Below are positions 1 through 64,000 of a stretch of 64,000 nucleotides of DNA, piece after piece. Source of the stretch: Naegleria gruberi (taxonomy: Eukaryota). The stretch lies in assembly GCA_000004985.1 (NCBI GenBank), contig GG738912.1. One strand, written 5' to 3'. How positions within the stretch are numbered: the first letter of the stretch is position 1; each line of letters opens with the position of its first letter. The translations under genes were made by a program, and so were the position numbers. Below the pieces are notes generated by a model. It worked only from the letters and a program-made list of their open reading frames with translations. It was not told the origin of the DNA and did no database searches.

Positions 1-243
1 TCATCCGTGCTGTGTTGACTCGTAATAATTAATTTTTTGATAGACCTTTTGAATGTTGTGGCTGATCTTTTAATTTTTTGAAACGCCATTTTCTTTTGCA
101 TAAAAAACGTGAAGTTTACAAAAAGTTGGTCAACCAGCAATCACGTAATCACGTTTGTTATTAATAGAAAATATAAAACGTGAAACCTGTGGAAATAATC
201 GATTTTTGCAATCAACACTTTCTAATAATTATTTCAAAAGAAA

Positions 244-2058
244 ATGATCACCCCAATCTTAGTTGGTATCGATTATGGAACTACCAATACCAAAGCAAGC
301 ATTCGTGAAGAATACATCTGTAACCAACCTAAATGCATTGAATTTGTAAGTGGTAAAAACTATCTTTCATCAGAGATTGCCATCAACAAGAAAGATAAAT
401 CTTGCATTGTTGGCTTGGAGGATGGCGAATCAACATATTACAAGATTGCCGAATCCAAACGATTGATTGGCAGAGCCTACAAGTCTGTAATGAATAAGGA
501 AGATTTTAGTACAAGACTTGGTTACCATGTTGCAAATGTTGATGGAATGGCAAACATTAGAATCAACTCAACCACAGATGGTAGCAATGATGTTGAAATT
601 ATTGATATCGATCCAAGATTAGTTACTGCTGACATTCTTAAAAAAGTCAAAAAGCATATCATTGATACCAACAACTATCCAGATGATACAATTGTTCAAG
701 CTGTGGTTACTGTCCCAGCTAATTATGGATATAGTCAGAAATCTGCAACAATGGAAGCTGCCGAGTTGAGTGGATTGCAAGTTCTACTGTTAATCCCAGA
801 ACCAACAGCAGCTGCACTTGCTTTCTTAGATTCCAAGAAATTCTCTGATGGTTATTATCTTGTAATTGACTTTGGTGGTGGCACTCTCGATCTCTCACTT
901 GTCCATCTGGAAGGTAAGAAAGTCATTGTAAAGAAAGTGTTTGGTAACATGTTTTTGGGAGGAGGAGATGTCGATCAAGCCATTGCAGAAGTGTTGAAAA
1001 CCAAGATTGACCCAGCACTTGAAATTCCAGTTCAGATTGAGAACATCTTTAGTAAGACTACAGAAATTGTCAATTTCAACAATGCTATTCTAAAGAAAAA
1101 ATCCAAAACACTCAAGGAAATGCTGAGCGAAGGAACCAACGAAGAAATTTCTTTGAGTATTAATTTGAAAGGTTATAGTGGTATGAAAATTGTCAATCTG
1201 TCATTTTCCAAACAAGAACTTTGTGCAGTTTTGAATTCAAAGTTTAGAGAACCTTTTGAAAAGGTCTTGAAAGAATGTAAGAATGGAATGGAGTGTGAAT
1301 TAGATGGTATTCTCCTTGCTGGTGGCTCATCTAAACTACCAACCATTGAATCTTGGACTAGAAATGTGTTTGAACAAGTTACAATTCATACACATGCACA
1401 TGATGTTCAAACTCTTGTTGCAAGAGGAGCTTTCTTAGCAGCAGAGTCAATCAGAAATGGCACAAATCAACTAGAGAATTTGCAAGTGATGGAAGAAGTA
1501 ACCGCAACCCATTTGGGAATTGAGACAAAGAATGTGGTGACTGATAAAGTAGAATTCACAACATTAATTCCAATGCACAGCCCTTTAAAAACTTCCTTTA
1601 CAAAGACCTTTACAAACGTTGTTGATGATCAAGAGAAAGCGAAAATTAGAGTATTGGAAAATTTGTCAGAATCTTTTGAAGATTCTACTGAAATATCCAG
1701 TTTGGTAATCAATATCATGAAAAGAAAGAAGGGAGAAACCAAGATTGATGTTACTTTTTCTGTTGATTTGAATGGTATCCTTCAGGTTGCCATTGTAGAA
1801 CAAGGAAGAGATTCTGATAATAAGCACGAAATCAAAACTACGTTGACCAATTTGTGGACTCCTGAACAAATAGAAGAGTTTCGTAAAAGAAAACATTTTA
1901 GTGTCCAAGAGGTAACTAAGGTTGCAGCACAACAAGTACCAAGCTTGAGTCAAAATCTTAGTAGTCAAATTCAATTTGACCTCTTAGATGAATTATTCAA
2001 AGGTCCAAATAAGCAAGTTCTCATTTTGGATACAGGTGCCAATAAACCATTATTATAA
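244..2058 (+). CDS. Hsp70-family (actin-like ATPase fold) protein, divergent member
   Basis: 604-aa ORF starting at ATG 244. Carries the Hsp70 phosphate-1 motif (VGIDYGTTNTKASI), the phosphate-2 motif (LVIDFGGGTLDLSL) and the adenosine motif (ILLAGGSSKLP). It does not read as a canonical cytosolic Hsp70. No intron is evident. Confidence 0.6.
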   Translation: MITPILVGIDYGTTNTKASIREEYICNQPKCIEFVSGKNYLSSEIAINKKDKSCIVGLEDGESTYYKIAESKRLIGRAYKSVMNKEDFSTRLGYHVANVDGMANIRINSTTDGSNDVEIIDIDPRLVTADILKKVKKHIIDTNNYPDDTIVQAVVTVPANYGYSQKSATMEAAELSGLQVLLLIPEPTAAALAFLDSKKFSDGYYLVIDFGGGTLDLSLVHLEGKKVIVKKVFGNMFLGGGDVDQAIAEVLKTKIDPALEIPVQIENIFSKTTEIVNFNNAILKKKSKTLKEMLSEGTNEEISLSINLKGYSGMKIVNLSFSKQELCAVLNSKFREPFEKVLKECKNGMECELDGILLAGGSSKLPTIESWTRNVFEQVTIHTHAHDVQTLVARGAFLAAESIRNGTNQLENLQVMEEVTATHLGIETKNVVTDKVEFTTLIPMHSPLKTSFTKTFTNVVDDQEKAKIRVLENLSESFEDSTEISSLVINIMKRKKGETKIDVTFSVDLNGILQVAIVEQGRDSDNKHEIKTTLTNLWTPEQIEEFRKRKHFSVQEVTKVAAQQVPSLSQNLSSQIQFDLLDELFKGPNKQVLILDTGANKPLL

Positions 2059-2781
2059 ATCTTCAGTAAATATTCTACCAAACAATACAATAAAAAGAGC
2101 CGTTAGTGGATAGAAAAGCACTATCGCTAGCACAGTTAGAATGATGAAAAATACAAAACTAGAAAGGTCAATCTTCTTTTGGAAACCATAGGTCAAGCTA
2201 AACAATCCATTATCATGATAATAACAATCGTGCAGACCTTCTTTCTTTCGAATTATTTCACTAACATTTACACAACCGTAGCGATAGAATTTTTCAATAT
2301 CATATTCTTCGTCAACATTTCTGAGTGTGGAATTGTAAACTGTTATGGAAACGTTTAGGTAGAGTACATCTGTGTATTTGATACAGTCATCATACCAATC
2401 ATAATCCACACAACGTTGTTTCACATAAACCATACATTCAGATACTGGACATTGTTGCAATGGGGTTGAGAATAAAGTTATCAGAAAGAAGAGCACTAAA
2501 AACAACGCAATGAAATGAGCAAAAAAATTCAGTAACATTGAAATGAAATAAATCGTGAATACCTTCCAAGGGAAACGTTCAATATCAAATTTAGAACGAT
2601 ATTTACGATAGTAATAGGCATTATGTTGTTCACGCCAGAATCCTGATTTTTCAACTAGACTATGGCATTGTCTATTAACATGGGAGAAGGATGCATAGCC
2701 TGTTCTAGGAATGAATGTGAATACCACTGAAAGCTCATCAGAATTAAGAGGTCTCAGCTTGTTTCGAATATTATTCTTCAT
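2053..2781 (-). CDS. hypothetical multi-pass membrane protein
   Basis: 242-aa ORF with several long hydrophobic stretches (FISMLLNFFAHFIALFLVLFFLITLF; FVFFIILTVLAIVLFYPLTALFIVLF). It is convergent with the Hsp70-like gene and overlaps its stop by 6 nt. I recognise no family. Confidence 0.3.
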   Translation of the reverse strand: MKNNIRNKLRPLNSDELSVVFTFIPRTGYASFSHVNRQCHSLVEKSGFWREQHNAYYYRKYRSKFDIERFPWKVFTIYFISMLLNFFAHFIALFLVLFFLITLFSTPLQQCPVSECMVYVKQRCVDYDWYDDCIKYTDVLYLNVSITVYNSTLRNVDEEYDIEKFYRYGCVNVSEIIRKKEGLHDCYYHDNGLFSLTYGFQKKIDLSSFVFFIILTVLAIVLFYPLTALFIVLFGRIFTEDL

Positions 2782-3593
2782 TTTTTTCTTGTTGATTATT
2801 ATGATGTTTCTTGGCTTTACCTATTTAAATGATATTTAAAAGATAATATTAGTCTTCTAATTACAAGTCCCACCACAGGTTCCTGGTACAAAGAGCTCAA
2901 TCAAAAAAGTACACGTTTACAATAAATAATTTGATTAATATTGAAAATAAAGGTATTAATATCTTAATCTTCAATATTAATAGAATACAATGGCTTCTCA
3001 CACTAGAATGTCTTTTTATAGGACTTCATTTTGTTTAATTTATAGATGATGAATATCTAGTAGTATTGGGTTTTACATCCAACCCCATCATGAAAAGACT
3101 TTGATCCGATGATGATAAAATTTAATGGTGATGATAAATTTGCTCCAGTGCTACATATATCCTGTTCGGAATTTTTTAAAAAATAATTTAAAAAATAGGT
3201 TTGGAACGAATTATGGTGTTTTATTTGTCAAGCCTGTAGCTAAATTGCTAAAACCTTTCAACAAATTCTTGCGTATTTAATTGCAAATACTTCACCATCA
3301 TCATCAATATTAAAATTACAACACATGATTGAAGAATTTAAATTAGTATTGGTTGGGTCCGATCCACCATGTAAATTTACAAATCATTGAAAATATTATG
3401 AAATTTAAAAATTCAATTTTTCATAGTATTGTGTATGGATTGGATTTGGAAATTGTATTACAAAATTATTGCCAATTATGAAATCATAAAGGAATAATTA
3501 TGAGATGATCAGAGGAAAATTTGTGCCTTGTTGACTTTGAATCTCATACCTTTTCCAGATAATAAACATCATATTTCCATCAGAAAAAGAAAA

Positions 3594-4777
3594 ATGCAAG
3601 ATCTGTTGGAAAAAGCGCAACACCATCACGAAAAATTAACATCTGATCTGTTGAATATTAAAAAACAACATTTAAACAAAGAGGAAGAGGAATACGAAAA
3701 GTTTCGAATAACAAATTTGGCAAATATTAGCAATGTAAAGTTGCGGATGAAAAAGAGACGAATATTTGCCATGGACAGTTCGATTTATGGAATTTCTTGG
3801 TCTAGAGATTCATCACTGGTTGTGTCTGTAGCGAGAGGAGGAAATTTAGCAGTAAGTTTTCAAACTGAATGAAGAATAATTTAATTTAGTATAGTTTTGG
3901 AGAACTAGAGAAAATAAGAAAATCGCTGAAATGATGGTTTTGGATTATTGGACAATGTGCTGCAGTTTAAGTCCTTCTGGAAGGTTGATAGCAACTGGAG
4001 GAACCAGAAATGATGTTTATGTTGGTAAGTGATTGGAATATTGGATTCTAAACTGAACTATTTCAGATATTGTTAAAGAAGGAACGTATAAACAAATAAT
4101 TACTCCAACATTTAGAAACATGAGTGGACACCGTGGTTATTTGAGTAGTTGTGAATTTATTGATGAAATTCAACTAGTAACAAGTTCTGGCGATGGGTAT
4201 TGTATTTTGTGGGATGTGGAAATGGGAAGAGCTGTTCATTATTTCAAAGTATGTTGGAATTATTTGGAATCTGATTTAATTAAAAATATTATAGAAACAC
4301 AAATCGGATTGCATGTCAGTTTCTGTAAATCCAATTGATAGGAATTTGTTCATTAGTGGCTCGTGTGATATGAAAGTTTGCTTGTGGGATTTGAGAATGA
4401 AAAAATGTGTGAATTCATTTAAGGGTCATCATTCACATGATATCAATGCTGTGAAATTTTTTCCAAATGGATTGGGTTTCGTAACTGGATCAGAAGATCT
4501 TACCTGTAAACTATTCGATTTAAGGGTTGAAAGACCACTAACGACATTCTCAAATGATGAACTAAATGAGCCAATATCAAGTGTATGTTTCAGCAAGTCG
4601 GGTAGAATTCTATTTGCAAGCCATGGTCCAAGTATTATTGCTTGGGATACCTTAACAGGAAAAATGAATTGTGAAATTGCCAAACTGAATATCAAGTGTT
4701 CTTGCTTGGAAGTTTCTCCTGATGGAAGTGCATTGGCTGCAGGTTCTTGGGATCACTTTCTCCGAATATTTGCTTGA
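3594..4777 (+). CDS. heterotrimeric G-protein beta subunit (WD40), 4 exons
   Basis: Exons are 3594-3851, 3919-4024, 4067-4248 and 4295-4777, joined by GTAAGT/GTATGT...AG introns of 67, 42 and 46 nt. Joining them restores a continuous G-beta sequence: an N-terminal coiled coil (MQDLLEKAQHHHEKLTSDLLNIKKQ), then SGHRGYLSSCEFIDEIQLVTSSGDGYCILWD, then FFPNGLGFVTGSEDLTCKLFDLR, ending in the C-terminal GSWDHFLRIFA (compare canonical GSWDSFLKIWN). Confidence 0.8.
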
Positions 4778-5122
4778 AGCTATTATGGATAATTTCAGTT
4801 AGAAGGGAAGTTTGAATATTCGAAAGATGAGTGGAACTGAATCATCGTTACAACAGCTAGTTTTACAAATGATTAGCATTTGAAACAGATTAACATTGAA
4901 ACAAAGCTTAAACGAGTGAATAATATGCAAAATGAAAAATAATATTGAAGCATCATGATTAAGGTGGAATCAAAGACATCTGGTAATGTTTCTAAAACAT
5001 TCGATCTTCCATTAGACCAATATATGAATAAGAACACAATTTAAAATTCCGAATCCATCATATCCGTATGTCTATTAAAAAAGAGAATTAAGAAAACACA
5101 AAAATCAACTAACATTAAAAAA

Positions 5123-7538
5123 ATGCCCAACAGAGGACAAGGAAATAACTCCTCTGCTTTATTCGGTGCACCTCCTCCAACATCATCATTATCATCTCTA
5201 ATAACAAATTCCGCCATGATGAATAATAATAATTTATTGTTAATGCAGCAACAACAGCAACAGCAGCAACAAGTGGGAAATAAGGATCCTGCTACATCAT
5301 ATAATAATAATAATAATAACAATAATAATAATATTGAAAGTGAAACTAGTAATGATAACGAAGATAGTCAACAAGGAGGAAAGTTTGCTAGTATTGCCTG
5401 TACCTCGTGCAGAAAGCTGCATCGGTATGTATTCTGTAGAATTAACTATTAATTTAAATAATAATGAATAATGAATATTTATATGTGATTACGTTATGTT
5501 GATATTTAAATAATATAGTAAATGTGATAAAACTCTTCCTTGCTGCGCATATTGTGTCAAGACTGGAAAACAATGTGTCTATCCATCACCAAGACGTGGA
5601 AAACAATTTCAACAACAGAAAAAAGCAAATCAATCATCATCCGATGCTCATTCACAACTATTTAATAATCCTTCCGTGGAATCAATGGAAGGTCCTTCAC
5701 TAACTATTCCTACTTCATCTTTTAAACACATTTCTAGTACAAGTTCAATTGATAGTCAGAGTTCAACCTCGTCATCGAATGATGCCTCACCAATACACTA
5801 TACTCCGTATGATACCGGAAAGACTCAACATGAACTCAATTATAAATATGTAGCTACACAGAGTTTAGATATCTACTATAGTGTATTGTGTTACGGATAT
5901 CCACTCATAGAGAGGGAAAGATTACAATCACTAATTGATGGAGGAAAACAAAAAAAGAATGGTCAAAATACGCCACTCTTTGTTTGGCAAAGTAAATTGG
6001 ATCAAGAAAAGGATTATGGACTATTGTACACAATGCAGGCCTTGTGTCTTCAACAATTGGGCCACAAGGATATTTCTTCACAACTCTTCCTTAAAGGAAA
6101 ACAAATAGTTGGTAAATTCTTTGATGAAGTTGACACGTTGAACATTCCGATTGCCATGAAGTTTATGGCTGAATATTTACTAGGCTCAGGAGAAAAGAAG
6201 AAGGCACGAGTGCTGACATCTACTATTAGAACAAATATTGCACCATATCTCAAAGGTAGTGGGCTCATCAACCCTAATAATATGGATAAGGACTTTGGTT
6301 GGATAGATAAGGAACCAAGACTTTTCCCATCTGTTCTATTGGAGAGTCAACTCAAATATTTGGAATTCTTTTTAACAGAGGAAGAATCTCCACAAACATT
6401 TATTTTCGAAGAATTGGAAATTTTAGGCCACAACAAGATGAAATTAGACCTCTCAAAAGTTGGACCAACCTGTAAGAACCTTAATGAAGAAAACAAACAA
6501 AAACTTTTAGCAATCATCAAGACGTATGAGTGTTTCACCGATTTGGTATTTAATACTTTAGCAAAGAAGGATGCACTTGTCTACCTGATAGCTCAACTCA
6601 CAAACAAACAAGTTCATTTGGAAATTTTGCTAAACTGCAGTCCTCAAATAATGGACATTGGTGAGATGCTCAAAATTTCTTACCAAATTATTGAACTTAC
6701 AAAGAACAACTTTTTCACATATATTCCTATTTTCTCTACCAAAGCCATAGTGCTGGCTTGTAGTGTTAGACTGAAATATAATAATCAAGGGCTGAATCCA
6801 CATGGTTTTATAGATTTTAGAGATGATTTAAGAGCTTTAAGAGTGCTGGCTAACCGATTTACTCTCATTCAAAAGGAACATGCCCAGCTCATCAAGACAA
6901 TTGAAAGCGTTTTATATACACAGTCGCTGACACAATCCCACAAGGATATTCCATTTGGCGGTCAACCATCATTCACCTCGGAAGAAAATCCATTCCAAGC
7001 CTTGTTAAATAATCCATCTTCTTCATTCTCTCCAGAGGCTGCCATCTCTGATATTTTACCACCTAACGGATACTATGATGATTTTCTGGATCATGAACAT
7101 GATATTGGACTTTATTCCCAGGGTGATTTGTTTGCCAGCCATCTTTTGGATACTTTCTATGAAAATAATGTGTATGAAACTCGATATAGAAGAATGATGG
7201 AAGATGTTATGGAAGGTTCGGAGAGATTCTCCATTTCCATTCAAAATATGATCAAACAACAACAAGCTCAACAACTTCCAGATGCCCTCCAAAGAGCTGA
7301 GGGTTTAAAGAAGCTACGATTGGATTTGGCAAACCAAATGATAGATATTGCCAAACAACATAACGATATTCCTAGTGTTATTGAGGCTGAGCTCTTCAGA
7401 AGGCAAGTTATTGCTGCCAATGTCAATACACAACAAGCTATACAACTACAACAAAATATAAGAGACAATCATCAACAATTTTCACAATTCTTGGAAACTG
7501 ATTCGAACTTTATGGATGAATATCCTTTTGAAATGTAA
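5123..7538 (+). CDS. Zn(2)-Cys(6) binuclear-cluster transcription factor with poly-Q/poly-N N-terminus, 2 exons
   Basis: Exon 1 is 5123-5424 and exon 2 is 5519-7538, separated by a 94-nt GTATGT..TAG intron. Splicing yields CTSCRKLHRKCDKTLPCCAYCVKTGKQC, which fits C-X2-C-X6-C-X5-C-X2-C-X6-C, the fungal Zn2Cys6 signature. A long regulatory-type C-terminal region follows. Confidence 0.75.
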
Positions 7539-7808
7539 ATTGTAAATTACCTATTTATTGAATCATGTAAATAATGAAACTGAACTTAATAAAACTGAAG
7601 AAAATTTCAGCATCTCATATTTTAAGGAGAATGTGATAGTAGTGTCTATTTATTTCAAATGTTTTTTAAAAAACAAATTAAATGGATCACAATTTTAACC
7701 ATAAGCGCACATTTATTTCCTCTGTGGACTAATTAAAATCAGTTAGCGGATGAATTGATGAGAGGACATTAAACAGCCATCTTCCTCGCCAAAATTCAAA
7801 TCAAAAAA

Positions 7809-9639
7809 ATGGATTCATTAGAGTTTTCACCATTTAGTCCTTCATCGTGTCTTTCTCTGGGAGGAGAGGTAATACAAACGTCAACAACAAACACTGCAAC
7901 AAGTAGTAACAGTCATGATTCACCATCAAAACTATCAATCGAAGAAGAAAAAGAAATTGATGTGGATAATAGTGATAAGGGAGGAAAACATCCGATTGCA
8001 TGTGCTCGTTGTAGAAAACTGCACAAAAAGGTATGTGATGCTTCTTTGCTTTCTGGTGGTAATCAATAATAATTTAGTGTGACAAAAAGTTGACTGGTTG
8101 TTCGAAATGTGCAAATGCAGGAGTTGATTGTGTGGTAAGTGAATGAAAGCAATTTTCATTAATTTTCTTGAATAATATTCGAAATAGTATAAAACTCCTC
8201 AAAAGAGAGGAAAAGGAGCTGAGCTTTATGCTCAAAATCCATCAAAAAAGAAAAAGAAATCATCAGAATCAATCTCTTTACCTTCAACAGAAATTCAATT
8301 GGAAAAGAAGGGTGTCTTGACAGGAATTACAATGACTGATGTGTATTTTACCTTTGTTTGTGGAATTCATCCAATGATTGAAAAGGAAAAATTGAAATAT
8401 TTTGTAAATAATTGTCTTTATCAATTTGAAAACAAATCAACAGGAGAGGAATTAATACTGGAAGATAATATTTGGATCAAATCAATTGGAGAAATGAAAT
8501 GTTTATATGCTTTATATTTAGCATTGATGAGCGTATCATCTCAAATTGTTGCAGATTTGGAAACAGTTGACAAATGCTTGAGGAAGGCAGAGATAGAGGT
8601 TGCTCTCCTTTCAATAGATTATTCCACAGAGTTTTACTGGGCTGTTGCTTGTCATTATATTAATGTTGCTTACATTGGAGATGGGGATCAGTACAAATCG
8701 AGGTATTACCTTTCCAAAGTGAATTTTTATCTTGAGAATCATTCAGAAAATTCGAATCCATTTTACAGAGTTCTCTACACACACAGTGGAGTTATTTCTT
8801 CGAGATTTAGGAATGAAACATTCTCTTTACAGACACTGCTGAATGGAACAAAGAATATGTTTGAATATTTCACGAATCGTAAAGTGGAAGATGTGTTTCT
8901 TCCAGGAACGTGGGAATACATGATGAATACGAAAATATCTCAACAAAATTATTTACTATTCAAACAGGTTTCTGATTACATTTTCAAAGTGATTGGAGAA
9001 CACAAATTTCAAGCTCAACGAAGTTTGACAGATTGTCACAGCACTGAATATTTCAAAATTCAGAGATTATTCACATGCATGTTAACAGAGGGTTTTTCAT
9101 TCATGTTCATGAAACAAATTCCTGAGATTAGTTTCAATGTAATGGAAGAAATTGCATTGAAAATTACTCTAATGACAGAAAATGAAATGTTTCCATTCCT
9201 AGTTCTTGGAACAATCAATATAGTTGTGGAAACAACTGAATTCCATCTTGGTATTTGTAAAAAGATTGATCTAGGACTTAAACCAAAGCTGGGAACTGTC
9301 AGAACATCCCCATCTAAATCAGTGACTTTTGATTATTTCTCAATTTTAGAAAAAGATTTGAGAGCTCTCAAAATATTGGCAGCTCGATATAGAAGAGTTA
9401 TGAAACTATATCCAAATTTAATTAGTGACATAACCGAACTTATAGAACGAAACAAAATGAAAGATCAAGTTTCATCTACTTTACTTTCCGTATCTGAAAT
9501 ACCTCCATTCTTTGCTCCACCACAACAAGATGAAATTCTGAGAAAGCAATTGGAACAAGCATTCAAAAGGCCAGAGGATGTTGATTCTTATTTTGCTGAG
9601 CAATCACTAGGGGATTGGGAAGAATTATTCAATTTTTAA
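7809..9639 (+). CDS. Zn(2)-Cys(6) transcription factor, paralog A, 3 exons
   Basis: Exons are 7809-8030, 8078-8134 (a 57-nt exon encoding CDKKLTGCSKCANAGVDCV) and 8188-9639, with introns of 47 and 53 nt. The spliced product CARCRKLHKKCDKKLTGCSKCANAGVDC is a complete Zn2Cys6 cluster. It is about 85% identical at DNA level to the gene at 12944-14611. Confidence 0.75.
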
Positions 9640-9722
9640 TAAAATATTTAGAAAACTTTGAAATCAAATATTTTAACAAATTCCATATTTAGAAAATTTA
9701 GAAATTACAATTTTTTTATTAT

Positions 9723-11123
9723 TTATTTGAAAACAAGAACAACATTCTTTTCTGCAAAACCACAGTAAAGTTCTCCAGTAGCACTGTCCAAAGCAATTAC
9801 CATTCCACTTCCAGCATGATATAAACCAAACTTGTAAGGACTATTCTCATTCATGAAAGAAGTGAGACAGGTTCCATCTTCCTTCATAGAATCAATACCA
9901 TATTGAACACAATAAATCTTATTAGTATTTGGTTCAAATTGTGGACATTTTTGAGTGTAGGTTCTTTGCTTGTCAAATTTCTTTAAGATTTTTCCATTCT
10001 TGTTAGTTACCAAGATGGTATCTTCATTGATAAGGACAAGTTCGTTATTGACATTAATACCCATACAATCAATTCTGCTCAATCCAAAAACATTGTTTCC
10101 TTGAATGTTTTGTCTCAAAGTCTTGATAATTTTACCAGTGTCAGGTGACAAAAAGTCAACTCCTCCATTTTGAGCAATGTAAATAGTACCATCAACCTTA
10201 TCAACAGCCATACTATAAATCATACCAGTGCCATCATTTTCCCAGAATACCATCTTACCATTTCTAGAAATTTTCACAATGGTTGATGCACAACATCTGT
10301 CAATAACATAAACAAGTGCCTTATCCTTGGTATCATAACAGAGATGCATATTATCTCTGTCTTGAGGTTCCTTGAAGTGATTCTTCAACATTTTAGTCTT
10401 TAAATCAAATTCAAAGAAAGTCCAACGATCAGCAACGAAAATGGTACGATTGACTGGATCAATTGCAAGACCAGCAACTCCAGCAAATTCAAAATTAAAA
10501 TCTTCATTCTCACCCAAAGTACCAATATGATTATAATTTCCACTGAATGGAACAAAACCACCAGAAGAAGCAGCAACAGATGAACCAGAACCACCAGAGG
10601 AAGAACCTGCACTAGTCAACTCTGAAACATCATTAACATGAGATTTGGTCTTGTTTGATGAATTGTGCAATTTCAAGTGATTTTCACACATGTGAGCATT
10701 ACATTGTTTACAATGATGAGTTGCCAAAACTTTCTCTTCATCATCAGTCAAACACTTGTCACAATTCTTTGCAGCAGAAACTTGACTTTCAATTGGAACC
10801 ACTGAAGAAGCATGTGATTTAGTCTTATTGGAAGTATTGTGAAGATTCAAGTGGTTTTCACAAAAGCACATATTACAGCTAGGACAGGAATGAGTAGCTG
10901 GAATAGTTTCGTCTTCATCCTTTAAACATTTATCACAGTTTCGAATAGTGGATGCTGCAGATAATTCAACAAGATCACTAACGTGTGATTTAGTCTTGTT
11001 TGAAGTATTGTGAAGATTTAAGTGATTATCACAATAGTTCATTTTACATTGCTTGCAGTTGTGAGTTGCAGGCACAGTTTCGTTTTCGTCCTTCAAACAT
11101 TTATCGCAATTGACAACTTTCAT
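9723..11123 (-). CDS. B-box-type zinc finger (x3) plus beta-propeller (NHL-like) protein
   Basis: 466-aa ORF from ATG 11123. It has three near-identical ~50-aa repeats, CDKCLKDEDETIPATHSCPSCNMCFCENHLNLHNTSNKTKSH, with B-box-like C/H spacing. These are followed by a Ser/Gly linker and a repetitive beta-strand-rich C-terminal half (GTIYIAQNGG, GELYCGF) consistent with an NHL or six-bladed propeller. Confidence 0.55.
   Translation of the reverse strand: MKVVNCDKCLKDENETVPATHNCKQCKMNYCDNHLNLHNTSNKTKSHVSDLVELSAASTIRNCDKCLKDEDETIPATHSCPSCNMCFCENHLNLHNTSNKTKSHASSVVPIESQVSAAKNCDKCLTDDEEKVLATHHCKQCNAHMCENHLKLHNSSNKTKSHVNDVSELTSAGSSSGGSGSSVAASSGGFVPFSGNYNHIGTLGENEDFNFEFAGVAGLAIDPVNRTIFVADRWTFFEFDLKTKMLKNHFKEPQDRDNMHLCYDTKDKALVYVIDRCCASTIVKISRNGKMVFWENDGTGMIYSMAVDKVDGTIYIAQNGGVDFLSPDTGKIIKTLRQNIQGNNVFGLSRIDCMGINVNNELVLINEDTILVTNKNGKILKKFDKQRTYTQKCPQFEPNTNKIYCVQYGIDSMKEDGTCLTSFMNENSPYKFGLYHAGSGMVIALDSATGELYCGFAEKNVVLVFK
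10630..11123 (-). repeat. three tandem ~150-bp coding repeats (B-box fingers) inside gene 9723-11123
   Basis: The three copies are highly similar at DNA level (…gtgattttcacacatgtgagcattacattgtttacaatgatgagttgcc… versus …gtggttttcacaaaagcacatattacagctagga…). Confidence 0.6.
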
Positions 11124-11442
11124 GTTTAGTTTCTGATATTTTTTAAAGTTTTTGATTTGTGTTTAAAGAGATGTGTTTGCTCACTTTTATACTTGGTTGA
11201 GAACCGCCCTCACACTCTCGACCTTTCAATTCTGAGCAAGTTTCGAATAGTTTCATTAAGAGACAATTTTTTGCCTACCAGTTTAAAAAGACAACCCAAT
11301 GAACATGTCGAGAACACAACAAGGAAGAGAGCTTTTTTGGAAAGGGTGATATTGCGTTTTACACATGAGTAAACTTTCGAGAGTTTTTTTGAACTAATTG
11401 CTGAAGTTTCGCATAAATTAAAAAAATAGAGAAACGTTTCAG
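11124..11442. promoter_or_regulatory. 319-bp divergent (head-to-head) intergenic region between the two B-box/propeller genes
   Basis: The ATGs at 11123 (minus strand) and 11443 (plus strand) face away from each other, so a shared bidirectional promoter is inferred. Confidence 0.3.
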
Positions 11443-12735
11443 ATGGCAAACTTTTCATTTAGTTTGAATGGTGTATTGAACAATCTACCAAGCTCCTTGT
11501 CATCCATTGGATACAAGGCTAAGAATGCACTCAGTAGAAAGTTAAAAAGTTCAAACGAAGGTAAACGAAACCCACATGCACCTTCAGATAACGATTTTGA
11601 TGAAAATGACTCATCAAATAATAACAATAATAAGAAACCATCCTCTTCATCATCCAACAGATTGGATAATTCATCATCTTCAAAGGCAACTATCAAATCG
11701 TCCAATAAGAAACCAAGAGTAAAGAAACCGAAAGTTGAAGTCAAGTATTGTGATAAATGCTTGAAAGATGAAGAAGAAAAAGTCCAAGCCACTCATTATT
11801 GCTCTGGTTGTTCCATGAATTATTGTGAAGCACACATAAATCTTCACAATTCGGCCAACAAGACGAAAGGTCATGCCGAAAGTGGTCAAGTTTCAAGTCT
11901 AGCTGCTGCACATGTTCCACTTGCTCTCTTACCAGACTTGCAACAAATTTGTGTGCTTCCCAATCCAGATAGCCCATTTTCATGCACAATTGACCATGGT
12001 TATGGTTCTCTATTCGTTCTTGATGGAGATATGTTTATGGAATATGATTTAACAACTAAAGAATTGGTAAATCATTTCAGAGAACCTCAAGAAAGACGTG
12101 CAGTTCGTGTCTGTTACGATTCCAATGATGATACTCTCATTTATGTACTTGACAGATGTGCTTCACATGATATTGTAAAAACTTCAAGAGATGGAAAGAT
12201 GATTCATTGGCAATTGGATGATCAATCACCAATTCGTGATATGAGTGTCGATCCAATTGATGGAACTATTTATACAGTTCAAAATGATGGAATTGTTTGT
12301 GTGAAGGATGGAAAAGTTTCGTCCACATTGAGAGAAAACATTAATGGAAATAACATGTTTGTGGACACCTATGACAATATTTGTGGAGTGACAACTAATC
12401 ATGAAAATAACTTGATAGTTGTTTCGAATAGATATATTATTACTTGTAATAAGAAGGGAAAGATATTTAGCAAAGTTGAAAAGGTCAGTTCTGGTGCAAG
12501 TAAGAGAATTCATTTGGATCCAAGTGGAGAACACATGTACTTTATTGGAGACAGTGGAATTGAGTCAACCAAATTGAATGGAACTTGTCGTACAGAATTT
12601 AGAAATGACAAGGTTGACTATGATCATAAATTTGAAGTTTCTAGAGGAGAAGGAATAGACATGGCCATTGATTTCACATCTGGAGAAGTTTATGTTGTCA
12701 ATCCTCACAAATCAAAAGTTCAAGTATTCAAATAA
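11443..12735 (+). CDS. B-box-type zinc finger (x1) plus beta-propeller (NHL-like) protein, paralog of 9723-11123
   Basis: 430-aa ORF from ATG 11443. The N-terminus is Ser/Asn-rich. It has one B-box-like finger (CDKCLKDEEEKVQATHYCSGCSMNYCEAHINLHNSANKTKGH) and a C-terminal propeller-like half collinear with its neighbour's (GTIYTVQNDG, GEVYVVNPHKSKVQVFK). Confidence 0.55.
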   Translation: MANFSFSLNGVLNNLPSSLSSIGYKAKNALSRKLKSSNEGKRNPHAPSDNDFDENDSSNNNNNKKPSSSSSNRLDNSSSSKATIKSSNKKPRVKKPKVEVKYCDKCLKDEEEKVQATHYCSGCSMNYCEAHINLHNSANKTKGHAESGQVSSLAAAHVPLALLPDLQQICVLPNPDSPFSCTIDHGYGSLFVLDGDMFMEYDLTTKELVNHFREPQERRAVRVCYDSNDDTLIYVLDRCASHDIVKTSRDGKMIHWQLDDQSPIRDMSVDPIDGTIYTVQNDGIVCVKDGKVSSTLRENINGNNMFVDTYDNICGVTTNHENNLIVVSNRYIITCNKKGKIFSKVEKVSSGASKRIHLDPSGEHMYFIGDSGIESTKLNGTCRTEFRNDKVDYDHKFEVSRGEGIDMAIDFTSGEVYVVNPHKSKVQVFK

Positions 12736-12943
12736 ATGTAATTTTACTCAATTACCACCACCAATTAATTCATATAAATCTACAAGTAGTATCCAATTGC
12801 AATAATAAAGAATGACTGAATTGCAATCTCTACTTGAATACTGTGATGTGTAAATATCAAGTAGAGATGGAAGCGGACATTTTATTGTGAAGGCGCACGT
12901 ATAGTTGGAGATTTTCAAACAATTTCCCACGTTATGAAAAAAA

Positions 12944-14611
12944 ATGGTTGAGGATTCAACAGAGATGGTATTAAACAATTCCTCATCAGAATCATCGGAG
13001 GGAAAACATTCTATTGCATGTGCTCGTTGTAGAAAATTGCACAAAAAGGTATGTGATGCTTCTTTGCTATCAGTTGATAATAATTGTAAACTGTATTTTA
13101 GTGTGACAAAAAGTTGACTGGTTGTTCGAAATGTGCAAATGCAGGTGTTGATTGTGTGGTAGGTTCCAAATAATACTAATTTCAATTCTAATAGAGTTTA
13201 GTATAAAACTCCTCAAAAAAGAGGAAAGGCCTCAGAGCACTATTCTCTACATCCAGCTAAAAGGAAGAAGAAACTTTCAAAATCTTCATCTATTACTGAT
13301 CAACAAGATAAAGTGCTAACTCCCAATACAATGATTGATGTGTATTTCACATGTGTATGTGGAATTCATCCAATGATTGAAAAGGAAAAATTGAAATATT
13401 TTGTAAATACTTGTCTTTATCAATTTGAAAACAAATCAGCAGGAGAGGAATTAATACTGGAAGATAATATTTGGATCAAATCAATTGGAGAAATGAAATG
13501 TTTATATGCTTTATATTTAGCATTGATGAGCGTATCATCTCAAATTGTTGCAGATTTGGAAACAGTTGACAAATACTTGAAGAAGGCAGAGATAGAGATT
13601 GCAACTATTTCTGTTGAACATTCTACAGAGTTTTACTGGGCTGTTGCATGTCATTACTTATTTATTGGATTTGTTGGTGAAGGAGATCAGTACAAATTGG
13701 GATATTACCTTGCTAAAGTGAACTATTTCATTGAAAGTCAATCAGAAACTTGTACGAATCCATTTTTAAAAATTTTGTGTGCAAATTCTAATTTAATTTC
13801 ATCACGATACAAGACTGAAATATTTACTTTACAGACATTGTTGGAGGGAACGAGGAATATGTTTCATTTCTTTACTAATCGTAAAGTGGAGGATGTGCTT
13901 CTTCCAGGAACATGGGATTACATGATGAATACGAAACTATCTCAACAAAACTATTTACTTTTCAAGCAGGTGTTAGATTTCATTTTCAAAGTGTTTAATC
14001 ATTGCAAACACGATATCACCAAAAGTGTGAAAGATTGTCATGGTGAGGATTTTTTCAAAATTCAGAGATTGTTTGCATGTTTACTTTCAGAAGGTTTCGC
14101 ATTCATGTTTATGAAGCAAATTCCTGAGATTAGTTTCAATGTAATGGAAGAAATTGCATTGAAAATTACTCTAATGACTGAACATGAATTGTTTCCTGTT
14201 CTATTTCTTGCAACAGTCGGATTTGCTATTGAGGCTGGAGAATTTCATCTCCAAATTTGTAAAGAAATTGAAATGGGGCTCAAACCAAGAACTGGTGCTG
14301 TGAAGGGAGTTTCAGGAAGGTTAATTACATTCGATTACTTTTCAATACTTGAAAAAGATTTGAGAGCTCTCAATTTATTGGCGGCTAGATATAGAAGAAT
14401 CACCAAATTCTATTCGAAACTCATGACTGAAATGAGTCAAATAATTGAGAGAAACAAGACAATAGATATGCTAGTTCATACAATTTCTTATTCTGAAATT
14501 CAAACTACAAGTAGTCAACCTCCTCAACAAGATGAAATCCTCAGAAAACAATTAGAGCAAGCAGATTTCGAATCATTTCTAACAGACTATCCGCTAGGTG
14601 ATGAATTGTGA
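12944..14611 (+). CDS. Zn(2)-Cys(6) transcription factor, paralog B (3 exons; apparent 1-nt frameshift in exon 3)
   Basis: Exons are 12944-13048, 13101-13157 and from 13201, with introns of 52 and 43 nt in the same positions as paralog A. Exon 3 starts in the frame that encodes YKTPQKRGKASEHYSLHPAK. An A5 run near 13258-13262 then shifts the frame, and downstream the homologous frame is KRKKKLSKSSSITDQQDKVLTPNTMIDVYF. This is either a pseudogene or a sequencing indel. Confidence 0.55.
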
Positions 14612-14725
14612 GTTAACATTTCACATACTACCCACAAAAGCTAGCTCTGGATTAAATATATTTTATTCAATTCAGGTTTTTGATGTTTCTATGAAAGTTT
14701 CGTCTAAGTGCCGAAACATCCAATA

Positions 14726-16381
14726 TTAATACAAGAATTCTGCAAACAATGGCAAGTGATCAGAGCCATGATCTTCATCAGGAATACTTGATTTTGGAAC
14801 GAATTCCAAACAAGGTCCACTATCTTTCACTTGCAAACTTGGAGAATGCCATATGTAATCAACTATTGAATTTCTACCAGTCGTTCCACAACAAGTCCAA
14901 AACTCCTGAACTGTATCATGACTCTTTTGCAGTGGAATACTTTCACAAGCTTCAATTAATTGTATTGGTTTCTCGTGTGGACTTGTATTGAAATCTCCAA
15001 ACCAAATAATACTTGTCTTTTGAGGATCAGCAATTTTTCCAATTTGATTCAAAATTTCATTCACTTGTTTTTCTCTTGGGCCAGTATCACGAGGTTGGAA
15101 TGTCAAATGACAATTTATAATACAGAAGAATCGACCTTTCACTCTATCCCTTGCAATAACGTATTGAAATACTTCAGGATACTCCTTCACTAAGGTCTTT
15201 TCTCCCTTATTGAATATTTCAAATTTGGTATTTCTAATAGCAAGTATCAAGCCGTCCTTCTTTGGATAATTCTTATACGAATGGTAAACTGAAAATCCTT
15301 CTTGTTCCAGAAAGAATTGAATTTGAGAAGCATGTTGATTATCAATTTCTTGTAGACCAATTATATCAAATCTTCTCTCCTTCAAGACGGAAAATATTTT
15401 ATACTTTCGTATTTCCCAATCCAGATATTTCTGATTGGTAATATTCGAATATCTACTCAAAGAAATGTAACATTGTGCCAAAATATTATAGGAACAGACC
15501 AGAATAGTTGGTGGAGGAAAGGACAGATTAGTTTGTGGTAGATTTTCTGATCTTGATCCAATGATGACCTGATTATTCTGGACTGGAGAAACATGAAAAT
15601 GTTGAAATTGCTTTCCAGAATTTTGAGGATTGTAAAAATTTTGAGGAGGATAATTTTGAATTGCTTGATTTGGATAATTTGCAATTGGTTGTAAAATTTT
15701 GGGATTTGCATATTGAATTGGAGGAGGTTGATTTTGTTGGTGGTGTTGTTGATGACTATTAGAAACTGAACTAGTTCCTTTCTGATTATTACCATAATGA
15801 GCTTGATAGGTAGTTTGATTTTTGGCAGGTTTTTGACTACTTGACTGATTAGTAGAATCAATCTGCTTCTTCTTCTTCTCATTCACCCCATGACATTCCT
15901 TCCACACAGGTTCATCACTTCCATGTATAAAACAATATCTATGCCATCTTTCCTTATTATAGCATTTTTCACCATATTTGCACGGATGATGAAACTTGAA
16001 TTTGTGTGAAAATTCCTTATTTTCATCCAGTAATGATTTACAATTTAGTCCATACTTGCACGGATGATAAAATTGAAAATTATGATTGGAATCATTGGTG
16101 AGTTTACAATTTTCCCAATTTGGACATCTCAAAGAAACTAATTGTTCATCATCAATCCCTTGAATTACATTCGAAACATCTGAAAAAAAGTGTTTGGCCT
16201 TTCGAATAATTTCTTTCGAAAAATTAGTTTCATGTTTAAAAGTTAAATTGTGTTTCTTATTGGTGAGGAGAGAACAATCCTTCCCGAATGGACAGGTATG
16301 GATGAAATAATGTGTATGATTGGAGTCAAATAGATTATAACAATTTTCATCGTATTGACAAACTGTAAGTTTTGATGACAT
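14726..16381 (-). CDS. PBZ-type (C2H2 PAR-binding) zinc fingers fused to an endonuclease/exonuclease/phosphatase (EEP) domain
   Basis: Starts at ATG 16381; the track's 16393 is a TTG. The N-terminal third has at least four repeats matching the PBZ pattern C-x-[FY]-G-x2-C-x6-8-H-x3-[FY]-x-H (CPFGKDCSLLTNKKHNLTFKHE; CKYGLNCKSLLDENKEFSHKFKFHH; CKYGEKCYNKERWHRYCFIH). A Gln/Asn/Pro-rich linker follows. The C-terminal EEP domain shows ILVCSYNILAQ, FDIIGLQEID, IWFGDFNTSP and EDHGSDHLPLFAEF, resembling CCR4, Angel or TDP2. Confidence 0.6.
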   Translation of the reverse strand: MSSKLTVCQYDENCYNLFDSNHTHYFIHTCPFGKDCSLLTNKKHNLTFKHETNFSKEIIRKAKHFFSDVSNVIQGIDDEQLVSLRCPNWENCKLTNDSNHNFQFYHPCKYGLNCKSLLDENKEFSHKFKFHHPCKYGEKCYNKERWHRYCFIHGSDEPVWKECHGVNEKKKKQIDSTNQSSSQKPAKNQTTYQAHYGNNQKGTSSVSNSHQQHHQQNQPPPIQYANPKILQPIANYPNQAIQNYPPQNFYNPQNSGKQFQHFHVSPVQNNQVIIGSRSENLPQTNLSFPPPTILVCSYNILAQCYISLSRYSNITNQKYLDWEIRKYKIFSVLKERRFDIIGLQEIDNQHASQIQFFLEQEGFSVYHSYKNYPKKDGLILAIRNTKFEIFNKGEKTLVKEYPEVFQYVIARDRVKGRFFCIINCHLTFQPRDTGPREKQVNEILNQIGKIADPQKTSIIWFGDFNTSPHEKPIQLIEACESIPLQKSHDTVQEFWTCCGTTGRNSIVDYIWHSPSLQVKDSGPCLEFVPKSSIPDEDHGSDHLPLFAEFLY

Positions 16382-16414
16382 TTTTTTTGACAAGTGAATT
16401 CTGACAGATAAAAA

Positions 16415-17302
16415 ATGGTAGCATCAAGCGAAGAAGAACACGATCAGGAAACATCAACAACAGCTGCATCACTTTCGATATCAAGTGTTGTTGGTGGAAT
16501 TAAAAATTTACTTGGTGAATTATTTGACAAGGCATCAACTGAAGAAATTGATCATGTAATTGCATTGACAGGATTTAATGCATTGAAAGCTTATACATGT
16601 TTATTGGAAAAGTATCCTCCACCTACTGTTCCGGTGTCAAATGTTGTGGAACAGCAGCCATCTGTCAGTAGTCAAAATATTCCCCTGACACAACAATATT
16701 TTCAACCATCACAATTACCAATTCAACATGTTCATCAAAATATTGATCCGATGATGATGAGCCAATTTATGATGCAAAATCAATTTATGCCTGTCGGATG
16801 TCAACAATTCAATCAAATTCCTCAATTTCAACAACAGCAACCTATGAATCAATCTACATGTATTTTGATGAATGATGGAATGGGAAGACAATATTATATG
16901 ATTTCTGATCCAAGTCAAATGTCAAGTAATAATTCAATGATGGTCAGCAGTGGAATTACAACTTCCAACCCAACTCCTCAACCATCTTCTACATCAATTA
17001 CAGCATCTACTTCAATTGCAACTCAAACATCTACTTCTAATACACCTGCCACATCAACGCAACCTGCCACCACTCATGTCACCATTGACAAGAAGAAGAA
17101 ATGTAAAGATTGGGACAAATGTACTCAAACTGGCGACCAAACACACGTTGAGAAATTCTTCCATCCATGCAGAAATGGATCTCATTGCAAGAATATTGAA
17201 AATGTCATTCATCAAAATAGATTTGTTCATCCTTGTAAAGATGGAAAGCAATGTAAGAAGAAGGATGATAATTTACACAATATTATGTTTACTCATAAAT
17301 AA
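16415..17302 (+). CDS. Q/S/T-rich protein with a possible UBA-like N-terminal helix bundle and C-terminal PBZ-like fingers
   Basis: 295-aa ORF from ATG 16415. The EEIDHVIALTGFNALKAYTCLLEKY segment is UBA-like, though this is weak. The C-terminus carries CKDWDKCTQTGDQTHVEKFFHPC, CRNGSHCKNIENVIHQNRFVHPC and CKDGKQCKKKDDNLHNIMFTH, which have PBZ-like spacing. Confidence 0.45.
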   Translation: MVASSEEEHDQETSTTAASLSISSVVGGIKNLLGELFDKASTEEIDHVIALTGFNALKAYTCLLEKYPPPTVPVSNVVEQQPSVSSQNIPLTQQYFQPSQLPIQHVHQNIDPMMMSQFMMQNQFMPVGCQQFNQIPQFQQQQPMNQSTCILMNDGMGRQYYMISDPSQMSSNNSMMVSSGITTSNPTPQPSSTSITASTSIATQTSTSNTPATSTQPATTHVTIDKKKKCKDWDKCTQTGDQTHVEKFFHPCRNGSHCKNIENVIHQNRFVHPCKDGKQCKKKDDNLHNIMFTHK

Positions 17303-17369
17303 AATCAATGCTTTTGCTTGTCAAATTGTGAATTCACTTGTCAAATCATCGTTTTACCTGTCAAAAAAA

Positions 17370-19100
17370 ATGTTACCTTATCGTCCGCCTATTGTTCAGC
17401 CAATTCAACAGTTAATTCCGGTGTATTCCTACATGCCATCAACTTCATCATCGCCTGCCACTCCAACCAATGATCAATCACATCAATCAACTGCCACAAA
17501 TCAAAATAATCAGCAAAGTATTTGCAAATTTGGTCCAAATTGTCCCAACTATGACCAATGTACCTCTCTTCATCCATGCCGTTACGGAGAAGATTGCAGA
17601 AGAATTTCAAGAGTTGTTAACAAGACTCAGAAATTACAAGACATTGTTCACTGTTCCAAATGTTTCCATATTTGTAAATGGGGTGAGAAGTGCAAATATT
17701 TGAATGATGAAGAACATGTAAATATGTTTCTTCACACGTGTACTAAATCAAATTGTAAAGATGAAGTTCACAAAGAGAGATTTAGACATAAATGCAAATA
17801 TGGAAAAAATTGTCGTTCCTTAGATGGAAAATATGAAAATTGGGAACATTATGTCAAGTTTATTCATCCTAGGACTAATGGAGTTATGAGACATGTAGAA
17901 AAACAAATGTATTATCTATTTTCTGAAATATCTAATGATGAAAGCAATTCAAAAACTGCTCAATCTGACATTCCTGGTTTGACACTTGTAAAGAAGAGTA
18001 CACTCAAACCACAAGTGAAAGATAGAAAACGATCTGCCAAATGTGAAATTTCCACAATCGATGGTAAATCCACAGAGTATTATTTCATTGGGTATGAGAA
18101 GGGTGCTGGAAATTCGTCAACTTCAAAAGTCGTTTGTTTTAAAGAGACTGGAAAGGGAGTTTTTGAAGGTCATATTAAGGTAGTTGCAGAATCTAGTTGT
18201 GTATTTGATGGAAATGCAAAGATTGAACAACCTTGGTATCATTCAAAAGTTAATGTTTATAGAAATACTGTCATTAGTCAAGTATTTGATGAAATTTTGA
18301 AACAAGGTTTGAATGGAGTGAGCCCAAATGCTACCTATATCGATGTTATGAAATACATGATAGAACAGCATGATATTCCAATATTTATTGTTGGAGGAGC
18401 TGTCAGAGATGTCATTCGAGAAGTGATTGTTGAAAAAAAGACCAATGCCTTACAAATTATGAATAATATTAAGGATATTGATATTGGATTTGGTTGTGAT
18501 CCACAGACATTTCATGGACGCCTCACTCGAAAATATAAATCAGGTGTTCCAATTCCTGGACCTCGTGGACTAGTTCAAGTAGGAAGCTCCAATGGTTCTG
18601 ATCTATTCCTGGAAGGTAAAGCCATTAATGGTTTAAATAATGATAATAAGAGTGTGAAAGCACAAATTGCTCAATGTTATGGAACTAATCTGAGAGGAGA
18701 AAACATTTGTAGAGATTTCACATGTAATTCTCTTTGGTATGATCCAATCAATAAGTGCATTATTGATACTATTGGAAATGGGCAAGGAATTAAGGACGTA
18801 ATTTCAAAAAATTTACGAATTCCTGTAAAACCAAGAGATTGGGAATTTTGGGTTTCTGGCAATCCAACAAAGTTGATGAGATTTTACAAATTCCTTTTGA
18901 AGGGATATTCTGCAGATGCCAAAACTAAATCATTCATAATTGAACAAGTTAAAAGTGGTAAATTTATTAGTGATATGGAAATTAGAACTCAATACACAAA
19001 AGGAATTGGAAAAGCCAACAAAGCAAGGTTGGAGAATTTGTTGAGAAGTGATTTTGGTGATCAGTTTTACAATAATTATTTCGCTAATCATATTAAATAA
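17370..19100 (+). CDS. PBZ-like zinc fingers fused to a class II nucleotidyltransferase (CCA-adding / poly(A)-polymerase head domain)
   Basis: The true ATG is at 17370. The track ORF from 16950 is an out-of-frame over-extension through the upstream gene. Three finger repeats are present (CKFGPNCPNYDQCTSLHPC; CKWGEKCKYLNDEEHVNMFLHTC; CKYGKNCRSLDGKYENWEHYVKFIHP). Nucleotidyltransferase motifs follow: GGAVRD, DIDIGF (the DxD motif) and CRDFTCNSLWYDP (the RRD/ERDFTINAL motif of CCA-adding enzymes). Confidence 0.6.
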   Translation: MLPYRPPIVQPIQQLIPVYSYMPSTSSSPATPTNDQSHQSTATNQNNQQSICKFGPNCPNYDQCTSLHPCRYGEDCRRISRVVNKTQKLQDIVHCSKCFHICKWGEKCKYLNDEEHVNMFLHTCTKSNCKDEVHKERFRHKCKYGKNCRSLDGKYENWEHYVKFIHPRTNGVMRHVEKQMYYLFSEISNDESNSKTAQSDIPGLTLVKKSTLKPQVKDRKRSAKCEISTIDGKSTEYYFIGYEKGAGNSSTSKVVCFKETGKGVFEGHIKVVAESSCVFDGNAKIEQPWYHSKVNVYRNTVISQVFDEILKQGLNGVSPNATYIDVMKYMIEQHDIPIFIVGGAVRDVIREVIVEKKTNALQIMNNIKDIDIGFGCDPQTFHGRLTRKYKSGVPIPGPRGLVQVGSSNGSDLFLEGKAINGLNNDNKSVKAQIAQCYGTNLRGENICRDFTCNSLWYDPINKCIIDTIGNGQGIKDVISKNLRIPVKPRDWEFWVSGNPTKLMRFYKFLLKGYSADAKTKSFIIEQVKSGKFISDMEIRTQYTKGIGKANKARLENLLRSDFGDQFYNNYFANHIK

Positions 19101-19142
19101 CTAATGTAAATCAAAATTCAACACTTTTTAGGTCATTAACTT

Positions 19143-22100
19143 TTAATTTTTTCTATTCCTTTTTGGTTTAGAAACAAATGTTGGGACTCTTGTGAGTGAT
19201 TGTTTTTCATATTCAAACTCTATCGCGGAAAAATGGTTATATTGTTCACCAAAGTATCCTCTAGCTTCTTGGTTTCCATTTTTAGCAGCTTTCAACAACC
19301 AGAGTGTTCCTTGTGTTACATCTGTTTCACATAATAACTTTCCCAACGCCAACTCTGCATCTGAATTTTGTTGTTGAGCAGCTTTGAGCAACCATGAATG
19401 TGCAAGCTTAATGTTTTTCGGGACAACCTTATCAAGTCCATACATATAAATCATTCCAAGAGAATATTGTGCATTTGAATTTCCTTGATTAGCAGATTTG
19501 CAATACCACTCAAAAGCAAGTGAATAATTGGGTGTTTGGATGATATTAAGTGTATGATGATAAATGCAAGCTACTTCATATTGGGCTTCATTATTTCCAA
19601 GTTCAGCAGCTTTTTGATAGTAATCCCATGCTTTTTGATTATCCTTTAATTCTTTATAGAGATATCCTAAACGAAAGAGTGCTTCTGAATTCTTCACATC
19701 AGATTCTACTGCTTTTAGATACCATATAATGGCCTCATGTTTATCCAATAAAACACCATCACCCAGCTCATACATTTCTCCAATATCATATTGTGAATCA
19801 GAATCATTGAATTTTGTAGATGCTTCCAAATACAATTCGTGTGCTTCTTGATAATTACCCTTATTAAAAAACATTCTAGCCACATTTCTAAGAGCTTCAA
19901 TATGCGTACTTATTATTTCAGCTTCTCTAAAAATAAGTTTTCTATATTCTTCATCAATTTCCATTCTTTTTAAATTCATATTATTACCTAATATAATGTG
20001 TTCGCCAGAAACTAAGATATCTGTAGTAATAGTAGAAAGCTTTTGCTTGGATAAATCGAGTGCTTTTTGGTAAAGTTTAAATGCCAACAATTCATTACTT
20101 GATATTCCATTATCACCATCTTCAAGCATTGATGCAACATAATTAATGGCAGGAATATAGTTACTATCATATACTTTCTTAAATAGCTCAAAAGTTTCGG
20201 TATTGTTTGTTTTGGAATAATGAATAGCTTGTTGGAATAATTTCTCCCCTTTATCATTACTAACTTCCAAAATCATATCCAATTGACTTGCAGAATATAA
20301 AACTCCATATTCCACGCCTTCCATTTCTAAAGTATTAACGTTCATCTCATATTGGTTTCTTCTTTGAGCATCTTCTATAAAATAAGAAATCAATTTTCTT
20401 TTTTGAGAATCATTATTTAACACTAAAGAGTAGAGAGTGTAATTATTTTGCTCTGATTTCTCCATTTCTAAAATGTGAGAGGAGAAGTTTGGGATTAGAA
20501 TAAATCTGCTTTTGTCTTTGATTAAATGGCCCATTTTTAAACCAAATTGTGTGACAGATTTTAGAGAGGAATTTAGAGAAATAATATGCACCTCCTTGTC
20601 CTTAAGAAATAATACAAAAAATCTCCAAAAAAGGTCCATCATTTCCGAGACCATTTGAACTCGCTGTTTCTTTTTGTTAATCTGTTTGAAAATAGTTTGA
20701 AATAATTCCTTATAAATATCTTCCATCCTTTTTTGATAATCATTTGGTTTCGTGTTGTTTTTGAAAATATTTGCTATCTTGTACTTGATAAATGTGATTA
20801 AATGTTGTCTGTCATCTACACGTGCTATTTGAGAATTTGGGTCTTTAAACTCTAATTTTTGAGAAACTAACAATTGCATACTATCATATAATTTACCAAC
20901 TAGAGAAACACTGCGCCTCAATGGACCATGTTTGTTCTTGTGGTAGTGTGGAAAGCCAGGGAATTTTTCAAGTAGTTCTAAATCTTGTGCATTTACAGCA
21001 ACACTGTAGTTGCCTTTTTTGGGAGCGTCGATAGCCCTGTTGATGAGAGTACATAATCTTTCCATGTTATTCCAGTATTTTCGTGACCATTGATTTCCAT
21101 AAAAATCAGCAAACAAATGACGAATTCCAATCAAGTCTTTGAATATATCAGGATCGAATGATCGTGTCTCATTGTAGTCGTCATCAAAAGATCCTGGATC
21201 GAACTCTACTAATGATTCTACTAGTTCGTTATCCCAACATGCAAAATATTGATCTCCATCTAGATCAGATCCTGCAATCATATTTGTTATTGGTCTACTT
21301 CCTTTTGTAGGAAAAACAATAACATCGTAAAGAAAATTCAATTCAGGAATGTTGACTGCCTCTAATTTTCTCAGGTCACCACGATGTAAGCATGGCTCTT
21401 TAGTGACAATCACAGTATTCTCAATTACATTCTTCTTCTTTGGATCATTTAGAGAGGAAACTTGAATAAATATTTGACCTTCTTTGAGTACTCCGAAAGG
21501 ATCTGCTATTCCGTACAACCTTCTAGAACTGTAACAAGGAATTCTCAAGGAGAGTATTTGGTTTCTGTAGGGGCCTGTCAGGAAAGCAAGCTTTTTGCTT
21601 TTTAGAATGGAAAGAACGTTAAGAGAGGCATAGTCTCCTTGTTTTACGTACTGATCAAAAACCTTGTCAATGTCCGATTCTGAAATATAGTTTTTCATCA
21701 AATTTTCAATATGTTTACAGGCCTTTTGGTTTAGTATTTCGAATATCTTTCCTTGTTTTGTTTCATCTTCACACCCTTCTAAAATGTGCATAATTGTCGA
21801 ATTGATTCTAGCAAAATCACAGGGGCTTGAATAACCTACGATGCATAAATTATTAATTATATCATCATCAGTGTTTGGGTGTTCAATTTTCATCATTGAT
21901 TTCCTTAGCACTAAATGGTGACCATACACCTTTTCCGCATTTGGATGGATGTAAACCATGCCTTTGGCTCCTCTAAATCTTATTTGGTATGCACAGGGAA
22001 GATATTCATTGACTAGAAACTCTACTCCATCATTTTCTTCGTAGATACCATCTTCATCCATCGATTGTTTGCTCTGGTATTTCAATAAATTTTTAGATTT

Positions 22101-23297
22101 ACGAACAATTTCATAAACTTTCATAGCCAATTCAAGAGAAATAAATCCACATCCATCGGTGAAAAGTCCCTCATCATTAATAACAGTGTATTCTGAAACT
22201 CCAATAGTAGGAATAACAGGAGTATTAAATAAAGCCAGTCTTAAACTTTGCTTTAATTTGTTATTCTCAAAATAAAGATCCCTGTTCAATGTATCTGGAA
22301 TGGCCCATGTTTTTACATCATGTATTGATAGGGAAGAATTGTTTGGAAGTTTGGAAAGATCAGGACACATGTAAATAAATCGATAAGAATGCATTCCACT
22401 CGTATTTTGACACAGTTTCTGGAATGTAAATCCAGCAATATGTAAAGGCTCTTCTCTTTCTATATATGGCTCTATTAGCCTGAATGATTGGTTATCCATT
22501 AACACTCTGCTAATGTGCTTTTGGTCTTTCATTAATTTCAATGTTTCCTCATCGAATTTTCCTTCCTTGAATTGATTTAAATATTGTCTCAATAATACTA
22601 TATCTCCATGATCCTCTGATTTTGATTCCATAGCCACTTGATCCTTCAATTCAATATTATTTAAAATTTCAGGGTGCTCTCCAGTAGATTCAAGAATCAT
22701 TTGAGATTTGAAACCCATTCTCAAAAAGCTAAATCCAACATTCAACACTGTATTCACACCAAATTTTTGTCTAAACCTACTCTGTAGCCATCTATCTTGT
22801 TGTGAGCTGTTGAATCGAATGGCAAGAATGGGTGATATCTTTGGTTTGTAAAAACAATATAAGGTTGCTGTTCTAGTCCTAAACATTGTCTCTGATTCGT
22901 CCAATTCTTCTGTTGTTTGCTTACTTGGAGATGAAAGGTTTAAATTCTGATGATCCTCTTCCTTCTCTGTTATTGTTGCTAACAACCACCGATGAAGAGC
23001 CTCTAATCCTATCGGATAGGCAATCACTGCCATCCTAGAAACTCTCTTTAATATTTCATAGCGATCGACGAAGGACATTCCACAATACTTTTCCCCTCTC
23101 ACATTTTTGAAATTAAATTCCAAATATTTGGTACAATCATCAAAATTTCTAATGATCGGAATGGATTCAATCATGTAATAAGTTGCCAATAAATCCTTTA
23201 CGTAATTTTCATCTTGTCTATTCATAAACTTTAACTCTTCAAGTTGTTGAATCTTTTCAAGCTTTGAGAACCCAGAAACAAAAGACAATACGGACAT
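19143..23297 (-). CDS. cellular RNA-dependent RNA polymerase (RDR family) with C-terminal Sel1-like repeats
   Basis: 1384-aa intron-less ORF from ATG 23297. The catalytic RDR signature GSDLDGDQYFACWD is at about 21252-21293. The C-terminal ~300 aa (about 19143-20030) hold at least five Sel1/TPR-like repeats (AQYEVACIYHH…, AQYSLGMIYMYGL…, AELALGKLL…). Confidence 0.8.
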   Translation of the reverse strand: MSVLSFVSGFSKLEKIQQLEELKFMNRQDENYVKDLLATYYMIESIPIIRNFDDCTKYLEFNFKNVRGEKYCGMSFVDRYEILKRVSRMAVIAYPIGLEALHRWLLATITEKEEDHQNLNLSSPSKQTTEELDESETMFRTRTATLYCFYKPKISPILAIRFNSSQQDRWLQSRFRQKFGVNTVLNVGFSFLRMGFKSQMILESTGEHPEILNNIELKDQVAMESKSEDHGDIVLLRQYLNQFKEGKFDEETLKLMKDQKHISRVLMDNQSFRLIEPYIEREEPLHIAGFTFQKLCQNTSGMHSYRFIYMCPDLSKLPNNSSLSIHDVKTWAIPDTLNRDLYFENNKLKQSLRLALFNTPVIPTIGVSEYTVINDEGLFTDGCGFISLELAMKVYEIVRKSKNLLKYQSKQSMDEDGIYEENDGVEFLVNEYLPCAYQIRFRGAKGMVYIHPNAEKVYGHHLVLRKSMMKIEHPNTDDDIINNLCIVGYSSPCDFARINSTIMHILEGCEDETKQGKIFEILNQKACKHIENLMKNYISESDIDKVFDQYVKQGDYASLNVLSILKSKKLAFLTGPYRNQILSLRIPCYSSRRLYGIADPFGVLKEGQIFIQVSSLNDPKKKNVIENTVIVTKEPCLHRGDLRKLEAVNIPELNFLYDVIVFPTKGSRPITNMIAGSDLDGDQYFACWDNELVESLVEFDPGSFDDDYNETRSFDPDIFKDLIGIRHLFADFYGNQWSRKYWNNMERLCTLINRAIDAPKKGNYSVAVNAQDLELLEKFPGFPHYHKNKHGPLRRSVSLVGKLYDSMQLLVSQKLEFKDPNSQIARVDDRQHLITFIKYKIANIFKNNTKPNDYQKRMEDIYKELFQTIFKQINKKKQRVQMVSEMMDLFWRFFVLFLKDKEVHIISLNSSLKSVTQFGLKMGHLIKDKSRFILIPNFSSHILEMEKSEQNNYTLYSLVLNNDSQKRKLISYFIEDAQRRNQYEMNVNTLEMEGVEYGVLYSASQLDMILEVSNDKGEKLFQQAIHYSKTNNTETFELFKKVYDSNYIPAINYVASMLEDGDNGISSNELLAFKLYQKALDLSKQKLSTITTDILVSGEHIILGNNMNLKRMEIDEEYRKLIFREAEIISTHIEALRNVARMFFNKGNYQEAHELYLEASTKFNDSDSQYDIGEMYELGDGVLLDKHEAIIWYLKAVESDVKNSEALFRLGYLYKELKDNQKAWDYYQKAAELGNNEAQYEVACIYHHTLNIIQTPNYSLAFEWYCKSANQGNSNAQYSLGMIYMYGLDKVVPKNIKLAHSWLLKAAQQQNSDAELALGKLLCETDVTQGTLWLLKAAKNGNQEARGYFGEQYNHFSAIEFEYEKQSLTRVPTFVSKPKRNRKN

Positions 23298-23479
23298 TTT
23301 TTTCTGGGTTTAAAATCAAAATTGAACTCACAACAAAAACAAGGATTGCAAAGGGTTTAGCATTAAATTTATTGTAAAAACAAATATCAACTTGGAATTA
23401 CTAGATACGTGTACCAATTCTCTGATCTACCTTTTATGAGATTAGCTGTCTATGAACTCTCTCAAATCTAAATCAGTAA

Positions 23480-24667
23480 TTACCACCAAAATACTATGTC
23501 AGTATTAGTCTGTTTGGAAAATTCATCACTAATTTTGTTTCCACTCACGTCTAATAATTGTAAATTCTTCATTTGTGTGATTGCCTTAAGTCCTTCATCC
23601 GTTATTTCATTGTTATTTACATATAAAATAGATAATTTCTCTAATTCACTAATGTAGTGTGCTCCTTCGTCTTGAATATCATTGAGTGAAATATCTAGTT
23701 CAGTTACGCGTTGCATTTTGCTGATAAATTTTGCTCCAGTTGGGCCAATTTCGCAATTATTGATCAAAAGTGTTGTCAATTGTTCAAGTTCACCGATTGA
23801 TTCTGCTCCTTGTTGTCCAATTAAATTGAAACCAACATTGATAAATGTCAAGCCTTTCAGTTGGCTAATTGAATTGGCTCCTTCCTCTCCAATTCCATTA
23901 CTACTAACATCTAGTTTGGTTAAATTCTTCATATGGCTTATTGAATACATTCCTTCATCACCAATGTTATTGCTGCCAATGAAAAGCTCTCTTAATTGAT
24001 CTAATTGTGCAATGAGTTCTGCTCCTTGTATTCCAAGATCATTATCATTAATTCTGAGAGAGGTTAAATTTCTCATCCCACTAACTACCTCCACATCCAA
24101 ACATTTGAGCTTAGTGTATGACATGTCCAGAATAGTCAATTGCTTCATATCTTTAATTTTACAAACTGATTCAAAACTAAATCTATTTCCAGAAACATTA
24201 AGTTCTTTCAATTGCTTCATTTGTGAAATTACACTGATTTCTCTATCAGAAATTTTACAAAACACAACATGAAGCCTCCTTAAATGCTCGCATCGTGCAA
24301 TGCTCTCTATTGCATCAATAGTTATTTCATTCTTGTTATTAATAACAAGAGAATTCAGCCTTTGTGCCATTTCAATTCCATTCCAAAATCTTTCATTCTG
24401 AATTCTTGCTCTGACTTCAATATTCGTAAAATATGATAACCATTCAAAATGTTCAATATTAGAATGTCTATTAATTATTACTATTGAAAGAATCGATCGT
24501 TCCCTAATTACATTCATCCATTGTTTAGAAATTAATAAACAATTCTTCAATAGGAATTTGTGATCCGCGTCTACAAAGGAGAGAATTTCAAAAATTACAT
24601 CATCAGAAAATAATTCTTGATGTTGTGATTTGATGCGGGTGGAATCTTCTACGTGATTGTTGAGCAT
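23480..24667 (-). CDS. RI-like leucine-rich-repeat protein with F-box-like N-terminus
   Basis: 395-aa ORF from ATG 24667. The N-terminus (FEILSFVDADHKFLLKNCLLISKQWMNVI) is F-box-like. It is followed by ~24-aa repeats of the type LxxLxxLdISxNxIGdEGAxxISxLxx. It is a paralog of the array at 52335-53769. Confidence 0.6.
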   Translation of the reverse strand: MLNNHVEDSTRIKSQHQELFSDDVIFEILSFVDADHKFLLKNCLLISKQWMNVIRERSILSIVIINRHSNIEHFEWLSYFTNIEVRARIQNERFWNGIEMAQRLNSLVINNKNEITIDAIESIARCEHLRRLHVVFCKISDREISVISQMKQLKELNVSGNRFSFESVCKIKDMKQLTILDMSYTKLKCLDVEVVSGMRNLTSLRINDNDLGIQGAELIAQLDQLRELFIGSNNIGDEGMYSISHMKNLTKLDVSSNGIGEEGANSISQLKGLTFINVGFNLIGQQGAESIGELEQLTTLLINNCEIGPTGAKFISKMQRVTELDISLNDIQDEGAHYISELEKLSILYVNNNEITDEGLKAITQMKNLQLLDVSGNKISDEFSKQTNTDIVFWW

Positions 24668-26104
24668 TTTTTTTTAATTTTTTTAAAAAAACATTAATGG
24701 AAATTTCAGAGACCAAATAACTTGAACGATCAAAGGCAGAATCTACAACTGAGAATGACTTGGTTTGAGAATCGTATCCAGTGGCCAAAACGAAATGTTC
24801 AGTCTTCTTTCCAGGTGGTTTGATTAGTTTCAAGATGACCATTCTTCCTTCACACAAGTTTCGAATAGTTACAGACATGTCAGTGGTTATCCCTGAGAAT
24901 TTCACACCAAATTGTTTGTTAATGGATGCCCAGATAAATAAGTTTCCATCCTTGAAACCACGATTTTTCTTCAACCATTCGTTCATTTCTTTTGGTGTCC
25001 ATTCGGTTCTTCCCAAACCTTTCAATCCAGAAGTAATGGCCGAAAGAAGACAACCAGCTTTACAAATTGTTGAACTTCCACTTCCTAATTTGAGAGATCC
25101 CCATCTTGTATCACATTGCTTAAAGACTGTGAATTGAGTATGAACATATCCTGGATAACATTCCTTTTTTGGAGGATTAGGTTTTATGGATATTTCTGGT
25201 TTTGGAGGAATTGGAATAGGTCTTGGAGATTCTTGTGGAATTGGAACAGGATTAGGTCTAGGAGAAGGTCTAGGATCTGGATGTGGTTTAGGAGAAGGAA
25301 CTGGTGGCACAGGTTTTGGTGATTCATGTGGCACTGGTGGAACAGGTTTTGGTGAAGGGATTGGATTTGGAGGAATTGGCTTTGGTGAAGGAATTGGAAT
25401 TGGTGGAGTTGGAGGATTCGGTTGGGGTGGATTTGGAATTGGTGGGACTGGATTTGGACTGGAGGAATTGGAATAGGTCTTGGTCCTCTACAACATGGTC
25501 TGGCACAGTTGTTTCCTTGTTGTGGAATTTTCAAATCCAAATTGACATTGACGTTTTGTCTACTTCCTCCATTGGAAGATGCTGAGCTGGAGGAAGAAGC
25601 AGAGGCAGATGCAGGTTGTTGGATAATGATTGTTTGAGGAGGTGGTATAATTGGTTTAATCATTGGAACATTGAGAATGATATTTTGAGGAGGGAAGAAA
25701 CACTTAGGTTTCTTGCAAGGTTTAGTTGGTTTTCTAATTGGTTTCTTACATGGTTTCTTTGGTTTCTTTCCAATCACATGGACAATAAATCCAGGACTCT
25801 TGTTATTTCTACACTTGAGTCTTCTAATATTGGATCTAATCTTTCGAGATTTGGACGAAATTCTTTCAGTGTCCAAAGTAATCACTTGGACACTTCTTCT
25901 TTCATGATTTGCTGAGTCGCTTGCCAACACAGCAGCACTAAAGAAACAAATTAACAATAGTGTGGCCAACAAGAAAGCTGTTTTCACAATCAAATTGCTG
26001 AACATTTTTTTGATGGTTTTGGTCAATTGGCTTGAATCTCCTAGAAGAAATAGGTTTCGAATGGTTGAGTAGTTTCTGATATCATCACAGAAACCTTGAC
26101 TCAC
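24603..26104 (-). CDS. secreted Pro/Lys-rich protein with C-terminal papain-fold (peptidase C39-like) domain; reading frame disrupted
   Basis: The upstream ORF (25184-26104) has a signal/TM segment (AFLLATLLLICFFSAAVLAS), KKP/PKKP repeats, poly-Ser and PRPIPIPP. The downstream ORF (24603-25334, open upstream to about 25487) continues the PxP repeats and then a globular domain with Cys (QCDTRWGS…TICKAGCLLSAITS) and His (TEHFVLATGYD) motifs. The two frames can only be joined by a 1-nt shift in a C-run near 25447-25487. Confidence 0.4.
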
Positions 26105-26223
26105 TGATTCCTAGGTCTCTACAGGTATTGCAACTTTACAAAACATGTCAGGTCAAGCTTTGTTCCTGATAGTTCAGGGTTTATGCAAAAAAGGAAATGG
26201 AACTTTCGTTTATTCTTTGAAAA

Positions 26224-27360
26224 TTATTGGTTGGAAATATTAGAGCATGTGGACAAACAGCGATTATCATCCCCATCTTCGTTGATAGTTGTCATTGGTG
26301 TGGAAGTTTGAATCTGTAGTTGACCTTCCTCAACATTAACTGAACTTGAAATATTACTATTTGCATTATCATGATCAATTAAATGTTTCAATACCACCTT
26401 TCTGATTTGGAAGAGCACAAACCATGATAATCTTATCATGACCAATACCAAGGAAATCTTGATAGTTTCTCCTGGTAAGAATGGAACTAAACCCTTCTCA
26501 ATTCCCTTAGAGAGTCCAAGATTTGGCACTCCGAATGCCAACCATCCACATCCAAATACAAATGTAACAGCATTCGATAGACACAACATGAGGAGATTCA
26601 TCATGATGGTACGATCTGAAGCCATTTTGGAGCAAAACCAACCACAAATCAGTGCACTAAAGACAAAACCAATGAGGAAACCACTACTACTCGACTGGAA
26701 CAAGACCAGATTTCCATGTGTTTGATTGGAAAACCAAGGAATATCAAGAACAGAACCACAGAATAAATAGAGGAGAATACTGAGTGGAGCAATGACAAAA
26801 CCAGTTAAGGAGCCAAGCCACAAGACACCAAAAGTTTGTCCAGTGATTGGAACGGCACTAATGGAGGAAGGGAGTGAAATGGAAATTTGAGCACAAACTC
26901 CCATCAAGCATGCTCCAAAGATAACCAACAACATGTTGGAAATGAAGGGAACGACAGCATTGGAAACGATTGTTTTCAAAAGTGGATGGCATGTGCCAAG
27001 TTTCAAATGCCACTTTTTTACAAGATCAAATCTTCTCTCACTCTTGATAAGAATGAGATCAAAAACTGAACGCATGAGTGCCATGTATGCATCCAAGAAT
27101 GAAGGATACCAACTTGGGTTGACCAAGATTTTCACAGGAGGTTCCTCTTCAACCATTGGTGTAGAAGTGCTGCCAATTCTACCAATTGAGTGGTCTTGTC
27201 CTCTTCTTCTTCTAATCTGTGATATATTTTCAGATTCAATGGTGAGATGTTGCTGAGAAACTTTATATCCAAGCTTTCTTTCAATTTCCTTGCCCAAATC
27301 ATCAATTCTGCTTGACGATTCAAATGACTCACCAAGTGGGGACACTACAAGATATTGCAT
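26224..27360 (-). CDS. BioY-family vitamin (biotin) transporter homolog
   Basis: ATG at 27360. Multi-TM C-terminal half with the BioY core motif AVPITGQTFGVLWLGSLTGFVIAPLSILLYLFCGSVLDIPWF…SSGFLIGFVFSALICGWF. A ~110-aa soluble extension sits at the N-terminus. Confidence 0.55.
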   Translation of the reverse strand: MQYLVVSPLGESFESSSRIDDLGKEIERKLGYKVSQQHLTIESENISQIRRRRGQDHSIGRIGSTSTPMVEEEPPVKILVNPSWYPSFLDAYMALMRSVFDLILIKSERRFDLVKKWHLKLGTCHPLLKTIVSNAVVPFISNMLLVIFGACLMGVCAQISISLPSSISAVPITGQTFGVLWLGSLTGFVIAPLSILLYLFCGSVLDIPWFSNQTHGNLVLFQSSSSGFLIGFVFSALICGWFCSKMASDRTIMMNLLMLCLSNAVTFVFGCGWLAFGVPNLGLSKGIEKGLVPFLPGETIKISLVLVMIRLSWFVLFQIRKVVLKHLIDHDNANSNISSSVNVEEGQLQIQTSTPMTTINEDGDDNRCLSTCSNISNQ

Positions 27361-27733
27361 GGTGTTTTTTTTGTATTGTTTTTCTCTCAAGATCTTGTGA
27401 GGAGAGAACTCGAAGCTCAATAGAATTTGATTCTTCTAAGTGTTTGGGGAGACCGAAATATTCGGAAGTTTTGAAAAGATCCGTTTAATGTGTAAGCAAT
27501 TCTGAACCTTCTTTAAGGATTTTTAATAATCACGAACGACTCCCCGAATACAATATGGTTTCACACATTGTAAATTTAACAGAGTTACGAATATTAAATT
27601 ATAATTAATCTAATTAATAATAAAGCATCAATATATTGCTAACTAGATTGCTAATCAATCATGCATGGATTTGAAACTAGATCCAATATCTATCACGTAA
27701 ATATTCAAAACTCATTAATAAAACATGAATTGT

Positions 27734-29437
27734 TTAATAACGTGAGGTGGTGAAGCCATCATCCTCATTGAGCATTCTAAGCTTGTACTTTTGATATTCT
27801 TTTCCCATTTTGAATCTAGTGTAGGTATCTTTCATGACATGTTCAATTTCTGTGAGTGCTTCCTTGTAGAGGAGTACTACATTGGCAACATTATCAAAAT
27901 CAGTGTCAAATTCATCTTTGAATTTGGCCAATAATTTGCTTGGAAGATTTAACTGGTAGACTGAAGTGGATGGAATGAATAATTGGTAGAGTTTCAGAGC
28001 TAGGGCTCTTTGTTCTTCTTCTGATAAAAAGATTGAATTCAAAAATTTCAAAACTTCCTCATAAAAGATAATATTCTCTTGTGAATATTCATCTTTGGAG
28101 AAGGTTTTGAATTGTTCTCTCATGTAGGTGTCTCTTAAAAATTCTGAGAGTGAGGATCTACGAGATGTGGAAGGAAGATCAGCAGATGGAGTTTTTTTAG
28201 CAAAACTGAATCTTCTTGGAGATTCGAATAACTCTTCATCTGAATCTTTAGAGTTAGGGATTGGGTTTTCATTTCTGTTAAGTACAGAAAATTGGATTTC
28301 AAATGGTTCACTAATTTCAACAACTGTTGATTTTGCAGAATTAATTTCTGATTCGTGATTCATTAGATTGTTAAAATTCAACTTTGGAATAATGAGCTGA
28401 TTGAGCATAAGGGTATTTCTTCTACTCTTTCGGTTAATGTTGAATGAATGGGATTTGTTAGGAGGTGTTAAATTATCCACAATGGGACTACTTGAGCTAG
28501 AACTAGTACTAGCTCTGGCTGATCTGATATAACCAATTGGGAGTTCATGTTCATCATATTCATCTTCACTTTCCTCTGCTTCTTTAACTTCTTTACTTTC
28601 GTGAACTTTCTTCAAGTTAAGTGATAAGGCAAGTGAAATTGACTTTCTGAAAGAATTGGAATGTGAACTATTAGCTTCCAATTTGGAAGTTGGGGTTGAT
28701 GGTGTTTGGATTTTGGCCGAGTAATCATTTCTAAAATCAGACTCTGCTTGTTTCAAATTTTTACAAAGTCCATAAAATGAATTATTGGAATCTTTGAATT
28801 GTTTCTTGTGAGTCATGTGGAAAATAAATTTGTAATTCAACAAGATTTGACAAAAGCATTGACTGAATAGTCTAATCTCATCGGATTGAGAAAGTCCAAA
28901 CCCATTATTTGACTCCACAATTGTCTCTGCCTTAATGATCTGACTAATCAATAATGTTGAATCCTTTCCTGTGAAACTTTCCTTAAAAGACTTGAGTAAA
29001 TATCTATTATCTTTCACTGAAATTTCAGAGTGGAATTGTTTAGCAAGGTCAATAATAAATTCCACGGAAAGAACCTTCTTTGATAGGCAAAAATCCACAA
29101 AGCTAGTCAAATGGTTTCTCTTTCTTTTCAATAATTGATTGGATGAATGTTTTCTTGGTGAAAGAGGTGTCATTGGACTTGTCATTGGTGACTCAACAAT
29201 CAATGGATTACTGGCAGATGATTTTGGAGAAGTATTTGGAGATGAGAAGAGAGAATCGTCATCATCCTTCAAATAACCACAAAAATCCTCATAAAATCTC
29301 ACAAGACAATTATGATGACTTGTTGATTGGTCGATCAAATCTGTCAATTTTGTAACAACTGACAATTCATTGGTTGCAGAGTCCTGAGCAGGATCTTCCT
29401 CATGCATTTGTGTTCCGTTATTCTTGTTTTTGTTCAT
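27734..29437 (-). CDS. RGS (regulator of G-protein signalling) domain protein
   Basis: ATG at 29437; the track start is a GTG. The C-terminal ~120 aa are RGS-like (EFLRDTYMREQFKTFSKDEYSQENIIFYEEVLKF…ALKLYQLF). The rest is Ser-rich and low complexity. Confidence 0.5.
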   Translation of the reverse strand: MNKNKNNGTQMHEEDPAQDSATNELSVVTKLTDLIDQSTSHHNCLVRFYEDFCGYLKDDDDSLFSSPNTSPKSSASNPLIVESPMTSPMTPLSPRKHSSNQLLKRKRNHLTSFVDFCLSKKVLSVEFIIDLAKQFHSEISVKDNRYLLKSFKESFTGKDSTLLISQIIKAETIVESNNGFGLSQSDEIRLFSQCFCQILLNYKFIFHMTHKKQFKDSNNSFYGLCKNLKQAESDFRNDYSAKIQTPSTPTSKLEANSSHSNSFRKSISLALSLNLKKVHESKEVKEAEESEDEYDEHELPIGYIRSARASTSSSSSSPIVDNLTPPNKSHSFNINRKSRRNTLMLNQLIIPKLNFNNLMNHESEINSAKSTVVEISEPFEIQFSVLNRNENPIPNSKDSDEELFESPRRFSFAKKTPSADLPSTSRRSSLSEFLRDTYMREQFKTFSKDEYSQENIIFYEEVLKFLNSIFLSEEEQRALALKLYQLFIPSTSVYQLNLPSKLLAKFKDEFDTDFDNVANVVLLYKEALTEIEHVMKDTYTRFKMGKEYQKYKLRMLNEDDGFTTSRY

Positions 29438-29886
29438 TCTCTGTATCACTGTGATTGCAAAATTGTGATATCGTTAGGAAGGAAAAATTGTTGTAATCTA
29501 AATTTTGTTGATGATTATAATCCCTCGGCTTAGAAGGGTTTATTATTCGAAACTTACGTTAGTGTTGTGTGGTTTGCTGTGTGTGTGGATCAGAAACAAA
29601 TGGTCTCGAAAGACTCTTTTGTTGTTGTGTGAGGAGTGAGAGGGAGGTTTGTGGTGTTTTTTTTCAAAATCAAAAAACGTTTCGATGAAAAAACATGTGA
29701 AATTCATGCTTGGGTGAATGTTGATGATTAATGTGATGTTTTTGAAAGTTATGCATGAAGACGAAAGGACCAAATCACCGGACTCTTGGAGTTAATTAAA
29801 CATTTGGAAAGTAGCAACAAGCATTATTGTGCAAATGGCCGAAATGTTTAGAATAATACATAAGAATTTATCCTCTTACTTCATTT

Positions 29887-31443
29887 CTAATGAGTACTTT
29901 CAAATATTACTTTGGGTTTCTTAGATTTTGATTGTACATAAAGGATGCCATCTGTATCAAGTCCAAACGTGAGTGAAATATTACTAGAAGATAACTCTGT
30001 TATCTCAGTAATCTTTACAATTCCAATCAGCTCATTATCACTTGCTTTTTTCGAATCACCTTCATATATTTTGAGTGAAACTGCTTTCTTTTGATTGTTT
30101 GGATTTGGCGGGAGGGAGAATTCTCTTTCTGAACTACAGGGAATGGAATTGTCCTTTTTAAGGAGTATCATTAAATCTCCTCCTATACTAATCTCACATC
30201 CAATGTTTCGGCTTGTAACTTCAATGAGGAGAAGATCTTTTTCAAAATTTGCTAATATACCACCTTGGATAGCAGCTCCAAAAACAACTGGATTTGGATA
30301 AATAGGTCTTGGATGGATGGATTTACAAAAATAGGTTGTAATGAGTTGTTTTAGTTTTGGTATTTCACATCCTCCTCCAATAATTATTGCATCGGCTATT
30401 TCTTCCTTGGAACAATTTGCTCTTCGAATGACCTTATCAGCAAGGGATAAACATTTTGAAAAGAAATCAGTATTCAAATCCTCAAATTTAGAACGAGTTA
30501 GCACAATCTCAAAATCAATTCCATCCATTAGTGATTTGATAGATAGTTGTGTTTGCAATTCAGTAGATAATTTCTTCTTGGCTTCCTCGCATGCAACTTG
30601 CATCTTCCTCATTGAAACAGGATTCTCCTGTAGTCGTTTCTTGAATAATTTATAAAATTCCTCACAACAATAGCTCACTAAACTTTCGTCTAGCTTTGCA
30701 CCACCATGGTTAGGGAGACCATCACTACTTTTTGTATCCACAACTCCATTGTCCACCAAGAACACTGAAGCAGAGCATCCTGACCTTCCCAAATCAAATA
30801 CGAAAACCCTCTTTTCCCCTCTGTATTTCCAAATATACTGGAAGCAAGCTGCAGATGTATCATGAACGAGTCTACTGTTTGTCACTCCAATACTTTCCAC
30901 GACTTTCTTCATTTCAATTCTCTGATGATTCGAAAAGTAATTCGGAATTGAAACCACCAAATCCGTCACTGCTCGTTTCAAATATCTTTCAGCATCCTCC
31001 TTCAATTGTTTAAGAATTAATCCAATCATTTCATTAACAGATATTTCCTCATACTCCTCCTCTTTACAAACACTCAAACGAATTGTCTTGTCCTGCTTTC
31101 TAATAATTCTGAATGGCCACTCATTACTTTTCAATATTAATTCGTCATCTTCATCATCACAAGCCTTTCCAATTAATTGTTTAAAATCCCAGAATAAACA
31201 ATATGGATCCTCCGATTTACTATAAAACTCCAAAGCCTCCTCTCCAATTAATATTCTACTATTACTCATAGATGAGTCATCCAATAATGAAGAGGAAGAA
31301 ACAAAGGCTATACACGTTGGAGTTTCATAATTTCCCAATTTATTTGGAATGTATTCAACATGATCTTCGAGATAGACAGCCACTCGACAATGTGATCCTC
31401 CGAAATCAATGGCAACAATTCCGTGATTGAGATGAGAAAACAT
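29887..31443 (-). CDS. Hsp70-family (actin-like ATPase fold) protein, second divergent member
   Basis: ATG at 31443; the track start is a TTG. Motifs are IVAIDFGGSHCRVAV (phosphate-1), RVFVFDLGRSGCSASVF (phosphate-2) and IIIGGGCEIPKL (adenosine). It is not a close paralog of 244-2058. Confidence 0.5.
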   Translation of the reverse strand: MFSHLNHGIVAIDFGGSHCRVAVYLEDHVEYIPNKLGNYETPTCIAFVSSSSLLDDSSMSNSRILIGEEALEFYSKSEDPYCLFWDFKQLIGKACDDEDDELILKSNEWPFRIIRKQDKTIRLSVCKEEEYEEISVNEMIGLILKQLKEDAERYLKRAVTDLVVSIPNYFSNHQRIEMKKVVESIGVTNSRLVHDTSAACFQYIWKYRGEKRVFVFDLGRSGCSASVFLVDNGVVDTKSSDGLPNHGGAKLDESLVSYCCEEFYKLFKKRLQENPVSMRKMQVACEEAKKKLSTELQTQLSIKSLMDGIDFEIVLTRSKFEDLNTDFFSKCLSLADKVIRRANCSKEEIADAIIIGGGCEIPKLKQLITTYFCKSIHPRPIYPNPVVFGAAIQGGILANFEKDLLLIEVTSRNIGCEISIGGDLMILLKKDNSIPCSSEREFSLPPNPNNQKKAVSLKIYEGDSKKASDNELIGIVKITEITELSSSNISLTFGLDTDGILYVQSKSKKPKVIFESTH

Positions 31444-32113
31444 TTTTTTTAATGGTTGATCCAATTTTAAAAGTTTACAATTTTAAATAATTTAATTGTT
31501 TGTGATATATGATGATACTAAATTCTGATGATTGTAAGAATGCATTCATTTTGTATTGATATTAAAGAAAATTTTTAATAATTAAGTGTTGTAAACAACT
31601 GATACCAAAATGGATTGGAACTAACTTTGGGAATTTTAATTTACGCATGAATTTCACAATTCAAGGTTATTTGCATCATTTTTCGGTTACTCAGTATTTT
31701 ATACAATGAATTGTAAAATGATCAAATAGTTTACAATAGCCGATTGCAACTTTGAAATATAACTTCCAAAATGATTTAAAGATGAAAGCAAGCATACACC
31801 ATGAATCTGTATTATTCAACATCTCTTTCTGAATCTACCATAGAAATCAAGGTCATCACAGGTCTTGCAGGAAGTGACTGATTTCAAGCCTTCTTTAAAA
31901 CAATCAGAATTAATAATATAATTAAAACATTAATAAACAAAATTATTTTTAATGGAACCAGGTTAGTAATTGTTTGAGATTTCTCTAATTGAGCTGTACC
32001 ATCGGAACAAAATTCGAACATTTATTCTCCAAAAAGAAAATGAAATTCGAAACAATAGACACAGCTCAATGATTATATAATGTACAAATTGATGCAGATA
32101 ATATACAATTCAT

Positions 32114-33400
32114 CTATTCATCGTCTTCTCTAATATCATTCAATTCCTTTCCTCTAACCTTGTTGATAATAATTTTCATAATCATGGAGAACCAGAAAAT
32201 GTGTAAGGATACAAGAACAACCAAAAGAGAGATGAGTGACCAGAAACTACTAATGCAATATTTGAAGAGGCAACCTCCATAATTTGTAACTTCAAGAAGA
32301 GAGTTAGCATTTTCAACATATCTGAAAATGTAATATCTTTGAGGATAGTCCCAACTGTTTGTTACAAAGAACAAGGCGTTAATGATGAGGTATGGCAAAT
32401 ATACTAATCTCAAAATTAAGAAGGATACTACAAATCCAACAAATAACATTTCACAAATCTTTTCCTGTTTGAAAAGTTTGAGTGTTTTGGCACTATAGAG
32501 AAAGACGTCAACAACATCGTGCAAGAGCAAGACCAAAGTACCAATTCTGTGATAGTAGGAAATTACACACCAAACAATAAGGACAATAGTGACAAGGTGG
32601 TGAACCAACATTTCAACAAAGTCCTTCATTCTCTCATCGACAAAGAGCAATGTAAAGAGTGCTTGGAAATAGAAACCTGCTCCGACTAACAAGTACATTC
32701 TTACGAATGGCGAAATTTCATAGCCAGTTTGTTCTTGTGGGTAGCCAATAACAAGATGTGACAAGTCCCAGAACCACGGAGTCTCCTTCAAAATCAAAAA
32801 TCCCAAGACGGCCGAAGCAATATAATACAATGAAAACCAGAGATTTTCCATAAGACGTTGTTCATCTTTCAATTGCTTGGAGGCATCTACAGCTTCCTTC
32901 TTTTCCTTGTTGCCGTCAGCAGCAGATGAACCAACGGAATAATCTCTCAATTTGAAAATCATACCCTTCACACTCTCACTGTTGAGTATTCTTCTAATAC
33001 CATACAAGAGAAGAGCACAGAAGAGAACAAATAATGTATCCTCTAAAGTCCAACCAACTCTTCTCCATATTGATGGTGCTGCTTCATTACTTCCCATAAA
33101 TAAAGGGAATGAATGAGGAGGACCTACGGAGAGATTATAAACGTTGGTGGCTCCATTCGATGTGTACGAATAGATATGACTATTGTTAGAACCCTTGACC
33201 CCAAAGAAGTGATCAACAATATGATAAAAGATGGCTGCTGCTTGATTTTGTGAGGATAGACCACCTGAGGCTGCCATATTAGCAGCTGAATTATTTACAG
33301 AAAGGACGGAATGGTTGGTGGCAATGATAGAATCATCAGGATAGACCTTCATCATGGTCATTCCTGTTGTACCACTATTGCTAGTATCAATTGTATTCAT
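32114..33400 (-). CDS. ceramide synthase (LAG1/TLC domain)
   Basis: ATG at 33400. It carries the Lag1p motif MLVHHLVTIVLIVWCVISYYHRIGTLVLLLHDVVDVFLYSAK inside a multi-TM TLC domain, and ends in a DIREDDE acidic tail. Confidence 0.75.
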   Translation of the reverse strand: MNTIDTSNSGTTGMTMMKVYPDDSIIATNHSVLSVNNSAANMAASGGLSSQNQAAAIFYHIVDHFFGVKGSNNSHIYSYTSNGATNVYNLSVGPPHSFPLFMGSNEAAPSIWRRVGWTLEDTLFVLFCALLLYGIRRILNSESVKGMIFKLRDYSVGSSAADGNKEKKEAVDASKQLKDEQRLMENLWFSLYYIASAVLGFLILKETPWFWDLSHLVIGYPQEQTGYEISPFVRMYLLVGAGFYFQALFTLLFVDERMKDFVEMLVHHLVTIVLIVWCVISYYHRIGTLVLLLHDVVDVFLYSAKTLKLFKQEKICEMLFVGFVVSFLILRLVYLPYLIINALFFVTNSWDYPQRYYIFRYVENANSLLEVTNYGGCLFKYCISSFWSLISLLVVLVSLHIFWFSMIMKIIINKVRGKELNDIREDDE

Positions 33401-34628
33401 TATGTGATGATGTTTGATGATGAAGTTGAAAAATACCAAAATTCACTGATGATGAAAACCGAGATCAATGCAATGAAATAATTTGTTGGCACCTATTATA
33501 ACCCACTAGAAATGTTAAGTAAGTTAACCTTCTTTCAAATTCTCTCTCAAGCCAAAAAGCTCAAAATTTGTATGTTAAATATATATCAATCTACTACAAC
33601 AGCAAGTATCCACTACTGCTGTTACCTCAAAGTCGTTAGAAAAAGGAAGAATCGAGTTATAATCTACTCTCACTTTACAATACAACACAAAGGAACAACC
33701 TGAAAAAGAATTGGCGAAAAATCTGATGGAAGTGAAAAAACACGGGGGTGGAGTGTTGGTGTTTTTTTTTCTACTGGTTTGTGGATGATACTTGGCTCAA
33801 CGATAACAGGCTGGTTTGATGAGACAATACAAGGGCTGTCTCAAGACTTCGCACAGGTTCGGCCTAGATTGAATATTCACCGTCCTCCACTTGTGAGGTT
33901 TTGATGAGTTTGGTGAATCATGCATAGAACATGCATTGCAAGGGAGGGCTTTTAGGGATATAATGTTGGAGTACATTTGCTAATTCGAACAGGGAAGGAA
34001 ATTGAATGTTGGTGGTATGATTTCTTATCTTGATGATTGAATCGCAAGAGCATTTGATATTAGAAGAGACAATGATGGCCGCCGATATTGCACTAGGAGG
34101 ATTGGATATATTGTTGTTAACATAAACCTTCACACATGTGTAGGAAGTAATATGAAAATTGAAGGAGATCAATTTCCAATCCAACTCCAATTGGATGTTA
34201 GATTCGTTTTCCGAACAAAGAAAGATGACAAACCAAATGGATAAAAAAGAAATTCTTGGACAAATTTGAAAAACTGCAATACTTTACAACGAGTAATGGG
34301 TATCGAAGTTGTATTATCATGAATTTTACAACAATACAAAATGTGATGTTGGCGCCAAGTTCAACAGTTTAATTGATGAATACTTTTATGTATTGGTTTA
34401 GACTGGTTGTTGTCAGCAAGTTCCCCTTGTTTGGTTTGAACCGCTCAATTTATAATTAAGGCGATTTTCTGCAATATTCCATTTTTGTGCAATTTGTGTA
34501 TTTCAACATTCCACCTAGTTGATAACATTTAAATATTCAAGTGTAATAACTAAATAAAGAGAATATCTAGATTATTTTATTTAAATATTGGGAGGAAAAT
34601 AACTTAGGTTTCAAAATTGAAAAGGAAA

Positions 34629-37586
34629 CTAGGCCAGTTCATGGCTGATGGTGTTGAAGGTATATTTAGAGGTGTCTTCTAACTCTTTGAATGGTAATTC
34701 AAATAGACGGTTGAGGAAATGTTGTAAATTTTCATTGGATTTTCCTTCAGAATAAATTAGGTTTTCAAAAAGAGACAGAAGAAATTGGAAAGGTGCTTTC
34801 AATTCGTCTATCATGTGTTCTTTGGCTAATTGACTTTCAAAAACAATGCAATTTTCACTGATGAGTTGAAGGGATAAAACTTTGAGTGAAATTTCGTAAA
34901 GTTTTTCCAATAAATTGTGATCTGAGAGAATGATTTTTGATTTTTCTACGGAAAAGGTTTCTAATATCAATTTTTCAATATATTTCATTATCAGTGACTG
35001 TTCAACTATGGAAAGAGACTCGTTATGTGAAAAGAAGGTATTCCTCTTATATTGATATCTTGGAAATGCTATTTGAAGCATATTATACATTCTAAGAGGT
35101 ATTTCCTTCCATGAATAAAAGTAAATATTTCTCAAGAAAGAGTTACTGTTTCTTGATAGAGCTTTTGGTGGTTCAAAGGCAACGTTGGAGAAGATATTGA
35201 GTGTAACAATAGATGGACCAAAATTAGAGATGTGATAGAAAATATCACTGGTTAATTGCATACTATCCAATGTTAACACATTCAATGAGTTGAAAACTAA
35301 GCAAATTTGTTGGATGTCTTGATCCACAATAGACCTGGAGTGGATGACTAAACTTCTAATAAGTGGACATTTGATATTTGAGCTCAATTCACTAAATTTC
35401 AACCTGTTGGAATTCAATGTCAAGTGGTAGAGAGAAAGCGAATTTTGAAGTTGTGAGAGAAAAGTACCAGTAATGTTATCACTCTTAATAGACAGGTATT
35501 GTAACCTTGGGCAACATGTGAGAATCTTACCAAGATCTTCATCATTGACATCTGTTCCTGATCTTATAATTCTCTCTGGCGAGGAATTGGACGAGTTGGA
35601 ACTACTTCCAAAAGATCCAATTGATGATGGTGGAGATAGAGAACCATCACTTGTACTTGTTCCTGTACTTTCACTTCCAGTGCTAGTACAATCCTCTTCA
35701 CCTTCACTTTCTTCCTCAATTACCTTGTTGAAGAGAAACTCGTTTGATCTATTAGATACTACTAAATGTTCTACATTTGGACAATTGGAAAGAACTGAGA
35801 GGAGTACTGAAGATGGTAAAAATGTTCCTACCAATTTGAGTGTCTTGAGATTATATTTACAGTGTGAAAATGCCTCTAGGAATTGAGTGTAATCAGTCAA
35901 TAAAATCTTTGATAATTCAATAGATTTCAGATGAACACTTGGGAGACAATATTTAACAATTAAACCATTGTTAAAGTTGTGAATTCTATGCTTGTCATCA
36001 AGCCTTATTCTGACACTCTTCAATCTATCCAAAGGTTTGAAAAACTCTTCATTATCGATCAAAGACGCTGATCTGTCAATACTTAAAGTGTTGGTATGTA
36101 AATCTATGGCTAAGTGTTCCAAAGCCAAACCGTATGAAAATATATTCACAAATGTCTTGATGGAGCAAGAAACCCCTTCCAATGACAAGTATACAAGAGG
36201 TACATTCTTAATTAAAAGGGCTTGCACTAGAGAATCGACAACAACTAAAGAACTGTTATGATTAAAATCAGTAGCATATAACGGGAGAGCCAGTTCGAAA
36301 TGTTCTAAATCCAAAAGTTTGTTTGTCATGGCATCCATATGAGACATGTTAATAGAATTAACAGGTGGTCGACTAATTTTCAACTCTTTCAAATGTGGAA
36401 GAAGGTTTTCAGAAATCATTCTCACCACTGAACTGGTAGATTTAAAATTTGTAAGCCTGAGACATGTTAATGGAAGAGGTGATTCAGAAATGACTCTCCA
36501 ACCATCCTTCTCATCACTATTGGATCCATTCTGATGATTAGCATTGTGATTTCTTCTGGTTGGTGACATTAGACCTGATGAGCTGTGAATCTCAAGCTTT
36601 TTCAACTTGGAAGCCATGTTAAGAAGTAATGGAATGGATGATTCTTGAAATTGATGACAATCCTTAATCACCACTTGATCCAAATTATTACACTCTGTGA
36701 AAATCTTTTCAAAAAAAGGCAATGAGAGGAAATGTTGCTTTACAAACACAACTTTTCTCCATGTGTTTGGTGCTCTTTTTGAAAAGATATCCCTAATAAA
36801 GCTTTGCTCGTTCAAACTGATTGGAACATTGGCTGGTATCTCAAAACCACTGGCACACAACTCGCTATCCTGATCAACAGATTGTTTAAACTTTTTACAG
36901 ATTGGTCTGGCACATGTGAACAAATCATAAGTATCCAAATATTGGAGAATGTATGATAAAATCTCTGGAGCCAGATCACAAATATGATGTGTTATTACAA
37001 CATTGTGAAGATAACCTCTATTTCTCTTAGAAAATGGAGACTTGGAGATACTAACAGGAGAATATCCATCATAAAAATTTGTTGCTGCATAATCCATATT
37101 GGAATCTACTCGAGAATCAGTATTTTGAATTCTCTTTCGAGAAGGAGATGATGAATTTCTCTCAACCTGAGAAGATAAATAAAAAGTGTTATTCTTTTCA
37201 TTAGATTGATTCACAATGTTGGAATCTGAATTATTACAATCTGAATTTAACTCTGAATTCGAATTGAAATTTCTGATATAAGGAAAATTAAAAGAACGTG
37301 TATAATGAGGTTCAAATTGATTGGAATAATTATTATAAATTTGAATAAAATGGTCATCGTATTGCAATTCTTCCCTATGTTGAGAGGTCTGTTGTAGATT
37401 CGGCTCGAGAATAGTTTGGAAAGAGGAAGGTCGATTAGCTCTCAACATTTGATTGGAATTTCCATTAATGAATTGTGAATCAATATTTTCATTATCAACT
37501 CCATCGTTATGAATAATTTCTGAGGACAAATTATCGCTACCTCCCCTTGAAGTATCATTTTCACTTTGGAATGTCTGAAAATGCAT
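34629..37586 (-). CDS. F-box / leucine-rich-repeat protein with Ser/Asn-rich N-terminus
   Basis: ATG at 37586. The F-box motif is HHICDLAPEILSYILQYLDTYDLFTCARPICKKFKQSV. A long series of irregular LRRs follows (LxxLxLxxC…), plus an acidic/Ser-rich insert. Confidence 0.55.
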   Translation of the reverse strand: MHFQTFQSENDTSRGGSDNLSSEIIHNDGVDNENIDSQFINGNSNQMLRANRPSSFQTILEPNLQQTSQHREELQYDDHFIQIYNNYSNQFEPHYTRSFNFPYIRNFNSNSELNSDCNNSDSNIVNQSNEKNNTFYLSSQVERNSSSPSRKRIQNTDSRVDSNMDYAATNFYDGYSPVSISKSPFSKRNRGYLHNVVITHHICDLAPEILSYILQYLDTYDLFTCARPICKKFKQSVDQDSELCASGFEIPANVPISLNEQSFIRDIFSKRAPNTWRKVVFVKQHFLSLPFFEKIFTECNNLDQVVIKDCHQFQESSIPLLLNMASKLKKLEIHSSSGLMSPTRRNHNANHQNGSNSDEKDGWRVISESPLPLTCLRLTNFKSTSSVVRMISENLLPHLKELKISRPPVNSINMSHMDAMTNKLLDLEHFELALPLYATDFNHNSSLVVVDSLVQALLIKNVPLVYLSLEGVSCSIKTFVNIFSYGLALEHLAIDLHTNTLSIDRSASLIDNEEFFKPLDRLKSVRIRLDDKHRIHNFNNGLIVKYCLPSVHLKSIELSKILLTDYTQFLEAFSHCKYNLKTLKLVGTFLPSSVLLSVLSNCPNVEHLVVSNRSNEFLFNKVIEEESEGEEDCTSTGSESTGTSTSDGSLSPPSSIGSFGSSSNSSNSSPERIIRSGTDVNDEDLGKILTCCPRLQYLSIKSDNITGTFLSQLQNSLSLYHLTLNSNRLKFSELSSNIKCPLIRSLVIHSRSIVDQDIQQICLVFNSLNVLTLDSMQLTSDIFYHISNFGPSIVTLNIFSNVAFEPPKALSRNSNSFLRNIYFYSWKEIPLRMYNMLQIAFPRYQYKRNTFFSHNESLSIVEQSLIMKYIEKLILETFSVEKSKIILSDHNLLEKLYEISLKVLSLQLISENCIVFESQLAKEHMIDELKAPFQFLLSLFENLIYSEGKSNENLQHFLNRLFELPFKELEDTSKYTFNTISHELA

Positions 37587-37962
37587 AATATATTGAATAT
37601 TTCTAAAAAAGGTACAATAGTATTTCAAATAGCTATTGTAAAGCGGATGCTAAATACCTCCTCTATCTATGACAAGTAAACAATGATAAGAATCATCAAC
37701 ATGATGAATTTCCAACTCAAACTTACAAATACGATGATGACCCGTAAATTTCCAACTCCAAAACTTGTTTGTACTAGAGTTTGTTACTACTATTGTAAAA
37801 TAAGAATGTCCTTCTTCTTCTCATCAACACAATTTATGACCAATTAATGTTGTTGCGGATGTTGTTCTATCAATCCAAAATAATAATAATATTAGCCTCT
37901 CTGATGATGCTATTATGCAAAATTCAAGTACAATTTGAATACTGCTTCTTTAAATAAGATGA

Positions 37963-38050
37963 TTGCGTACTAGTGTAATGTTGTTGTTATTGCTATTGTT
38001 ATTGTTGTTGATAAGAAAGTATGATAATAATATTATAATAATAATAAGAA
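37963..38050. repeat. microsatellite (TTG/TTA)n followed by (ATA/ATT)n
   Basis: gttgttgttattgctattgttattgttgttg … ataataatattataataataataag, in an ORF-free spacer. Confidence 0.7.
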
Positions 38051-38501
38051 ATCACTCTTGCCACTGTTGGATTTTACGTTTAATTTTTTTCAGTGTTGGA
38101 AGTTCCATGATTGGAGCTGGTGATGCGCAAGGCTCTATTCTGTGGTGTTGGAGGTGGGAATCTGGAGTGGAGATTTGTTGAGATTAAATTCTGGTGGTTT
38201 CAGGATGAAGGTGAAAAAGAGATTGTACAAGGTTTGAAATTCAGATTATGGTTAATGCTATAATGGACAATCAAAAGTATCATACTAGTGGTGAGATTGG
38301 GAGGATTCTTACGAGTTGGATTCTGAATTGGACATTGATTATTTATACACTGAGGAACCTTAGGTTGAACGATTTCTAAGGTTGAAATGCTAACGGTCTA
38401 ATTGGAAATATTGAGCGACATTGAAAGGGATACCCTTTTAAAATTATTTAGCATTCAAGAATATGTTGTCTATTGTAGAAGTAATCTTGTAAGCCAAGAT
38501 T

Positions 38502-40013
38502 TTATTCCTGAGGTTTTTTAATGACAATCTCCTCAATTCTCTTCACAGGTACATAGGAGACAACGCGTCCAACTTCTTGCCAATCTGAGAGAGTTTCCTC
38601 CTCTACCTCAAATGTAGTTTTAGGTGGAGCATTGGAGTGAATTGGATCATCCGTCTCTGAATGTGAAAAGGCAAATGGTGTTGCCAATCTTTTCAAGTGA
38701 CCAAAGGTACCCTTCTCTTGCTCCATTCTTGGACGAATGAAGGCAGATTTGGAACGACCAACTTTCTTACCAGAGTCTGTAGAGCTAATTGTTGGTGAGA
38801 GTGTTGGGGTGGTTTGTGAGGACGGTGTCTCGACAGATTTTTGTGAACTTGGTGGAGTAATGAGCTCATCCAATTGAGGAGAGGTCACGAGTGAAATAAC
38901 TGGAGATCCTGGAGTGCTGGCTGAATGAGCTTCTTCCATATCGATACCAAGGAATGAAATGGAACTCTTCTTTTTGATGGCAATTTCTGGAGTGTTTTCT
39001 TCCTTTTTTTCAATAAATTCTCTTTTTGGAGGAGTTGGAAGCTCGATAGTGAGTTTGAAATCATCTTCTTGCTCTTGCTTTTTGACCTGTTTGTTTTTGG
39101 ATATGGTCAACTCTGACATGCAGGACTCACTCAAATCTTGTAAGAAATTGAAAAGAAGAGAAGAATCCTTGAATCTATTTTGATAATCATGATTGATCCA
39201 ATTCAATAGTGCTGGTAAAAATTGGCCTCTACCTCCAAAATTATTCAACTCACTCAATTCCATTATTATTCTCTTCACATCTTCAATATTTACAATGGAG
39301 AGGAATACTTGATTCTTGATGAATTTTTCAAAATTTCCTTGCAGACATTCCAAACATTTCACTTTGATTGATTTGAATTTTTCATTCCAAATCTTTCCTC
39401 CATATCGTTCAATGAAATTCAAATTCTCCTTCTCTTTTAATTTGAATGGAGGAACATAAGCTTTGGTAAAAGTATTTACATTTGATCGTTGTCTAGTAAT
39501 TAATACAGGTTTCAACATGTCATTCATGAATGAGTTTGGATCTACAATTGTCTCAATAAAAGTATTCTTGCAATAATTTGAAGTCTTTGTTTCATTGAAA
39601 ATGGACAATAATTTCAATACATCTTCAAATATATTGTCTCCTTGAATGATTGATGTGAAATTGTCATGCAAATTGTGAAGGAGAGAAACTACAATTTCTG
39701 GTGCGAAATATTCATTAGATAACTGTAATAGAGGAATAATTTCATTATTTTCCCAGTCAATTCGTCCACTATAATAGAAAGTGAGAAATTTCCTAACAAT
39801 GGATGGTTTGTGTTTTGTGATGGTTATCATTGAAGAGGAACTAAATAATTGTTTGAATGACATATTTTTACAGGCCAAAACAATTCTATGAATTTTAAAT
39901 ACTTCCCCAGTGCCATTAAATGTGACTCGGATTTCACCATCAGGATAACTTTCACTCTTGTTAAAGCATTCCTCTACATTCTGTGGAGAGTTGAACAATT
40001 TGAAAACACCCAT
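38502..40013 (-). CDS. BTB/POZ domain protein
   Basis: ATG at 40013. The N-terminal segment GEIRVTFNGTGEVFKIHRIVLACKNMSFKQLFSS matches the BTB core (dv.f.v.g..f.aHk.vLaa.S..F..lf). The C-terminus is Ser/Thr/Pro-rich. Confidence 0.55.
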   Translation of the reverse strand: MGVFKLFNSPQNVEECFNKSESYPDGEIRVTFNGTGEVFKIHRIVLACKNMSFKQLFSSSSMITITKHKPSIVRKFLTFYYSGRIDWENNEIIPLLQLSNEYFAPEIVVSLLHNLHDNFTSIIQGDNIFEDVLKLLSIFNETKTSNYCKNTFIETIVDPNSFMNDMLKPVLITRQRSNVNTFTKAYVPPFKLKEKENLNFIERYGGKIWNEKFKSIKVKCLECLQGNFEKFIKNQVFLSIVNIEDVKRIIMELSELNNFGGRGQFLPALLNWINHDYQNRFKDSSLLFNFLQDLSESCMSELTISKNKQVKKQEQEDDFKLTIELPTPPKREFIEKKEENTPEIAIKKKSSISFLGIDMEEAHSASTPGSPVISLVTSPQLDELITPPSSQKSVETPSSQTTPTLSPTISSTDSGKKVGRSKSAFIRPRMEQEKGTFGHLKRLATPFAFSHSETDDPIHSNAPPKTTFEVEEETLSDWQEVGRVVSYVPVKRIEEIVIKKPQE

Positions 40014-40207
40014 TTTTTTGATTGTTGATTAATGGATGCCAAGTATTTCATTCTCATCTAAATTAATTGATGACATCGATATTGAATAGGACCAAAATAA
40101 ACAAAGTAAATCTGAAAATGAATAGGAACAACAAATTCATCTTATTGTTCTTGAAGAAAAGCAACTCTCGAATTTAAATTTTATGATTAATTTTTTTTAT
40201 AATTTAT

Positions 40208-40939
40208 TTAGAACTTCATTTCGTGTGGCTTATCACCGTTTTGGAGTCTGAAAGGAGTTTGGAGGTATTCCTTCAACAATTCGACCTTACCGACGGCAGC
40301 AACAACTTGTTGGTCGACAGCATCGAAAGTCTTCTTATTTTCTTCAGAGATAGCACCCTTCTTTCCGGCTCTGAACCAACTCTTCTTACCAGTTTCATCC
40401 AATCTGGTCTTATGTTCCTTTGTGAAAGTAGCATCAGTAACGGTAGCTGGGACGGTAACAGCAGAAACGTCAACCTTGGTGGAGGTAGCGATAACGTATC
40501 TTTGGTTAACTCTTCTCAATGGGACACCGTTTAATTGGAATGGACCAGTGACCAAGAGGAGACCTGATGGCAATTGCTTCAAGAAGACAACTCTCTTACC
40601 AGCGAATTTACCAGCCAACAAAATCAAAACAGTACCTGGTGTAATTGTGGATCTGAGCTTGGTGGCCTTTTGTGGCTTAGCACTCTTGGATCTGATGGTA
40701 GTGAGGGAGAAATCAGCAGCAATTCTGTCATCAGCAACTTCAACAGTAGCCTTGTTTCTAACAACCTTGATCTTTTGTTGCTTGACAACCTTCTTGGTTC
40801 TCTTAGCATCACTCTTAATGTAAGAGAAAGTACCCTTCTTCCAGAACAAAGAATTTGGGCTCAATCTGGTGACAGACTTAGCCAATGGAGCCATAGACTT
40901 CTCCTTGTTTGGGTTTTCCTTTCTAACTCTCTTAGGCAT
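40208..40939 (-). CDS. RPL6: 60S ribosomal protein eL6
   Basis: ATG at 40939; the track ORF is extended upstream of the true start. It opens MPKRVRKENPNKEKSMAPLAKSV… and continues KFAGKRVVFLKQLPSGLLLVTGPFQLNGVPLRRVNQRYVIATSTKVD…, collinear with eL6 throughout. Confidence 0.85.
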   Translation of the reverse strand: MPKRVRKENPNKEKSMAPLAKSVTRLSPNSLFWKKGTFSYIKSDAKRTKKVVKQQKIKVVRNKATVEVADDRIAADFSLTTIRSKSAKPQKATKLRSTITPGTVLILLAGKFAGKRVVFLKQLPSGLLLVTGPFQLNGVPLRRVNQRYVIATSTKVDVSAVTVPATVTDATFTKEHKTRLDETGKKSWFRAGKKGAISEENKKTFDAVDQQVVAAVGKVELLKEYLQTPFRLQNGDKPHEMKF

Positions 40940-41348
40940 CTTTATTGATGAATATTTGATATTGGTGGTTGATGAAGAAGACAAAAATATGCGTAAGATA
41001 TTAATTGGAGGATGATGAATACGAACCTTTTTAATTGTGACTTTTTTTTTCAACAAAATTTTTTAATTAATATCAGGTTGTCTTTCCAATGACGATTTTA
41101 CAATGAAAAATTTTTAGGCATTTTTGCTTTCAATTCCTTCAAGAAAGAAGAAAACAAAGAACCCAGCAACTCAACATGCTAATTTCATAATGTTTTCACA
41201 ACACTTTTGGAAGTAATAACAACACTATTAGGATTAACATAAATTAGATTTTATTCTCTCTAGATTACATCTCGTTTTTGAGTGTCAAGATGAAGGAACA
41301 CTTCAGCAAATAATCATGGATGATTGTCGATAAATATTTACACACAAT

Positions 41349-42091
41349 TTAATCATCTCTCATAAAGTCCATATCATCATCATCGTCACCACCGAAAGGA
41401 TTAGAATCAGCTTCACTTTGTGGTTCCTCATTTGTTCCTGTTACCATTGTTTCATCATTATTATTCATTGGAGTTTCTGTTGTTTCATCATTATTATTAT
41501 CAGTGGCACCATCTCCTTCCTCTTGTTGTTCTTGTTGTTCTGTTGATGGTGATTTAGGCTTGCTAGTTTCCTCATCGGTTGTTGCTGCTTCTTCCTCTGT
41601 TGTTGATAATGTTGTTGTTGTATTATTGGTTTGAGAATTACTAGCAGCTGCTGGTTTAAGAGTTACAGCAAGAAAGTTTGGTACAATATTGCCATTCTCT
41701 TGTTCTCTCTTCCTTCTTTCTTCATCCCATTGTTTAATTTCACTATCCGTTACTATTTGTATGTGTTGATGATGAAATCCAATTAATAAAATTATTAAAT
41801 TAATATTTAAATATTGATACTAGAAATCCAATGATCCAACACGTTCAAACACTTACAATGAACATATCCAACAGTAGAAACAAATTCAACTTTTCTCATC
41901 GATCTTTTCCATGGTTTTACTTTAATATCATTATTCTTTTCAATCCATGTTCCTTTTCCTGCTCTTGATTTTGTTGGAGCTTGTACACTGTGAGTGCTTT
42001 CATTGTCATCATCCATTGCGGAAGAGTCATTACTAGCTTCATTCTGTATTACTTCTCGTTGTGAAGTTGATCGGGTTACACGTGAAGACAT
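41349..42091 (-). CDS. hypothetical acidic Ser/Thr/Glu-rich protein, 2 exons
   Basis: Exon 1 runs from 42091 to about 41857 and ends KVEFVSTVGYVH at a GTAAGT donor. After a ~104-nt intron, exon 2 runs from about 41752 to 41349 (…TDSEIKQWDEERRKREQENGNIVPNFLAVTLKPAAA…DDDDMDFMRDD*). I recognise no domain. Confidence 0.35.
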
Positions 42092-42180
42092 TTTTTCCTA
42101 AGCTTTGAAAAATTCAACAATCGATTAAGATAACAATTCTTTTGAATTTATTGGAATAATCAGGATTGACTATTTATCAA

Positions 42181-45100
42181 TTATGGAGAATCATCTTGAT
42201 ATTTTGGATCATACTCGAGGTAGGGTATTTCCATGTTGAGTTTGATTGGAAAGGTTTTGAAGAAGGCCAAATATTTGACAAATTCACCTTGATTAGTCTT
42301 ATTGTGAAGGAGGTAGGTTGGTTTGTGAGTTTCTGATAGAGATGGTGAGCTAACAATCCTTGTCATTGCTGTTAGTGAATGTGAATTAGTAATATAGCTG
42401 GTGAGGAAGTATCTGAATTTCATTCGAGGTATTCTATCAGGAGCTATGGATGAAAGTCGAGTGGTACGTCTTCTGAAATGAGTATTTGTAGTTTTCACTA
42501 TTTCAGATAGCTCTTCATCATTCTTTGCAAGTTTTTCAATAAAAGACCATATATTATACTCTGATTTCATATCTTCTAGGAATAGAGACATGATGGTTGG
42601 AATGAGTCTCTTTCTCATTAATTGTCCAATTAGTGAGGAGGATGTTTTCTCATCTCTCATATTCTCATCCTTCAAATTTACCAAAGAATGTATTTCCTTC
42701 ATTTCTGCTCTGATAGATTCCAAAATTTGATCATATGGAATAGATTCATAATCAAATACTGGTTCTATATCTTCATCTCCTCCCCATTGAAGCTCAACAT
42801 CCAATTCTTCTTCCTCTTCCTCAAAATCTTCTGGTGTTACCACTGAAGGTCTTGTATTCAAAATTCTGGCTTTTTCTGCCCTTTGAGCTTGTGATATTTC
42901 CTTGCTGTAGCCCTTCTTTTGTTCATCAGTGAATAGTGTTGCAAGATAAAGAAAATTGGGAGTTGAGGAAGAGAGCTCTTGATGAATCGACCGATATACT
43001 TCGAGGTCATTGTCCAATATTTCAAACTTATTGTCCTCCAAATATTCCAATAAACCATTCATGTTTCTATTAATAATATATTTGGTGATGCTAGGTTCAT
43101 GTTTTTGTTCGTATTGTTGGCAAAATACCATTACAGTTTTCAAATAATTGTGAATGTGTTTGTAAATTGTTGGAATAATCCATCCAAAGACATCAATACC
43201 GAATTCCTTATGAGATTTTTCCAAATAGAGGAATAAATGATTATCCAAGAAAAATTCCATGTCTGTAATTTCCTTTCGTTTTTGAATTCTCTTTTTCTGA
43301 ACAGTTTCCAGTTTCTTACTGGCAAAAGTATCAACATTTTGTTTCAGTTCAAACTTAGATTGAAGATCAACAGATATACTCTTCATTTCTTGATGAATGG
43401 AAGCAATTTCATCATTTAAACTCTTTAATTTTTCAGTAAATCTTTCGAGATTGGCTGTCAGTTGATCTTTGGAGGCTATTTCCAAAATTCTGAATAACAT
43501 GTCAACAAAATAACAAAAAATTTTAAACTAACCTGAACCACTTTTTGAATGATCCATTCTCTAACATTTCTAATTGTTGATCTTTTTGATTTTCTAAAGA
43601 ATCAATCAATGAAATCAAATCTCTGGATCTACTATTCGAAAGTATTCCAAAGAAGGTTTCCACCACATTAAACCAAACATTCAAAGAAAAACACACTGAT
43701 GACCTATAAAATAATTTTGGATGAGATAGCAAGGTTGATACAATCTTTTCCTTCTTCTCACGTTGTCTTGTTTTCTCCAGTGAAATAAATGTTGAATCTC
43801 CCAACGAAGAGGGCAGAATTGTCATGGCATCTACTTCTTCTCCATGCTTTTTGAGTAGTTTCATGATTTGATCGATAACTTGCTTCTCAGAAGTTAGTTG
43901 TACAAGTTTGGTCCTTGCATATATCAAACCCTCTACAATACAATCCTTGTATCCACTCTCCCTTTCCAATTGTCTTCTCACATCCTCAATATCCTTTATC
44001 TCAAAAGCTCTATCAACATTATTCTTCAATTGTTCATACCTTCTGAGAGGTTCCAAATAGAGAGCTTCTAATTTTGCCTTGATTGGATGAATTAGTTTAT
44101 CACTCGGGAAAAAATTGAAAACCTTATTAGCATACTTGTAATCTCTCTGAATGTATGCATCGTGCATTACTTTTGCAAAATGGATAACACCCTTACTAAT
44201 ACTATCCTCCGATAGGAATACATTATTAACTAAGTTCAGTCGGTTAATAAATTAACATCTAACATTTAGTTATACTACTCACATTCTCCATTTGAGCTTT
44301 TTAAAAAGAAAATATCATAATTCGATCCTTCAATGACATAATTGTTCTGACTCTGTCCAGCTTGAATATTGAGAGAGTACACCTTTTTTGAATGGACTAT
44401 GAGAGGTTTCGAACACCATACCGAAGAAATACTATCACAAAAAGCATAATCAACACCATTCTTTTCAATCATTATCATGTAAACATTCAATAAGTAAATC
44501 AATATTACTCACCAAATGAACAGAACACCATATGGAGAAATCCACATCATTACCCAATGATATATTCGTATCATTCTTCTTTACCATACAAAAGTAAGAA
44601 CCAGGTTCTAAATTCAATTCAATGGTCGTATCTAGAAATCGTTTTGATACATAGGTTCCATCATCAATTTGTAAATCATCTTCTCCGTATCCAAGAAATC
44701 TATAGTTCAGACAACGTTTTCCAGATTGATTTTTGAAAATATTTTCATTTAAACTAATGGTTTCCTTTTGGCATATTTCAATATCATAGGATGACTTTTC
44801 CGAGCACTCAACTACAACACGAATGTAAAACGATGTATTTAAAACATCTAGAGTATGTGCATTATCAAACAATTCAACCTTTTCCTTCAATGTATCGATT
44901 TTGTATTCGAATAAGAAACCTCCACTATTCGAAACCTTTTCCTGAGATATAGATATCCAAACTGGTTTGTTTTCCGATTGTTCAAACTGAAAATATCCAT
45001 AAGAAAAGGTTACATTTCTAATCCCTAATGAACTACCTTCAGCAATTAGTTTAATTTTATATGATCCATCACCCAACATTGGAAAATCATACAATGCCTC

Positions 45101-45277
45101 AGAATTTGCTTTTTGTTCCGAATAGTTTTCTCTCAACATTAGTTGGGAATAGTCGAAACCATCATAGGCTGATGTAGTATTGGGATTTACTTCACCAGCA
45201 ACAACTGCCTTTGATTTCTTCGAAGATGGCACATAGACATCATCGTTATTGTTACGTGAGTTCATAAACTTTAGCAT
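42181..45277 (-). CDS. hypothetical ~960-aa protein, 4 exons (N-terminal beta-rich domain, C-terminal helical region)
   Basis: Exons are 45277-44513, 44460-44283, 44169-43533 and 43489-42181, with GT..AG introns of 52, 113 and 43 nt. Joining them fuses four track ORFs into one frame (…WCSVHL | NGVDYAFCDSISS…SSNGE | L MHDAYIQRDY…KKWF R ILEIASKDQ…). I recognise no family. Confidence 0.45.
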
Positions 45278-45558
45278 TTTTTTGCTGTAATTTCAATAAC
45301 TCGTAGTTGATTGGTGACATATTTTGATATGATAAGTACGCTTCACTGAAATGTACTGAAATATTGGTGATGGGTTAGAAAAACCGTAGCATTTTCACTC
45401 TGCCAGACTTTTGAAAAAATGATACAACAATTTCTCATGCAGAAATCTAACAGCTGGAACGGGCAAAGAGTTTACAAAATAGTACATGAAATGTTGAATA
45501 TCCTAGTACCAACCGTTTTGATTTTTCATTAAGCTTTAGGTGTTTATTGAAATGTTTA

Positions 45559-48334
45559 TTATTTTGATAGTTCTAATAGGAAAGAAACCCCCAAAACAGC
45601 AAAAAAATAATAAACCATATTAGCAACAGGTTCTCTTTGATTTCTTGGAGTTGTTTCAATTGGATTGAGTTCTTCTTCCTTGCTTTCAGATTGTTCATCA
45701 ACTGCAACAATTGAGTTTTCAACTTGTTCTTGGAAGGATTTGAGTTTTTCTTCGTAAGAGTTGATTTTCTCAATTGACTTTTCGAAATTTTGTTTGAGAG
45801 CTTCTTTTTCTTTTCTTTCCTTTTCATTGTTGATTTTGGCAGAGTTTAATTGCTCTGAGAGTTGGTTGATTTGAGTTTTGAGAAGTTTGTTTTGATTCTT
45901 TTCAATTTCAAGAGAGTCAGAAAGTTGTTGAGTGGATTGCTTTTCTTTTGTGAGTTCTTCTTTTAAGTTTTGGGATTGTTTAGTTAATGAGTTTGATAAT
46001 TCTTGAAGCTTTTCCTTCTCAGTTTTTGAGAGGGATTCGTTTAGTTTCTTCTGATAAATCAAATCTTTTTGAAGAGATTCTAATTGTTGGGTGAGAGCAG
46101 AATTTTGTTGTTCAAGCTGTTTGGCATTTGACAAATCCTTCTCATATTGAGAAAGTTTGTGTTCCACTATTTGCTTTTCTTCTTTCAAACTGGTGAGAGA
46201 TTTCTCATGATCTTCTTTCAAATTACCAATTTGATTTTCCAATTCTGATTTTTGCTGCCTTTGTTTCTTCAAGTCTTGTTCCATCTGGTTGATTTTTTCT
46301 TCAAGTTGACTTGTAGAGTTATTACTTGTGGACTTTAAACTCTCATTTTGTTTCAATAGAGATTGATTCTTTTCAACCTCTTCCTTTAGCTTGTTTTCAA
46401 TATCAAGTTTTTCATTGGTCAGTGTTTCAATTTGTACATTTAAATCCTTGTTGGAAGATTGTAATCTTTCAACTTGTTCTTTTTCATTTTCATACTTTTG
46501 AGATATTTCTTCAAGATTTTTCTTCGCATCATTTAGTTCATTTTCAATCTTTTTCATAGATTCGGTATGTTGTTCAATGTTGTGAGAAAGTTCCTTTTGT
46601 AATTGATTATATTTTTCTTGGAGAGCTTGGTTTTCTGATTGCTCCTTTTCTAATGCCTTACTGGTCTGTTCCTGAAGTTCCTTCAAGCTCTTGAATTGTG
46701 TTTGTAGAGAGGAAACTGTCTCATCAACTTGGGAATTGCTTTCTTTTGCTACAATTTCCAACTTTTCTTTCAATTCCAACTCAACAGAATTCAATCGTTC
46801 AACTTCCCTTCTCAAATCATCAACAGAGTTATTTGAAATGATTAATTCAGATTTAACCGATTCTAAATTATTCTTGAGAGATTGTTCAGTTTCTCTAATC
46901 TTTTCAATTTCTTCCTTTTCCTTTTCTAATTGATTAGTTGCTTGAGAAAGTTCCTCTGTGAGTTTTTCCACTTCTTGAACAACTTTTTGCTTTTCTTCAA
47001 TAAGAGTTGTCAATTTTTGTTCAGAATTTTCCTTCACCTCATTCAAAGATTGTTCAACAGCTTCGAGTTGTTGTTTCTTCTCATTGATATCAATTTCCAA
47101 TTTACTGCACTCTGCCAATTTCAATTCTAACTGAATATTCAAATTAGAGCAAAATGGACAGGTTTTTTCATCGTGCAACAATTCAGGAGCATGTGTCAAT
47201 ATCACAGGAGGTTCTTCCATTGACAAACTGTGAGATAATCTAGGAGACCTTGGTGATCTTGGAGATTTTGGTGAGACAGGATTTGAGGCAGGTGTTCCTT
47301 CTTCAGCTGATGGCATCAACTCTTCTCCTTTTTCTTTGAAATATGAAAGGTAGGTCACTATGTTATTGAGGTATATAAGAAACTTGAAGAATGAAATTGT
47401 ATTACTTACACATGGAAAGTTTCTCAGGACCCTTCTCCAAAATATCCGAATCAATCAAATTTGGAATTTCCAATTGATCATTGGCTACACTAACCAAATG
47501 TTCATTAATTTCTGATTTTGATTTTGTGGTATTAATAACATCTCTTTCATAATTAAAATATTTGAACATTTCTTCCAAATCATTTCTAAACTTTTCCTTC
47601 ATGAGTTTGTCAATAACAGCACCAAGTGCTTTGCCATCAGACCAACTTGATGAGATATCACCAACAGAGAAACCATACTTTTCAGTATATTCTGAGATAA
47701 TGTCTTGTACCCAATTTAACATGGATTTTTCAACTGAAACTTTTCCCTTAGTTGGCGATTCCATTACATCTGATTGCTCATCTGATGAAGAGTTGATTTG
47801 ATAGAATAAAATCATTCTCCAGACGAGAGCAAGACAAATTTTTAAATTTCCCTTGTGCTGATTCAATGAATTTCATGATGTTTCGAATAAAAACTTACAA
47901 TTTCGTCTGAGGTGATACCTGTGAGGTTTATGCCAGATTGGGCCATAGAGTTCAACGCTAGGTTGATATTTTCAATCATTTGAATAGGAATTTTAGGTTT
48001 CTTATTCATCTTGGATGACAAGGTAGTTTCGGATATAGAATTTTGTTTCTTTTTCTTTTTCTTTGTCTTGACCTTGGATTTTAATTGGTCCAAAAGATAA
48101 CACAAATTAACTCCATCAACAAAAGCACTAGTCAAATCCTCTACTGTAATGTTTTCTTTTCGTAATTGAACATTAACCCATTGTGTAAATGTCTTATCCG
48201 AAATAATTAGAAACTAAACTATTCTAACTTACCACATGTTGCACATCGACCCAATTACTATCAAACTTGGATCCTCTTGGAGTAGTTGGCGTGCCAGTTG
48301 AATTAATCTCTTCTTGCAATAGTATGTGGGCCAT
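45559..48334 (-). CDS. actin-binding domain (CH1-CH2) + long coiled coil + C-terminal transmembrane anchor protein (interaptin/nesprin-like architecture), 4 exons
   Basis: Exons are 48334-48233 (MAHILLQEEINST…VQHV), 48192-47899, 47776-47410 and 47357-45559, with introns of about 40, about 122 and 52 nt. Exon 2 encodes CH1 (FTQWVNVQLRKENITVEDLTSAFVDGVNLCYLLDQL). Exon 3 encodes a CH2-type motif (SMLNWVQDI…SSSWSDGKALGAVIDKL). Exon 4 encodes a Pro/Ser-rich linker (SPKSPRSPRSPR), a ~500-aa heptad-repeat coiled coil and a terminal hydrophobic anchor (MVYYFFAVLGVSFLLELSK*). Confidence 0.6.
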
Positions 48335-48797
48335 TTTTTAATATTTATTTAAATGTCTCTTCACCAATCTTCGTATGTGTGTGTTGACAGGCGAAAGAAT
48401 TTTCAAGTTTAACAGCCCATTCATTAAAACAACCATATCTTTGACAAGAATGGAAGAATCATTTTCAAAAAAGTTGAGTGCACCGTTATTTTGATAAGAG
48501 CACTCTCATTACAATAAATTTACAAGATAAAATTACAATCTTTTCCTACTGAACATCAACGTTTGTCAGAGATTCAGTATAGTTACTTACCTTCATTGTC
48601 TCCTATGATGTAAAGTTGATTGGTTAGAGGCGAACAATCCATGGTCATGTTCATGACAGGTTTTGTTTTTAGAGATAATTATCCCTGCATTTATGAACTG
48701 GACGAAAATTGGCACAATTATGACACACTCAACCACTTTAAAATAACAAAACAGTAAAAAGAGTTAATTTCAGCCTTTTACATTATCATTTCATTAC

Positions 48798-49607
48798 CTA
48801 TGCTTGAGTATTGTTGTTTTGCTTTGATGCTTTTCTCAATATAAGTACAATGACAACCACAACAATAATCCAAATACAGAAACAACAAACAACACCTAGT
48901 AGTGATCCAACAACGGCTCCAGCTATAGCTCCCGCTTTTCCATCTACTTTTGGTTGTACATTATTCTCTAGTAATACAGAAGGACTACAAACTTTAGTGC
49001 CTGTTTCGTCACATCTCAGATAAATGAAGTATTGGTATGCATCTGGCTTATCAGGTAGTATTGTTTCTCTTGAGAATGATGTAAATCCGCTAGTTGGTTC
49101 TAAAACTGTGCTGGGAATTGTTGGAGAGGAAATAATCTTTAAAGTCATTTTGTCAGATGTGGTAATTCTGAGCTTGTAACCATTTGGTTGCTTGTATCCT
49201 GGATGTGTGTACATTTCAAGTCTGGAGGAAGGAATTTTAGGGGAGTACCAATCATTTCTGCTCATATATTTGAAAACTCTGGTAACTTGGAGAGTGGTGT
49301 ATGTCTCTGAGGTGGTGCCTTCATTGTATAGAACAAAGTTAACATCACCACCACCCACATTCAGCTCATATTCATTTTCAAAGTAGGCACGAGAGGCAAG
49401 ACGAACAAATTTCGAATAGTCTAAAGTAGGGCCTGGAACATATCCAAAACTGACGAGCATAGACGAAGCTTTAAACTCATAGCTGTATAAACCATAGCCA
49501 GAGAATGTTCCAACATTAACAAATGATTTGGCAGCAATAGATGTTTGACTTGCCACTAATTGACCAAGCAATAAAACAGTCAATGATAGAAGGTATTGGC
49601 AGTTCAT
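48798..49607 (-). CDS. type I membrane glycoprotein (signal peptide + single C-terminal TM)
   Basis: ATG at 49607. Signal peptide MNCQYLLSLTVLLLGQLVAS, a beta-rich ectodomain and a TM segment GAIAGAVVGSLLGVVCCFCIWIIVVVVIVLIL, followed by a short basic tail. Confidence 0.4.
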   Translation of the reverse strand: MNCQYLLSLTVLLLGQLVASQTSIAAKSFVNVGTFSGYGLYSYEFKASSMLVSFGYVPGPTLDYSKFVRLASRAYFENEYELNVGGGDVNFVLYNEGTTSETYTTLQVTRVFKYMSRNDWYSPKIPSSRLEMYTHPGYKQPNGYKLRITTSDKMTLKIISSPTIPSTVLEPTSGFTSFSRETILPDKPDAYQYFIYLRCDETGTKVCSPSVLLENNVQPKVDGKAGAIAGAVVGSLLGVVCCFCIWIIVVVVIVLILRKASKQNNNTQA

Positions 49608-50378
49608 GATGATTTTTTTTTTGTGATGAAAAGTCATATCGATCACAATCCTAATTTTCACAAATTAAGAAAAAAAATATTTTACAATAGTGTTAATAGT
49701 CCTGACATAGTGCACTCTTTCGAATAAAATAGAAAAGCTTTCCAAAAAGATGAGTTTGGCCGTATCACTTCACTTGTCTGATAATTCACTGAAAAATTGG
49801 AGTAACATTGATTGGAGCGTTTACATCCTTCATACTTTGAACCATTAATGGATGATTGTTCACTTCCTCATTAACCCTTTATCTAGATATTCTCCAAGAT
49901 GACATGATTCTTTTTTCTATGGATTTTATTACCAATGGGGCTTACATATTCGAGGATGCTGAGCGAGTAATGGTTTCTTTCCAGATTACTTAAGTTATTT
50001 CAATTCCATCAATCCACCAGTATTGAATGTTGTGTGATACTAGGGACTTTATTAAGGTAGGAATGAGAGCAAGTGTTTCTTTCAGAATCTCAAATCCAGA
50101 ACCTTTTCCCATTTCAATCAAAACCACGAAACAGACTGCACAGGCCTCAACTCAAAAAAGAATTCAAGTACAAACAAAATGCCAATCTTCACTCAAGGAA
50201 ATTGAAGCAAAAGCCGAAGCAACATCTAAAAGGAGAAATACCAACTTTTGATTCCTTATCGATCAACGCTTCAATCTGAAAGAGTATTTAATCTATTCAA
50301 ATACTATCATCGGATTAAGCGCACCAACAATTATTCAAATTGAATTAGTTAAAAATCCATAAAAACATCTTCAAGAAA

Positions 50379-52100
50379 ATGATTCAACGAACAACTGTCT
50401 ATTATAAGAAACGACTTTTCAATACTTTTCTTATCGGTTCTTTGAAAAGATTTCAATTCTCTTCTTTTCATATTTCTAATTGCAACCAATTGGAATCCCA
50501 AACATTGAGTGCTGATCAATCCAAATGTCCTTATCACAAAACCGATTCAACGAAACAAGCCACTCTCCAAAATTGCAAATCTATTGATGAAATGCCAGGT
50601 CCTAAGAGATTACCACTTATTGGAAACTTGTTAGATTTAATTAAGAATGTAAAGTCAAATGCTGGTCCTTATTTTCTTTCATTGTCGGAACAGTATGGTG
50701 ACTTGGTTAGATTGAAAACCTTCAACAATGATCTTGTGATATTATCAAATCCAGAGTTGATGGGTGAATTATATAAGAAGGAAGAAAAGAGGTCAACCAT
50801 TCAAAGTTCAAGAAAGTATAAGCTGGAGAGAGGAATTCCTTTGGCTCCAATTGAAATGCTCTATGAGGAACCATGGCAAGAGACTAGACAATTGTTTAAC
50901 ATTGCCATGAAACCAGAATTCCAAGATCAAGTCGTAATTCCTCAATTGACTCAATTGAATGGTGAAATGATAAGAAGATTAATTAAATACTTAGAACCAA
51001 CACAAGATCCAGATAAATTCAGACTAACGGATAGTGTAAACGCCATTTCAAGATATGGTTTCGATGCAGTAATGGCTGTTTTTCTTGGTGTTAAAATGAC
51101 CGATGATATTACAAAAACATTTCCATTTGAAATTTCAGATTTTGTAAAGTATTCAGTTGAGTCATTGGATGTAATAATTAGATTATTGACAAAACCATCC
51201 CTGTATCAATATTTTAAAACAAAAGAATACAAGAGAATGGAATTTACCTATGAAAAATCATTCGAATATGCAAATTATGTAATGAACAGGTTTAAGGTCA
51301 ACCCAAGCGAAAAGCCAAGATTGTATGAACTGCTAATGGAACGTTCAAAGAATGAACCAAATCCTGAAATTCTGGTTCAATCAGTTATGAATTCATTCCT
51401 TCAAGCTGCAATCGACATTACAATGACAATGATGAGTCATGTCATGTACAGATTAGCTCATCATCCAGATTACCAAAAAAAACTTTACAATGAGCTATTA
51501 GAGGTATTTGGAGAGCCAACTTTAGACGAGGTTACTTCAGAGAACGGTCTAGTAGTAAATGCAGAGCAATTCAAGAAACTAAAGCTCACTAAAAACTTTG
51601 TGGAAGAAGTTTTACGCCTCAATCCCTTTGGATATGCTTCCAGTGCAAGAATACTCAATAACGATACAGAACTGGGAGGATATAATATTCCAAAGGGTAC
51701 AACAGTTATTGCACTCCAAAGACGTGCTTGTTTGAGTGAAGAGTTTGTGCCACGAGCTCAAGAATTCATTCCAGAAAGATATGAGAGAAATTCACCATTG
51801 GCAATGAAGAGTTCATTTGTAAGCAGTCCATTTGGTGTTGGTGTAAGTTTTCTATCAATTGCTTCAATTAACTTGCGAATTAAGGCAAGAAAATGCCCAG
51901 GTAGTAGAATTGCAACCTTAGAACTTTGCATGTCAATTGTCAACACTGTCAGACATTTCAAACTTTCCTTAGAGGAAAAGGAATTCCCAGAAATGAGCAC
52001 CGATCGTTCCTTACTCTACATTGACATGCAAAAGCATCCACTGATCTTCTCTCCAAGATCCCATCTTACTGATTATTGCAAATCTCAAAAGAATTTGTAA
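50379..52100 (+). CDS. cytochrome P450 (mitochondrial-type presequence), at least 2 exons
   Basis: ATG at 50379. Shows PGPKRLPLIGNLL, EVLRLNP, FIPERY and the heme-binding signature. The heme motif is split by an in-frame 42-nt GTAAGT..AAG intron at 51843-51884. Splicing gives PFGVGARKCPGSRIATLE, which fits FGxGxRxCxG. Confidence 0.8.
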   Translation: MIQRTTVYYKKRLFNTFLIGSLKRFQFSSFHISNCNQLESQTLSADQSKCPYHKTDSTKQATLQNCKSIDEMPGPKRLPLIGNLLDLIKNVKSNAGPYFLSLSEQYGDLVRLKTFNNDLVILSNPELMGELYKKEEKRSTIQSSRKYKLERGIPLAPIEMLYEEPWQETRQLFNIAMKPEFQDQVVIPQLTQLNGEMIRRLIKYLEPTQDPDKFRLTDSVNAISRYGFDAVMAVFLGVKMTDDITKTFPFEISDFVKYSVESLDVIIRLLTKPSLYQYFKTKEYKRMEFTYEKSFEYANYVMNRFKVNPSEKPRLYELLMERSKNEPNPEILVQSVMNSFLQAAIDITMTMMSHVMYRLAHHPDYQKKLYNELLEVFGEPTLDEVTSENGLVVNAEQFKKLKLTKNFVEEVLRLNPFGYASSARILNNDTELGGYNIPKGTTVIALQRRACLSEEFVPRAQEFIPERYERNSPLAMKSSFVSSPFGVGVSFLSIASINLRIKARKCPGSRIATLELCMSIVNTVRHFKLSLEEKEFPEMSTDRSLLYIDMQKHPLIFSPRSHLTDYCKSQKNL

Positions 52101-52334
52101 AGTTATTGTAAAGATATCTGTAAGTGAATTGTTTGAATTATGTAAACTCATCTTTCAATGTTTCAATCACATAATACTCCTCACTTTAAGATATTGGGAT
52201 TGTTAAATAAATGAAGCTTTACAATGTACGGTGGCCTTAAATATCAACAAACCCAAATCCCTACAAAGAATCTTAGTTAGTCTAAAGATTTGGACTCAGG
52301 CTGTTATTGATATAAGAGACATTAATAAAGTTTC

Positions 52335-53560
52335 ACGTTTTATTCTTCACCAATTTCATTGTGACCAATATTAAGTGATGTTAATTGTTTCATTTCACTT
52401 ATGTATTTGGATCCTTCTACACCGATTTCATTGTAATGTATATTAAGTGATGTTAATTGTTTCATTTCACTTATGTATTTGGCTCCTTCTACACCAATTT
52501 CATTGGAACAATATTAAGTGATGTTAATTGATTTCATTCCACTTATGAATTTGGCTCCTTCTACACCGATTTCATTGTAATCTATATTAAGTGATGTTAA
52601 TTGATTCATTTCACTTATGTATTTGGCTCCTTCTACACCAATTTCATTGGAATATATATTAAGTGATGTTAATGATTTCATTCCACTTATGAATTTGGCT
52701 CCTTCTACACCGATTTGATTGTGACCAATATCAAGTGATGTTAATTGTTTCATTTCACTTATGTATTTGGATCCTTCTACACCAATTTGATTGTGACCAA
52801 TATTAAGTGATGTTAATGATTTCATTCCACTTATGTATTTGGCTCCTTCTACACCGATTTGATTGTGACCAATATCAAGTGATGTTAATTGTTTCATTTC
52901 ACTTATGTATTTGGATCCTTCTACACCAATTTCATTGGAATATATATCAAGTGATGTTAATTGTTTCATTTCACTTATGTATTTGGATCCTTCTACACCA
53001 ATTTCATTGGAACCAATATCAAGTGATGTTAATTGTTTCATTTCACTTATGTATTTGGCTCCTTCTACACCGATTTCATTGTAATGTATATTAAGTGATG
53101 TTAATGATTTCATTCCACTTATGAATTTGGCTCCTTCTACAAGATTTGATTGTGACCAATATCAAGTGATGTTAATTGTTTCATTTCACTTATGTATTTG
53201 GCTCCTTCTACACCAATTTGATTGTGACCAATATTAAGTGATGTTAATTGTTTCATTTCACTTATGTATTTGGATCCTTCTACACCAATTTGATTGGAAT
53301 ATATATTAAGTGATGTTAATTGATTCATTTCACTTATGTATTTGGATCCTTCTACACCGATTTGATTGTTACCAATATCAAGTGATGTTAATTGTTTCAT
53401 TTCACTTATGTATTTGGCTCCTTCTACACCAATTTCATTGTAATATATATCAAGTGATGTTAATTGTTTCATTCCACTTATGTATTTGGATCCTTCTACA
53501 CCAATTTGATTGTCAGAAATATCAAGTGATGTTAATTGGTTCATTCCACTTATGAATTTA
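52335..53560. repeat. tandem array of ~17 near-identical 72-bp units (coding RI-like LRRs on the minus strand)
   Basis: The unit is …ttcatttcacttatgtatttgg(a/c)tccttctacacc(a/g)atttcattg(t/g)aa..atat(t/c)aagtgatgttaattg…, repeated head-to-tail. It encodes LTSLDIGHNQIGVEGAKYISEMKQ on the minus strand. Confidence 0.8.
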
Positions 53561-53769
53561 AGTTTATCTGAAGAGTTAAGCAAGCCACAAGAAAACTTAA
53601 CATTTACAATACTATTCATGAATTGACTTTTCATTAACAATTCAATTCTTTTTTCTGTTAATTGTTTTGTAAATTGAATAACAAGTTTTGAACGATCCTT
53701 TATCACATTAAACCATTGTTTTGAAATTAAAGAACAATTATTCAAAATAAACCACGAATCATCAATCAT
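52514..53769 (-). pseudogene. RI-like LRR protein gene with F-box-like N-terminus, reading frame broken at least twice inside the repeat array
   Basis: The N-terminus (…FSDDVCFEIICMIDDSWFILNNCSLISKQWFNVIKD) is homologous to gene 23480-24667. The ORFs 53137-53769 and 52514-53113 are separated by a repeat copy lacking 2 nt (ctacaagatttg versus ctacaccgatttg). A further 1-nt loss near 52510 shifts frame again, and repeat copies continue to about 52335. No ATG-initiated in-frame 5' end is found. Confidence 0.5.
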
Positions 53770-54301
53770 GCAAATAATTTCAAAACAAACATCATCCGAA
53801 AATATAACATTCTCTATTAATTAACAATTCAATCCATTAATTATTATTTTGAAAATAACCCTTCGATAAAATACCAACCTTCTTCTTGTTTTACCTCCAT
53901 CGCGATGATAATTGATGATAGCTGAAATATTGGTAGTTTTTTATGATTGATATCACAAGCAACGATACCAACAGGAAACAATTAATACTTGTTACAACAA
54001 TTCTTGATGTTCCGTCATGTTCTAAAATAATAATTATAAATTCACTATTAACTTAAAATTGAATAAAGGTTTCAAATTAAAAGCTAAATAAAATTGACAG
54101 ACCAACAACCATCTTACTGGACTCTTAACAAATTGATGTTTTAATGCGATTGATGGAGCATAGTGCCTAGTTTGTAATATTGAAGGAAGGCCCTAATATT
54201 GATTGGAGTATTAAGAGGAATTGATGTTATCGTTTTTTAAAAAAAGCTTTTAGCTTTTAGACCCAATAATAATTTAGATTTCCATCACAGCCCGACAAAA
54301 A

Positions 54302-55778
54302 ATGATGAAACATAAAATTGGATTCATGCTGAGGAGGAAATTAGCATCCTCACCCACGACTGTGGTTAGGAATTTACTTCCGAACAATAGCAAGAAATCA
54401 GTGATGAGGTTTTCAATTTTGGATGACAAATCTCCTTCAATATTAATTTCTATGAATATGAAGGCTTCGTATCATCGAAATATTAGAATGATGAACAATC
54501 AGAGACAGGAACAAGAGGAAGACTATTTTGAACACTATAGAAGACAATATCAAATTAATGAAGTTTTTGAAAATTATTATGATACCCAATCGGAAAGAGG
54601 AAAAAAAGAACACATGAACAGATTGCTGTGGTTCTTGATTGCATTCCCAGCCTTCTTCTTTGTATCATTACAGGCCTTTTTGGCTAGTGATGCTGTTAAT
54701 CATCAGGATTTGAAGAATGTTACAATAAGATTGGAAGAAGCAATACCAACTACTGTAGGAAATAGAGAGAATATTTCAGGAGATCGTTATGATGAGTCAT
54801 CCTCAATGCAACAACAAGAAAAAGCAGAGGTGATTAAAGGACCAATTTTGGACGTTCCTAATGATAATTATTTACAAAAATTATCAAAAGATGTAAGAAG
54901 ATATCCAGTTATTTGGGGAATTATTGGATTGAATTGTGCCATGATGCTTATGGTAAAAGGATTCAAAAGATCGCCAAGATTCCACGATTTTTATTCGAAA
55001 CATTTGACTGTTTCAGTACATAATTTATTGAAGAGAAGATATCATACCTTGTTAACCTCCACTTTTGTACATGGTGATTGGCTTCACTTAGGTTTTTGCA
55101 TGTATGGCCTTTACAATATGGGATCTCTTACCTATGATTTGATGGGACCTACAACATTTTTGCTTTTTTATTTAGGTGCTGGTATGACTGCATCAATGGG
55201 TAGTTCCTTACTCAAATTAATAACAAAGAATTATTATCAGAGATCTGTTGGTTCAAGTGGAAGTATTTTCGCAATTGTTTTTGCTGGCCTTAATGTTATT
55301 ACATTTGAGAAGGCCAAAATGAATTTAATTTTCCTTCCAGATAGTTGGGGAGGTTTCAATGCCACCTACTTTTTACCATTATATTTTGTTGGTGAAATTC
55401 TTTATAATATCTTCTCGAGAAGAGTCAAATTGGATACAGGTAAGTTTTCATACTTTTCACGTTATTGAACTCTACAAAGGTGGTCACTTGAGCGGAGCTT
55501 TGGCTGGATATTTAGCATTGGAAGCAATGAAAAATCAATCTTATCACAAGCAAACCAGAAAAGTGGAATTTAGTGGAAGAAATACTTATTATTTGGGTGA
55601 AGTTAAAGATTTAAAAAAGAATGGAGCTGGTGCCTTAATTGGAGGAAATATGTCATATGTTGGTAATTTCAAAGATGGAAATCCAGAAGGTCAAGGAATT
55701 GTTATTGTAAATACAAACGAAGGAACAAAAGCTATTAAAGGTATCTTTAAGAATGGAAACTTTACACCAACCAAATAA
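54302..55778 (+). CDS. rhomboid-family intramembrane serine protease (PARL/Pcp1-like) with C-terminal MORN repeats, 2 exons
   Basis: Exon 1 is 54302-55439 and exon 2 is 55480-55778, with a 40-nt GTAAGT..AAG intron. The GxSG catalytic serine (VGSSGSIFAIVFAG) is in exon 1. The catalytic histidine lies across the splice junction (…KLDT|GGHLSGALAGYL). The C-terminal tail has YYLGEVKDLKKNGAGALIGGNMSYVGNFKDGNPEGQGIV, which is MORN-like. The N-terminus is basic and presequence-like. Confidence 0.7.
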
Positions 55779-56590
55779 ATCGTTGCAAAATTTAGAAGGA
55801 TTACACGTTAAACCAAATGAAATCTTTGTTGGCTAATTCTGTTTCCTTATTTTCAGTGTCTAAGTATTGCAGTTTTCTCACAAATATTTAAAAAAATGGA
55901 AGACAGCGATAGTGGTACGTTGCATGGTTCAACATTGATAGTAACATTAAAGACTGCAAAACACCTTTCAAGCTCACGGAAACTTTGTTAAATAATGACT
56001 ATTTGAAAGAGATTGAATATTATTAAACAAAGAATCGAACCTAGTTTCTGTGCAAGATAAGGTTGTTGAGGATTTAGACAAACTCTCCACCATTTTAGGT
56101 TGCTCCAAACAAGAGGCATTCAATAGAATGGTGTTAGCTATGAGAATATTACCTTTTCATTATTGAATTGCTCTATTTTTAATGAAGACCAACACAAGGG
56201 AAGCCAACACTTGTTGGAGTATGCCAAACAACCATCCCAAGAGAATCTGAACATTGTTTTGAGTTATTACAAACTAAAGACTGATTACAAGTCGTTTATA
56301 TTGAGAGCTCTAGATCCTCTCCAACTTGAAATATATGAGGAAACCACAAAATTACCAAAAACTACAACCCATTTTAGTCCACTTTTCGATCTTGCAGCAC
56401 TTTCATCGTGCAACAATCTGTTGGTGAATAGCAATAAGCAAATTCCAGGTTTACTCAACAAACATACAGCAATCTTTAACAGAACTACAAGTGGATGCTG
56501 TCCTAGTTCAACAATACAATGAAAAGCTTCTTTTAAAGATAATAAGGGAAGACAACAAAGATAGATTTATGAATCATCTTAATTTTTATC

Positions 56591-57265
56591 ATGCGATTAG
56601 CATTATCTAGAAAGGTGAGAGAACTAGTTAAAAGAGACCTTAAACCAGAAATACACAATAATCTATTCGTTTTGGGAATGACAACAGATAGAGAAGTGAC
56701 CAAAACCATTGGAAACAAAAGTTCAAATGGATCCCTCTCTACATTTTTCCTTCAAAGAAAAAGCAAAAGATGTTACTTCCAGTACAACTGATTCACTGTG
56801 GAAAGGAGTTTTAGAGAAAGATCTTGGTAAATCATGGAATGCTTATGCAAAAAAATCTCAACAGGCAGTAATGACATTAAAATCACTCAACTACCCTTTC
56901 TCACACTTTATATCGCTATGTTACCTACTCTAGAAGGCGAGCCAGTTACCAAGTTCAAAAATAAGGAAGAAGCTATCATTGATCTGGTTCAGTTAGTGTT
57001 ACTGGGTATATGCAAAACTATTCATAACGATATCAAACCCGATAATGTGGTCAAATATGATGGTCATTTCTTTTTGATTGATTATGGCATCTCATTACTC
57101 TACCACTCTTTCAATGGAAATCAATGTTTTGATAAGGAACTTAAACCAATCAAATCCAAATCTGTACTCACCACTCCTCTTTATGATTCCCCTGAAAAGG
57201 CAAAGGATGGATGTGTTTCTCCAAAAAGTGATTTGTATTCTTTAGGAGTCTATTTCTTCTATTGA
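56591..57265 (+). pseudogene. protein-kinase-like remnants (degenerate catalytic-loop fragments)
   Basis: Two fragments are kinase-like: LVKRDLKPEIHNNLFVLG, and IHNDIKPDNVVKYDGHFFLIDYGIS…PEKAKDGCVSPKSDLYSLGV. The catalytic HRD is replaced by HND, DFG by DYG, and the ORF stops right after subdomain IX. The surrounding ORFs are short and lie in different frames. Confidence 0.3.
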
Positions 57266-57394
57266 TTTGTCTTTAGTCTAACCAACTTGGTGAGGTCATT
57301 AAAAGAGACTCCAACAAATGACTAAACCAGTACTGGAAGAATAAACTAATTTACAAAATTGTTTTTTTACTAAAATTACAAAAAAGGATAATAT

Positions 57395-57754
57395 TTAAAT
57401 AACACCCTTATACTTCATATCAGAGGCACAAATGTGAGTAATCAACCATTGCTTAATAAATTGCATTTCAGCATCTCCAACACTTGTCAATGCCAAAGCA
57501 TCCTGAACAAACTTATCATGAGTTTCCTTATGAGAGGCAGATTCAGACCAACCAGCCTTAGCAAACAAATCTTCTTCAGTCTTGAAGTGGAAAACAACGT
57601 AATCTAATAATTCCTTCAATGTTGTGCCACAACTTCTCTTGGCATCTAAGGCATTGATGAGAGTGAAGAGTTTCTTGTGTTGTTCGTTTAATTCAGCATT
57701 GCCAATATCGAGAGTGGTTGACCATTCGTATGGAGTTGGGATTGGATAGGACAT
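57395..57754 (-). CDS. hemerythrin-like (HHE cation-binding) protein
   Basis: 119 aa, ATG at 57754. W…LDIGNAELNEQHKKLFTLINAL…LLDYVVFHFKTEEDLFAKAGW…HKETHDKFV matches the spacing of the His/Glu iron ligands in bacterial-type single-domain hemerythrins. Confidence 0.7.
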   Translation of the reverse strand: MSYPIPTPYEWSTTLDIGNAELNEQHKKLFTLINALDAKRSCGTTLKELLDYVVFHFKTEEDLFAKAGWSESASHKETHDKFVQDALALTSVGDAEMQFIKQWLITHICASDMKYKGVI

Positions 57755-58049
57755 GTTTGTTGTATTTGTTTTTGTTTTTGTTTGTGAAAAAGTGATGTTA
57801 GCAACTAGAATTGATTGCTATTTATTTGAAAATAGTGACATGTGTCAGTGACATTTTTGTAATGTTAAAAATATGAACTTTTTTGGAGATTTTTAAGTTT
57901 GTACAAAATTGTCGTAATAAATTAATGGCGTTTGGCGTGTTGTTAAGAAACGCCACGTCAACCATTGTTTACAATTAATTTGAATGTTCACACAAAGAAT
58001 TTACAACAATCAATTTATAAAAGAGCAGAATGAAAGTATAGGTGTGAAA

Positions 58050-59111
58050 TCATTTAATTCTTGCAAGAATATATTCATGACAATAGAATAGTTCACCACT
58101 TTTTTGATAAATTACTGGAGAACAATAATAATGCTTTGAAAGGTAACCCATTAGAGGCTCGTTCTTTGGTTGACTATTTGGTGGAACTTGAAATGTTTTT
58201 ACCAATTTTCCATCCCAATTGACCACACTGAAATGTCCAACTCCTTCACAAAGAATGATTTGTCTAGAAAATTCATCAACTCTGATTAATGTTCCATATT
58301 TTGGTTCAAAATCGAGTTTTGCCTTGTGTGTAATTTTCAAAGTTTTCAATTCAATCCAACACAATTCATTTTGGTTATTGAGATAAATTATTCTATCATT
58401 TTCTGATAAAATTGTTCCGTCCTGAATTGATTTGATATTGAGTTGCATTTCTTTCTCATTAGAGTCAATCTTAATTAAACTTCCATCAATTATTGAATAG
58501 TAGGCAAAATGAGATCCATCACACAACATGAGTGTGAAATTCTCTTCCATTTTCACAATATTCAAAGTCGTTCCCTTATATATTTCTCTATTATTATTGA
58601 TATGACTTGAAACTTTCCAAATTGGTTGAGGAGTTTCAGGAGGACTCTTAACAAATGTGAAAAAACTTGTATTTGGCTTGAAATTGAAAATACTTTCCAG
58701 ATCATATTTGTATAAATTGAAATCATACTCAAAAAGATACAAATCAGTGCCAATTCTTGAATCATCTATTTGAGAAAATGCAGCACAAAGCACATTTCCA
58801 CTTCCCAACCTCACAACCTTGATTAATAGGTTGGTTTTGAGATCAACAAATGCAATTGTAATTTTTCCCTGCAAGCTGATCAATAGAATAATCCATGAAA
58901 ATTGTGGACACACTCCGATATGATAGGATGGATATGGGCTACTCCTTGATGGTGCAATTCTGGCATAAGCTCTGAATGATTTAATTGTGTGGTAGGATTG
59001 AAAAGTTAGTGTTGGATTGTAGGATTTCAAGTTGATATGGTTGGAGAAGAGTTGGAAGAGATTGGTGGGAGTTGGAAAATTAAAGGAGAGATCTTGGAAG
59101 GAGTGTGACAT
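58050..59111 (-). CDS. hypothetical protein (beta-rich, possible propeller)
   Basis: 353-aa ORF from ATG 59111. Coding-like composition. I recognise no motif. Confidence 0.35.
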   Translation of the reverse strand: MSHSFQDLSFNFPTPTNLFQLFSNHINLKSYNPTLTFQSYHTIKSFRAYARIAPSRSSPYPSYHIGVCPQFSWIILLISLQGKITIAFVDLKTNLLIKVVRLGSGNVLCAAFSQIDDSRIGTDLYLFEYDFNLYKYDLESIFNFKPNTSFFTFVKSPPETPQPIWKVSSHINNNREIYKGTTLNIVKMEENFTLMLCDGSHFAYYSIIDGSLIKIDSNEKEMQLNIKSIQDGTILSENDRIIYLNNQNELCWIELKTLKITHKAKLDFEPKYGTLIRVDEFSRQIILCEGVGHFSVVNWDGKLVKTFQVPPNSQPKNEPLMGYLSKHYYCSPVIYQKSGELFYCHEYILARIK

Positions 59112-59291
59112 TTTTTTTATTTGTAAATTGAAGAGTTATGATAAGTTCATATTGTAAAGAAGTTGATGTAACCACAGTTTGTAATGAAGGATTTAATGAA
59201 TTGCATGGTTATTGAAACATAGATTGTTGTAAAACTAACAACGTAGTGATTACCTTAACAAGTACATATCCTTAATGTTCATTAATGTGTC

Positions 59292-59364
59292 GGGGTCTTG
59301 GCGCAGTCGGTAGCGCGTAGGTCTCATAATCCTAAGGTCGTGAGTTCGATCCTCACAGACCCCA
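59292..59364 (+). tRNA. tRNA-Met(CAU): tRNA-Met (anticodon CAU), elongator type
   Basis: 73 nt. The acceptor stem GGGGTCT/AGACCCC is 7 bp, the D stem is GCGC/GCGC, the anticodon loop is CTCATAA, the variable loop is 5 nt, and the T stem GTGAG/CTCAC carries a TTCGATC loop. The discriminator is A. G1:C72 and T54 argue against an initiator tRNA. Confidence 0.85.
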
Positions 59365-59366
59365 TC

Positions 59367-59371
59367 TTTTT
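59367..59371 (+). terminator. Pol III oligo-T terminator for the tRNA
   Basis: A TTTTT run lies 2 nt after the tRNA 3' end. Confidence 0.5.
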
Positions 59372-59778
59372 GAGTTATTAAAAAAGCAAGGAAAATTCCT
59401 GTTAACTTTTTGTAAATTCTCATACGTGTCAATGATTATTAACCTTGGAGCTCCACCAAAGCCCGACTCGTTCTCCAACAGTCCAATTCAAACCCAATAC
59501 CAGAAATTCACAACACCCGGAATATTATCTTGTAATTTCTTCACATACGCTTGTATCTTTATTTTAACAGCACAACTTCAATCAAATTATGAACCTACCC
59601 AAAAACCAAACTCTCCACCAAAAACCAAACATCAATTAATCTCTCTCACCATTCAGAATTGATAACTGTGTTTATTTCTCTTCGGGCATGCCACATTGCT
59701 TTCTGATGATGACGACATGGAAATTCAAAGCCTTTCAGAAAAAAGAAGGAAAAAAAATTTATTAGCAGGAAGAAAAAA

Positions 59779-61649
59779 ATGTCAACAGGCTCGCCATCAT
59801 CACCATCTTCGCCGCAAAAATCATCGCCATCCAATGATGGTGATAAGAAGAGTGTAAATAAGGAGGAAGAAGCTATTGGTATTTGTACAACTACTAAAGA
59901 GAGATTTAATGTTCCTCTCACTTATGATTGCACTGACGTTTTTGTTACTCCTCAAAAGTGGACTGAATGGCCAGTTATTATTGAATTGCTCCTTATCTTC
60001 TTCTATAGTGCCACTTATCTGTTAGGAATTCTTCCAAAATGGGTATGTTTTATAATGATGAAAATTAAATATTCACCAAATTTCGTGATGAATAGTTCTT
60101 CCTGGTAAATTATATCTTTTGGAGATTGGCTTATAACTGTGGTTTAGGATATATTCTTTCAACACAATCCAACGGAAAACATTTCACTAAATTGGTTCAA
60201 AATTTAATCAAAACTCACAAACCAATGTTAGAAAGTAACTTGTCACTCAGAGGTAAAAACGGTGTTGTTAAACATGAAAAGTATCGTATTGATGATTATC
60301 CTTTGGATTTTACTGCTTGGATGGTTTATCGTGCTGTTGTTGATGTTATTTTGAGTAGTGATTTGGCTGGTTATATTGTTTTCTGTGTTGCCTATTTTGA
60401 ACTCCCAACAACATTTGGTCTCTATGAATTTATTTCCTATGGTATTGGTATTTCCTTGTGTCTTTTCAACTTGTGGGCTAAATCCGATGCTCATCGTGTT
60501 TTGGGTGACTATGCTTGGTATTGGGGAGATTTCTTCTTCTTGTTGGATAAGAATTTAGTTTTTGATGGTATTTTCCAAATGTTCCCTCATCCAATGTACA
60601 GTGTTGGTTATAGTTTCTATTATGGTGTTTCTATCATGTCTAGATCTCACACAGTTTTAGTTGTTTCTTTCTGTGCTCACATGTTGCAATTGATTTTCCT
60701 AGTATTCGTTGAAAATCCACACATTGAAAAGATTTACGGTGGAATGAGTTCTGAAACCAATCAAACTTCAGAACGTGAACCAATCTTCTTCAAGAATTTG
60801 GAACCATTCAAGAATCCTGATGATTTATTCTTGGTTGTTATTATTTGTTATGCCATGTTTACATCTTTGACAGCATCATTCACTACAGCTGTTGGTCATG
60901 CTGTTTTGTGGAGATTGATTCATCATGTCGGAATGGGATATATTCTTTACGGTCAAGCTAAGAATCAAGCATTTACAAAGAGATTCACAAAGTTAGGCGG
61001 TACAAGTCAACAAGCTTTCACATTCTTTAAGAAGTTATATAATTTCTCTCTCACTATTAATCACGTCATTATGGTTACACTCACTGCTAAGATCTTTATT
61101 ACTACATTCATTTGGTCAGGTTTCGTTGCTGCTGATGGTGCTTCTGATTATCACTTTGAAGGTTTCTCTCAATTGTTGTCATGGCAATATGCTACTCAAT
61201 TGGTTGCTGGTATTATCTTGATTCTCCTCAACATTTATCAATCTACTTCTACTCATGAAGTTTTGGGAGATCATGGTTGGTTCTATGGAGACTTTTTCTA
61301 TACTGAAACAAATCAAAACAAACAGCCATCATATACTGGTATTTACAGATACTTGAACAATCCTGAAATTGTTCTTGGTTATTGTGCCTATTTTGGTTTG
61401 GCTCTCATTTCCAAGTCATATGCCGTATTAGGATTGGCCATTTTGTCTCAATTTGCCACATATCTTTTCGTCAAGTTTGTTGAAAAGCCACACATGGACA
61501 AGATTTACGGAGCTAAGAATTTGAGAGAAAAGGGTGGTATTGAAATGGAATTATCTCGAGTTACTTCCCATCCAAAGATTGCTGCTTTGAATGAACGACT
61601 TGATGAAAACATCTCTAAGGTCAAGAAACTTTTACTGAAACAAGACTAA
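59779..61649 (+). CDS. CHO2: phosphatidylethanolamine N-methyltransferase, CHO2-like (two PEMT-type domains), 2 exons
   Basis: Exon 1 is 59779-60042 and exon 2 is 60096-61649, with a 53-nt GTATGT..ATAG intron; the in-frame TAG just before the acceptor is removed by splicing. The first domain shows KSDAHRVLGDYAWYWGDFFF…FPHPMYSVGY…VENPHIEKIYG. The second shows HEVLGDHGWFYGDFFY…TGIYRYLNNPEIVLGY…VEKPHMDKIYG. The protein is multi-TM. Confidence 0.7.
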
Positions 61650-61704
61650 ACCGAGGAAAACAAACACTTTAATTTAATAAATAAAAAATTTTGAAAAAAA
61701 GTAT

Positions 61705-64000
61705 TTACTTGTGTGAAAGCTTTTTAGACAAACGATCAACTTCATCACCAAGCACAGAAACATGTTTCTGTAGTGTAATGTTGTGAAGTAGTGTGTCTTG
61801 CATTACTTGTTGCATGTGTTTGTAGGCCTCCATAGAAATAATGTGGTCACTTCCAGATATACTCACATTGTTAGGATTATTTGTATTATTTGAGCCTGAA
61901 AAGAAGGAAGAAAAGATACTTCTACTATTAACTTTTTCTTGCTCTGGAGAGGTAAATCTACCGAGTGGTATTTGAGAATAAAAATGTTCCAATAATGTTT
62001 GTTTCTTTTCCAAATCGTCCACAAGAATCAATTGTCTATCATTAATTAACCTATTTTTCTCTGATAAATCCCAGTTGGTTTGTTGAAGCTGCCCAACTCT
62101 TTCTAATAATACAGTATTATCGTTCTCTAATTGCTTTAGCAATAGTTCATTTTCAGCATCCTTTGCTGTGTTGGTTGTAAGTCGAGATGGCGACTCATCA
62201 CCACTTGGTGTTCTAGGAGTGCGAGGAGTGGATGGGGTTGCTGACATTTTTGGAGTGCTTGGTTTGAGCAATTCTTCTAATTGTTTTTTGAGATCTGAAT
62301 TTAGATTCTTAACCTTCCTCAATTGCAATTGGAATTCTATCTTTTCATCAGCATATTTCTGTTTTAATACTTCATATTCTACAGACATTTCTGTCATGTC
62401 ATTTGCTTGCTTTTGGGCAATTTCACTTCTATACTTGTAGTTAGCCACACTAACATTGTTGAATATATCATTCACAAAATTTCTGATAAATTCCTTGGAC
62501 ATCTTTTCTAATTCATTATTGAGTTTTTCAATAATCTTTGAAAGTGCCTTGATATTTTGGTCTTTTTCAGAATTTGATTCTTCTAATTTTGTCTTTTCAA
62601 TTTGCAAGTTGTGTATCTGTTCATCTAACTTGTTATTTAATGAGTTCAATTCCACATTCTTTACCTTGATGGTGTCAAATCTTCTTTCAAAATCAGAGTA
62701 ATCTTGCTTGAGCTTTTCCAATTGTTGTTTTGTTTCATCATAGAGCTTTCCCTTTTCTATAATTGGTTCATTATTCTTGAGAATCTTTTGTAACTCGATT
62801 GAGTCCTTCTTGAATTGCTCTCTTTGTTGGTTGGATTGGTTTAATTGATTTTCTAATCCAATGATCTTTTCCTTGTATTGATATTCAACTTTTTCAAATT
62901 GAGAAATAAGTTTTTCGGTTTGTTCCTTCTTATCCTGAACATTCAGTTGTAATTCTACAAATGCTTCTTGCTTCTTTGTGAATTTATCCTTCCATGAGGC
63001 TAATTGTGACTGAGTTTGTTCAAGTTGGAGGGCATATTGTTTAGACTCATTCTTTGATTGATCCAGTTCCTTTTTGTAAATTTCATTCTCGATTTTAAAT
63101 TGTTCTGTTTGATTGGTAAAGTTGATGTTGAGTGCTTGATGCTCTTTTCTTAGACTTGACATTTGAACACTAAAATCCTCAATTTGAGTGTTAAGATTGA
63201 GCTTGTCGTTTTCCAATTTTTTGATAGCATCTTCCAACTGTTGAACCTGATTAGCAGATAATTGAATAGTATTTTTCATTTGTAAGTTTTCATCTAAATT
63301 GATTCTAAGTTTTTCCTTCAAATCGTCAACACTTTCCTTCAATTGAGAGATTGTTTTCACATGTTCTTGAATGTCGGTTTCATGTTGTTGAATTGTTAAA
63401 TTTTTCTCTTGTATGGTTACAGTACTACTTTGCAATTGTGATTGCAATTGTTGTGTTTGTTGCAAAAATTGTTGTTGAATAATTTGTAATTGTTGAATCT
63501 TTTGAACATGTTGTTGGGCTTGTTGGGTTAATTCATGATTCAAGCTTTCCAATTCAGTTATCTTTTTCAATAATTCAGGAGAATCAACTTCCTTCTTTAC
63601 ATTTTGTTCTTCGGATTGCTTTTCTTCTGTTTGTTGTTGATCAACAGTTTCTGAGGTGGTTGCTTCAGGAGTTTCAGATTGGGAAGTTTCTTCTTCCTTC
63701 TTTTCTGATTCAACAGGTTCAGTGGCAATTTCTTGATTCTCTAGGTTGTTTGATTCAGTTTCTGTTTTCTCCTCAACTGGTTTTGTTTCAATATTTACAT
63801 CAGTGTTTGGTTCTACATTACAGAAATTTGGAACAGTCAATGTTTTGATTGTTTGGTTTTGTAATTCTATTTGATGATTTAATCTTTCAATCTCATTCGT
63901 CTTTTCTACATTTTGTTGTTTTACAATTTTTAATTCATTCAAACATTCATTTCTTTCCTTCTCCAGAGATTCTCTTTCATTAAAGATATTCTTTAAATTC
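61705..64000 (-). CDS. long coiled-coil protein (golgin/myosin-tail-like), N-terminus beyond the window
   Basis: Stop at 61705. The frame stays open past position 64000, so the track's M at 63942 is a TTG inside the ORF. The sequence is heptad-rich in Q/E/K/L throughout, with a short Ser/Pro segment (TPKMSATPSTPRTPRTPSGDESPS). Confidence 0.5.
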   Translation of the reverse strand, partial: NLKNIFNERESLEKERNECLNELKIVKQQNVEKTNEIERLNHQIELQNQTIKTLTVPNFCNVEPNTDVNIETKPVEEKTETESNNLENQEIATEPVESEKKEEETSQSETPEATTSETVDQQQTEEKQSEEQNVKKEVDSPELLKKITELESLNHELTQQAQQHVQKIQQLQIIQQQFLQQTQQLQSQLQSSTVTIQEKNLTIQQHETDIQEHVKTISQLKESVDDLKEKLRINLDENLQMKNTIQLSANQVQQLEDAIKKLENDKLNLNTQIEDFSVQMSSLRKEHQALNINFTNQTEQFKIENEIYKKELDQSKNESKQYALQLEQTQSQLASWKDKFTKKQEAFVELQLNVQDKKEQTEKLISQFEKVEYQYKEKIIGLENQLNQSNQQREQFKKDSIELQKILKNNEPIIEKGKLYDETKQQLEKLKQDYSDFERRFDTIKVKNVELNSLNNKLDEQIHNLQIEKTKLEESNSEKDQNIKALSKIIEKLNNELEKMSKEFIRNFVNDIFNNVSVANYKYRSEIAQKQANDMTEMSVEYEVLKQKYADEKIEFQLQLRKVKNLNSDLKKQLEELLKPSTPKMSATPSTPRTPRTPSGDESPSRLTTNTAKDAENELLLKQLENDNTVLLERVGQLQQTNWDLSEKNRLINDRQLILVDDLEKKQTLLEHFYSQIPLGRFTSPEQEKVNSRSIFSSFFSGSNNTNNPNNVSISGSDHIISMEAYKHMQQVMQDTLLHNITLQKHVSVLGDEVDRLSKKLSHK

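What the first reader, a model, noticed from the sequence alone, without database searches (positions are those of the whole stretch)
14726..19100. Tight cluster of three PBZ-finger genes, fusing PBZ fingers to an EEP nuclease and to a CCA-type nucleotidyltransferase
Three adjacent genes (14726-16381 minus, 16415-17302 plus, 17370-19100 plus) all carry repeats with the PBZ spacing C-x-[FYW]-G-x2-C…H-x3-[FY]-x-H. PBZ fingers bind poly(ADP-ribose) and are normally found on DNA-damage-response proteins. Here they are fused to two different nucleic-acid enzymes: an EEP-superfamily nuclease/phosphodiesterase, and a class II nucleotidyltransferase bearing GGAVRD, DxD and RDFTCN motifs. I do not know of these fusions as described architectures. 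Having a 3'-end-adding enzyme and a 3'-end-removing or phosphodiester-cleaving enzyme side by side, both carrying the same PAR-reader module, suggests a co-regulated pair of PAR-recruited RNA- or DNA-end-processing enzymes. The genes are also packed far more tightly than their neighbours.
Basis: partly seen in the sequence, partly recalled or inferred. Interest (0 to 1): 0.65.

Follow-up and report, generated by a model that had tools for sequence, protein, structure and literature searches.

The report
PBZ-finger RNA-end enzyme gene cluster
In the amoeba Naegleria gruberi, three neighbouring genes attach arrays of a divergent poly(ADP-ribose)-reader zinc finger to an RNA-trimming-type nuclease, an RNA-tailing-type enzyme and an adaptor; related species keep the same genes beside PARP genes, which points to an undescribed pathway linking ADP-ribose signalling to RNA-end processing.

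Summary
The window is Naegleria gruberi. Thirteen C-x5-C-x6-11-H-x5-H fingers lie in three adjacent genes and nowhere else in 64 kb.

No finger reaches Pfam's PBZ threshold. A profile of them, however, finds the two APLF PBZ domains as best PDB hit (E 2e-7; hhalign 95%). A tandem-finger profile retrieves 538 proteins. Of 145 scanned, 36 pass Pfam PBZ, 35 carry PARG, 21 PARP, and a few WWE, NADAR or ART. The fingers are therefore a divergent, tandem PBZ subfamily.

- **Gene 1:** adds a catalytically intact CCR4/Nocturnin/Angel-type EEP domain.
- **Gene 3:** adds an SH3-like barrel and a class II nucleotidyltransferase with intact carboxylates. The base-selecting EDxxR motif is replaced by invariant GNP[ST]K, so it is not a CCA-adding enzyme.

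EEP-NTase linkage recurs in N. lovaniensis, N. fowleri, Willaertia and one uncultured lineage. It usually sits beside PBZ-PARP genes with an H-Y-E triad. Genes 1 and 3 share an exact 15-mer upstream of their start codons.

My best reading is a PARP-signal-recruited pair of opposing RNA 3'-end enzymes. PAR binding and substrates are untested, and most PAR-contact residues are not conserved. I found no published description. Verdict: new variant of a known kind, interest about 0.6.

The parts
14726..16381 (-). Gene 1: 551-aa protein with five N-terminal PBZ-like fingers, a Q/N/P-rich linker and a C-terminal CCR4/Nocturnin/Angel-type EEP domain
   Evidence: ORF. 100% identical to an annotated N. 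gruberi predicted protein. Pfam Exo_endo_phos 61.6 bits. Best PDB relatives are ANGEL2 and Nocturnin.
15923..16360 (-). PBZ-like finger array of gene 1 (two fingers, a ~35-aa spacer, then three fingers)
   Evidence: Regex scan. The last finger, CKYGEKCYNKERWHRYCFIH, has canonical x6 spacing and is the best Pfam PBZ match: 15.8 bits, full length, below cutoff.
14756..15493 (-). EEP catalytic domain of gene 1 (aa 297-542)
   Evidence: Pfam. The alignment to Nocturnin/ANGEL2 conserves SYNIL(N), LQEID(E), GDFN(D,N), DYIW(D) and SDH(D,H).
16415..17302 (+). Gene 2: 295-aa protein with a conserved helical N-terminal region, a Q/S/T-rich linker and three C-terminal PBZ-like fingers (17102-17296). No catalytic domain.
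   Evidence: ORF, fingers, no Pfam hit. Orthologues with the same three terminal fingers occur in N. lovaniensis (58% identity over the array), N. fowleri and Willaertia.
17370..19100 (+). Gene 3: 576-aa protein with 4-5 PBZ-like fingers, an SH3-like beta-barrel and a divergent class II nucleotidyltransferase
   Evidence: ORF. The MLP start is conserved in N. lovaniensis and N. fowleri orthologues. Homologues are 34-55% identical.
17523..17867 (+). Finger array of gene 3. The first unit is degenerate (C-x5-C-x5-C-x3-H) and the others are C2H2 with variable loops.
17982..18269 (+). Conserved small beta-barrel domain between the fingers and the NTase (invariant Q-P-W)
18270..19097 (+). Class II NTase head/neck. 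GGAVRD...KDIDIGFG, LEGK and CRDFTCN are invariant. Motif D is GNPTK instead of EDxxR.
   Evidence: Pfam PolyA_pol aa 338-483. Invariant columns. AF2 pLDDT 85.8. Foldseek top hits are CCA-adding enzymes and E. coli PAP. The HMM alignment to E. coli PAP puts 'rEDPvR' opposite 'kGnPtk'.
16387..16401 (-). Upstream element GAATTCACTTGTCAA, 5 nt before the gene 1 ATG, inside the 33-bp divergent spacer shared with gene 2
   Evidence: This exact 15-mer occurs only twice in the window; shuffles expect 0.00.
17330..17344 (+). Second copy of GAATTCACTTGTCAA, 25 nt before the gene 3 ATG. It lies within three YTGTCAAA copies spaced 20 bp apart (17318, 17338, 17358).

Best explanation
The three genes are the N. 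gruberi copy of a conserved heterolobosean gene module.

**Shared module (shown at sequence level).** Each gene carries a tandem array of a divergent PBZ-type C2H2 zinc finger. The unit is C-x5-C-x6/7-H-x5-H, and units are joined by a one-residue H-x-C linker.

**Role of the array (inferred).** It acts as a shared targeting module that brings its cargo to ADP-ribose polymers, or ADP-ribosylated targets, made by PARPs that carry the same finger. These PARPs have an H-Y-E triad. They sit inside the cluster in sister species and are unlinked in N. gruberi.

**Cargoes (shown by sequence and model).**
- A catalytically intact CCR4/Nocturnin/Angel-type EEP hydrolase, a 3'-end-removing or dephosphorylating type.
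- A catalytically intact but atypical class II nucleotidyltransferase, a 3'-end-adding type. Its nucleotide-selecting EDxxR motif is replaced by GNP[ST]K, and it is preceded by an SH3-like barrel.
- A finger-only adaptor.

**Proposed function (inferred).** On a PARP-activating stimulus such as stress, damage or infection, the two opposing enzymes are co-expressed and co-recruited to trim and re-extend RNA 3' ends. A known precedent is the LCCR4 / CCA-adding-enzyme cycle on tRNA in Trypanosoma.
For: **Finger identity**
- A profile of 33 fingers finds both APLF PBZ domains as the top hit in the whole PDB (E 2.3e-7), each aligned over all four ligands.
- hhalign against APLF PBZ1/2 gives 95.1% probability, E 3e-8.
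- A tandem-finger profile finds 538 representatives at E <= 1e-3 and 196 at E <= 1e-10.
- Of 145 scanned, 36 pass Pfam PBZ (best E 2e-43), 35 have microbial-type PARG, 21 PARP, 2 WWE, 1 NADAR and 1 ART.

**Conserved linkage**
- N. lovaniensis has SIR2, PBZ-PARP, PBZ-EEP, PBZ-NTase, EEP2, PBZ-PARP and the gene 2 orthologue in 12 kb. N. fowleri has the same set.
- Willaertia has PBZ-EEP, PBZ-PARP and NTase within 10 kb, and a second locus with PBZ-NTase followed by the gene 2 orthologue.
- One uncultured lineage has a 3-finger EEP head-to-head, 99 bp from a 3-finger NTase.
- Another has a PARP directly upstream of a 4-finger NTase.
- Gene order and orientation differ between lineages while adjacency persists.

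**Wider distribution and the unlinked writer**
- A malawimonad (Gefionella) transcript has 14 fingers plus the same NTase with GNPSK.
- N. gruberi has a 4-finger H-Y-E PARP on another scaffold.

**Catalytic competence**
- EEP residues are intact.
- NTase GG..RD, D-x-D, E and RD...N are invariant over about 35% identity, and the fold model has pLDDT 85.8.

**Co-regulation**
- Exact 15-mers lie upstream of genes 1 and 3.
- AACGTGA occurs only in or at cluster spacers in N. lovaniensis (5 of 5 sites) and N. fowleri (5 of 5 sites).

**Precedent**
- A CCR4-like EEP trims tRNA CCA tails and the CCA enzyme repairs them in T. brucei (PMC7897491).
Against: - No N. gruberi finger reaches the Pfam PBZ threshold.
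- The loop is one residue longer than canonical in most units.
- The positions equivalent to APLF Tyr386/Arg387 are aromatic or basic in only 2 of 13 fingers. They are usually K/R then N/K. The residue roles come from my knowledge of the APLF structures. PAR binding is therefore not assured.
- Tandem fingers with one-residue linkers resemble RNA-binding CCCH arrays, and weak partial CCCH hits exist.
- The N. gruberi locus has no PARP.
- Substrates of both enzymes are unknown. CCR4-clade EEPs include a 2',3'-cyclic phosphatase (ANGEL2) and an NADP(H) phosphatase (Nocturnin), so 'nuclease' is not certain.
- No expression data were available.
Confidence: 0.55

Rival explanations
1. The finger arrays are RNA-binding (for example polyadenosine-binding) modules, not PAR readers. 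Genes 1 and 3 would then be an ordinary deadenylase-like and poly(A)-polymerase-like pair tethered directly to RNA, with PARP playing no part in their recruitment.
For: - Tandem units with one-residue linkers and a CxYGxxC half-motif give weak partial hits to CCCH RNA-binding fingers (TIS11d, Nab2, ZC3H12).
- PAR-contact residues are poorly conserved.
- Both cargo domains belong to RNA 3'-end enzyme families.
- There is no PARP in the N. gruberi window.
Against: - The only full-length, four-ligand matches in the PDB are the APLF PBZ domains. CCCH hits cover only 8-13 residues.
- 60 of the 145 family members scanned carry a PARP, PARG, WWE, NADAR or ART domain.
- PARPs carrying the same finger sit next to the EEP and NTase genes in four other lineages.
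Confidence: 0.2
2. The enzymes act on ADP-ribose chemistry itself rather than on RNA. The EEP would be a PAR or NAD(P)-derived phosphodiesterase/phosphatase, in the manner of Nocturnin on NADP(H) or PDE12 on 2'-5' oligoadenylate. The NTase would add nucleotides to PAR termini or make a nucleotide signal. The fingers would hold them on their polymer substrate.
For: - The closest solved EEP relatives include Nocturnin and ANGEL2, which are not deadenylases.
- The NTase lacks the EDxxR template that reads CTP/ATP in CCA enzymes and PAP. It also appears to lack a long tRNA-binding body/tail: only about 250 columns align.
- The cluster also holds SIR2 and a second EEP next to PARPs.
- PARG and NADAR are frequent partners of the same finger.
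Against: - No class II NTase is known to use a non-RNA primer (my knowledge).
- Motif B RDxxxN and the head fold are typical of RNA 3'-OH extension.
- There is no direct evidence of any kind.
Confidence: 0.12
3. This is a DNA-damage-response pair. PBZ recruits a DNA 3'-end-cleaning EEP nuclease and a DNA-end tailing transferase to PARylated breaks, as APLF is recruited.
For: - Canonical PBZ proteins (APLF, CHFR, SNM1A, the Dictyostelium repair factors) are damage-response proteins (PMC4245714).
- The EEP superfamily includes APE1 and TDP2 (my knowledge).
Against: - The EEP's solved relatives are all CCR4-clade RNA/nucleotide enzymes. No APE1, TDP2 or DNase I appears at E <= 1.
- The NTase is the RNA-specific class II type with the ribose-reading RDxxxN motif.
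- No DNA-repair genes lie in any of the clusters.
Confidence: 0.08
4. The clustering has no functional meaning. The finger array spread to neighbouring genes by local duplication and exon shuffling, and the genes simply stayed where they arose.
For: - All finger genes in the window are contiguous.
- Local duplication is a simple route to shared modules.
- Naegleria is gene-dense, so short spacers are common.
Against: - Each array is most similar to its orthologue, not to its neighbour. Gene 2 fingers are 58% identical to N. lovaniensis gene 2 and about 34% to the other genes. The arrays are therefore old.
- Adjacency survives inversions and reordering across Naegleria, Willaertia and uncultured lineages at about 36-40% protein identity.
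- The promoters share specific elements.
Confidence: 0.05

Closest known systems
PBZ (PAR-binding zinc finger, Pfam PF10283) of APLF / CHFR / SNM1A and the Dictyostelium repair proteins
   Same: - C2H2 ligand set, CxYGxxC start, H-x3-[FY]-x-H-P end.
- Profile-level homology to APLF PBZ1/2.
- Occurs with PARP catalytic domains, as reported for Entamoeba, Dictyostelium and Capsaspora (PMC4245714).
   Different: - Below the Pfam threshold.
- The loop is mostly x7 with an N-D signature instead of x6 'YRKNP'.
- Arrays of 3-14 units are joined by a single residue, rather than 1-2 well-separated fingers.
- The second aromatic and the Arg are mostly missing.
- The cargo is RNA-end enzymes rather than DNA-repair factors.
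Bdelloid-rotifer-type PARGs with multiple PBZ repeats (mentioned in PMC4245714)
   Same: Long tandem PBZ arrays on an ADP-ribose enzyme. 35 of the 145 profile hits scanned are microbial-type PARG proteins with 7-15 fingers.
   Different: The cargo is an eraser of PAR, not an RNA-end enzyme. The organisms of these hits were not identified here.
Trypanosoma brucei LCCR4 / CCA-adding enzyme tRNA 3'-end trimming and repair cycle (PMC7897491)
   Same: A CCR4-family EEP and a class II nucleotidyltransferase act in opposition on the same RNA 3' end as a stress switch, in another member of Discoba.
   Different: - The trypanosome enzymes carry no PBZ fingers, are not reported as clustered and are not linked to PARP.
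- The NTase there is the housekeeping CCA enzyme, whereas gene 3 lacks EDxxR.
CCR4 / Nocturnin / ANGEL / PDE12 clade of EEP hydrolases
   Same: Best sequence matches among solved structures (ANGEL2 2.8e-9, Nocturnin 5.6e-9, CNOT6L 0.016). All catalytic residues are aligned.
   Different: No LRR or CCR4-NOT docking region. The N-terminal PBZ array is new for this clade in the literature I could search.
Class II nucleotidyltransferases (CCA-adding enzymes, bacterial poly(A) polymerase)
   Same: PolyA_pol head domain, GGxVRD / DxD / RDxxxN motifs, and head-neck fold.
   Different: - Motif D EDxxR is replaced by GNP[ST]K.
- A 10-residue insertion lies between GG..RD and DxD in Naegleria and Willaertia.
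- An N-terminal SH3-like barrel and a PBZ array are present.
- Only about 250 of about 400 target columns align, so the tRNA-binding body/tail seems absent.
- Sequence similarity to any solved member is weak (best E 1.9e-5 with a profile).

Membership tests
PBZ zinc finger (PF10283) | C2H2 ligands with C-x5-C-x6-H-x5-H spacing | tested here: inconclusive
   The ligand order and the x5 / x5 spacings are kept. The middle loop is x6 in 11 and x7 in 33 of 71 fingers counted across the proteins, where some proteins were entered under two names. In N. gruberi only one finger (gene 1, fifth) is x6.
PBZ zinc finger (PF10283) | Score above Pfam's gathering threshold (22.7 bits) | tested here: not met
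   No hit at E <= 0.1 on the whole proteins. The best single finger scores 15.8 bits and others about 10-11 bits.
PBZ zinc finger (PF10283) | Detectable homology to a structurally defined PBZ | tested here: met
   The finger profile's top PDB hit is APLF, with both PBZ domains aligned full length, E 2.3e-7. hhalign gives 95.1%, E 3.1e-8.
PBZ zinc finger (PF10283) | Continuity with proteins that Pfam accepts as PBZ | tested here: met
   36 of 145 proteins retrieved by the tandem-finger profile pass PF10283 at E <= 1e-3 (best 2e-43).
PBZ zinc finger (PF10283) | ADP-ribose-contacting residues (aromatic at C1+2; aromatic and Arg just after the second Cys, as in APLF Y381/Y386/R387; residue roles from my knowledge) | tested here: not met
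   In the 13 N. gruberi fingers the first aromatic is present in 8, the second aromatic in 2 and a basic residue at C2+2 in 2.
PBZ zinc finger (PF10283) | Co-occurrence with poly(ADP-ribose) metabolism | tested here: met
   The same finger is fused to the PARP catalytic domain in N. lovaniensis, N. fowleri, Willaertia and N. gruberi P0129. The family census is rich in PARP, PARG, WWE, NADAR and ART.
PBZ zinc finger (PF10283) | Binds poly(ADP-ribose) | not testable with these tools
   Needs a biochemical assay.
CCR4/Nocturnin/Angel clade of EEP hydrolases | Exo_endo_phos domain above threshold, with CCR4-clade enzymes as nearest solved relatives | tested here: met
   PF03372 61.6 bits against a cutoff of 24.5. 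ANGEL2, Nocturnin and CNOT6L are the top PDB hits.
CCR4/Nocturnin/Angel clade of EEP hydrolases | Catalytic Asn, Glu, Asp-x-Asn, Asp and Asp-His present | tested here: met
   SYNIL, LQEID, GDFN, DYIW and SDH align with Nocturnin/ANGEL2.
CCR4/Nocturnin/Angel clade of EEP hydrolases | LRR region that docks CCR4 proper into CCR4-NOT | tested here: not met
   No LRR family is found in gene 1. It is therefore a CCR4-like stand-alone enzyme, not CCR4 itself.
Class II nucleotidyltransferase (CCA-adding enzyme / bacterial PAP) | PolyA_pol head with motif A (GGxVRD...DxD) and motif B (RDxxxN) | tested here: met
   PF01743 35.2 bits against a cutoff of 23. G158 G159 D163, D185 D187, E231, and R264 D265 N269 are invariant in 8 sequences.
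Class II nucleotidyltransferase (CCA-adding enzyme / bacterial PAP) | Head-neck fold | tested here: met
   AF2 pLDDT 85.8. Foldseek top 29 PDB hits are all CCA-adding, A-adding or PAP enzymes, E down to 1.9e-8, TM about 0.45.
Class II nucleotidyltransferase (CCA-adding enzyme / bacterial PAP) | Motif D EDxxR, the protein template that selects CTP/ATP | tested here: not met
   It is replaced by invariant G-N-P-[ST]-K, aligned to 'EDPVR' of E. coli PAP. The same replacement occurs in the Gefionella homologue.
Class II nucleotidyltransferase (CCA-adding enzyme / bacterial PAP) | Body and tail domains that bind tRNA | tested here: inconclusive
   Only about 240-260 columns align to targets of about 400 residues. 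The C-terminal region of gene 3 is a short helical bundle. No residue-level alignment was available.

The most novel reading that the evidence does not exclude
Heterolobosea, and at least one malawimonad, possess a self-contained, co-regulated 'PAR island'. Dedicated PBZ-PARPs write a polymer that serves as a scaffold, or even as the substrate, for a finger-tethered trimming enzyme and a finger-tethered template-independent nucleotidyltransferase with a new nucleotide-selection motif. This would be a eukaryotic stress or immune pathway in which ADP-ribose signalling directly gates editing of RNA ends or PAR-chain ends. It would have no counterpart in animals, fungi or plants.
Probability: 0.2. 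Interest if true: 0.85.

Novelty: new variant of a known kind. Interest (0 to 1): 0.62.

Why it matters
PBZ is one of only four known poly(ADP-ribose) reader modules, and it is known almost entirely from DNA-damage proteins. Three things would follow if this reading is right.

- **Readers are undercounted.** A large PBZ subfamily escapes the curated Pfam model. The PARPs of Naegleria that carry it may be among those described in 2010 as having 'no known functional domains' (PMC2964712).
- **A new link to RNA ends.** That would tie ADP-ribose signalling to RNA 3'-end metabolism in a way not described in model organisms.
- **A rare eukaryotic cluster.** It is a conserved eukaryotic cluster of non-homologous genes that appear functionally linked, with shared promoter elements.

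It also gives testable candidates: a nucleotidyltransferase with a new motif D, and a PBZ variant lacking the canonical Tyr-Arg pair.

Tried and rejected
- **Pfam PBZ detection.** A Pfam scan of the whole proteins gave no PBZ hit. Scanning isolated fingers at E <= 10 gave only subthreshold PBZ and partial CCCH hits, so Pfam alone cannot settle the finger class.
- **Word-indexed homologue search with finger profiles.** The exhaustive representative search worked instead.
- **phmmer of gene 3 against the PDB.** It found nothing. A family profile was needed.
- **UBA/CUE idea for the gene 2 N-terminus.** I suspected by eye that the conserved N-terminal helical region of gene 2 and of one PARP was UBA/CUE-like. 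Pfam and a five-sequence profile against the PDB gave nothing significant, so I dropped the assignment.
- **RdRP neighbour.** The RNA-dependent RNA polymerase 42 bp downstream of gene 3 looked like a possible partner, since RdRP-NTase complexes exist in RNAi (my knowledge). No RdRP lies in the N. lovaniensis, N. fowleri or Willaertia loci, so the adjacency is probably specific to N. gruberi.
- **Searches that could not be run or added nothing.** The N. gruberi PBZ-PARP locus could not be fetched. The AFDB fold library was unavailable. The viral fold library gave nothing closer than cellular CCA enzymes.
- **Literature.** Searches for PBZ with Naegleria, nucleotidyltransferase, deadenylase or CCA-adding found no description of these architectures.

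Full report
**Source and observation.** The window is Naegleria gruberi. The 551-aa product of 14726-16381 (-) is 100% identical to an annotated N. gruberi 'predicted protein'. A six-frame scan of all 64 kb for C-x5-C-x4-14-H-x3-[FYWIL]-x-H finds units only in these three genes: five in gene 1, three in gene 2, and four plus one degenerate unit in gene 3. Nothing comparable occurs in the other 59 kb. Pfam confirms Exo_endo_phos in gene 1 (61.6 bits) and the PolyA_pol head in gene 3 (35.2 bits).

**What the fingers are.**

*Pfam result.* Pfam's PBZ model (PF10283, cutoff 22.7 bits) does not call them. The best single finger is CKYGEKCYNKERWHRYCFIH in gene 1, the only one with canonical x6 spacing. 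It reaches 15.8 bits over the full model. Others reach about 10 bits, and partial hits to CCCH fingers score similarly. The dominant spacing in this family is C-x5-C-x7-H-x5-H. Consecutive units are joined by one residue, H-[PTIK]-C.

*Profile evidence for PBZ.* A profile of 33 fingers searched against every PDB chain returns APLF as the top hit (E 2.3e-7). Both of its PBZ domains align across all four ligands. The next hits (Notch EGF, TIS11d) cover only the CxxGxxC half. hhalign against the two APLF PBZ domains gives 95.1% probability, E 3e-8. The finger set was chosen with a PBZ-like regex, so part of this is built in. The non-ligand columns (aromatic-Gly after Cys1, F/Y before His2, Pro after His2) also contribute.

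*Independent census.* This evidence does not depend on the regex. A three-finger profile built from window sequences and their homologues was run with HMMER over 1.84 billion representatives. It finds 538 proteins at E <= 1e-3 and 196 at E <= 1e-10. I scanned the 145 new hits among the best 150 against Pfam:

| Pfam family | Proteins of 145 |
|---|---|
| PBZ (PF10283; best E 2e-43) | 36 |
| Microbial-type PARG | 35 |
| PARP catalytic domain | 21 |
| Exo_endo_phos | 5 |
| PolyA_pol | 2 |
| WWE | 2 |
| NADAR | 1 |
| ART | 1 |

Several also carry RING fingers. The Naegleria fingers therefore belong to a large family that grades into accepted PBZ domains and lives almost exclusively with ADP-ribose enzymes.

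*Caveat.* The residues that stack on and bind ADP-ribose in APLF are the aromatic at C1+2 and the Tyr-Arg after Cys2 (my knowledge of the APLF structures). They are only partly kept. In the 13 N. gruberi fingers the first aromatic is present in 8, the second in 2, and the basic residue in 2. I call this a divergent tandem PBZ subfamily whose ligand is probably, but not demonstrably, an ADP-ribose polymer.

**The cargo domains.**

*Gene 1, EEP.* Its closest solved relatives are ANGEL2 (2.8e-9), Nocturnin (5.6e-9) and CNOT6L (0.016). No APE1, TDP2 or DNase I type appears. The alignments conserve every catalytic position: SYNIL, LQEID, GDFN, DYIW and SDH. It has no LRR, so it is a CCR4-like stand-alone enzyme.

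*Gene 3, NTase.* The C-terminal 390 residues were modelled with eight homologues (pLDDT 85.8, pTM 0.87).
- Foldseek's top 29 PDB hits are all class II CCA-adding or A-adding enzymes or E. coli poly(A) polymerase, with E down to 1.9e-8 and TM about 0.45 over about 250 columns.
- GG..RD, K-D-I-D, L-E-G-K and C-R-D-F-T-x-N are invariant across homologues that are only 38-54% identical to gene 3. The enzyme is almost certainly active.
- The motif D sequence EDxxR is replaced by invariant G-N-P-[ST]-K. In CCA enzymes and PAP this motif forms the protein template for CTP/ATP (my knowledge). The HMM alignment to E. coli PAP places 'rEDPvR' opposite 'kGnPtk'.
- The long tRNA-binding body/tail seems to be missing.

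It is therefore a new branch of class II NTases, not a CCA-adding enzyme.

**Comparative genomics.**

The fusion of fingers to this NTase recurs in Willaertia magna, N. lovaniensis, N. fowleri and several metagenomic proteins. It also recurs in a transcript of the malawimonad Gefionella okellyi with 14 fingers. Finger-EEP fusions recur in N. lovaniensis, Willaertia and metagenomes.

The linkage is conserved:
- **N. lovaniensis.** About 12 kb holds SIR2/zf-UBP, a 4-finger PARP, the 6-finger EEP, the 6-finger NTase, a second finger-less CCR4-like EEP, a 7-finger PARP and the gene 2 orthologue.
- **N. fowleri.** It has the same set.
- **Willaertia.** One locus has finger-EEP, finger-PARP and the NTase within 10 kb. 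A second has finger-NTase followed by the gene 2 orthologue.
- **Uncultured organism at 30% GC.** A 3-finger EEP sits head-to-head, 99 bp from a 3-finger NTase.
- **Another contig.** A PARP catalytic domain lies directly upstream of a 4-finger NTase.

Order and orientation differ between lineages. In N. gruberi the EEP is head-to-head with gene 2; in N. lovaniensis it is tail-to-tail with the NTase. Adjacency persists all the same. Each array is closest to its own orthologue, not to its neighbour, so the arrangement is old rather than a recent local duplication.

The cluster PARPs keep an H-Y-E triad by inspection of the sequences. The N. gruberi window has no PARP, but N. gruberi encodes a 4-finger H-Y-E PARP (NAEGRDRAFT_62784) on another scaffold. 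Citarelli et al. 2010 listed two orphan N. gruberi PARPs with 'no known functional domains' N-terminal to the catalytic domain (PMC2964712). These are plausibly the same proteins. I did not verify this.

**Co-regulation.**

The exact 15-mer GAATTCACTTGTCAA occurs only twice in the window. Both copies are in sense orientation just upstream of a start codon: 5 nt before gene 1 and 25 nt before gene 3. Shuffles expect 0.00 exact matches. The gene 1 copy lies in the 33-bp divergent spacer shared with gene 2. The gene 3 spacer holds three YTGTCAAA copies at 20-bp intervals.

In N. lovaniensis and N. fowleri the related heptamer AACGTGA occurs five times per 22-kb locus.
- **N. lovaniensis.** Four sites lie in cluster spacers and one lies 47 nt inside a PARP CDS.
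- **N. fowleri.** All five sites lie in cluster spacers, four of them in promoters.
- **Position upstream of the NTase start.** The heptamer sits 54-57 nt upstream of the NTase start in N. lovaniensis, N. fowleri and Willaertia.

This is suggestive evidence of a shared regulator. I have no expression data.

On packing, the four spacers (114, 33, 67, 42 bp) are the only run of four short gaps in the window. Isolated spacers of 22-83 bp occur elsewhere, so that part of the claim is only partly right.

**Mechanism.**

*Shown.*
- Three linked genes share a PBZ-family finger array.
- Two of them carry intact catalytic domains of families that remove and add RNA 3'-terminal nucleotides.
- The pair is kept together, and next to PARPs with the same finger, across deep divergences.

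*Inferred.*
- The arrays read the product of those PARPs.
- They co-localise two opposing 3'-end enzymes and an adaptor.
- The substrate is RNA.

The nearest functional precedent is T. brucei, where the CCR4 homologue LCCR4 strips tRNA CCA tails under stress and the CCA enzyme restores them (PMC7897491).

*Rivals.*
- The arrays bind RNA rather than PAR. The poor conservation of the Tyr-Arg pair and the CCCH-like tandem layout fit this reading. The PARP/PARG-dominated family census argues against it.
- The enzymes work on PAR or NAD-derived molecules themselves. Nocturnin and ANGEL2 are not deadenylases, and the NTase has lost its nucleotide template.
- It is a DNA-repair pair, which the enzyme subfamilies disfavour.
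- The clustering is accidental, which conservation through rearrangements disfavours.

**Novelty.** Full-text searches combining PBZ with Naegleria, nucleotidyltransferase, deadenylase, CCA-adding or Heterolobosea found no description of these architectures or of the cluster. Homologues exist in databases only as hypothetical proteins. The exact gene 2 and gene 3 products are not in the protein collection at all. The parts are known kinds: a PBZ reader, a CCR4-like EEP and a class II NTase. The PBZ subfamily, its fusion to these two enzymes, the altered NTase motif D and the conserved PARP-centred cluster are new variants. I rate interest at about 0.6.

Noticed in passing
window 16387-16401 (-) and 17330-17344 (+); also 17318, 17338, 17358: The exact 15-mer GAATTCACTTGTCAA occurs only twice in 64 kb, each time in sense orientation just upstream of a start codon (gene 1 and gene 3). 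It contains the 10-bp palindrome GTGAATTCAC. Gene 3's 67-bp spacer also carries three YTGTCAAA copies exactly 20 bp apart.
   Followed up: partly
L001 9945, 9986, 13942, 15622, 15743; L004 6613, 8446, 9946, 11967, 13756; L002 9576, 9947; window 106, 149, 177: The heptamer AACGTGA is confined to the spacers of the PBZ/PARP cluster in N. lovaniensis and N. fowleri. It sits 54-57 nt upstream of the NTase start in three species. In the N. gruberi window it is absent from the cluster, where the variant AAGTGAATTC is found instead, but it occurs three times within 140 nt upstream of an HSP70-family ORF (244-2058). This hints at a stress-type regulon.
   Followed up: partly
window 19143-23297 (-): A 1384-aa eukaryotic-type RNA-dependent RNA polymerase (Pfam RdRP, 265 bits) is fused to C-terminal Sel1/TPR repeats. 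It is convergent with gene 3 and only 42 bp away. The adjacency to the NTase is not seen in the other species' loci.
   Followed up: partly
window 16415-17299 (+) and 17370-19097 (+): The exact products of genes 2 and 3 are not in the 15-billion-protein collection, although gene 1's is. These two N. gruberi genes may be unannotated or modelled differently in the public annotation.
   Followed up: partly
L004 13281-13700 (-) and 5436-5564 (-); L002 9824-9901 (+): Several public gene models in N. fowleri and Willaertia appear truncated. In-frame PBZ-like fingers lie just outside the called CDS of the EEP, the gene 2 orthologue and the Willaertia 369-aa NTase.
   Followed up: no
L001 13964-15559 (-); L005 4665-6071 (-): N. 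lovaniensis and N. fowleri have a second CCR4-like EEP in the cluster without fingers. In an uncultured lineage the EEP next to the NTase is closer to this second paralogue and does carry three fingers.
   Followed up: partly
L002 1-1060; L003 7279-9796 and 16643-19444: Guanylate-binding-protein (GBP) GTPase genes flank the PBZ-EEP and PBZ-NTase genes at both Willaertia loci. GBPs are immune GTPases in animals, so this may hint at a defence context.
   Followed up: no
L001 6877-8379 (-); L004 15464-17115 (+): A SIR2 deacetylase/ADP-ribosyltransferase-family gene with an N-terminal zf-UBP ubiquitin-binding finger sits at the edge of the PARP/PBZ cluster in N. lovaniensis and N. fowleri. A ubiquitin E1 gene sits at the other edge.
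   Followed up: no
window 9723-11123 (-) and 11443-12735 (+): Two divergently arranged ORFs each have a weak, subthreshold B-box-like zinc-binding region (ANCHR-like_BBOX, about 20 bits). The second resembled a beta-propeller-repeat (NHL-like) protein by eye.
   Followed up: no
window 24603-25334 (-) and 26224-27420 (-): These are ORFs with typically bacterial domains (Peptidase_C39-like, and the BioY biotin transporter) in a eukaryotic genome. They are possible horizontal acquisitions.
   Followed up: no

What the first reader, a model, noticed from the sequence alone, without database searches (positions are those of the whole stretch)
19143..23297. Cellular RdRP fused to a C-terminal Sel1-repeat array
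This is an intact 1384-aa RDR-family polymerase with the DLDGD catalytic loop. The N-terminal helicase/RRM module seen in some RDRs is absent. The protein instead ends in about 300 aa of Sel1/TPR-like repeats, a protein-interaction scaffold more usually seen on kinases, ERAD adaptors and bacterial effectors. An RdRP-Sel1 fusion could tether small-RNA amplification to a specific partner or membrane. The gene is intron-less and sits next to fast-evolving LRR and secreted-protein genes.
Basis: partly seen in the sequence, partly recalled or inferred. Interest (0 to 1): 0.6.

Follow-up and report, generated by a model that had tools for sequence, protein, structure and literature searches.

The report
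Naegleria RNA-dependent RNA polymerase with Sel1 tail
This is a real, intact gene of the amoeba Naegleria gruberi that joins an RNAi-type RNA-copying enzyme to a Sel1-repeat docking arm; the combination is already in databases but undescribed, and it belongs to a small amoeba-specific family whose members carry different docking arms.

Summary
Window 19143..23297 (-) is one uninterrupted 1384-aa ORF, identical over its full length to an NCBI 'predicted protein [Naegleria gruberi]'. Residues 282-806 match Pfam RdRP (265 bits), and DLDGD lies at 678-682. An AlphaFold model of residues 1-1100 matches QDE-1 and RDR2. Residues about 1016-1352 form a Sel1-like repeat solenoid (Pfam Sel1 122 bits; the fold matches LpnE, LceB and c5321). 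No helicase or RRM is detected.

New here: the gene belongs to a Naegleria-specific RdRP clade (bootstrap 100/100). Its members carry different C-terminal modules:
- Sel1 (this gene and one N. gruberi paralog)
- Sel1+TLDc (a third paralog and its metagenomic ortholog)
- LRR (two metagenomic relatives)
- none (N. lovaniensis)

The related amoeba Willaertia has RdRP+TPR+MYND. Among the 150 nearest RdRP cluster representatives, only the Naegleria proteins carry Sel1.

Most likely function, inferred and not shown: it synthesises dsRNA for Dicer, and the Sel1 array docks a partner protein.

This is a new variant of a known kind, of moderate interest, with no functional data.

The parts
19143..23297 (-). 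Complete single-exon gene encoding 1384 aa plus stop. It is the Naegleria gruberi RDR-family RdRP with a C-terminal Sel1-like repeat array.
   Evidence: ORF listing. 100% identity and coverage to an NCBI N. gruberi predicted protein that UniRef names RNA-dependent RNA polymerase.
22455..23210 (-). N-terminal region, aa 30-281. It is a family-specific alpha/beta domain plus a helical linker. No RRM or helicase is detected.
   Evidence: No Pfam family matches this region. phmmer with aa 1-285 hits only the Naegleria-clade proteins P0002-5, P0008 and P0009. Invariant residues within the family are listed. The AF2 model has pLDDT 75-96 for aa 40-110 and 140-200.
20880..22454 (-). RdRP catalytic region, aa 282-806, matching Pfam PF05183 and containing the double-psi beta-barrel core.
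   Evidence: Pfam 265.2 bits. phmmer matches maize and Arabidopsis RDR2 at E 1e-21 to 1e-20 and QDE-1 at E 1e-16. AF2 pLDDT is mostly above 90. Foldseek matches QDE-1 and RDR2 at E 3e-24 to 2e-20.
21252..21266 (-). Catalytic loop DLDGD, aa 678-682 (Asp678, Asp680, Asp682).
   Evidence: Translation. D680, G681 and D682 are invariant and D678 and L679 nearly invariant across 39 diverse RdRPs. The loop aligns to the DLDGD of RDR2.
20322..20879 (-). Helical and mixed region after the Pfam domain, aa 807-992. It is probably equivalent to the neck and head domains of QDE-1 and RDR2.
   Evidence: AF2 predicts helices at 799-897 and a small beta/alpha unit at 902-985. Foldseek alignments to QDE-1 extend over 900-1085 columns. 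The motif SE(F/M)(L/M)xxFWR is conserved in the family.
19242..20252 (-). Sel1-like repeat (SLR) solenoid, aa 1016-1352, with about 9 helical hairpins. Two hairpins lie at 1016-1100. A poorly predicted insert follows at about 1101-1115. A confident 7-hairpin array then runs from 1129 to 1352, and within it repeats 1165-1200, 1203-1235, 1236-1273, 1274-1311 and 1312-1341 are read by eye.
   Evidence: Pfam Sel1 122.3 bits in 5 stretches. phmmer matches the Legionella Sel1 protein 8sxq at E 3e-41. AF2 pLDDT is 89-98 over aa 1129-1350. Foldseek matches c5321 at E 9e-14, and LpnE 6deh with target-normalised TM-score 0.68 and rmsd 3.8 A. Sequence shown.
19146..19241 (-). C-terminal tail, aa 1353-1384. 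It is predicted disordered and ends in a basic patch, KPKRNRKN.
   Evidence: Sequence. AF2 pLDDT is below 50 for the last 15 residues. Reading the basic patch as a nuclear-localisation signal is inference only.

Best explanation
This is a genuine, probably catalytically active, cellular RDR-type RNA-dependent RNA polymerase of Naegleria gruberi. A solenoid of about nine Sel1-like helical hairpins is fused to its C-terminus.

Shown here:
- One uninterrupted gene carries an intact RDR core (all signature motifs, including DLDGD) followed directly by a well-formed Sel1-like array.
- The gene belongs to a Naegleria-specific RdRP clade whose members share the N-terminal domain, the core and the head domain.
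- Those members carry different C-terminal protein-interaction modules: Sel1, Sel1+TLDc, LRR, or none. Willaertia relatives carry TPR+MYND.

Inferred from what is established for RDRs in plants, fungi, nematodes and ciliates:
- The core copies single-stranded RNA into double-stranded RNA, which the Naegleria Dicers cut into siRNAs for Argonaute.
- The Sel1 array does not act on RNA. It serves as a built-in docking platform that binds a partner protein or directs the polymerase to a site. Other lineages achieve this with separate accessory subunits, such as the Hrr1 and Cid12 partners of Rdp1, the Rdn and Rdf partners of Tetrahymena Rdr1, or the Pol IV partner of RDR2.
- Different paralogs would then be wired to different partners or templates through their different C-terminal modules.
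For: RDR identity:
- Pfam RdRP scores 265 bits.
- PDB sequence hits are RDR2 and QDE-1.
- The AF2 model has pLDDT 79 and pTM 0.81.
- Foldseek matches QDE-1 and RDR2 at E about 1e-24 over 800-1085 columns.

Likely activity:
- D678, D680 and D682, together with Q438, R440, K445, G446, P635 and D641, are conserved in an alignment of 39 diverse RdRPs.

Sel1 array:
- Pfam Sel1 scores 122 bits.
- AF2 pLDDT exceeds 90 across the array.
- The fold matches LpnE, LceB, c5321 and SEL1L.

The fusion is real and maintained:
- The NCBI model is identical to the ORF.
- N. gruberi paralog P0002 has RdRP+Sel1. Paralog P0003 and its metagenomic ortholog P0004 have RdRP+Sel1+TLDc.
- P0003 and P0004 are 60.5% identical, without gaps, over the 200-aa Sel1 region. 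This is similar to the head domain (65%) and the N-terminal domain (64%).

Module swapping:
- RdRP-LRR arrangements occur in L002 and L003.
- RdRP+TPR+MYND occurs in Willaertia.

RNAi context:
- N. gruberi Dicers are described in the literature (PMC4791657; PMC10328071).
- Dicer and Argonaute candidates are listed for N. fowleri (PMC13315211).
Against: - There is no functional, expression or small-RNA evidence for this gene or for RNAi in Naegleria. The 2026 review read treats the pathway as only predicted.
- No partner of the Sel1 array is known or predictable here, and the neighbouring genes give no conserved clue.
- N. lovaniensis relatives lack the array, so it is not essential to the family's core function.
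- The full-length protein could not be modelled because it exceeds the 1200-aa limit. Intramolecular packing of the array against the polymerase, which would suggest autoregulation, cannot be excluded.
Confidence: 0.6

Rival explanations
1. The C-terminal repeats act as a sensor or autoinhibitory domain rather than a passive dock. As in NLR-type immune proteins, a variable repeat array (Sel1, LRR or TPR) would hold the enzyme off until it binds a non-self or stress ligand. The family would then be a set of inducible antiviral or anti-transposon polymerases.
For: A conserved enzymatic core is combined with interchangeable repeat classes among close paralogs and relatives: Sel1, LRR and TPR-MYND. 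The C-terminal region is far more diverged between paralogs than the core: 20-26% versus 48% identity between the window protein and P0002. The family is lineage-specific and duplicated.
Against: The one ortholog pair available (P0003 and P0004) shows ordinary conservation of the Sel1 region, 60% identity without gaps, and not hypervariability. There is no NTPase switch domain. No ligand or structural evidence exists. No relatives were found in viral contigs.
Confidence: 0.12
2. The Sel1 array is a localisation or self-assembly device. It would anchor the polymerase to a membrane or organelle complex, or drive oligomerisation, and would not recruit an RNAi cofactor.
For: Paralog P0003 and its ortholog P0004 add a TLDc domain after the Sel1 region. 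From general knowledge, not tested here, TLDc proteins bind the V-ATPase, SLR proteins such as SEL1L/Hrd3 work at membranes, and QDE-1 is a homodimer. The basic C-terminal patch KPKRNRKN could be a targeting signal.
Against: No transmembrane segment or signal peptide is evident in the sequence. The window protein itself has no TLDc domain. Nothing was tested.
Confidence: 0.15
3. The fusion is an artefact or a decaying gene. Either two genes have been merged by a missed stop or intron, or the polymerase is an inactive relic.
For: No transcript evidence could be retrieved. One N. lovaniensis relative (P0012) has lost the catalytic loop, so pseudo-polymerases do occur in the clade.
Against: The frame stays open for 1384 codons, with a chance probability of about 1e-46. 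The same domain order is found at three other independent loci. All catalytic signatures are intact. The Sel1 repeats are close to consensus and confidently folded. Base composition is uniform across the gene.
Confidence: 0.03

Closest known systems
Plant RDR2 (Arabidopsis 7eu0/7roz, maize 7w82/7w84) and Neurospora/Thielavia QDE-1 (2j7n, 5fsw, 7y7p)
   Same: They share the RDR catalytic core with the DbDGD loop and the double-psi beta-barrel fold. phmmer E-values are 1e-21 to 1e-16. Foldseek E-values are 3e-24 to 2e-20 over most of aa 1-1000.
   Different: Identity in the structural alignments is only 14-19%. There is no N-terminal RRM as in plant RDRs. The N-terminal domain is specific to the Naegleria clade. 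Neither reference enzyme has a C-terminal repeat array.
N. gruberi paralogs P0002 ('RNA dependent RNA polymerase [Naegleria gruberi]', RdRP+Sel1) and P0003 (RdRP+Sel1+TLDc), with metagenomic ortholog P0004
   Same: They share the N-terminal domain, core and head, followed by Sel1-type repeats. They form one clade with 100/100 bootstrap support.
   Different: Overall identity is only 31-34%. The paralogs' Sel1 repeats are much weaker, about 36 bits against 122 bits. P0003 and P0004 add a TLDc domain and a long N-terminal extension.
RdRP-LRR genes of a Naegleria-like organism (L002/P0005, L003/P0008), and RdRP+TPR+zf-MYND of Willaertia magna (KAL9647075.1, P0011)
   Same: They follow the same design: an RDR core and head followed by a C-terminal protein-interaction repeat module.
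   Different: The repeat class differs: RNI-type LRR, or TPR plus MYND fingers. The Willaertia proteins lie outside the Naegleria clade, scoring 214 bits or less against 511 bits or more within it.
Dictyostelid Rrp-type RdRPs with an N-terminal helicase (for example Acytostelium P0104, 2629 aa) and animal helicase-RdRP fusions (Mya arenaria P0006)
   Same: These are RDR cores fused to an accessory module.
   Different: Their accessory module is an enzymatic helicase at the N-terminus, not a C-terminal scaffold. They fall in a different part of the NJ tree.
Bacterial and eukaryotic Sel1-like repeat proteins (Legionella LpnE 6deh and LceB 8sxq, E. coli c5321 4bwr, SEL1L)
   Same: Same repeat sequence family and same solenoid fold.
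   Different: Those proteins are stand-alone or membrane-associated adaptors. Here the array is the tail of a polymerase. The best database Sel1 relatives are at most 37% identical, so no specific donor is identifiable.

Membership tests
Eukaryotic cellular RdRP (RDR family, Pfam PF05183) | Match to the RdRP profile above the curated threshold | tested here: met
   265.2 bits against a cutoff of 23.8, covering aa 282-806.
Eukaryotic cellular RdRP (RDR family, Pfam PF05183) | DbDGD catalytic loop with three aspartates, plus the conserved barrel motifs | tested here: met
   DLDGD lies at aa 678-682. D680, G681 and D682 are invariant, and D678, Q438, R440, K445 and G446 nearly invariant, in 39 RdRPs. 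The loop aligns with the RDR2 motifs.
Eukaryotic cellular RdRP (RDR family, Pfam PF05183) | Overall fold like QDE-1 and RDR2 (slab, catalytic double-psi barrels, neck, head) | tested here: met
   The AF2 model has pLDDT 79 and pTM 0.81. Foldseek gives E 2.9e-24 to QDE-1 and 3e-23 to maize RDR2 over 790-1085 aligned columns. Individual sub-domains were not mapped.
Eukaryotic cellular RdRP (RDR family, Pfam PF05183) | RNA-templated RNA synthesis and a role in siRNA production | not testable with these tools
   This needs a biochemical assay and small-RNA sequencing. No Naegleria data were found in the literature searches.
Sel1-like repeat (SLR) proteins (Pfam PF08238) | Several Sel1 repeats above the curated threshold | tested here: met
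   122.3 bits against a cutoff of 30.7, in 5 stretches. phmmer gives E 3e-41 to a solved Sel1 protein.
Sel1-like repeat (SLR) proteins (Pfam PF08238) | Alpha/alpha-hairpin superhelix fold | tested here: met
   AF2 predicts helical hairpins with pLDDT 89-98 over aa 1129-1350. Foldseek matches LpnE with target-normalised TM-score 0.68, and 6ork with 0.79 and rmsd 2.1 A.
Sel1-like repeat (SLR) proteins (Pfam PF08238) | Binds a protein partner | not testable with these tools
   No interaction data exist.
Plant-type RDR1/2/6 (RDR with an N-terminal RRM) | N-terminal RRM domain | tested here: not met
   No RRM family appears in Pfam even at E<=1. The N-terminal domain has relatives only in the Naegleria clade.
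Dictyostelid Rrp-type / helicase-RdRP fusions | N-terminal helicase domain | tested here: not met
   No helicase family appears in Pfam. Helicase-bearing relatives such as P0006 and P0157 are distant, at 221 bits or less.

The most novel reading that the evidence does not exclude
The heterolobosean RdRPs form an innate-immunity-like family. A conserved polymerase 'effector' would be gated by interchangeable C-terminal repeat 'sensors' (Sel1, LRR, TPR-MYND). Each paralog would switch on dsRNA and siRNA synthesis in response to a different viral, transposon or stress cue. This would be an NLR-style logic applied to RNAi amplification.
Probability: 0.1. Interest if true: 0.75.

Novelty: new variant of a known kind. 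Interest (0 to 1): 0.4.

Why it matters
In other eukaryotes, cellular RdRPs depend on separate accessory subunits to choose templates and to hand dsRNA to Dicer. How template choice is specified remains an open question. A family in which the same polymerase core is hard-wired to different protein-interaction modules gives a natural handle on that question, because the partner of each module should indicate what that paralog amplifies. Naegleria belongs to Discoba, a deep eukaryotic branch where RNAi is essentially unstudied outside trypanosomes. Gene-silencing tools are also wanted for its pathogenic relative N. fowleri. The practical value stays modest until expression, small-RNA or interaction data exist.

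Tried and rejected
- **Profile search for more family members.** A word-indexed profile search found no member beyond the first search. The exhaustive representative search was needed to find the N. lovaniensis, Willaertia and metagenomic relatives.
- **Bacterial origin of the Sel1 array.** The best database hits are unnamed Sel1 proteins at 37% identity or less. GC and GC3 of the Sel1 part (0.32 and 0.22) are in the range of the rest of the gene. There is no support for recent transfer, and the origin is left open.
- **Giant-virus or other viral origin.** No relative was found in IMG/VR.
- **More relatives in JGI metagenomes.** Only RdRPs at 31% identity or less were found.
- **Transcript or contig evidence by exact look-up.** The protein is not on record in the collection.
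- **AFDB fold search.** The library was unavailable.
- **Literature.** No paper combines Naegleria, RdRP and Sel1. The N. gruberi genome paper (Cell 2010) and Burroughs, Ando and Aravind (2014), which may list RdRP domain architectures, are not held. Prior mention of the fusion there cannot be excluded.
- **Single versus multiple gains of Sel1.** The order of branches inside the Naegleria clade is unresolved; the grouping of P0001 with P0002 has 12/100 support.
- **Functional link to the convergent neighbour.** The neighbouring gene has a PolyA_pol head domain. The adjacency is not seen at the paralogous loci. My guess that its Cys/His motifs are PBZ fingers got no Pfam support.
- **Full-length structure.** Not possible, because the protein exceeds 1200 aa.


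Full report
**1. The observation**

Window 19143..23297 (minus strand) holds one uninterrupted ORF of 1384 codons that starts with ATG. With the window's composition (33.6% G+C, stop-codon probability 0.073 per codon), the chance of such an open frame is about 10^-46. The product is identical over its whole length to a 1384-aa NCBI 'predicted protein [Naegleria gruberi]', which UniRef calls RNA-dependent RNA polymerase. The window is therefore N. gruberi nuclear DNA, and the public gene model is also intron-less.

Pfam results for the protein:
- RdRP (PF05183) scores 265.2 bits over aa 282-806.
- Sel1 (PF08238) scores 122.3 bits in five stretches, and several TPR models also match the C-terminal part.
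- No helicase or RRM model matches, even at E<=1.

DLDGD is at aa 678-682, nt 21252-21266.

**2. The polymerase part**

By sequence, the solved structures closest to aa 1-1100 are maize and Arabidopsis RDR2 (E 1.7e-21 to 1.4e-20) and QDE-1 (E 1.6e-16). In an alignment of 39 diverse RdRPs, D680, G681, D682, G596, P635 and D641 are invariant. D678, Q438, R440, K445 and G446 are nearly invariant. All of these are present in the window protein.

An AlphaFold2 model of aa 1-1100 built on that alignment has mean pLDDT 79 and pTM 0.81, with pLDDT above 90 through most of aa 270-700. Foldseek matches it to QDE-1 (E 2.9e-24) and RDR2 (E 3e-23 to 2e-20) over 790-1085 columns. The next matches, far behind, are a phage polymerase and then the multisubunit RNA polymerases. 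The region after the Pfam domain (aa 807-992) is included in these alignments, so it most likely corresponds to the neck and head of known RDRs.

The N-terminal 280 residues have no Pfam match. By phmmer they have relatives only among the Naegleria-clade proteins.

**3. The Sel1 part**

Residues 1016-1352 read as Sel1-type repeats. The best solved relatives by sequence are Sel1 proteins of Legionella, Oxalobacter and E. coli (E 3e-41 to 7e-29), followed by human SEL1L.

An AlphaFold2 model of aa 800-1384 gives about nine helical hairpins:
- two hairpins at aa 1016-1100 (pLDDT 86-90)
- a poorly predicted insert
- a continuous seven-hairpin array at aa 1129-1352 (pLDDT 89-98)
- a disordered tail ending in KPKRNRKN

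Foldseek matches this model to c5321 (E 8.9e-14), LceB, LpnE (target-normalised TM-score 0.68, rmsd 3.8 A) and SEL1L.

**4. Is the fusion real?**

Four points say yes:
- The frame is continuous and base composition is uniform across the parts.
- Two other N. gruberi genes have the same order: P0002 (RdRP+Sel1, 1235 aa) and P0003 (RdRP+Sel1+TLDc, 1745 aa).
- P0004, from an environmental assembly (ENA ERZ27315067), is a 66%-identical ortholog of P0003 with the same three domains.
- In that ortholog pair the Sel1 region is 60.5% identical with no gaps. This is comparable to the head (65%) and N-terminal (64%) regions, so the Sel1 region is maintained.

**5. The family**

An exhaustive HMMER search with aa 1-1100 against 1.84 billion cluster representatives found 3194 RdRP relatives. 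There is a sharp break in score: seven proteins at 268 bits or more, then 214 bits or less.

The high-scoring set consists of:
- the three N. gruberi paralogs
- N. lovaniensis C9374_011878 (P0009)
- metagenomic proteins; P0005 and P0008 were traced to the same ENA sample as P0004, while the source sample of P0010 was not checked

A neighbour-joining tree of the catalytic core groups these together with P0012, the tandem N. lovaniensis gene, in 100 of 100 bootstrap replicates. The order inside the clade is unresolved.

The nearest outside groups (56/100 support or less) include Willaertia magna, Adineta, Vermamoeba, Echinamoeba and Capsaspora. Labelled nematode, arachnid, fungal and dictyostelid RdRPs fall elsewhere in the tree. 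This is not a substitute for a proper phylogeny with reference RDR clades.

**6. Variable C-termini**

A Sel1-array HMM built from 51 Sel1 proteins hits only P0001-P0004 among the 161 RdRP-set sequences. Sel1 is therefore confined to the Naegleria clade within the 150 closest cluster representatives. Other clade members differ:
- In L002 and L003, the RdRP ORFs P0005 and P0008 are each followed at once by an overlapping ORF in another frame that carries LRRs (LRR_6 80.9 bits; LRR_4 44.5 bits).
- In L003 the second ORF begins with the family's head-domain motif. These are therefore most likely single RdRP-LRR genes split by a short intron or a frameshift.
- N. lovaniensis P0009 ends just after the head domain, with no repeats.
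- Willaertia P0011 and metagenomic P0013 and P0024 carry TPR and/or MYND fingers.

The pattern is a conserved polymerase joined to interchangeable C-terminal interaction modules.

**7. Origin of the Sel1 array**

The closest Sel1 proteins in the 5.8-billion-protein collection are unnamed and at most 37% identical. No donor can be named. No viral relatives of the polymerase were found.

**8. Mechanism**

What is shown: an intact RDR core, and a well-formed, conserved Sel1-like solenoid on the same polypeptide.

What is inferred from the established roles of RDRs and of Sel1-like repeat proteins: the enzyme makes dsRNA from RNA templates for Dicer, and the solenoid docks a protein partner or directs localisation. 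N. gruberi Dicers are described in the literature (PMC4791657; PMC10328071). A 2026 review lists Dicer and Argonaute candidates in N. fowleri and treats RNAi there as unproven (PMC13315211).

I give 0.6 to the docking-platform reading. The rivals are:
- a sensor or autoinhibitory role (0.12)
- a localisation or oligomerisation role (0.15)
- an artefact or dead gene (0.03)

The gene's neighbours offer no conserved functional clue.

**9. Novelty and score**

The protein and its Pfam domains are already in public databases. No paper in the searchable library mentions the combination. Two likely sources could not be read. RDRs with accessory domains are known, such as the RRM in plants and the helicase in dictyostelids and some animals.

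An RDR with a Sel1 tail, within a family that swaps Sel1, LRR, TLDc and TPR-MYND modules, is a new variant of a known kind. It is not a new kind of system. Interest is 0.4: a tidy, testable evolutionary observation without functional data.

Noticed in passing
window 16415..19100 (+): The convergent neighbour ends 43 bp from the RdRP stop codon. It carries a class-II nucleotidyltransferase 'PolyA_pol head' domain (PF01743, 34.5 bits). It also has repeated C-x5-C-x8-12-H-x5-H motifs: three in ORF 16415..17302 and two in ORF 16950..19100. An ATG at about 17370 may start the second gene. RdRPs elsewhere work with nucleotidyltransferases, but of another class, and the adjacency is not seen at paralogous loci. 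Pfam gave no zinc-finger family for the motifs.
   Followed up: partly
L002 2827..6941 and L003 440..4754: In a Naegleria-like organism from ENA sample ERZ27315067, two RdRP paralogs are each followed by an overlapping ORF in a different frame that encodes LRRs. These are probably single RdRP-LRR genes split by an intron or frameshift in the gene calls.
   Followed up: yes
P0009 / P0012 (N. lovaniensis C9374_011878 / C9374_011877): These are tandem RdRP genes. P0012 has lost the DLDGD loop (its sequence reads '...FPASCSDSTCMSLNKYFICWDQ') and scores only 92 bits against Pfam RdRP. It is a probable pseudo-polymerase sitting next to an intact copy.
   Followed up: partly
P0011 (Willaertia magna KAL9647075.1), P0013, P0024: These RdRPs are fused to TPR repeats and MYND zinc fingers (P0024 shows only a weak MYND match). 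This is another heterolobosean RdRP with a C-terminal interaction module.
   Followed up: partly
window 23480..24667 (-): The gene directly upstream on the same strand, 182 bp from the RdRP start, is an RNI-type LRR protein (LRR_6, 118.9 bits) with a weak F-box match. It has the same repeat type as the LRR tails of the metagenomic RdRP paralogs. Given how common such genes appear to be, this is probably coincidence.
   Followed up: no
window 24603..26104 (-): Two overlapping ORFs in different frames probably form one gene with an intron. The upstream ORF has a signal-peptide-like hydrophobic segment followed by Pro/Lys-rich sequence. The downstream ORF has proline-rich repeats followed by a Peptidase_C39_2 domain (44.3 bits).
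   Followed up: no
window 244..2058 (+) and 29887..31464 (-): Two divergent Hsp70-family genes lie in the same 64-kb window (212 and 292 bits). Two ORFs with weak ANCHR-like B-box matches lie at 9723..11123 and 11443..12735.
   Followed up: no

What the first reader, a model, noticed from the sequence alone, without database searches (positions are those of the whole stretch)
45559..48334. Interaptin/nesprin-like gene: actin-binding domain, long coiled coil and C-terminal membrane anchor
Joining four exons gives a protein with an alpha-actinin-type tandem CH1-CH2 actin-binding domain, a Pro/Ser linker, about 500 aa of uninterrupted heptad coiled coil, and a single hydrophobic segment at the extreme C-terminus with a lumenal tail of only one residue (…AVLGVSFLLELSK*). 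This is the architecture of nuclear-envelope or ER actin linkers such as Dictyostelium interaptin and metazoan nesprins. A canonical KASH lumenal peptide is absent, so it may be a tail-anchored variant. Fungi are not known for ABD-containing KASH-like proteins, which makes this informative about lineage and biologically unusual.
Basis: partly seen in the sequence, partly recalled or inferred. Interest (0 to 1): 0.5.

Follow-up and report, generated by a model that had tools for sequence, protein, structure and literature searches.

The report
Tail-anchored actin-binding coiled-coil protein, Naegleria
This is a real four-exon gene of the amoeba Naegleria gruberi (not a fungus) whose protein has an actin-binding head, a long coiled-coil stalk and a membrane anchor at its very end. 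It probably ties an internal membrane such as the ER or nuclear envelope to actin filaments, as interaptin and calmin do elsewhere, and it is not a KASH/nesprin protein.

Summary
On the minus strand, four exons (48334-48233, 48192-47899, 47857-47410, 47357-45559) give an 880-aa protein. It has a tandem CH1-CH2 actin-binding domain, a Ser/Pro linker, a 493-aa proline-free heptad rod, and one C-terminal hydrophobic segment followed by only ELSK.

Exact look-ups of neighbouring genes show the window is Naegleria gruberi (Heterolobosea), not a fungus.

The same plan, with introns at the same positions (two of three checked in N. fowleri), occurs in N. fowleri FDP41_006354 and in a divergent environmental contig. 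A 99%-identical second N. gruberi allele shows purifying selection, and its only indel lies inside an intron.

No KASH or spectrin-repeat signal is found. The lumenal tail is 2-5 residues, too short to reach a SUN domain.

The actin-binding domain is no closer to nesprin or interaptin-like domains than to generic filamin-type or uncharacterised ones. The resemblance is therefore in architecture, probably convergent.

Best reading: a tail-anchored, probably dimeric tether between F-actin and the ER/nuclear envelope, analogous to interaptin and calmin. It is an uncharacterised new member of a known kind, of moderate-to-low interest. Interest is raised slightly because Naegleria amoebae lack interphase microtubules.

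The parts
45559..48334 (-). Whole coding region, ATG to TAA: 4 exons, 3 introns, 880 aa
   Evidence: Splice enumeration. Junctions read through seamlessly against N. fowleri P0001 and the environmental ortholog L003.
48233..48334 (-). Exon 1 (aa 1-34), ending ...NWVDVQHV. The start ATG is preceded by an in-frame TAA.
48193..48232 (-). Intron 1 (40 nt, GTAAGT..AAG)
   Evidence: The only indel between the window and allele L002 is a 1-nt insertion here. The same intron position occurs in L003 and in the N. fowleri-like contig L004.
47899..48192 (-). Exon 2 (aa 35-132): most of CH1, including a Lys-rich loop insertion
47858..47898 (-). Intron 2 (41 nt)
   Evidence: Same position in L003 (NEI|NKGNLK).
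47410..47857 (-). Exon 3 (aa 133-281 plus the first base of codon 282): end of CH1 (GNLKICLALVWRMILFYQI) and most of CH2
47358..47409 (-). Intron 3 (52 nt, phase 1). It splits CH2 before its last helix.
   Evidence: Same position in L003 and L004 (KLSM|LTY).
45559..47357 (-). Exon 4: last CH2 helix (LTYLSYF), linker, rod, transmembrane segment, tail and stop
47335..48250 (-). Tandem CH1-CH2 actin-binding domain (aa about 29-289, interrupted by the three introns)
   Evidence: Pfam CH x2, E=4.6e-23. PDB actin-binding domains at E about 1e-20 over aa 15-290. 63% identity to N. fowleri.
47146..47316 (-). Ser/Pro-rich linker (aa 296-352) with SPKSPRSPRSPR and a CPFC motif
   Evidence: The 18-nt tandem repeat at 47238-47274 encodes the SPR repeats.
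45667..47145 (-). Coiled-coil rod (aa 353-845, 493 aa)
   Evidence: 0 Pro, 1 Gly, 0 Trp; heptad test z=13.2. No Pfam spectrin hit.
45574..45618 (-). C-terminal transmembrane segment MVYYFFAVLGVSFLL (aa 862-876)
   Evidence: Highest hydrophobicity in the protein: Kyte-Doolittle mean 2.15 over 15 aa, 1.75 over 19 aa. An equivalent segment is present in N. fowleri and L003. It has one synonymous change and no replacement change in allele L002.
45559..45573 (-). Four-residue tail ELSK plus the TAA stop (a second TAA follows)
   Evidence: Compare EFSR* in L003 and SRKQD* in N. fowleri.

Best explanation
A single four-exon Naegleria gruberi gene encodes a tail-anchored actin-to-membrane tether.

Shown:
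- An N-terminal tandem-CH domain of the alpha-actinin/filamin type.
- A flexible Ser/Pro linker.
- A rod about 490 aa long with heptad periodicity. This would be about 70 nm if it forms a continuous coiled coil.
- One C-terminal hydrophobic helix with only 2-5 residues after it.
- No signal peptide and no other hydrophobic segment.
- The plan is conserved in at least three diverged Naegleria-lineage sequences.

Inferred:
- The protein is made in the cytosol and inserted post-translationally by the GET/TRC40-type route.
- Insertion is most probably into the ER and the continuous outer nuclear membrane, because the transmembrane segments are hydrophobic (GRAVY 1.9-2.6) and the tails carry a net charge of 0 to +1.
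- The rod probably forms a parallel dimer. This would hold two actin-binding heads tens of nanometres from the membrane, so the organelle is coupled to F-actin.
- It does not work through a SUN-KASH bridge.
For: Organism:
- Six neighbouring ORFs in the first look-up, and a seventh in the second, are exact matches to N. gruberi proteins on one 238,573-bp scaffold.

One gene, not two:
- Intron 3 cuts CH2 before its last helix, and that helix lies in the same exon as the rod and the transmembrane segment.
- N. fowleri FDP41_006354 (608 aa) aligns across the actin-binding domain, linker and start of the rod at 47% identity, E=6e-126. It ends in FNIILLAVAVISVTLLM-SRKQD.
- Environmental contig L003 has the same three intron positions and the same plan. 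Its spliced product is 846 aa and ends IHTVLVFVSALLLVTLAF-EFSR.
- The N. fowleri-like genomic contig L004 shares introns 1 and 3.

Selection:
- Allele L002 differs by 13 synonymous and 7 replacement codons. No replacement falls in the actin-binding domain or the transmembrane segment. The only indel is inside intron 1.

Domains:
- CH domains are supported.
- The rod heptad signal has z=13.2, 7.7 and 4.2 in the three orthologs.
- A single-sequence AlphaFold model of the N. fowleri protein gives long helices at 329-458 and 480-565 (pLDDT 70-90) and a terminal helix over the transmembrane segment.

Membrane anchor:
- Each protein has exactly one Kyte-Doolittle 19-residue segment of 1.6 or more, at the C-terminus.
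- The ER-type rule is a hydrophobic transmembrane segment plus a low tail charge (PMC5450235).

Functional precedents with the same layout:
- Interaptin lies on nuclear envelope/ER membranes (PMC2148174).
- Calmin is an ER-actin tether (PMC10849733).
Against: - There is no expression, localisation or actin-binding data for this protein. No paper mentions it.
- The N. gruberi transmembrane segment is the weakest of the three. It is 15-17 residues long, contains Tyr-Tyr, Gly and Ser, and has a Glu near its end. A crude position-independent Hessa sum is +3.5 kcal/mol for the best 19-mer.
- The organelle-targeting rules come from yeast and mammals, not from Heterolobosea.
- Dimerisation and strand orientation of the rod are assumed, not tested.
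- The closest non-Naegleria relative of the actin-binding domain (P0022, 1703 aa) has no transmembrane segment. The anchor is therefore not universal in the wider family.
Confidence: 0.6

Rival explanations
1. It is a tail-anchored actin tether on a different membrane, such as the mitochondrial outer membrane, peroxisomes or the contractile-vacuole system, rather than the ER or nuclear envelope.
For: The N. gruberi transmembrane segment is short and only moderately hydrophobic (GRAVY 1.9-2.15). Arg residues flank the segment on the N-terminal side in all three orthologs. N. fowleri has a basic RK in its tail. Small changes in tail charge or hydrophobicity re-route tail-anchored proteins between organelles (PMC5450235).
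Against: Tail net charge is only 0 to +1. The transmembrane GRAVY of the other two orthologs is 2.45-2.62, which is ER-like by the yeast (>1.75) and mammalian rules. The two characterised analogues, interaptin and calmin, are ER/nuclear-envelope proteins.
Confidence: 0.2
2. It is a soluble or cortical actin cross-linker of the cortexillin or alpha-actinin kind (actin-binding domain plus dimerising coiled coil). The C-terminal hydrophobic stretch would then be a protein-protein or peripheral lipid-binding element, not a membrane-spanning anchor.
For: An actin-binding domain plus a parallel coiled coil is sufficient for actin bundling in Dictyostelium cortexillins (own knowledge; cortexillins are cited in PMC2148174). 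The N. gruberi segment scores marginally on the crude Hessa sum. The relative P0022 lacks any transmembrane segment.
Against: A 15-18-residue uncharged hydrophobic run sits at exactly the C-terminus and is conserved in position in three orthologs. Their flanking rod sequences are otherwise diverged: about 24% identity between N. gruberi and N. fowleri in an approximate alignment, and local BLAST finds no significant match beyond the first ~115 rod residues. The run is preceded by a helix-breaking Pro/Asn-rich stretch. There is no replacement change in the segment in allele L002.
Confidence: 0.1
3. It is a true LINC-complex component: a KASH-like outer-nuclear-membrane protein that binds the Naegleria SUN protein in the perinuclear space.
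For: N. gruberi has a SUN-domain protein (XP_002675222) and no recognisable Pfam KASH protein (PMC3198171), so a divergent partner is expected to exist. The overall layout resembles nesprin-1/2.
Against: Only 2-5 residues follow the transmembrane segment in all three orthologs, and there is no PPPX-type terminus. By my own knowledge of SUN2-KASH structures and plant WIP proteins, known KASH peptides need roughly 10-30 lumenal residues. Pfam KASH is not hit even at E<=1 on the isolated C-termini. There are no spectrin repeats. The actin-binding domain is very distant from nesprin-2. Even interaptin is now thought not to bind Sun1.
Confidence: 0.05
4. It is a gene-model artefact. The CH-domain exons and the coiled-coil ORF would be two adjacent genes, or one would be a pseudogene.
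For: No transcript evidence was obtainable here. My 880-aa model is not in the protein collection as an exact sequence.
Against: The CH2 domain would be truncated without exon 4. The same continuous product is annotated in N. fowleri. Intron positions are conserved in the other lineages checked: all three in L003, and introns 1 and 3 in the N. fowleri-like contig. There are no frame-breaking differences in allele L002, and synonymous changes exceed replacement changes.
Confidence: 0.03

Closest known systems
Interaptin (abpD) of Dictyostelium discoideum and the interaptin-like Acytostelium subglobosum XP_012750456
   Same: N-terminal alpha-actinin-type CH-CH actin-binding domain, Ser-rich linker, long coiled-coil (not spectrin-repeat) rod, C-terminal membrane-association segment and no clear KASH domain (PMC2148174; PMC11816917). 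The Acytostelium protein has a transmembrane segment 10 residues from its end.
   Different: Interaptin is about twice as long (1737 aa) and has a membrane-association domain of about 120 aa. The Naegleria actin-binding domain is only 27% identical (99 bits) to the dictyostelid one. It ranks 80th of 168 compared, below many filamin-type and other uncharacterised tandem-CH proteins. The rods and tails are not alignable. Common ancestry of the whole architecture is not supported, and convergence is more likely. I could not retrieve D. discoideum interaptin itself.
Calmin (CLMN), vertebrate ER-actin tether
   Same: Tandem CH actin-binding domain at the N-terminus and a single C-terminal transmembrane anchor. 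It is an ER-resident tether to actin and has no KASH domain (PMC10849733).
   Different: Calmin is described as vertebrate-specific, and that paper's reference list cites work on nesprin gene evolution. By my own knowledge, its CH domains are considered nesprin-related and its middle region is not a long heptad coiled coil. No direct sequence comparison with calmin was made here.
Nesprin-1/2 (SYNE1/2), ANC-1 and MSP-300: KASH proteins of the LINC complex
   Same: N-terminal CH-CH actin-binding domain, very long rod and a C-terminal transmembrane segment. These are tail-anchored proteins (PMC3296292 abstract).
   Different: Nesprins have spectrin-repeat rods and a lumenal KASH peptide of about 30 residues ending in PPPX that binds SUN. 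Here the rod is a Trp-free heptad coiled coil with no Pfam spectrin hit, and the tail is 2-5 residues with no KASH hit. The actin-binding domain scores only 46 bits and 24% identity against avian nesprin-2.
Cortexillin I/II of Dictyostelium
   Same: CH-CH actin-binding domain followed directly by a dimerising parallel coiled coil. This is a precedent for this layout forming a two-headed actin binder (own knowledge).
   Different: Cortexillins are soluble cortical proteins with a short C-terminal PIP2-binding motif and no transmembrane segment. Their rod is about 200 aa.

Membership tests
Alpha-actinin/spectrin-superfamily tandem-CH actin-binding domain | A type-1 CH domain followed by a type-2 CH domain, alignable over both to solved actin-binding domains | tested here: met
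   Pfam PF00307 matches in two stretches, E=4.6e-23 and 81.9 bits against a cutoff of 26. Filamin, MACF1, dystrophin and alpha-actinin domains align to aa 15-290 at E=2e-20 to 1e-16.
Alpha-actinin/spectrin-superfamily tandem-CH actin-binding domain | Conserved actin-binding-site motifs (CH1 TFTxWxN; CH1 GNxKxxLxLxWxxIL; CH2 SWxDGxAxxAxxx and the terminal ..xxMTYxSxF helix) | tested here: met
   TFTQWVN, GNLKICLALVWRMILFYQI, SWSDGKALGAVID and LSMLTYLSYF are visible in the filamin alignment. Actual F-actin binding was not tested.
Tail-anchored (TA) membrane proteins | A single transmembrane segment within about 30-40 residues of the C-terminus, with a very short lumenal tail | tested here: met
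   The only Kyte-Doolittle 19-residue segment of 1.6 or more starts at aa 858-860 of 880, and the tail is ELSK. The same holds for N. fowleri (tail SRKQD) and L003 (tail EFSR).
Tail-anchored (TA) membrane proteins | No N-terminal signal peptide and no other hydrophobic segment | tested here: met
   No other window reaches the threshold in any of the three orthologs. The N-terminus MAHILLQEEINSTG is polar or acidic after 6 residues. No dedicated signal-peptide predictor was available.
Tail-anchored (TA) membrane proteins | Post-translational, GET/TRC40-dependent insertion with a lumenal C-terminus | not testable with these tools
   Needs insertion assays or localisation experiments.
KASH-domain proteins (Pfam PF10541; LINC complex) | A transmembrane segment followed by a conserved lumenal peptide of roughly 10-30 residues, typically ending in PPPX, that binds SUN | tested here: not met
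   Tails are 2-5 residues with no Pro. There is no PF10541 hit on the full proteins (E<=0.01 for N. gruberi; E<=1 for N. fowleri) or on the isolated C-termini of all three orthologs at E<=1.
KASH-domain proteins (Pfam PF10541; LINC complex) | SUN-dependent localisation to the outer nuclear membrane | not testable with these tools
   N. gruberi does encode a SUN protein, XP_002675222 (PMC3198171). The interaction was not tested.
Nesprin/spectrin-repeat rod proteins | A rod built of about 106-aa three-helix spectrin repeats (PF00435) | tested here: not met
   No spectrin hit. The rod has 0 Trp, 0 Pro and 1 Gly, and a continuous heptad signal with z=13.2.
Interaptin family (orthology with Dictyostelium abpD) | Actin-binding domain, Ser-rich linker, coiled-coil rod and C-terminal membrane association | tested here: met
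   The architecture is identical in outline (against PMC2148174).
Interaptin family (orthology with Dictyostelium abpD) | Specific sequence relationship: the actin-binding domain or tail is closer to interaptin than to other actin-binding-domain classes | tested here: not met
   The dictyostelid interaptin-like protein P0169 scores 61.5 bits against the N. fowleri protein, versus 92-104 bits for the best other tandem-CH proteins, which include spectrin- and filamin-type ABDs. It ranks 80th of 168 against the N. gruberi domain. D. discoideum interaptin itself could not be retrieved, and the identification of P0169 as an interaptin ortholog is my inference.
Calmin (CLMN) | CH-CH domain plus a C-terminal transmembrane segment, ER-resident | tested here: inconclusive
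   The layout matches. No calmin sequence was available for comparison, and calmin is reported as vertebrate-specific.

The most novel reading that the evidence does not exclude
Heterolobosea independently assembled an interaptin/calmin-type tether (actin-binding domain, coiled coil, tail anchor). In Naegleria amoebae, which have no interphase microtubules, this protein would be a principal link that positions or shapes the ER and nucleus on the actin cytoskeleton, without any SUN-KASH bridge. That would make 'tail-anchored actin-binding tether' a recurrent, convergent eukaryotic solution found in Amoebozoa, vertebrates and Discoba.
Probability: 0.3. Interest if true: 0.5.

Novelty: new member of a known kind. 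Interest (0 to 1): 0.3.

Why it matters
Naegleria amoebae lack interphase microtubules (PMC7594500). Organelle positioning must therefore rely on actin, yet no organelle-actin tether has been described in this lineage. No KASH protein is known outside opisthokonts by Pfam criteria (PMC3198171).

This gene is a concrete, conserved candidate, and it is also present in the pathogen N. fowleri. It adds a Discoba example to the small set of tail-anchored proteins with a tandem-CH actin-binding domain (interaptin, calmin, nesprins).

The practical corrections are that the window is not fungal and the protein is not a KASH/nesprin homologue.

Tried and rejected
- **Looking for the N. gruberi database record.**
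  - Homology searches with aa 1-386 and aa 387-880 returned no N. gruberi protein.
  - Exact look-ups of my model, of four Met- or TTG-started exon-4 ORFs, and of the upstream ORF from its GTG start also failed.
  - The same searches also failed to return the 99%-identical ORF products of contig L002, which are in the collection. I therefore treat this as a limitation of the tools, not as evidence that the gene is unannotated.
  - By accession order the gene should be EFC38040 / XP_002670784 / D2VYY7, which lies between D2VYY6 and D2VYY8.
- **Zinc-hook or disulphide idea.** The CPFC motif at the head of the rod is conserved as CPNC in N. fowleri but is absent from L003. I rejected it as a family feature.
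- **CDK-site idea.** The SPKSPRSPRSPR linker contains S-P-[KR] sites, not the full S/T-P-x-K/R consensus. I downgraded this to a remark.
- **Structure prediction.** Single-sequence AlphaFold of P0001 gave pLDDT about 30 for the actin-binding domain. Only the helical rod is informative, so I ran no fold search.
- **Literature.** One search was wasted because 'calmin' matched 'calming'.
- **Other features.** Rfam and tandem-repeat scans of the locus found nothing beyond the SPR-coding repeat. The neighbouring genes are functionally unrelated.
Full report
**1. What is in the sequence**

The minus strand of 45559-48334 holds a 631-codon ORF preceded by two shorter CH-like ORFs. I enumerated all GT..AG combinations that keep an open frame. 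One model places every junction inside well-known CH-domain motifs:
- exon 1: 48334-48233
- exon 2: 48192-47899
- exon 3: 47857-47410
- exon 4: 47357-45559

The introns are 40, 41 and 52 nt and all start GTAAGT. The product is 880 aa. An in-frame TAA lies two codons upstream of the ATG, and the stop is a double TAA.

Pfam finds two CH stretches at E=4.6e-23. Solved actin-binding domains of filamin A/B, an Entamoeba actinin, MACF1, dystrophin, alpha-actinins and plectin align over aa 15-290 at E from 2e-20 to 1e-15.

After the actin-binding domain comes a Ser/Pro linker (aa 296-352). Then follows a 493-aa stretch with no Pro, one Gly, no Trp and an E/K/L/Q-rich composition. Its a/d heptad hydrophobic signal is 13.2 standard deviations above shuffles. 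The actin-binding domain, used as a control, gives 1.1.

The only strongly hydrophobic segment of the protein is MVYYFFAVLGVSFLL at aa 862-876, followed by ELSK and the stop.

Two small corrections apply. Exon 4 begins at 47357, and the tail is 2-4 residues rather than 1.

**2. The organism**

Exact look-ups of neighbouring ORFs return Naegleria gruberi proteins from one 238,573-bp scaffold. Among them are D2VYY6 immediately downstream and D2VYY8 immediately upstream. The window is therefore heterolobosean (Discoba), not fungal.

By accession order the gene should be EFC38040 / XP_002670784 / D2VYY7. I could not retrieve that record. The homology tools also failed to return the near-identical ORF products of contig L002. 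The absence of a hit therefore says nothing about whether the gene is annotated.

**3. One gene or two**

Several lines of evidence show a single gene:
- Intron 3 cuts CH2 just before its last helix (..EKLSM | LTYLSYF..). That helix lies in the same exon as the linker, rod and anchor. The CH exons and the coiled-coil ORF therefore cannot be independent genes without truncating CH2.
- N. fowleri FDP41_006354 (608 aa) is annotated as one protein. It aligns to the N. gruberi model through all three junctions, at 47% identity over aa 27-468 and E=6e-126.
- An environmental contig (L003) carries a more divergent ortholog, 36.5% identical over 712 aa. It has introns of 38, 41 and 39 nt at exactly the same three positions.
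- A genomic contig of an N. fowleri-like strain shows introns 1 and 3 at the same positions.
- A second N. gruberi allele (L002, about 99% identical) differs in the coding sequence by 13 synonymous and 7 replacement codons. No replacement falls in the actin-binding domain or the hydrophobic segment. The only indel is a single base inside intron 1.

Together these indicate a spliced gene under purifying selection. Transcript data were not available.

**4. The anchor is conserved; the rod is a spacer**

All three orthologs end with one hydrophobic helix and a very short tail:
- N. gruberi: MVYYFFAVLGVSFLL-ELSK
- L003: IHTVLVFVSALLLVTLAF-EFSR
- N. fowleri: FNIILLAVAVISVTLLM-SRKQD

Each protein has exactly one segment above the Kyte-Doolittle threshold, and none has an N-terminal hydrophobic signal.

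Rod length varies from about 236 to 493 aa. Rod sequence is poorly conserved, at about 24% identity between N. gruberi and N. fowleri. Local BLAST finds no significant match beyond the start of the rod. All three rods nonetheless keep heptad periodicity. This is as expected of a dimerising spacer.

A single-sequence AlphaFold model of the N. fowleri protein predicts two long helices for the rod (pLDDT 70-90) and a terminal helix over the hydrophobic segment. It is uninformative for the actin-binding domain.

**5. Not KASH, not nesprin**

- Neither the full proteins nor the isolated C-termini hit Pfam KASH or spectrin (the isolated C-termini and the N. fowleri protein were scanned at E<=1).
- A tail of 2-5 residues without proline cannot form the lumenal peptide that engages a SUN domain. 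This rests on my knowledge of SUN-KASH structures and plant WIP tails.
- The rod lacks the Trp and the loop residues of spectrin repeats.
- In a direct comparison, the N. gruberi actin-binding domain scores 46 bits against avian nesprin-2 domains (rank 166 of 168). It scores 99 bits against the Acytostelium interaptin-like protein (rank 80). It scores about 112-124 bits against the best other tandem-CH proteins, among them filamin-type and many unnamed environmental ones.

The similarity to interaptin and nesprin is therefore one of architecture, not demonstrable family membership.

Among the 150 best relatives of the N. fowleri protein, several unrelated-looking tandem-CH proteins also end in a transmembrane segment. 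They include the Acytostelium protein XP_012750456, which has the full plan of actin-binding domain, coiled coil and transmembrane segment. Three environmental proteins also do so: P0043 and P0138, which are little more than an actin-binding domain plus a transmembrane segment, and P0032. This combination seems to have arisen repeatedly.

The nearest relative outside Naegleria (P0022, 47% identity in the actin-binding domain) has no transmembrane segment at all.

**6. How it most likely works**

Shown: an actin-binding head, a flexible linker, a long heptad rod, and a single C-terminal hydrophobic helix with virtually no tail.

Inferred:
- The protein is inserted post-translationally as a tail-anchored protein.
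- The transmembrane segments have GRAVY 1.9-2.6 and the tails have net charge 0 to +1. By the rules established in yeast and mammals, this favours the ER, and hence also the continuous outer nuclear membrane, over mitochondria or peroxisomes (PMC5450235).
- The rod probably dimerises in parallel. This would present two actin-binding heads up to about 70 nm from the membrane (493 residues at about 0.15 nm each).

The characterised proteins with the same layout support a tether function:
- Interaptin associates with the nuclear envelope and ER through its C-terminal domain and binds actin (PMC2148174).
- Calmin is an ER-tubule-to-actin tether (PMC10849733).
- Interaptin lacks a clear KASH domain and apparently does not bind Sun1 (PMC11816917). 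A SUN-independent mode therefore has precedent.

Naegleria amoebae lack interphase microtubules (PMC7594500), so an actin-based organelle tether is biologically plausible there.

The main uncertainties are the target membrane, the comparatively weak N. gruberi transmembrane segment, and the complete lack of experimental data.

**7. Verdict**

The gene and its architecture are real and conserved within the Naegleria lineage. It is wrong on lineage (not a fungus) and on nesprin kinship.

It is an uncharacterised new member of a known kind of protein. Interest is moderate to low. It would rise if the protein proves to be the ER/nucleus-actin link of a cell type without microtubules.

Noticed in passing
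window 47238-47274 (aa 310-321) and aa 165-169: The linker contains four tandem S-P-[K/R] units (SPKSPRSPRSPR), encoded by an 18-nt tandem repeat. A full S-P-x-K site (ESPTK / ESPSK) in the loop between CH1 and CH2 is conserved between N. gruberi and N. fowleri but absent from L003. L003 instead has SP-rich sites in a 68-aa N-terminal extension. This may reflect proline-directed phosphoregulation next to the actin-binding domain.
   Followed up: partly
window about 47153-47164 (aa 348-351, CPFC): A CPxC motif sits at the junction of the linker and the rod. It is conserved in N. fowleri (CPNC) but missing from the environmental ortholog L003, so it is not a family-wide feature.
   Followed up: yes
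window about 48044-48082 (aa 72-84): N. gruberi has a Lys-rich insertion (KSKVKTKKKKKKQ) in a CH1 surface loop. N. fowleri and L003 have different, non-basic sequences of similar length there.
   Followed up: no
L002 (ENA ERZ929261, run ERR1078381, labelled metagenome), 1-4810: A contig about 99% identical to window 45560-50370 carries the same gene and its upstream neighbour. It is evidently another N. gruberi strain or allele in a data set labelled as a metagenome. The homology search tools did not return its ORF products although they are in the collection.
   Followed up: partly
L005 (Logan SRR30197293 contig, 5243 nt), ORF 71-5182 = P0022: An intron-free, transcript-like contig from an unidentified organism. 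It encodes the closest non-Naegleria actin-binding domain (47% identity), fused to about 1,200 aa of acidic repeats and a C-terminal cytidylyltransferase-like (NMNAT-like, PF01467) domain. It has no transmembrane segment. This may be a genuine fusion or a chimeric assembly.
   Followed up: partly
P0043, P0138, P0032 (environmental proteins) and P0169 (Acytostelium subglobosum XP_012750456): Other tandem-CH proteins end in a transmembrane segment within 4-10 residues of the C-terminus. Two of them (P0043, P0138) are little more than an actin-binding domain plus a transmembrane segment (271-342 aa). Tail-anchored actin-binding-domain proteins appear to be more widespread among microbial eukaryotes than the literature suggests.
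   Followed up: partly
L004 1-1010 (N. fowleri-like contig, opposite strand): In the N. fowleri lineage, the gene upstream of the ortholog encodes an actin-fragmin-kinase catalytic domain (PF09192). The N. gruberi neighbours are different, so there is no synteny.
   Followed up: no
window 19143-23297 (-): A 1384-aa single-exon ORF is identical to N. gruberi D2VYX5, which UniProt names RNA-dependent RNA polymerase.
   Followed up: no
window 38502-40013, 40208-41056, 48798-49607, 50379-52100, 54302-55468: The neighbouring genes are functionally unrelated to the finding: a BTB protein, ribosomal protein L6e, a 269-aa predicted protein with a hydrophobic N-terminus and a C-terminal hydrophobic stretch (D2VYY8, no Pfam hit), a cytochrome P450 and a rhomboid protease.
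   Followed up: yes
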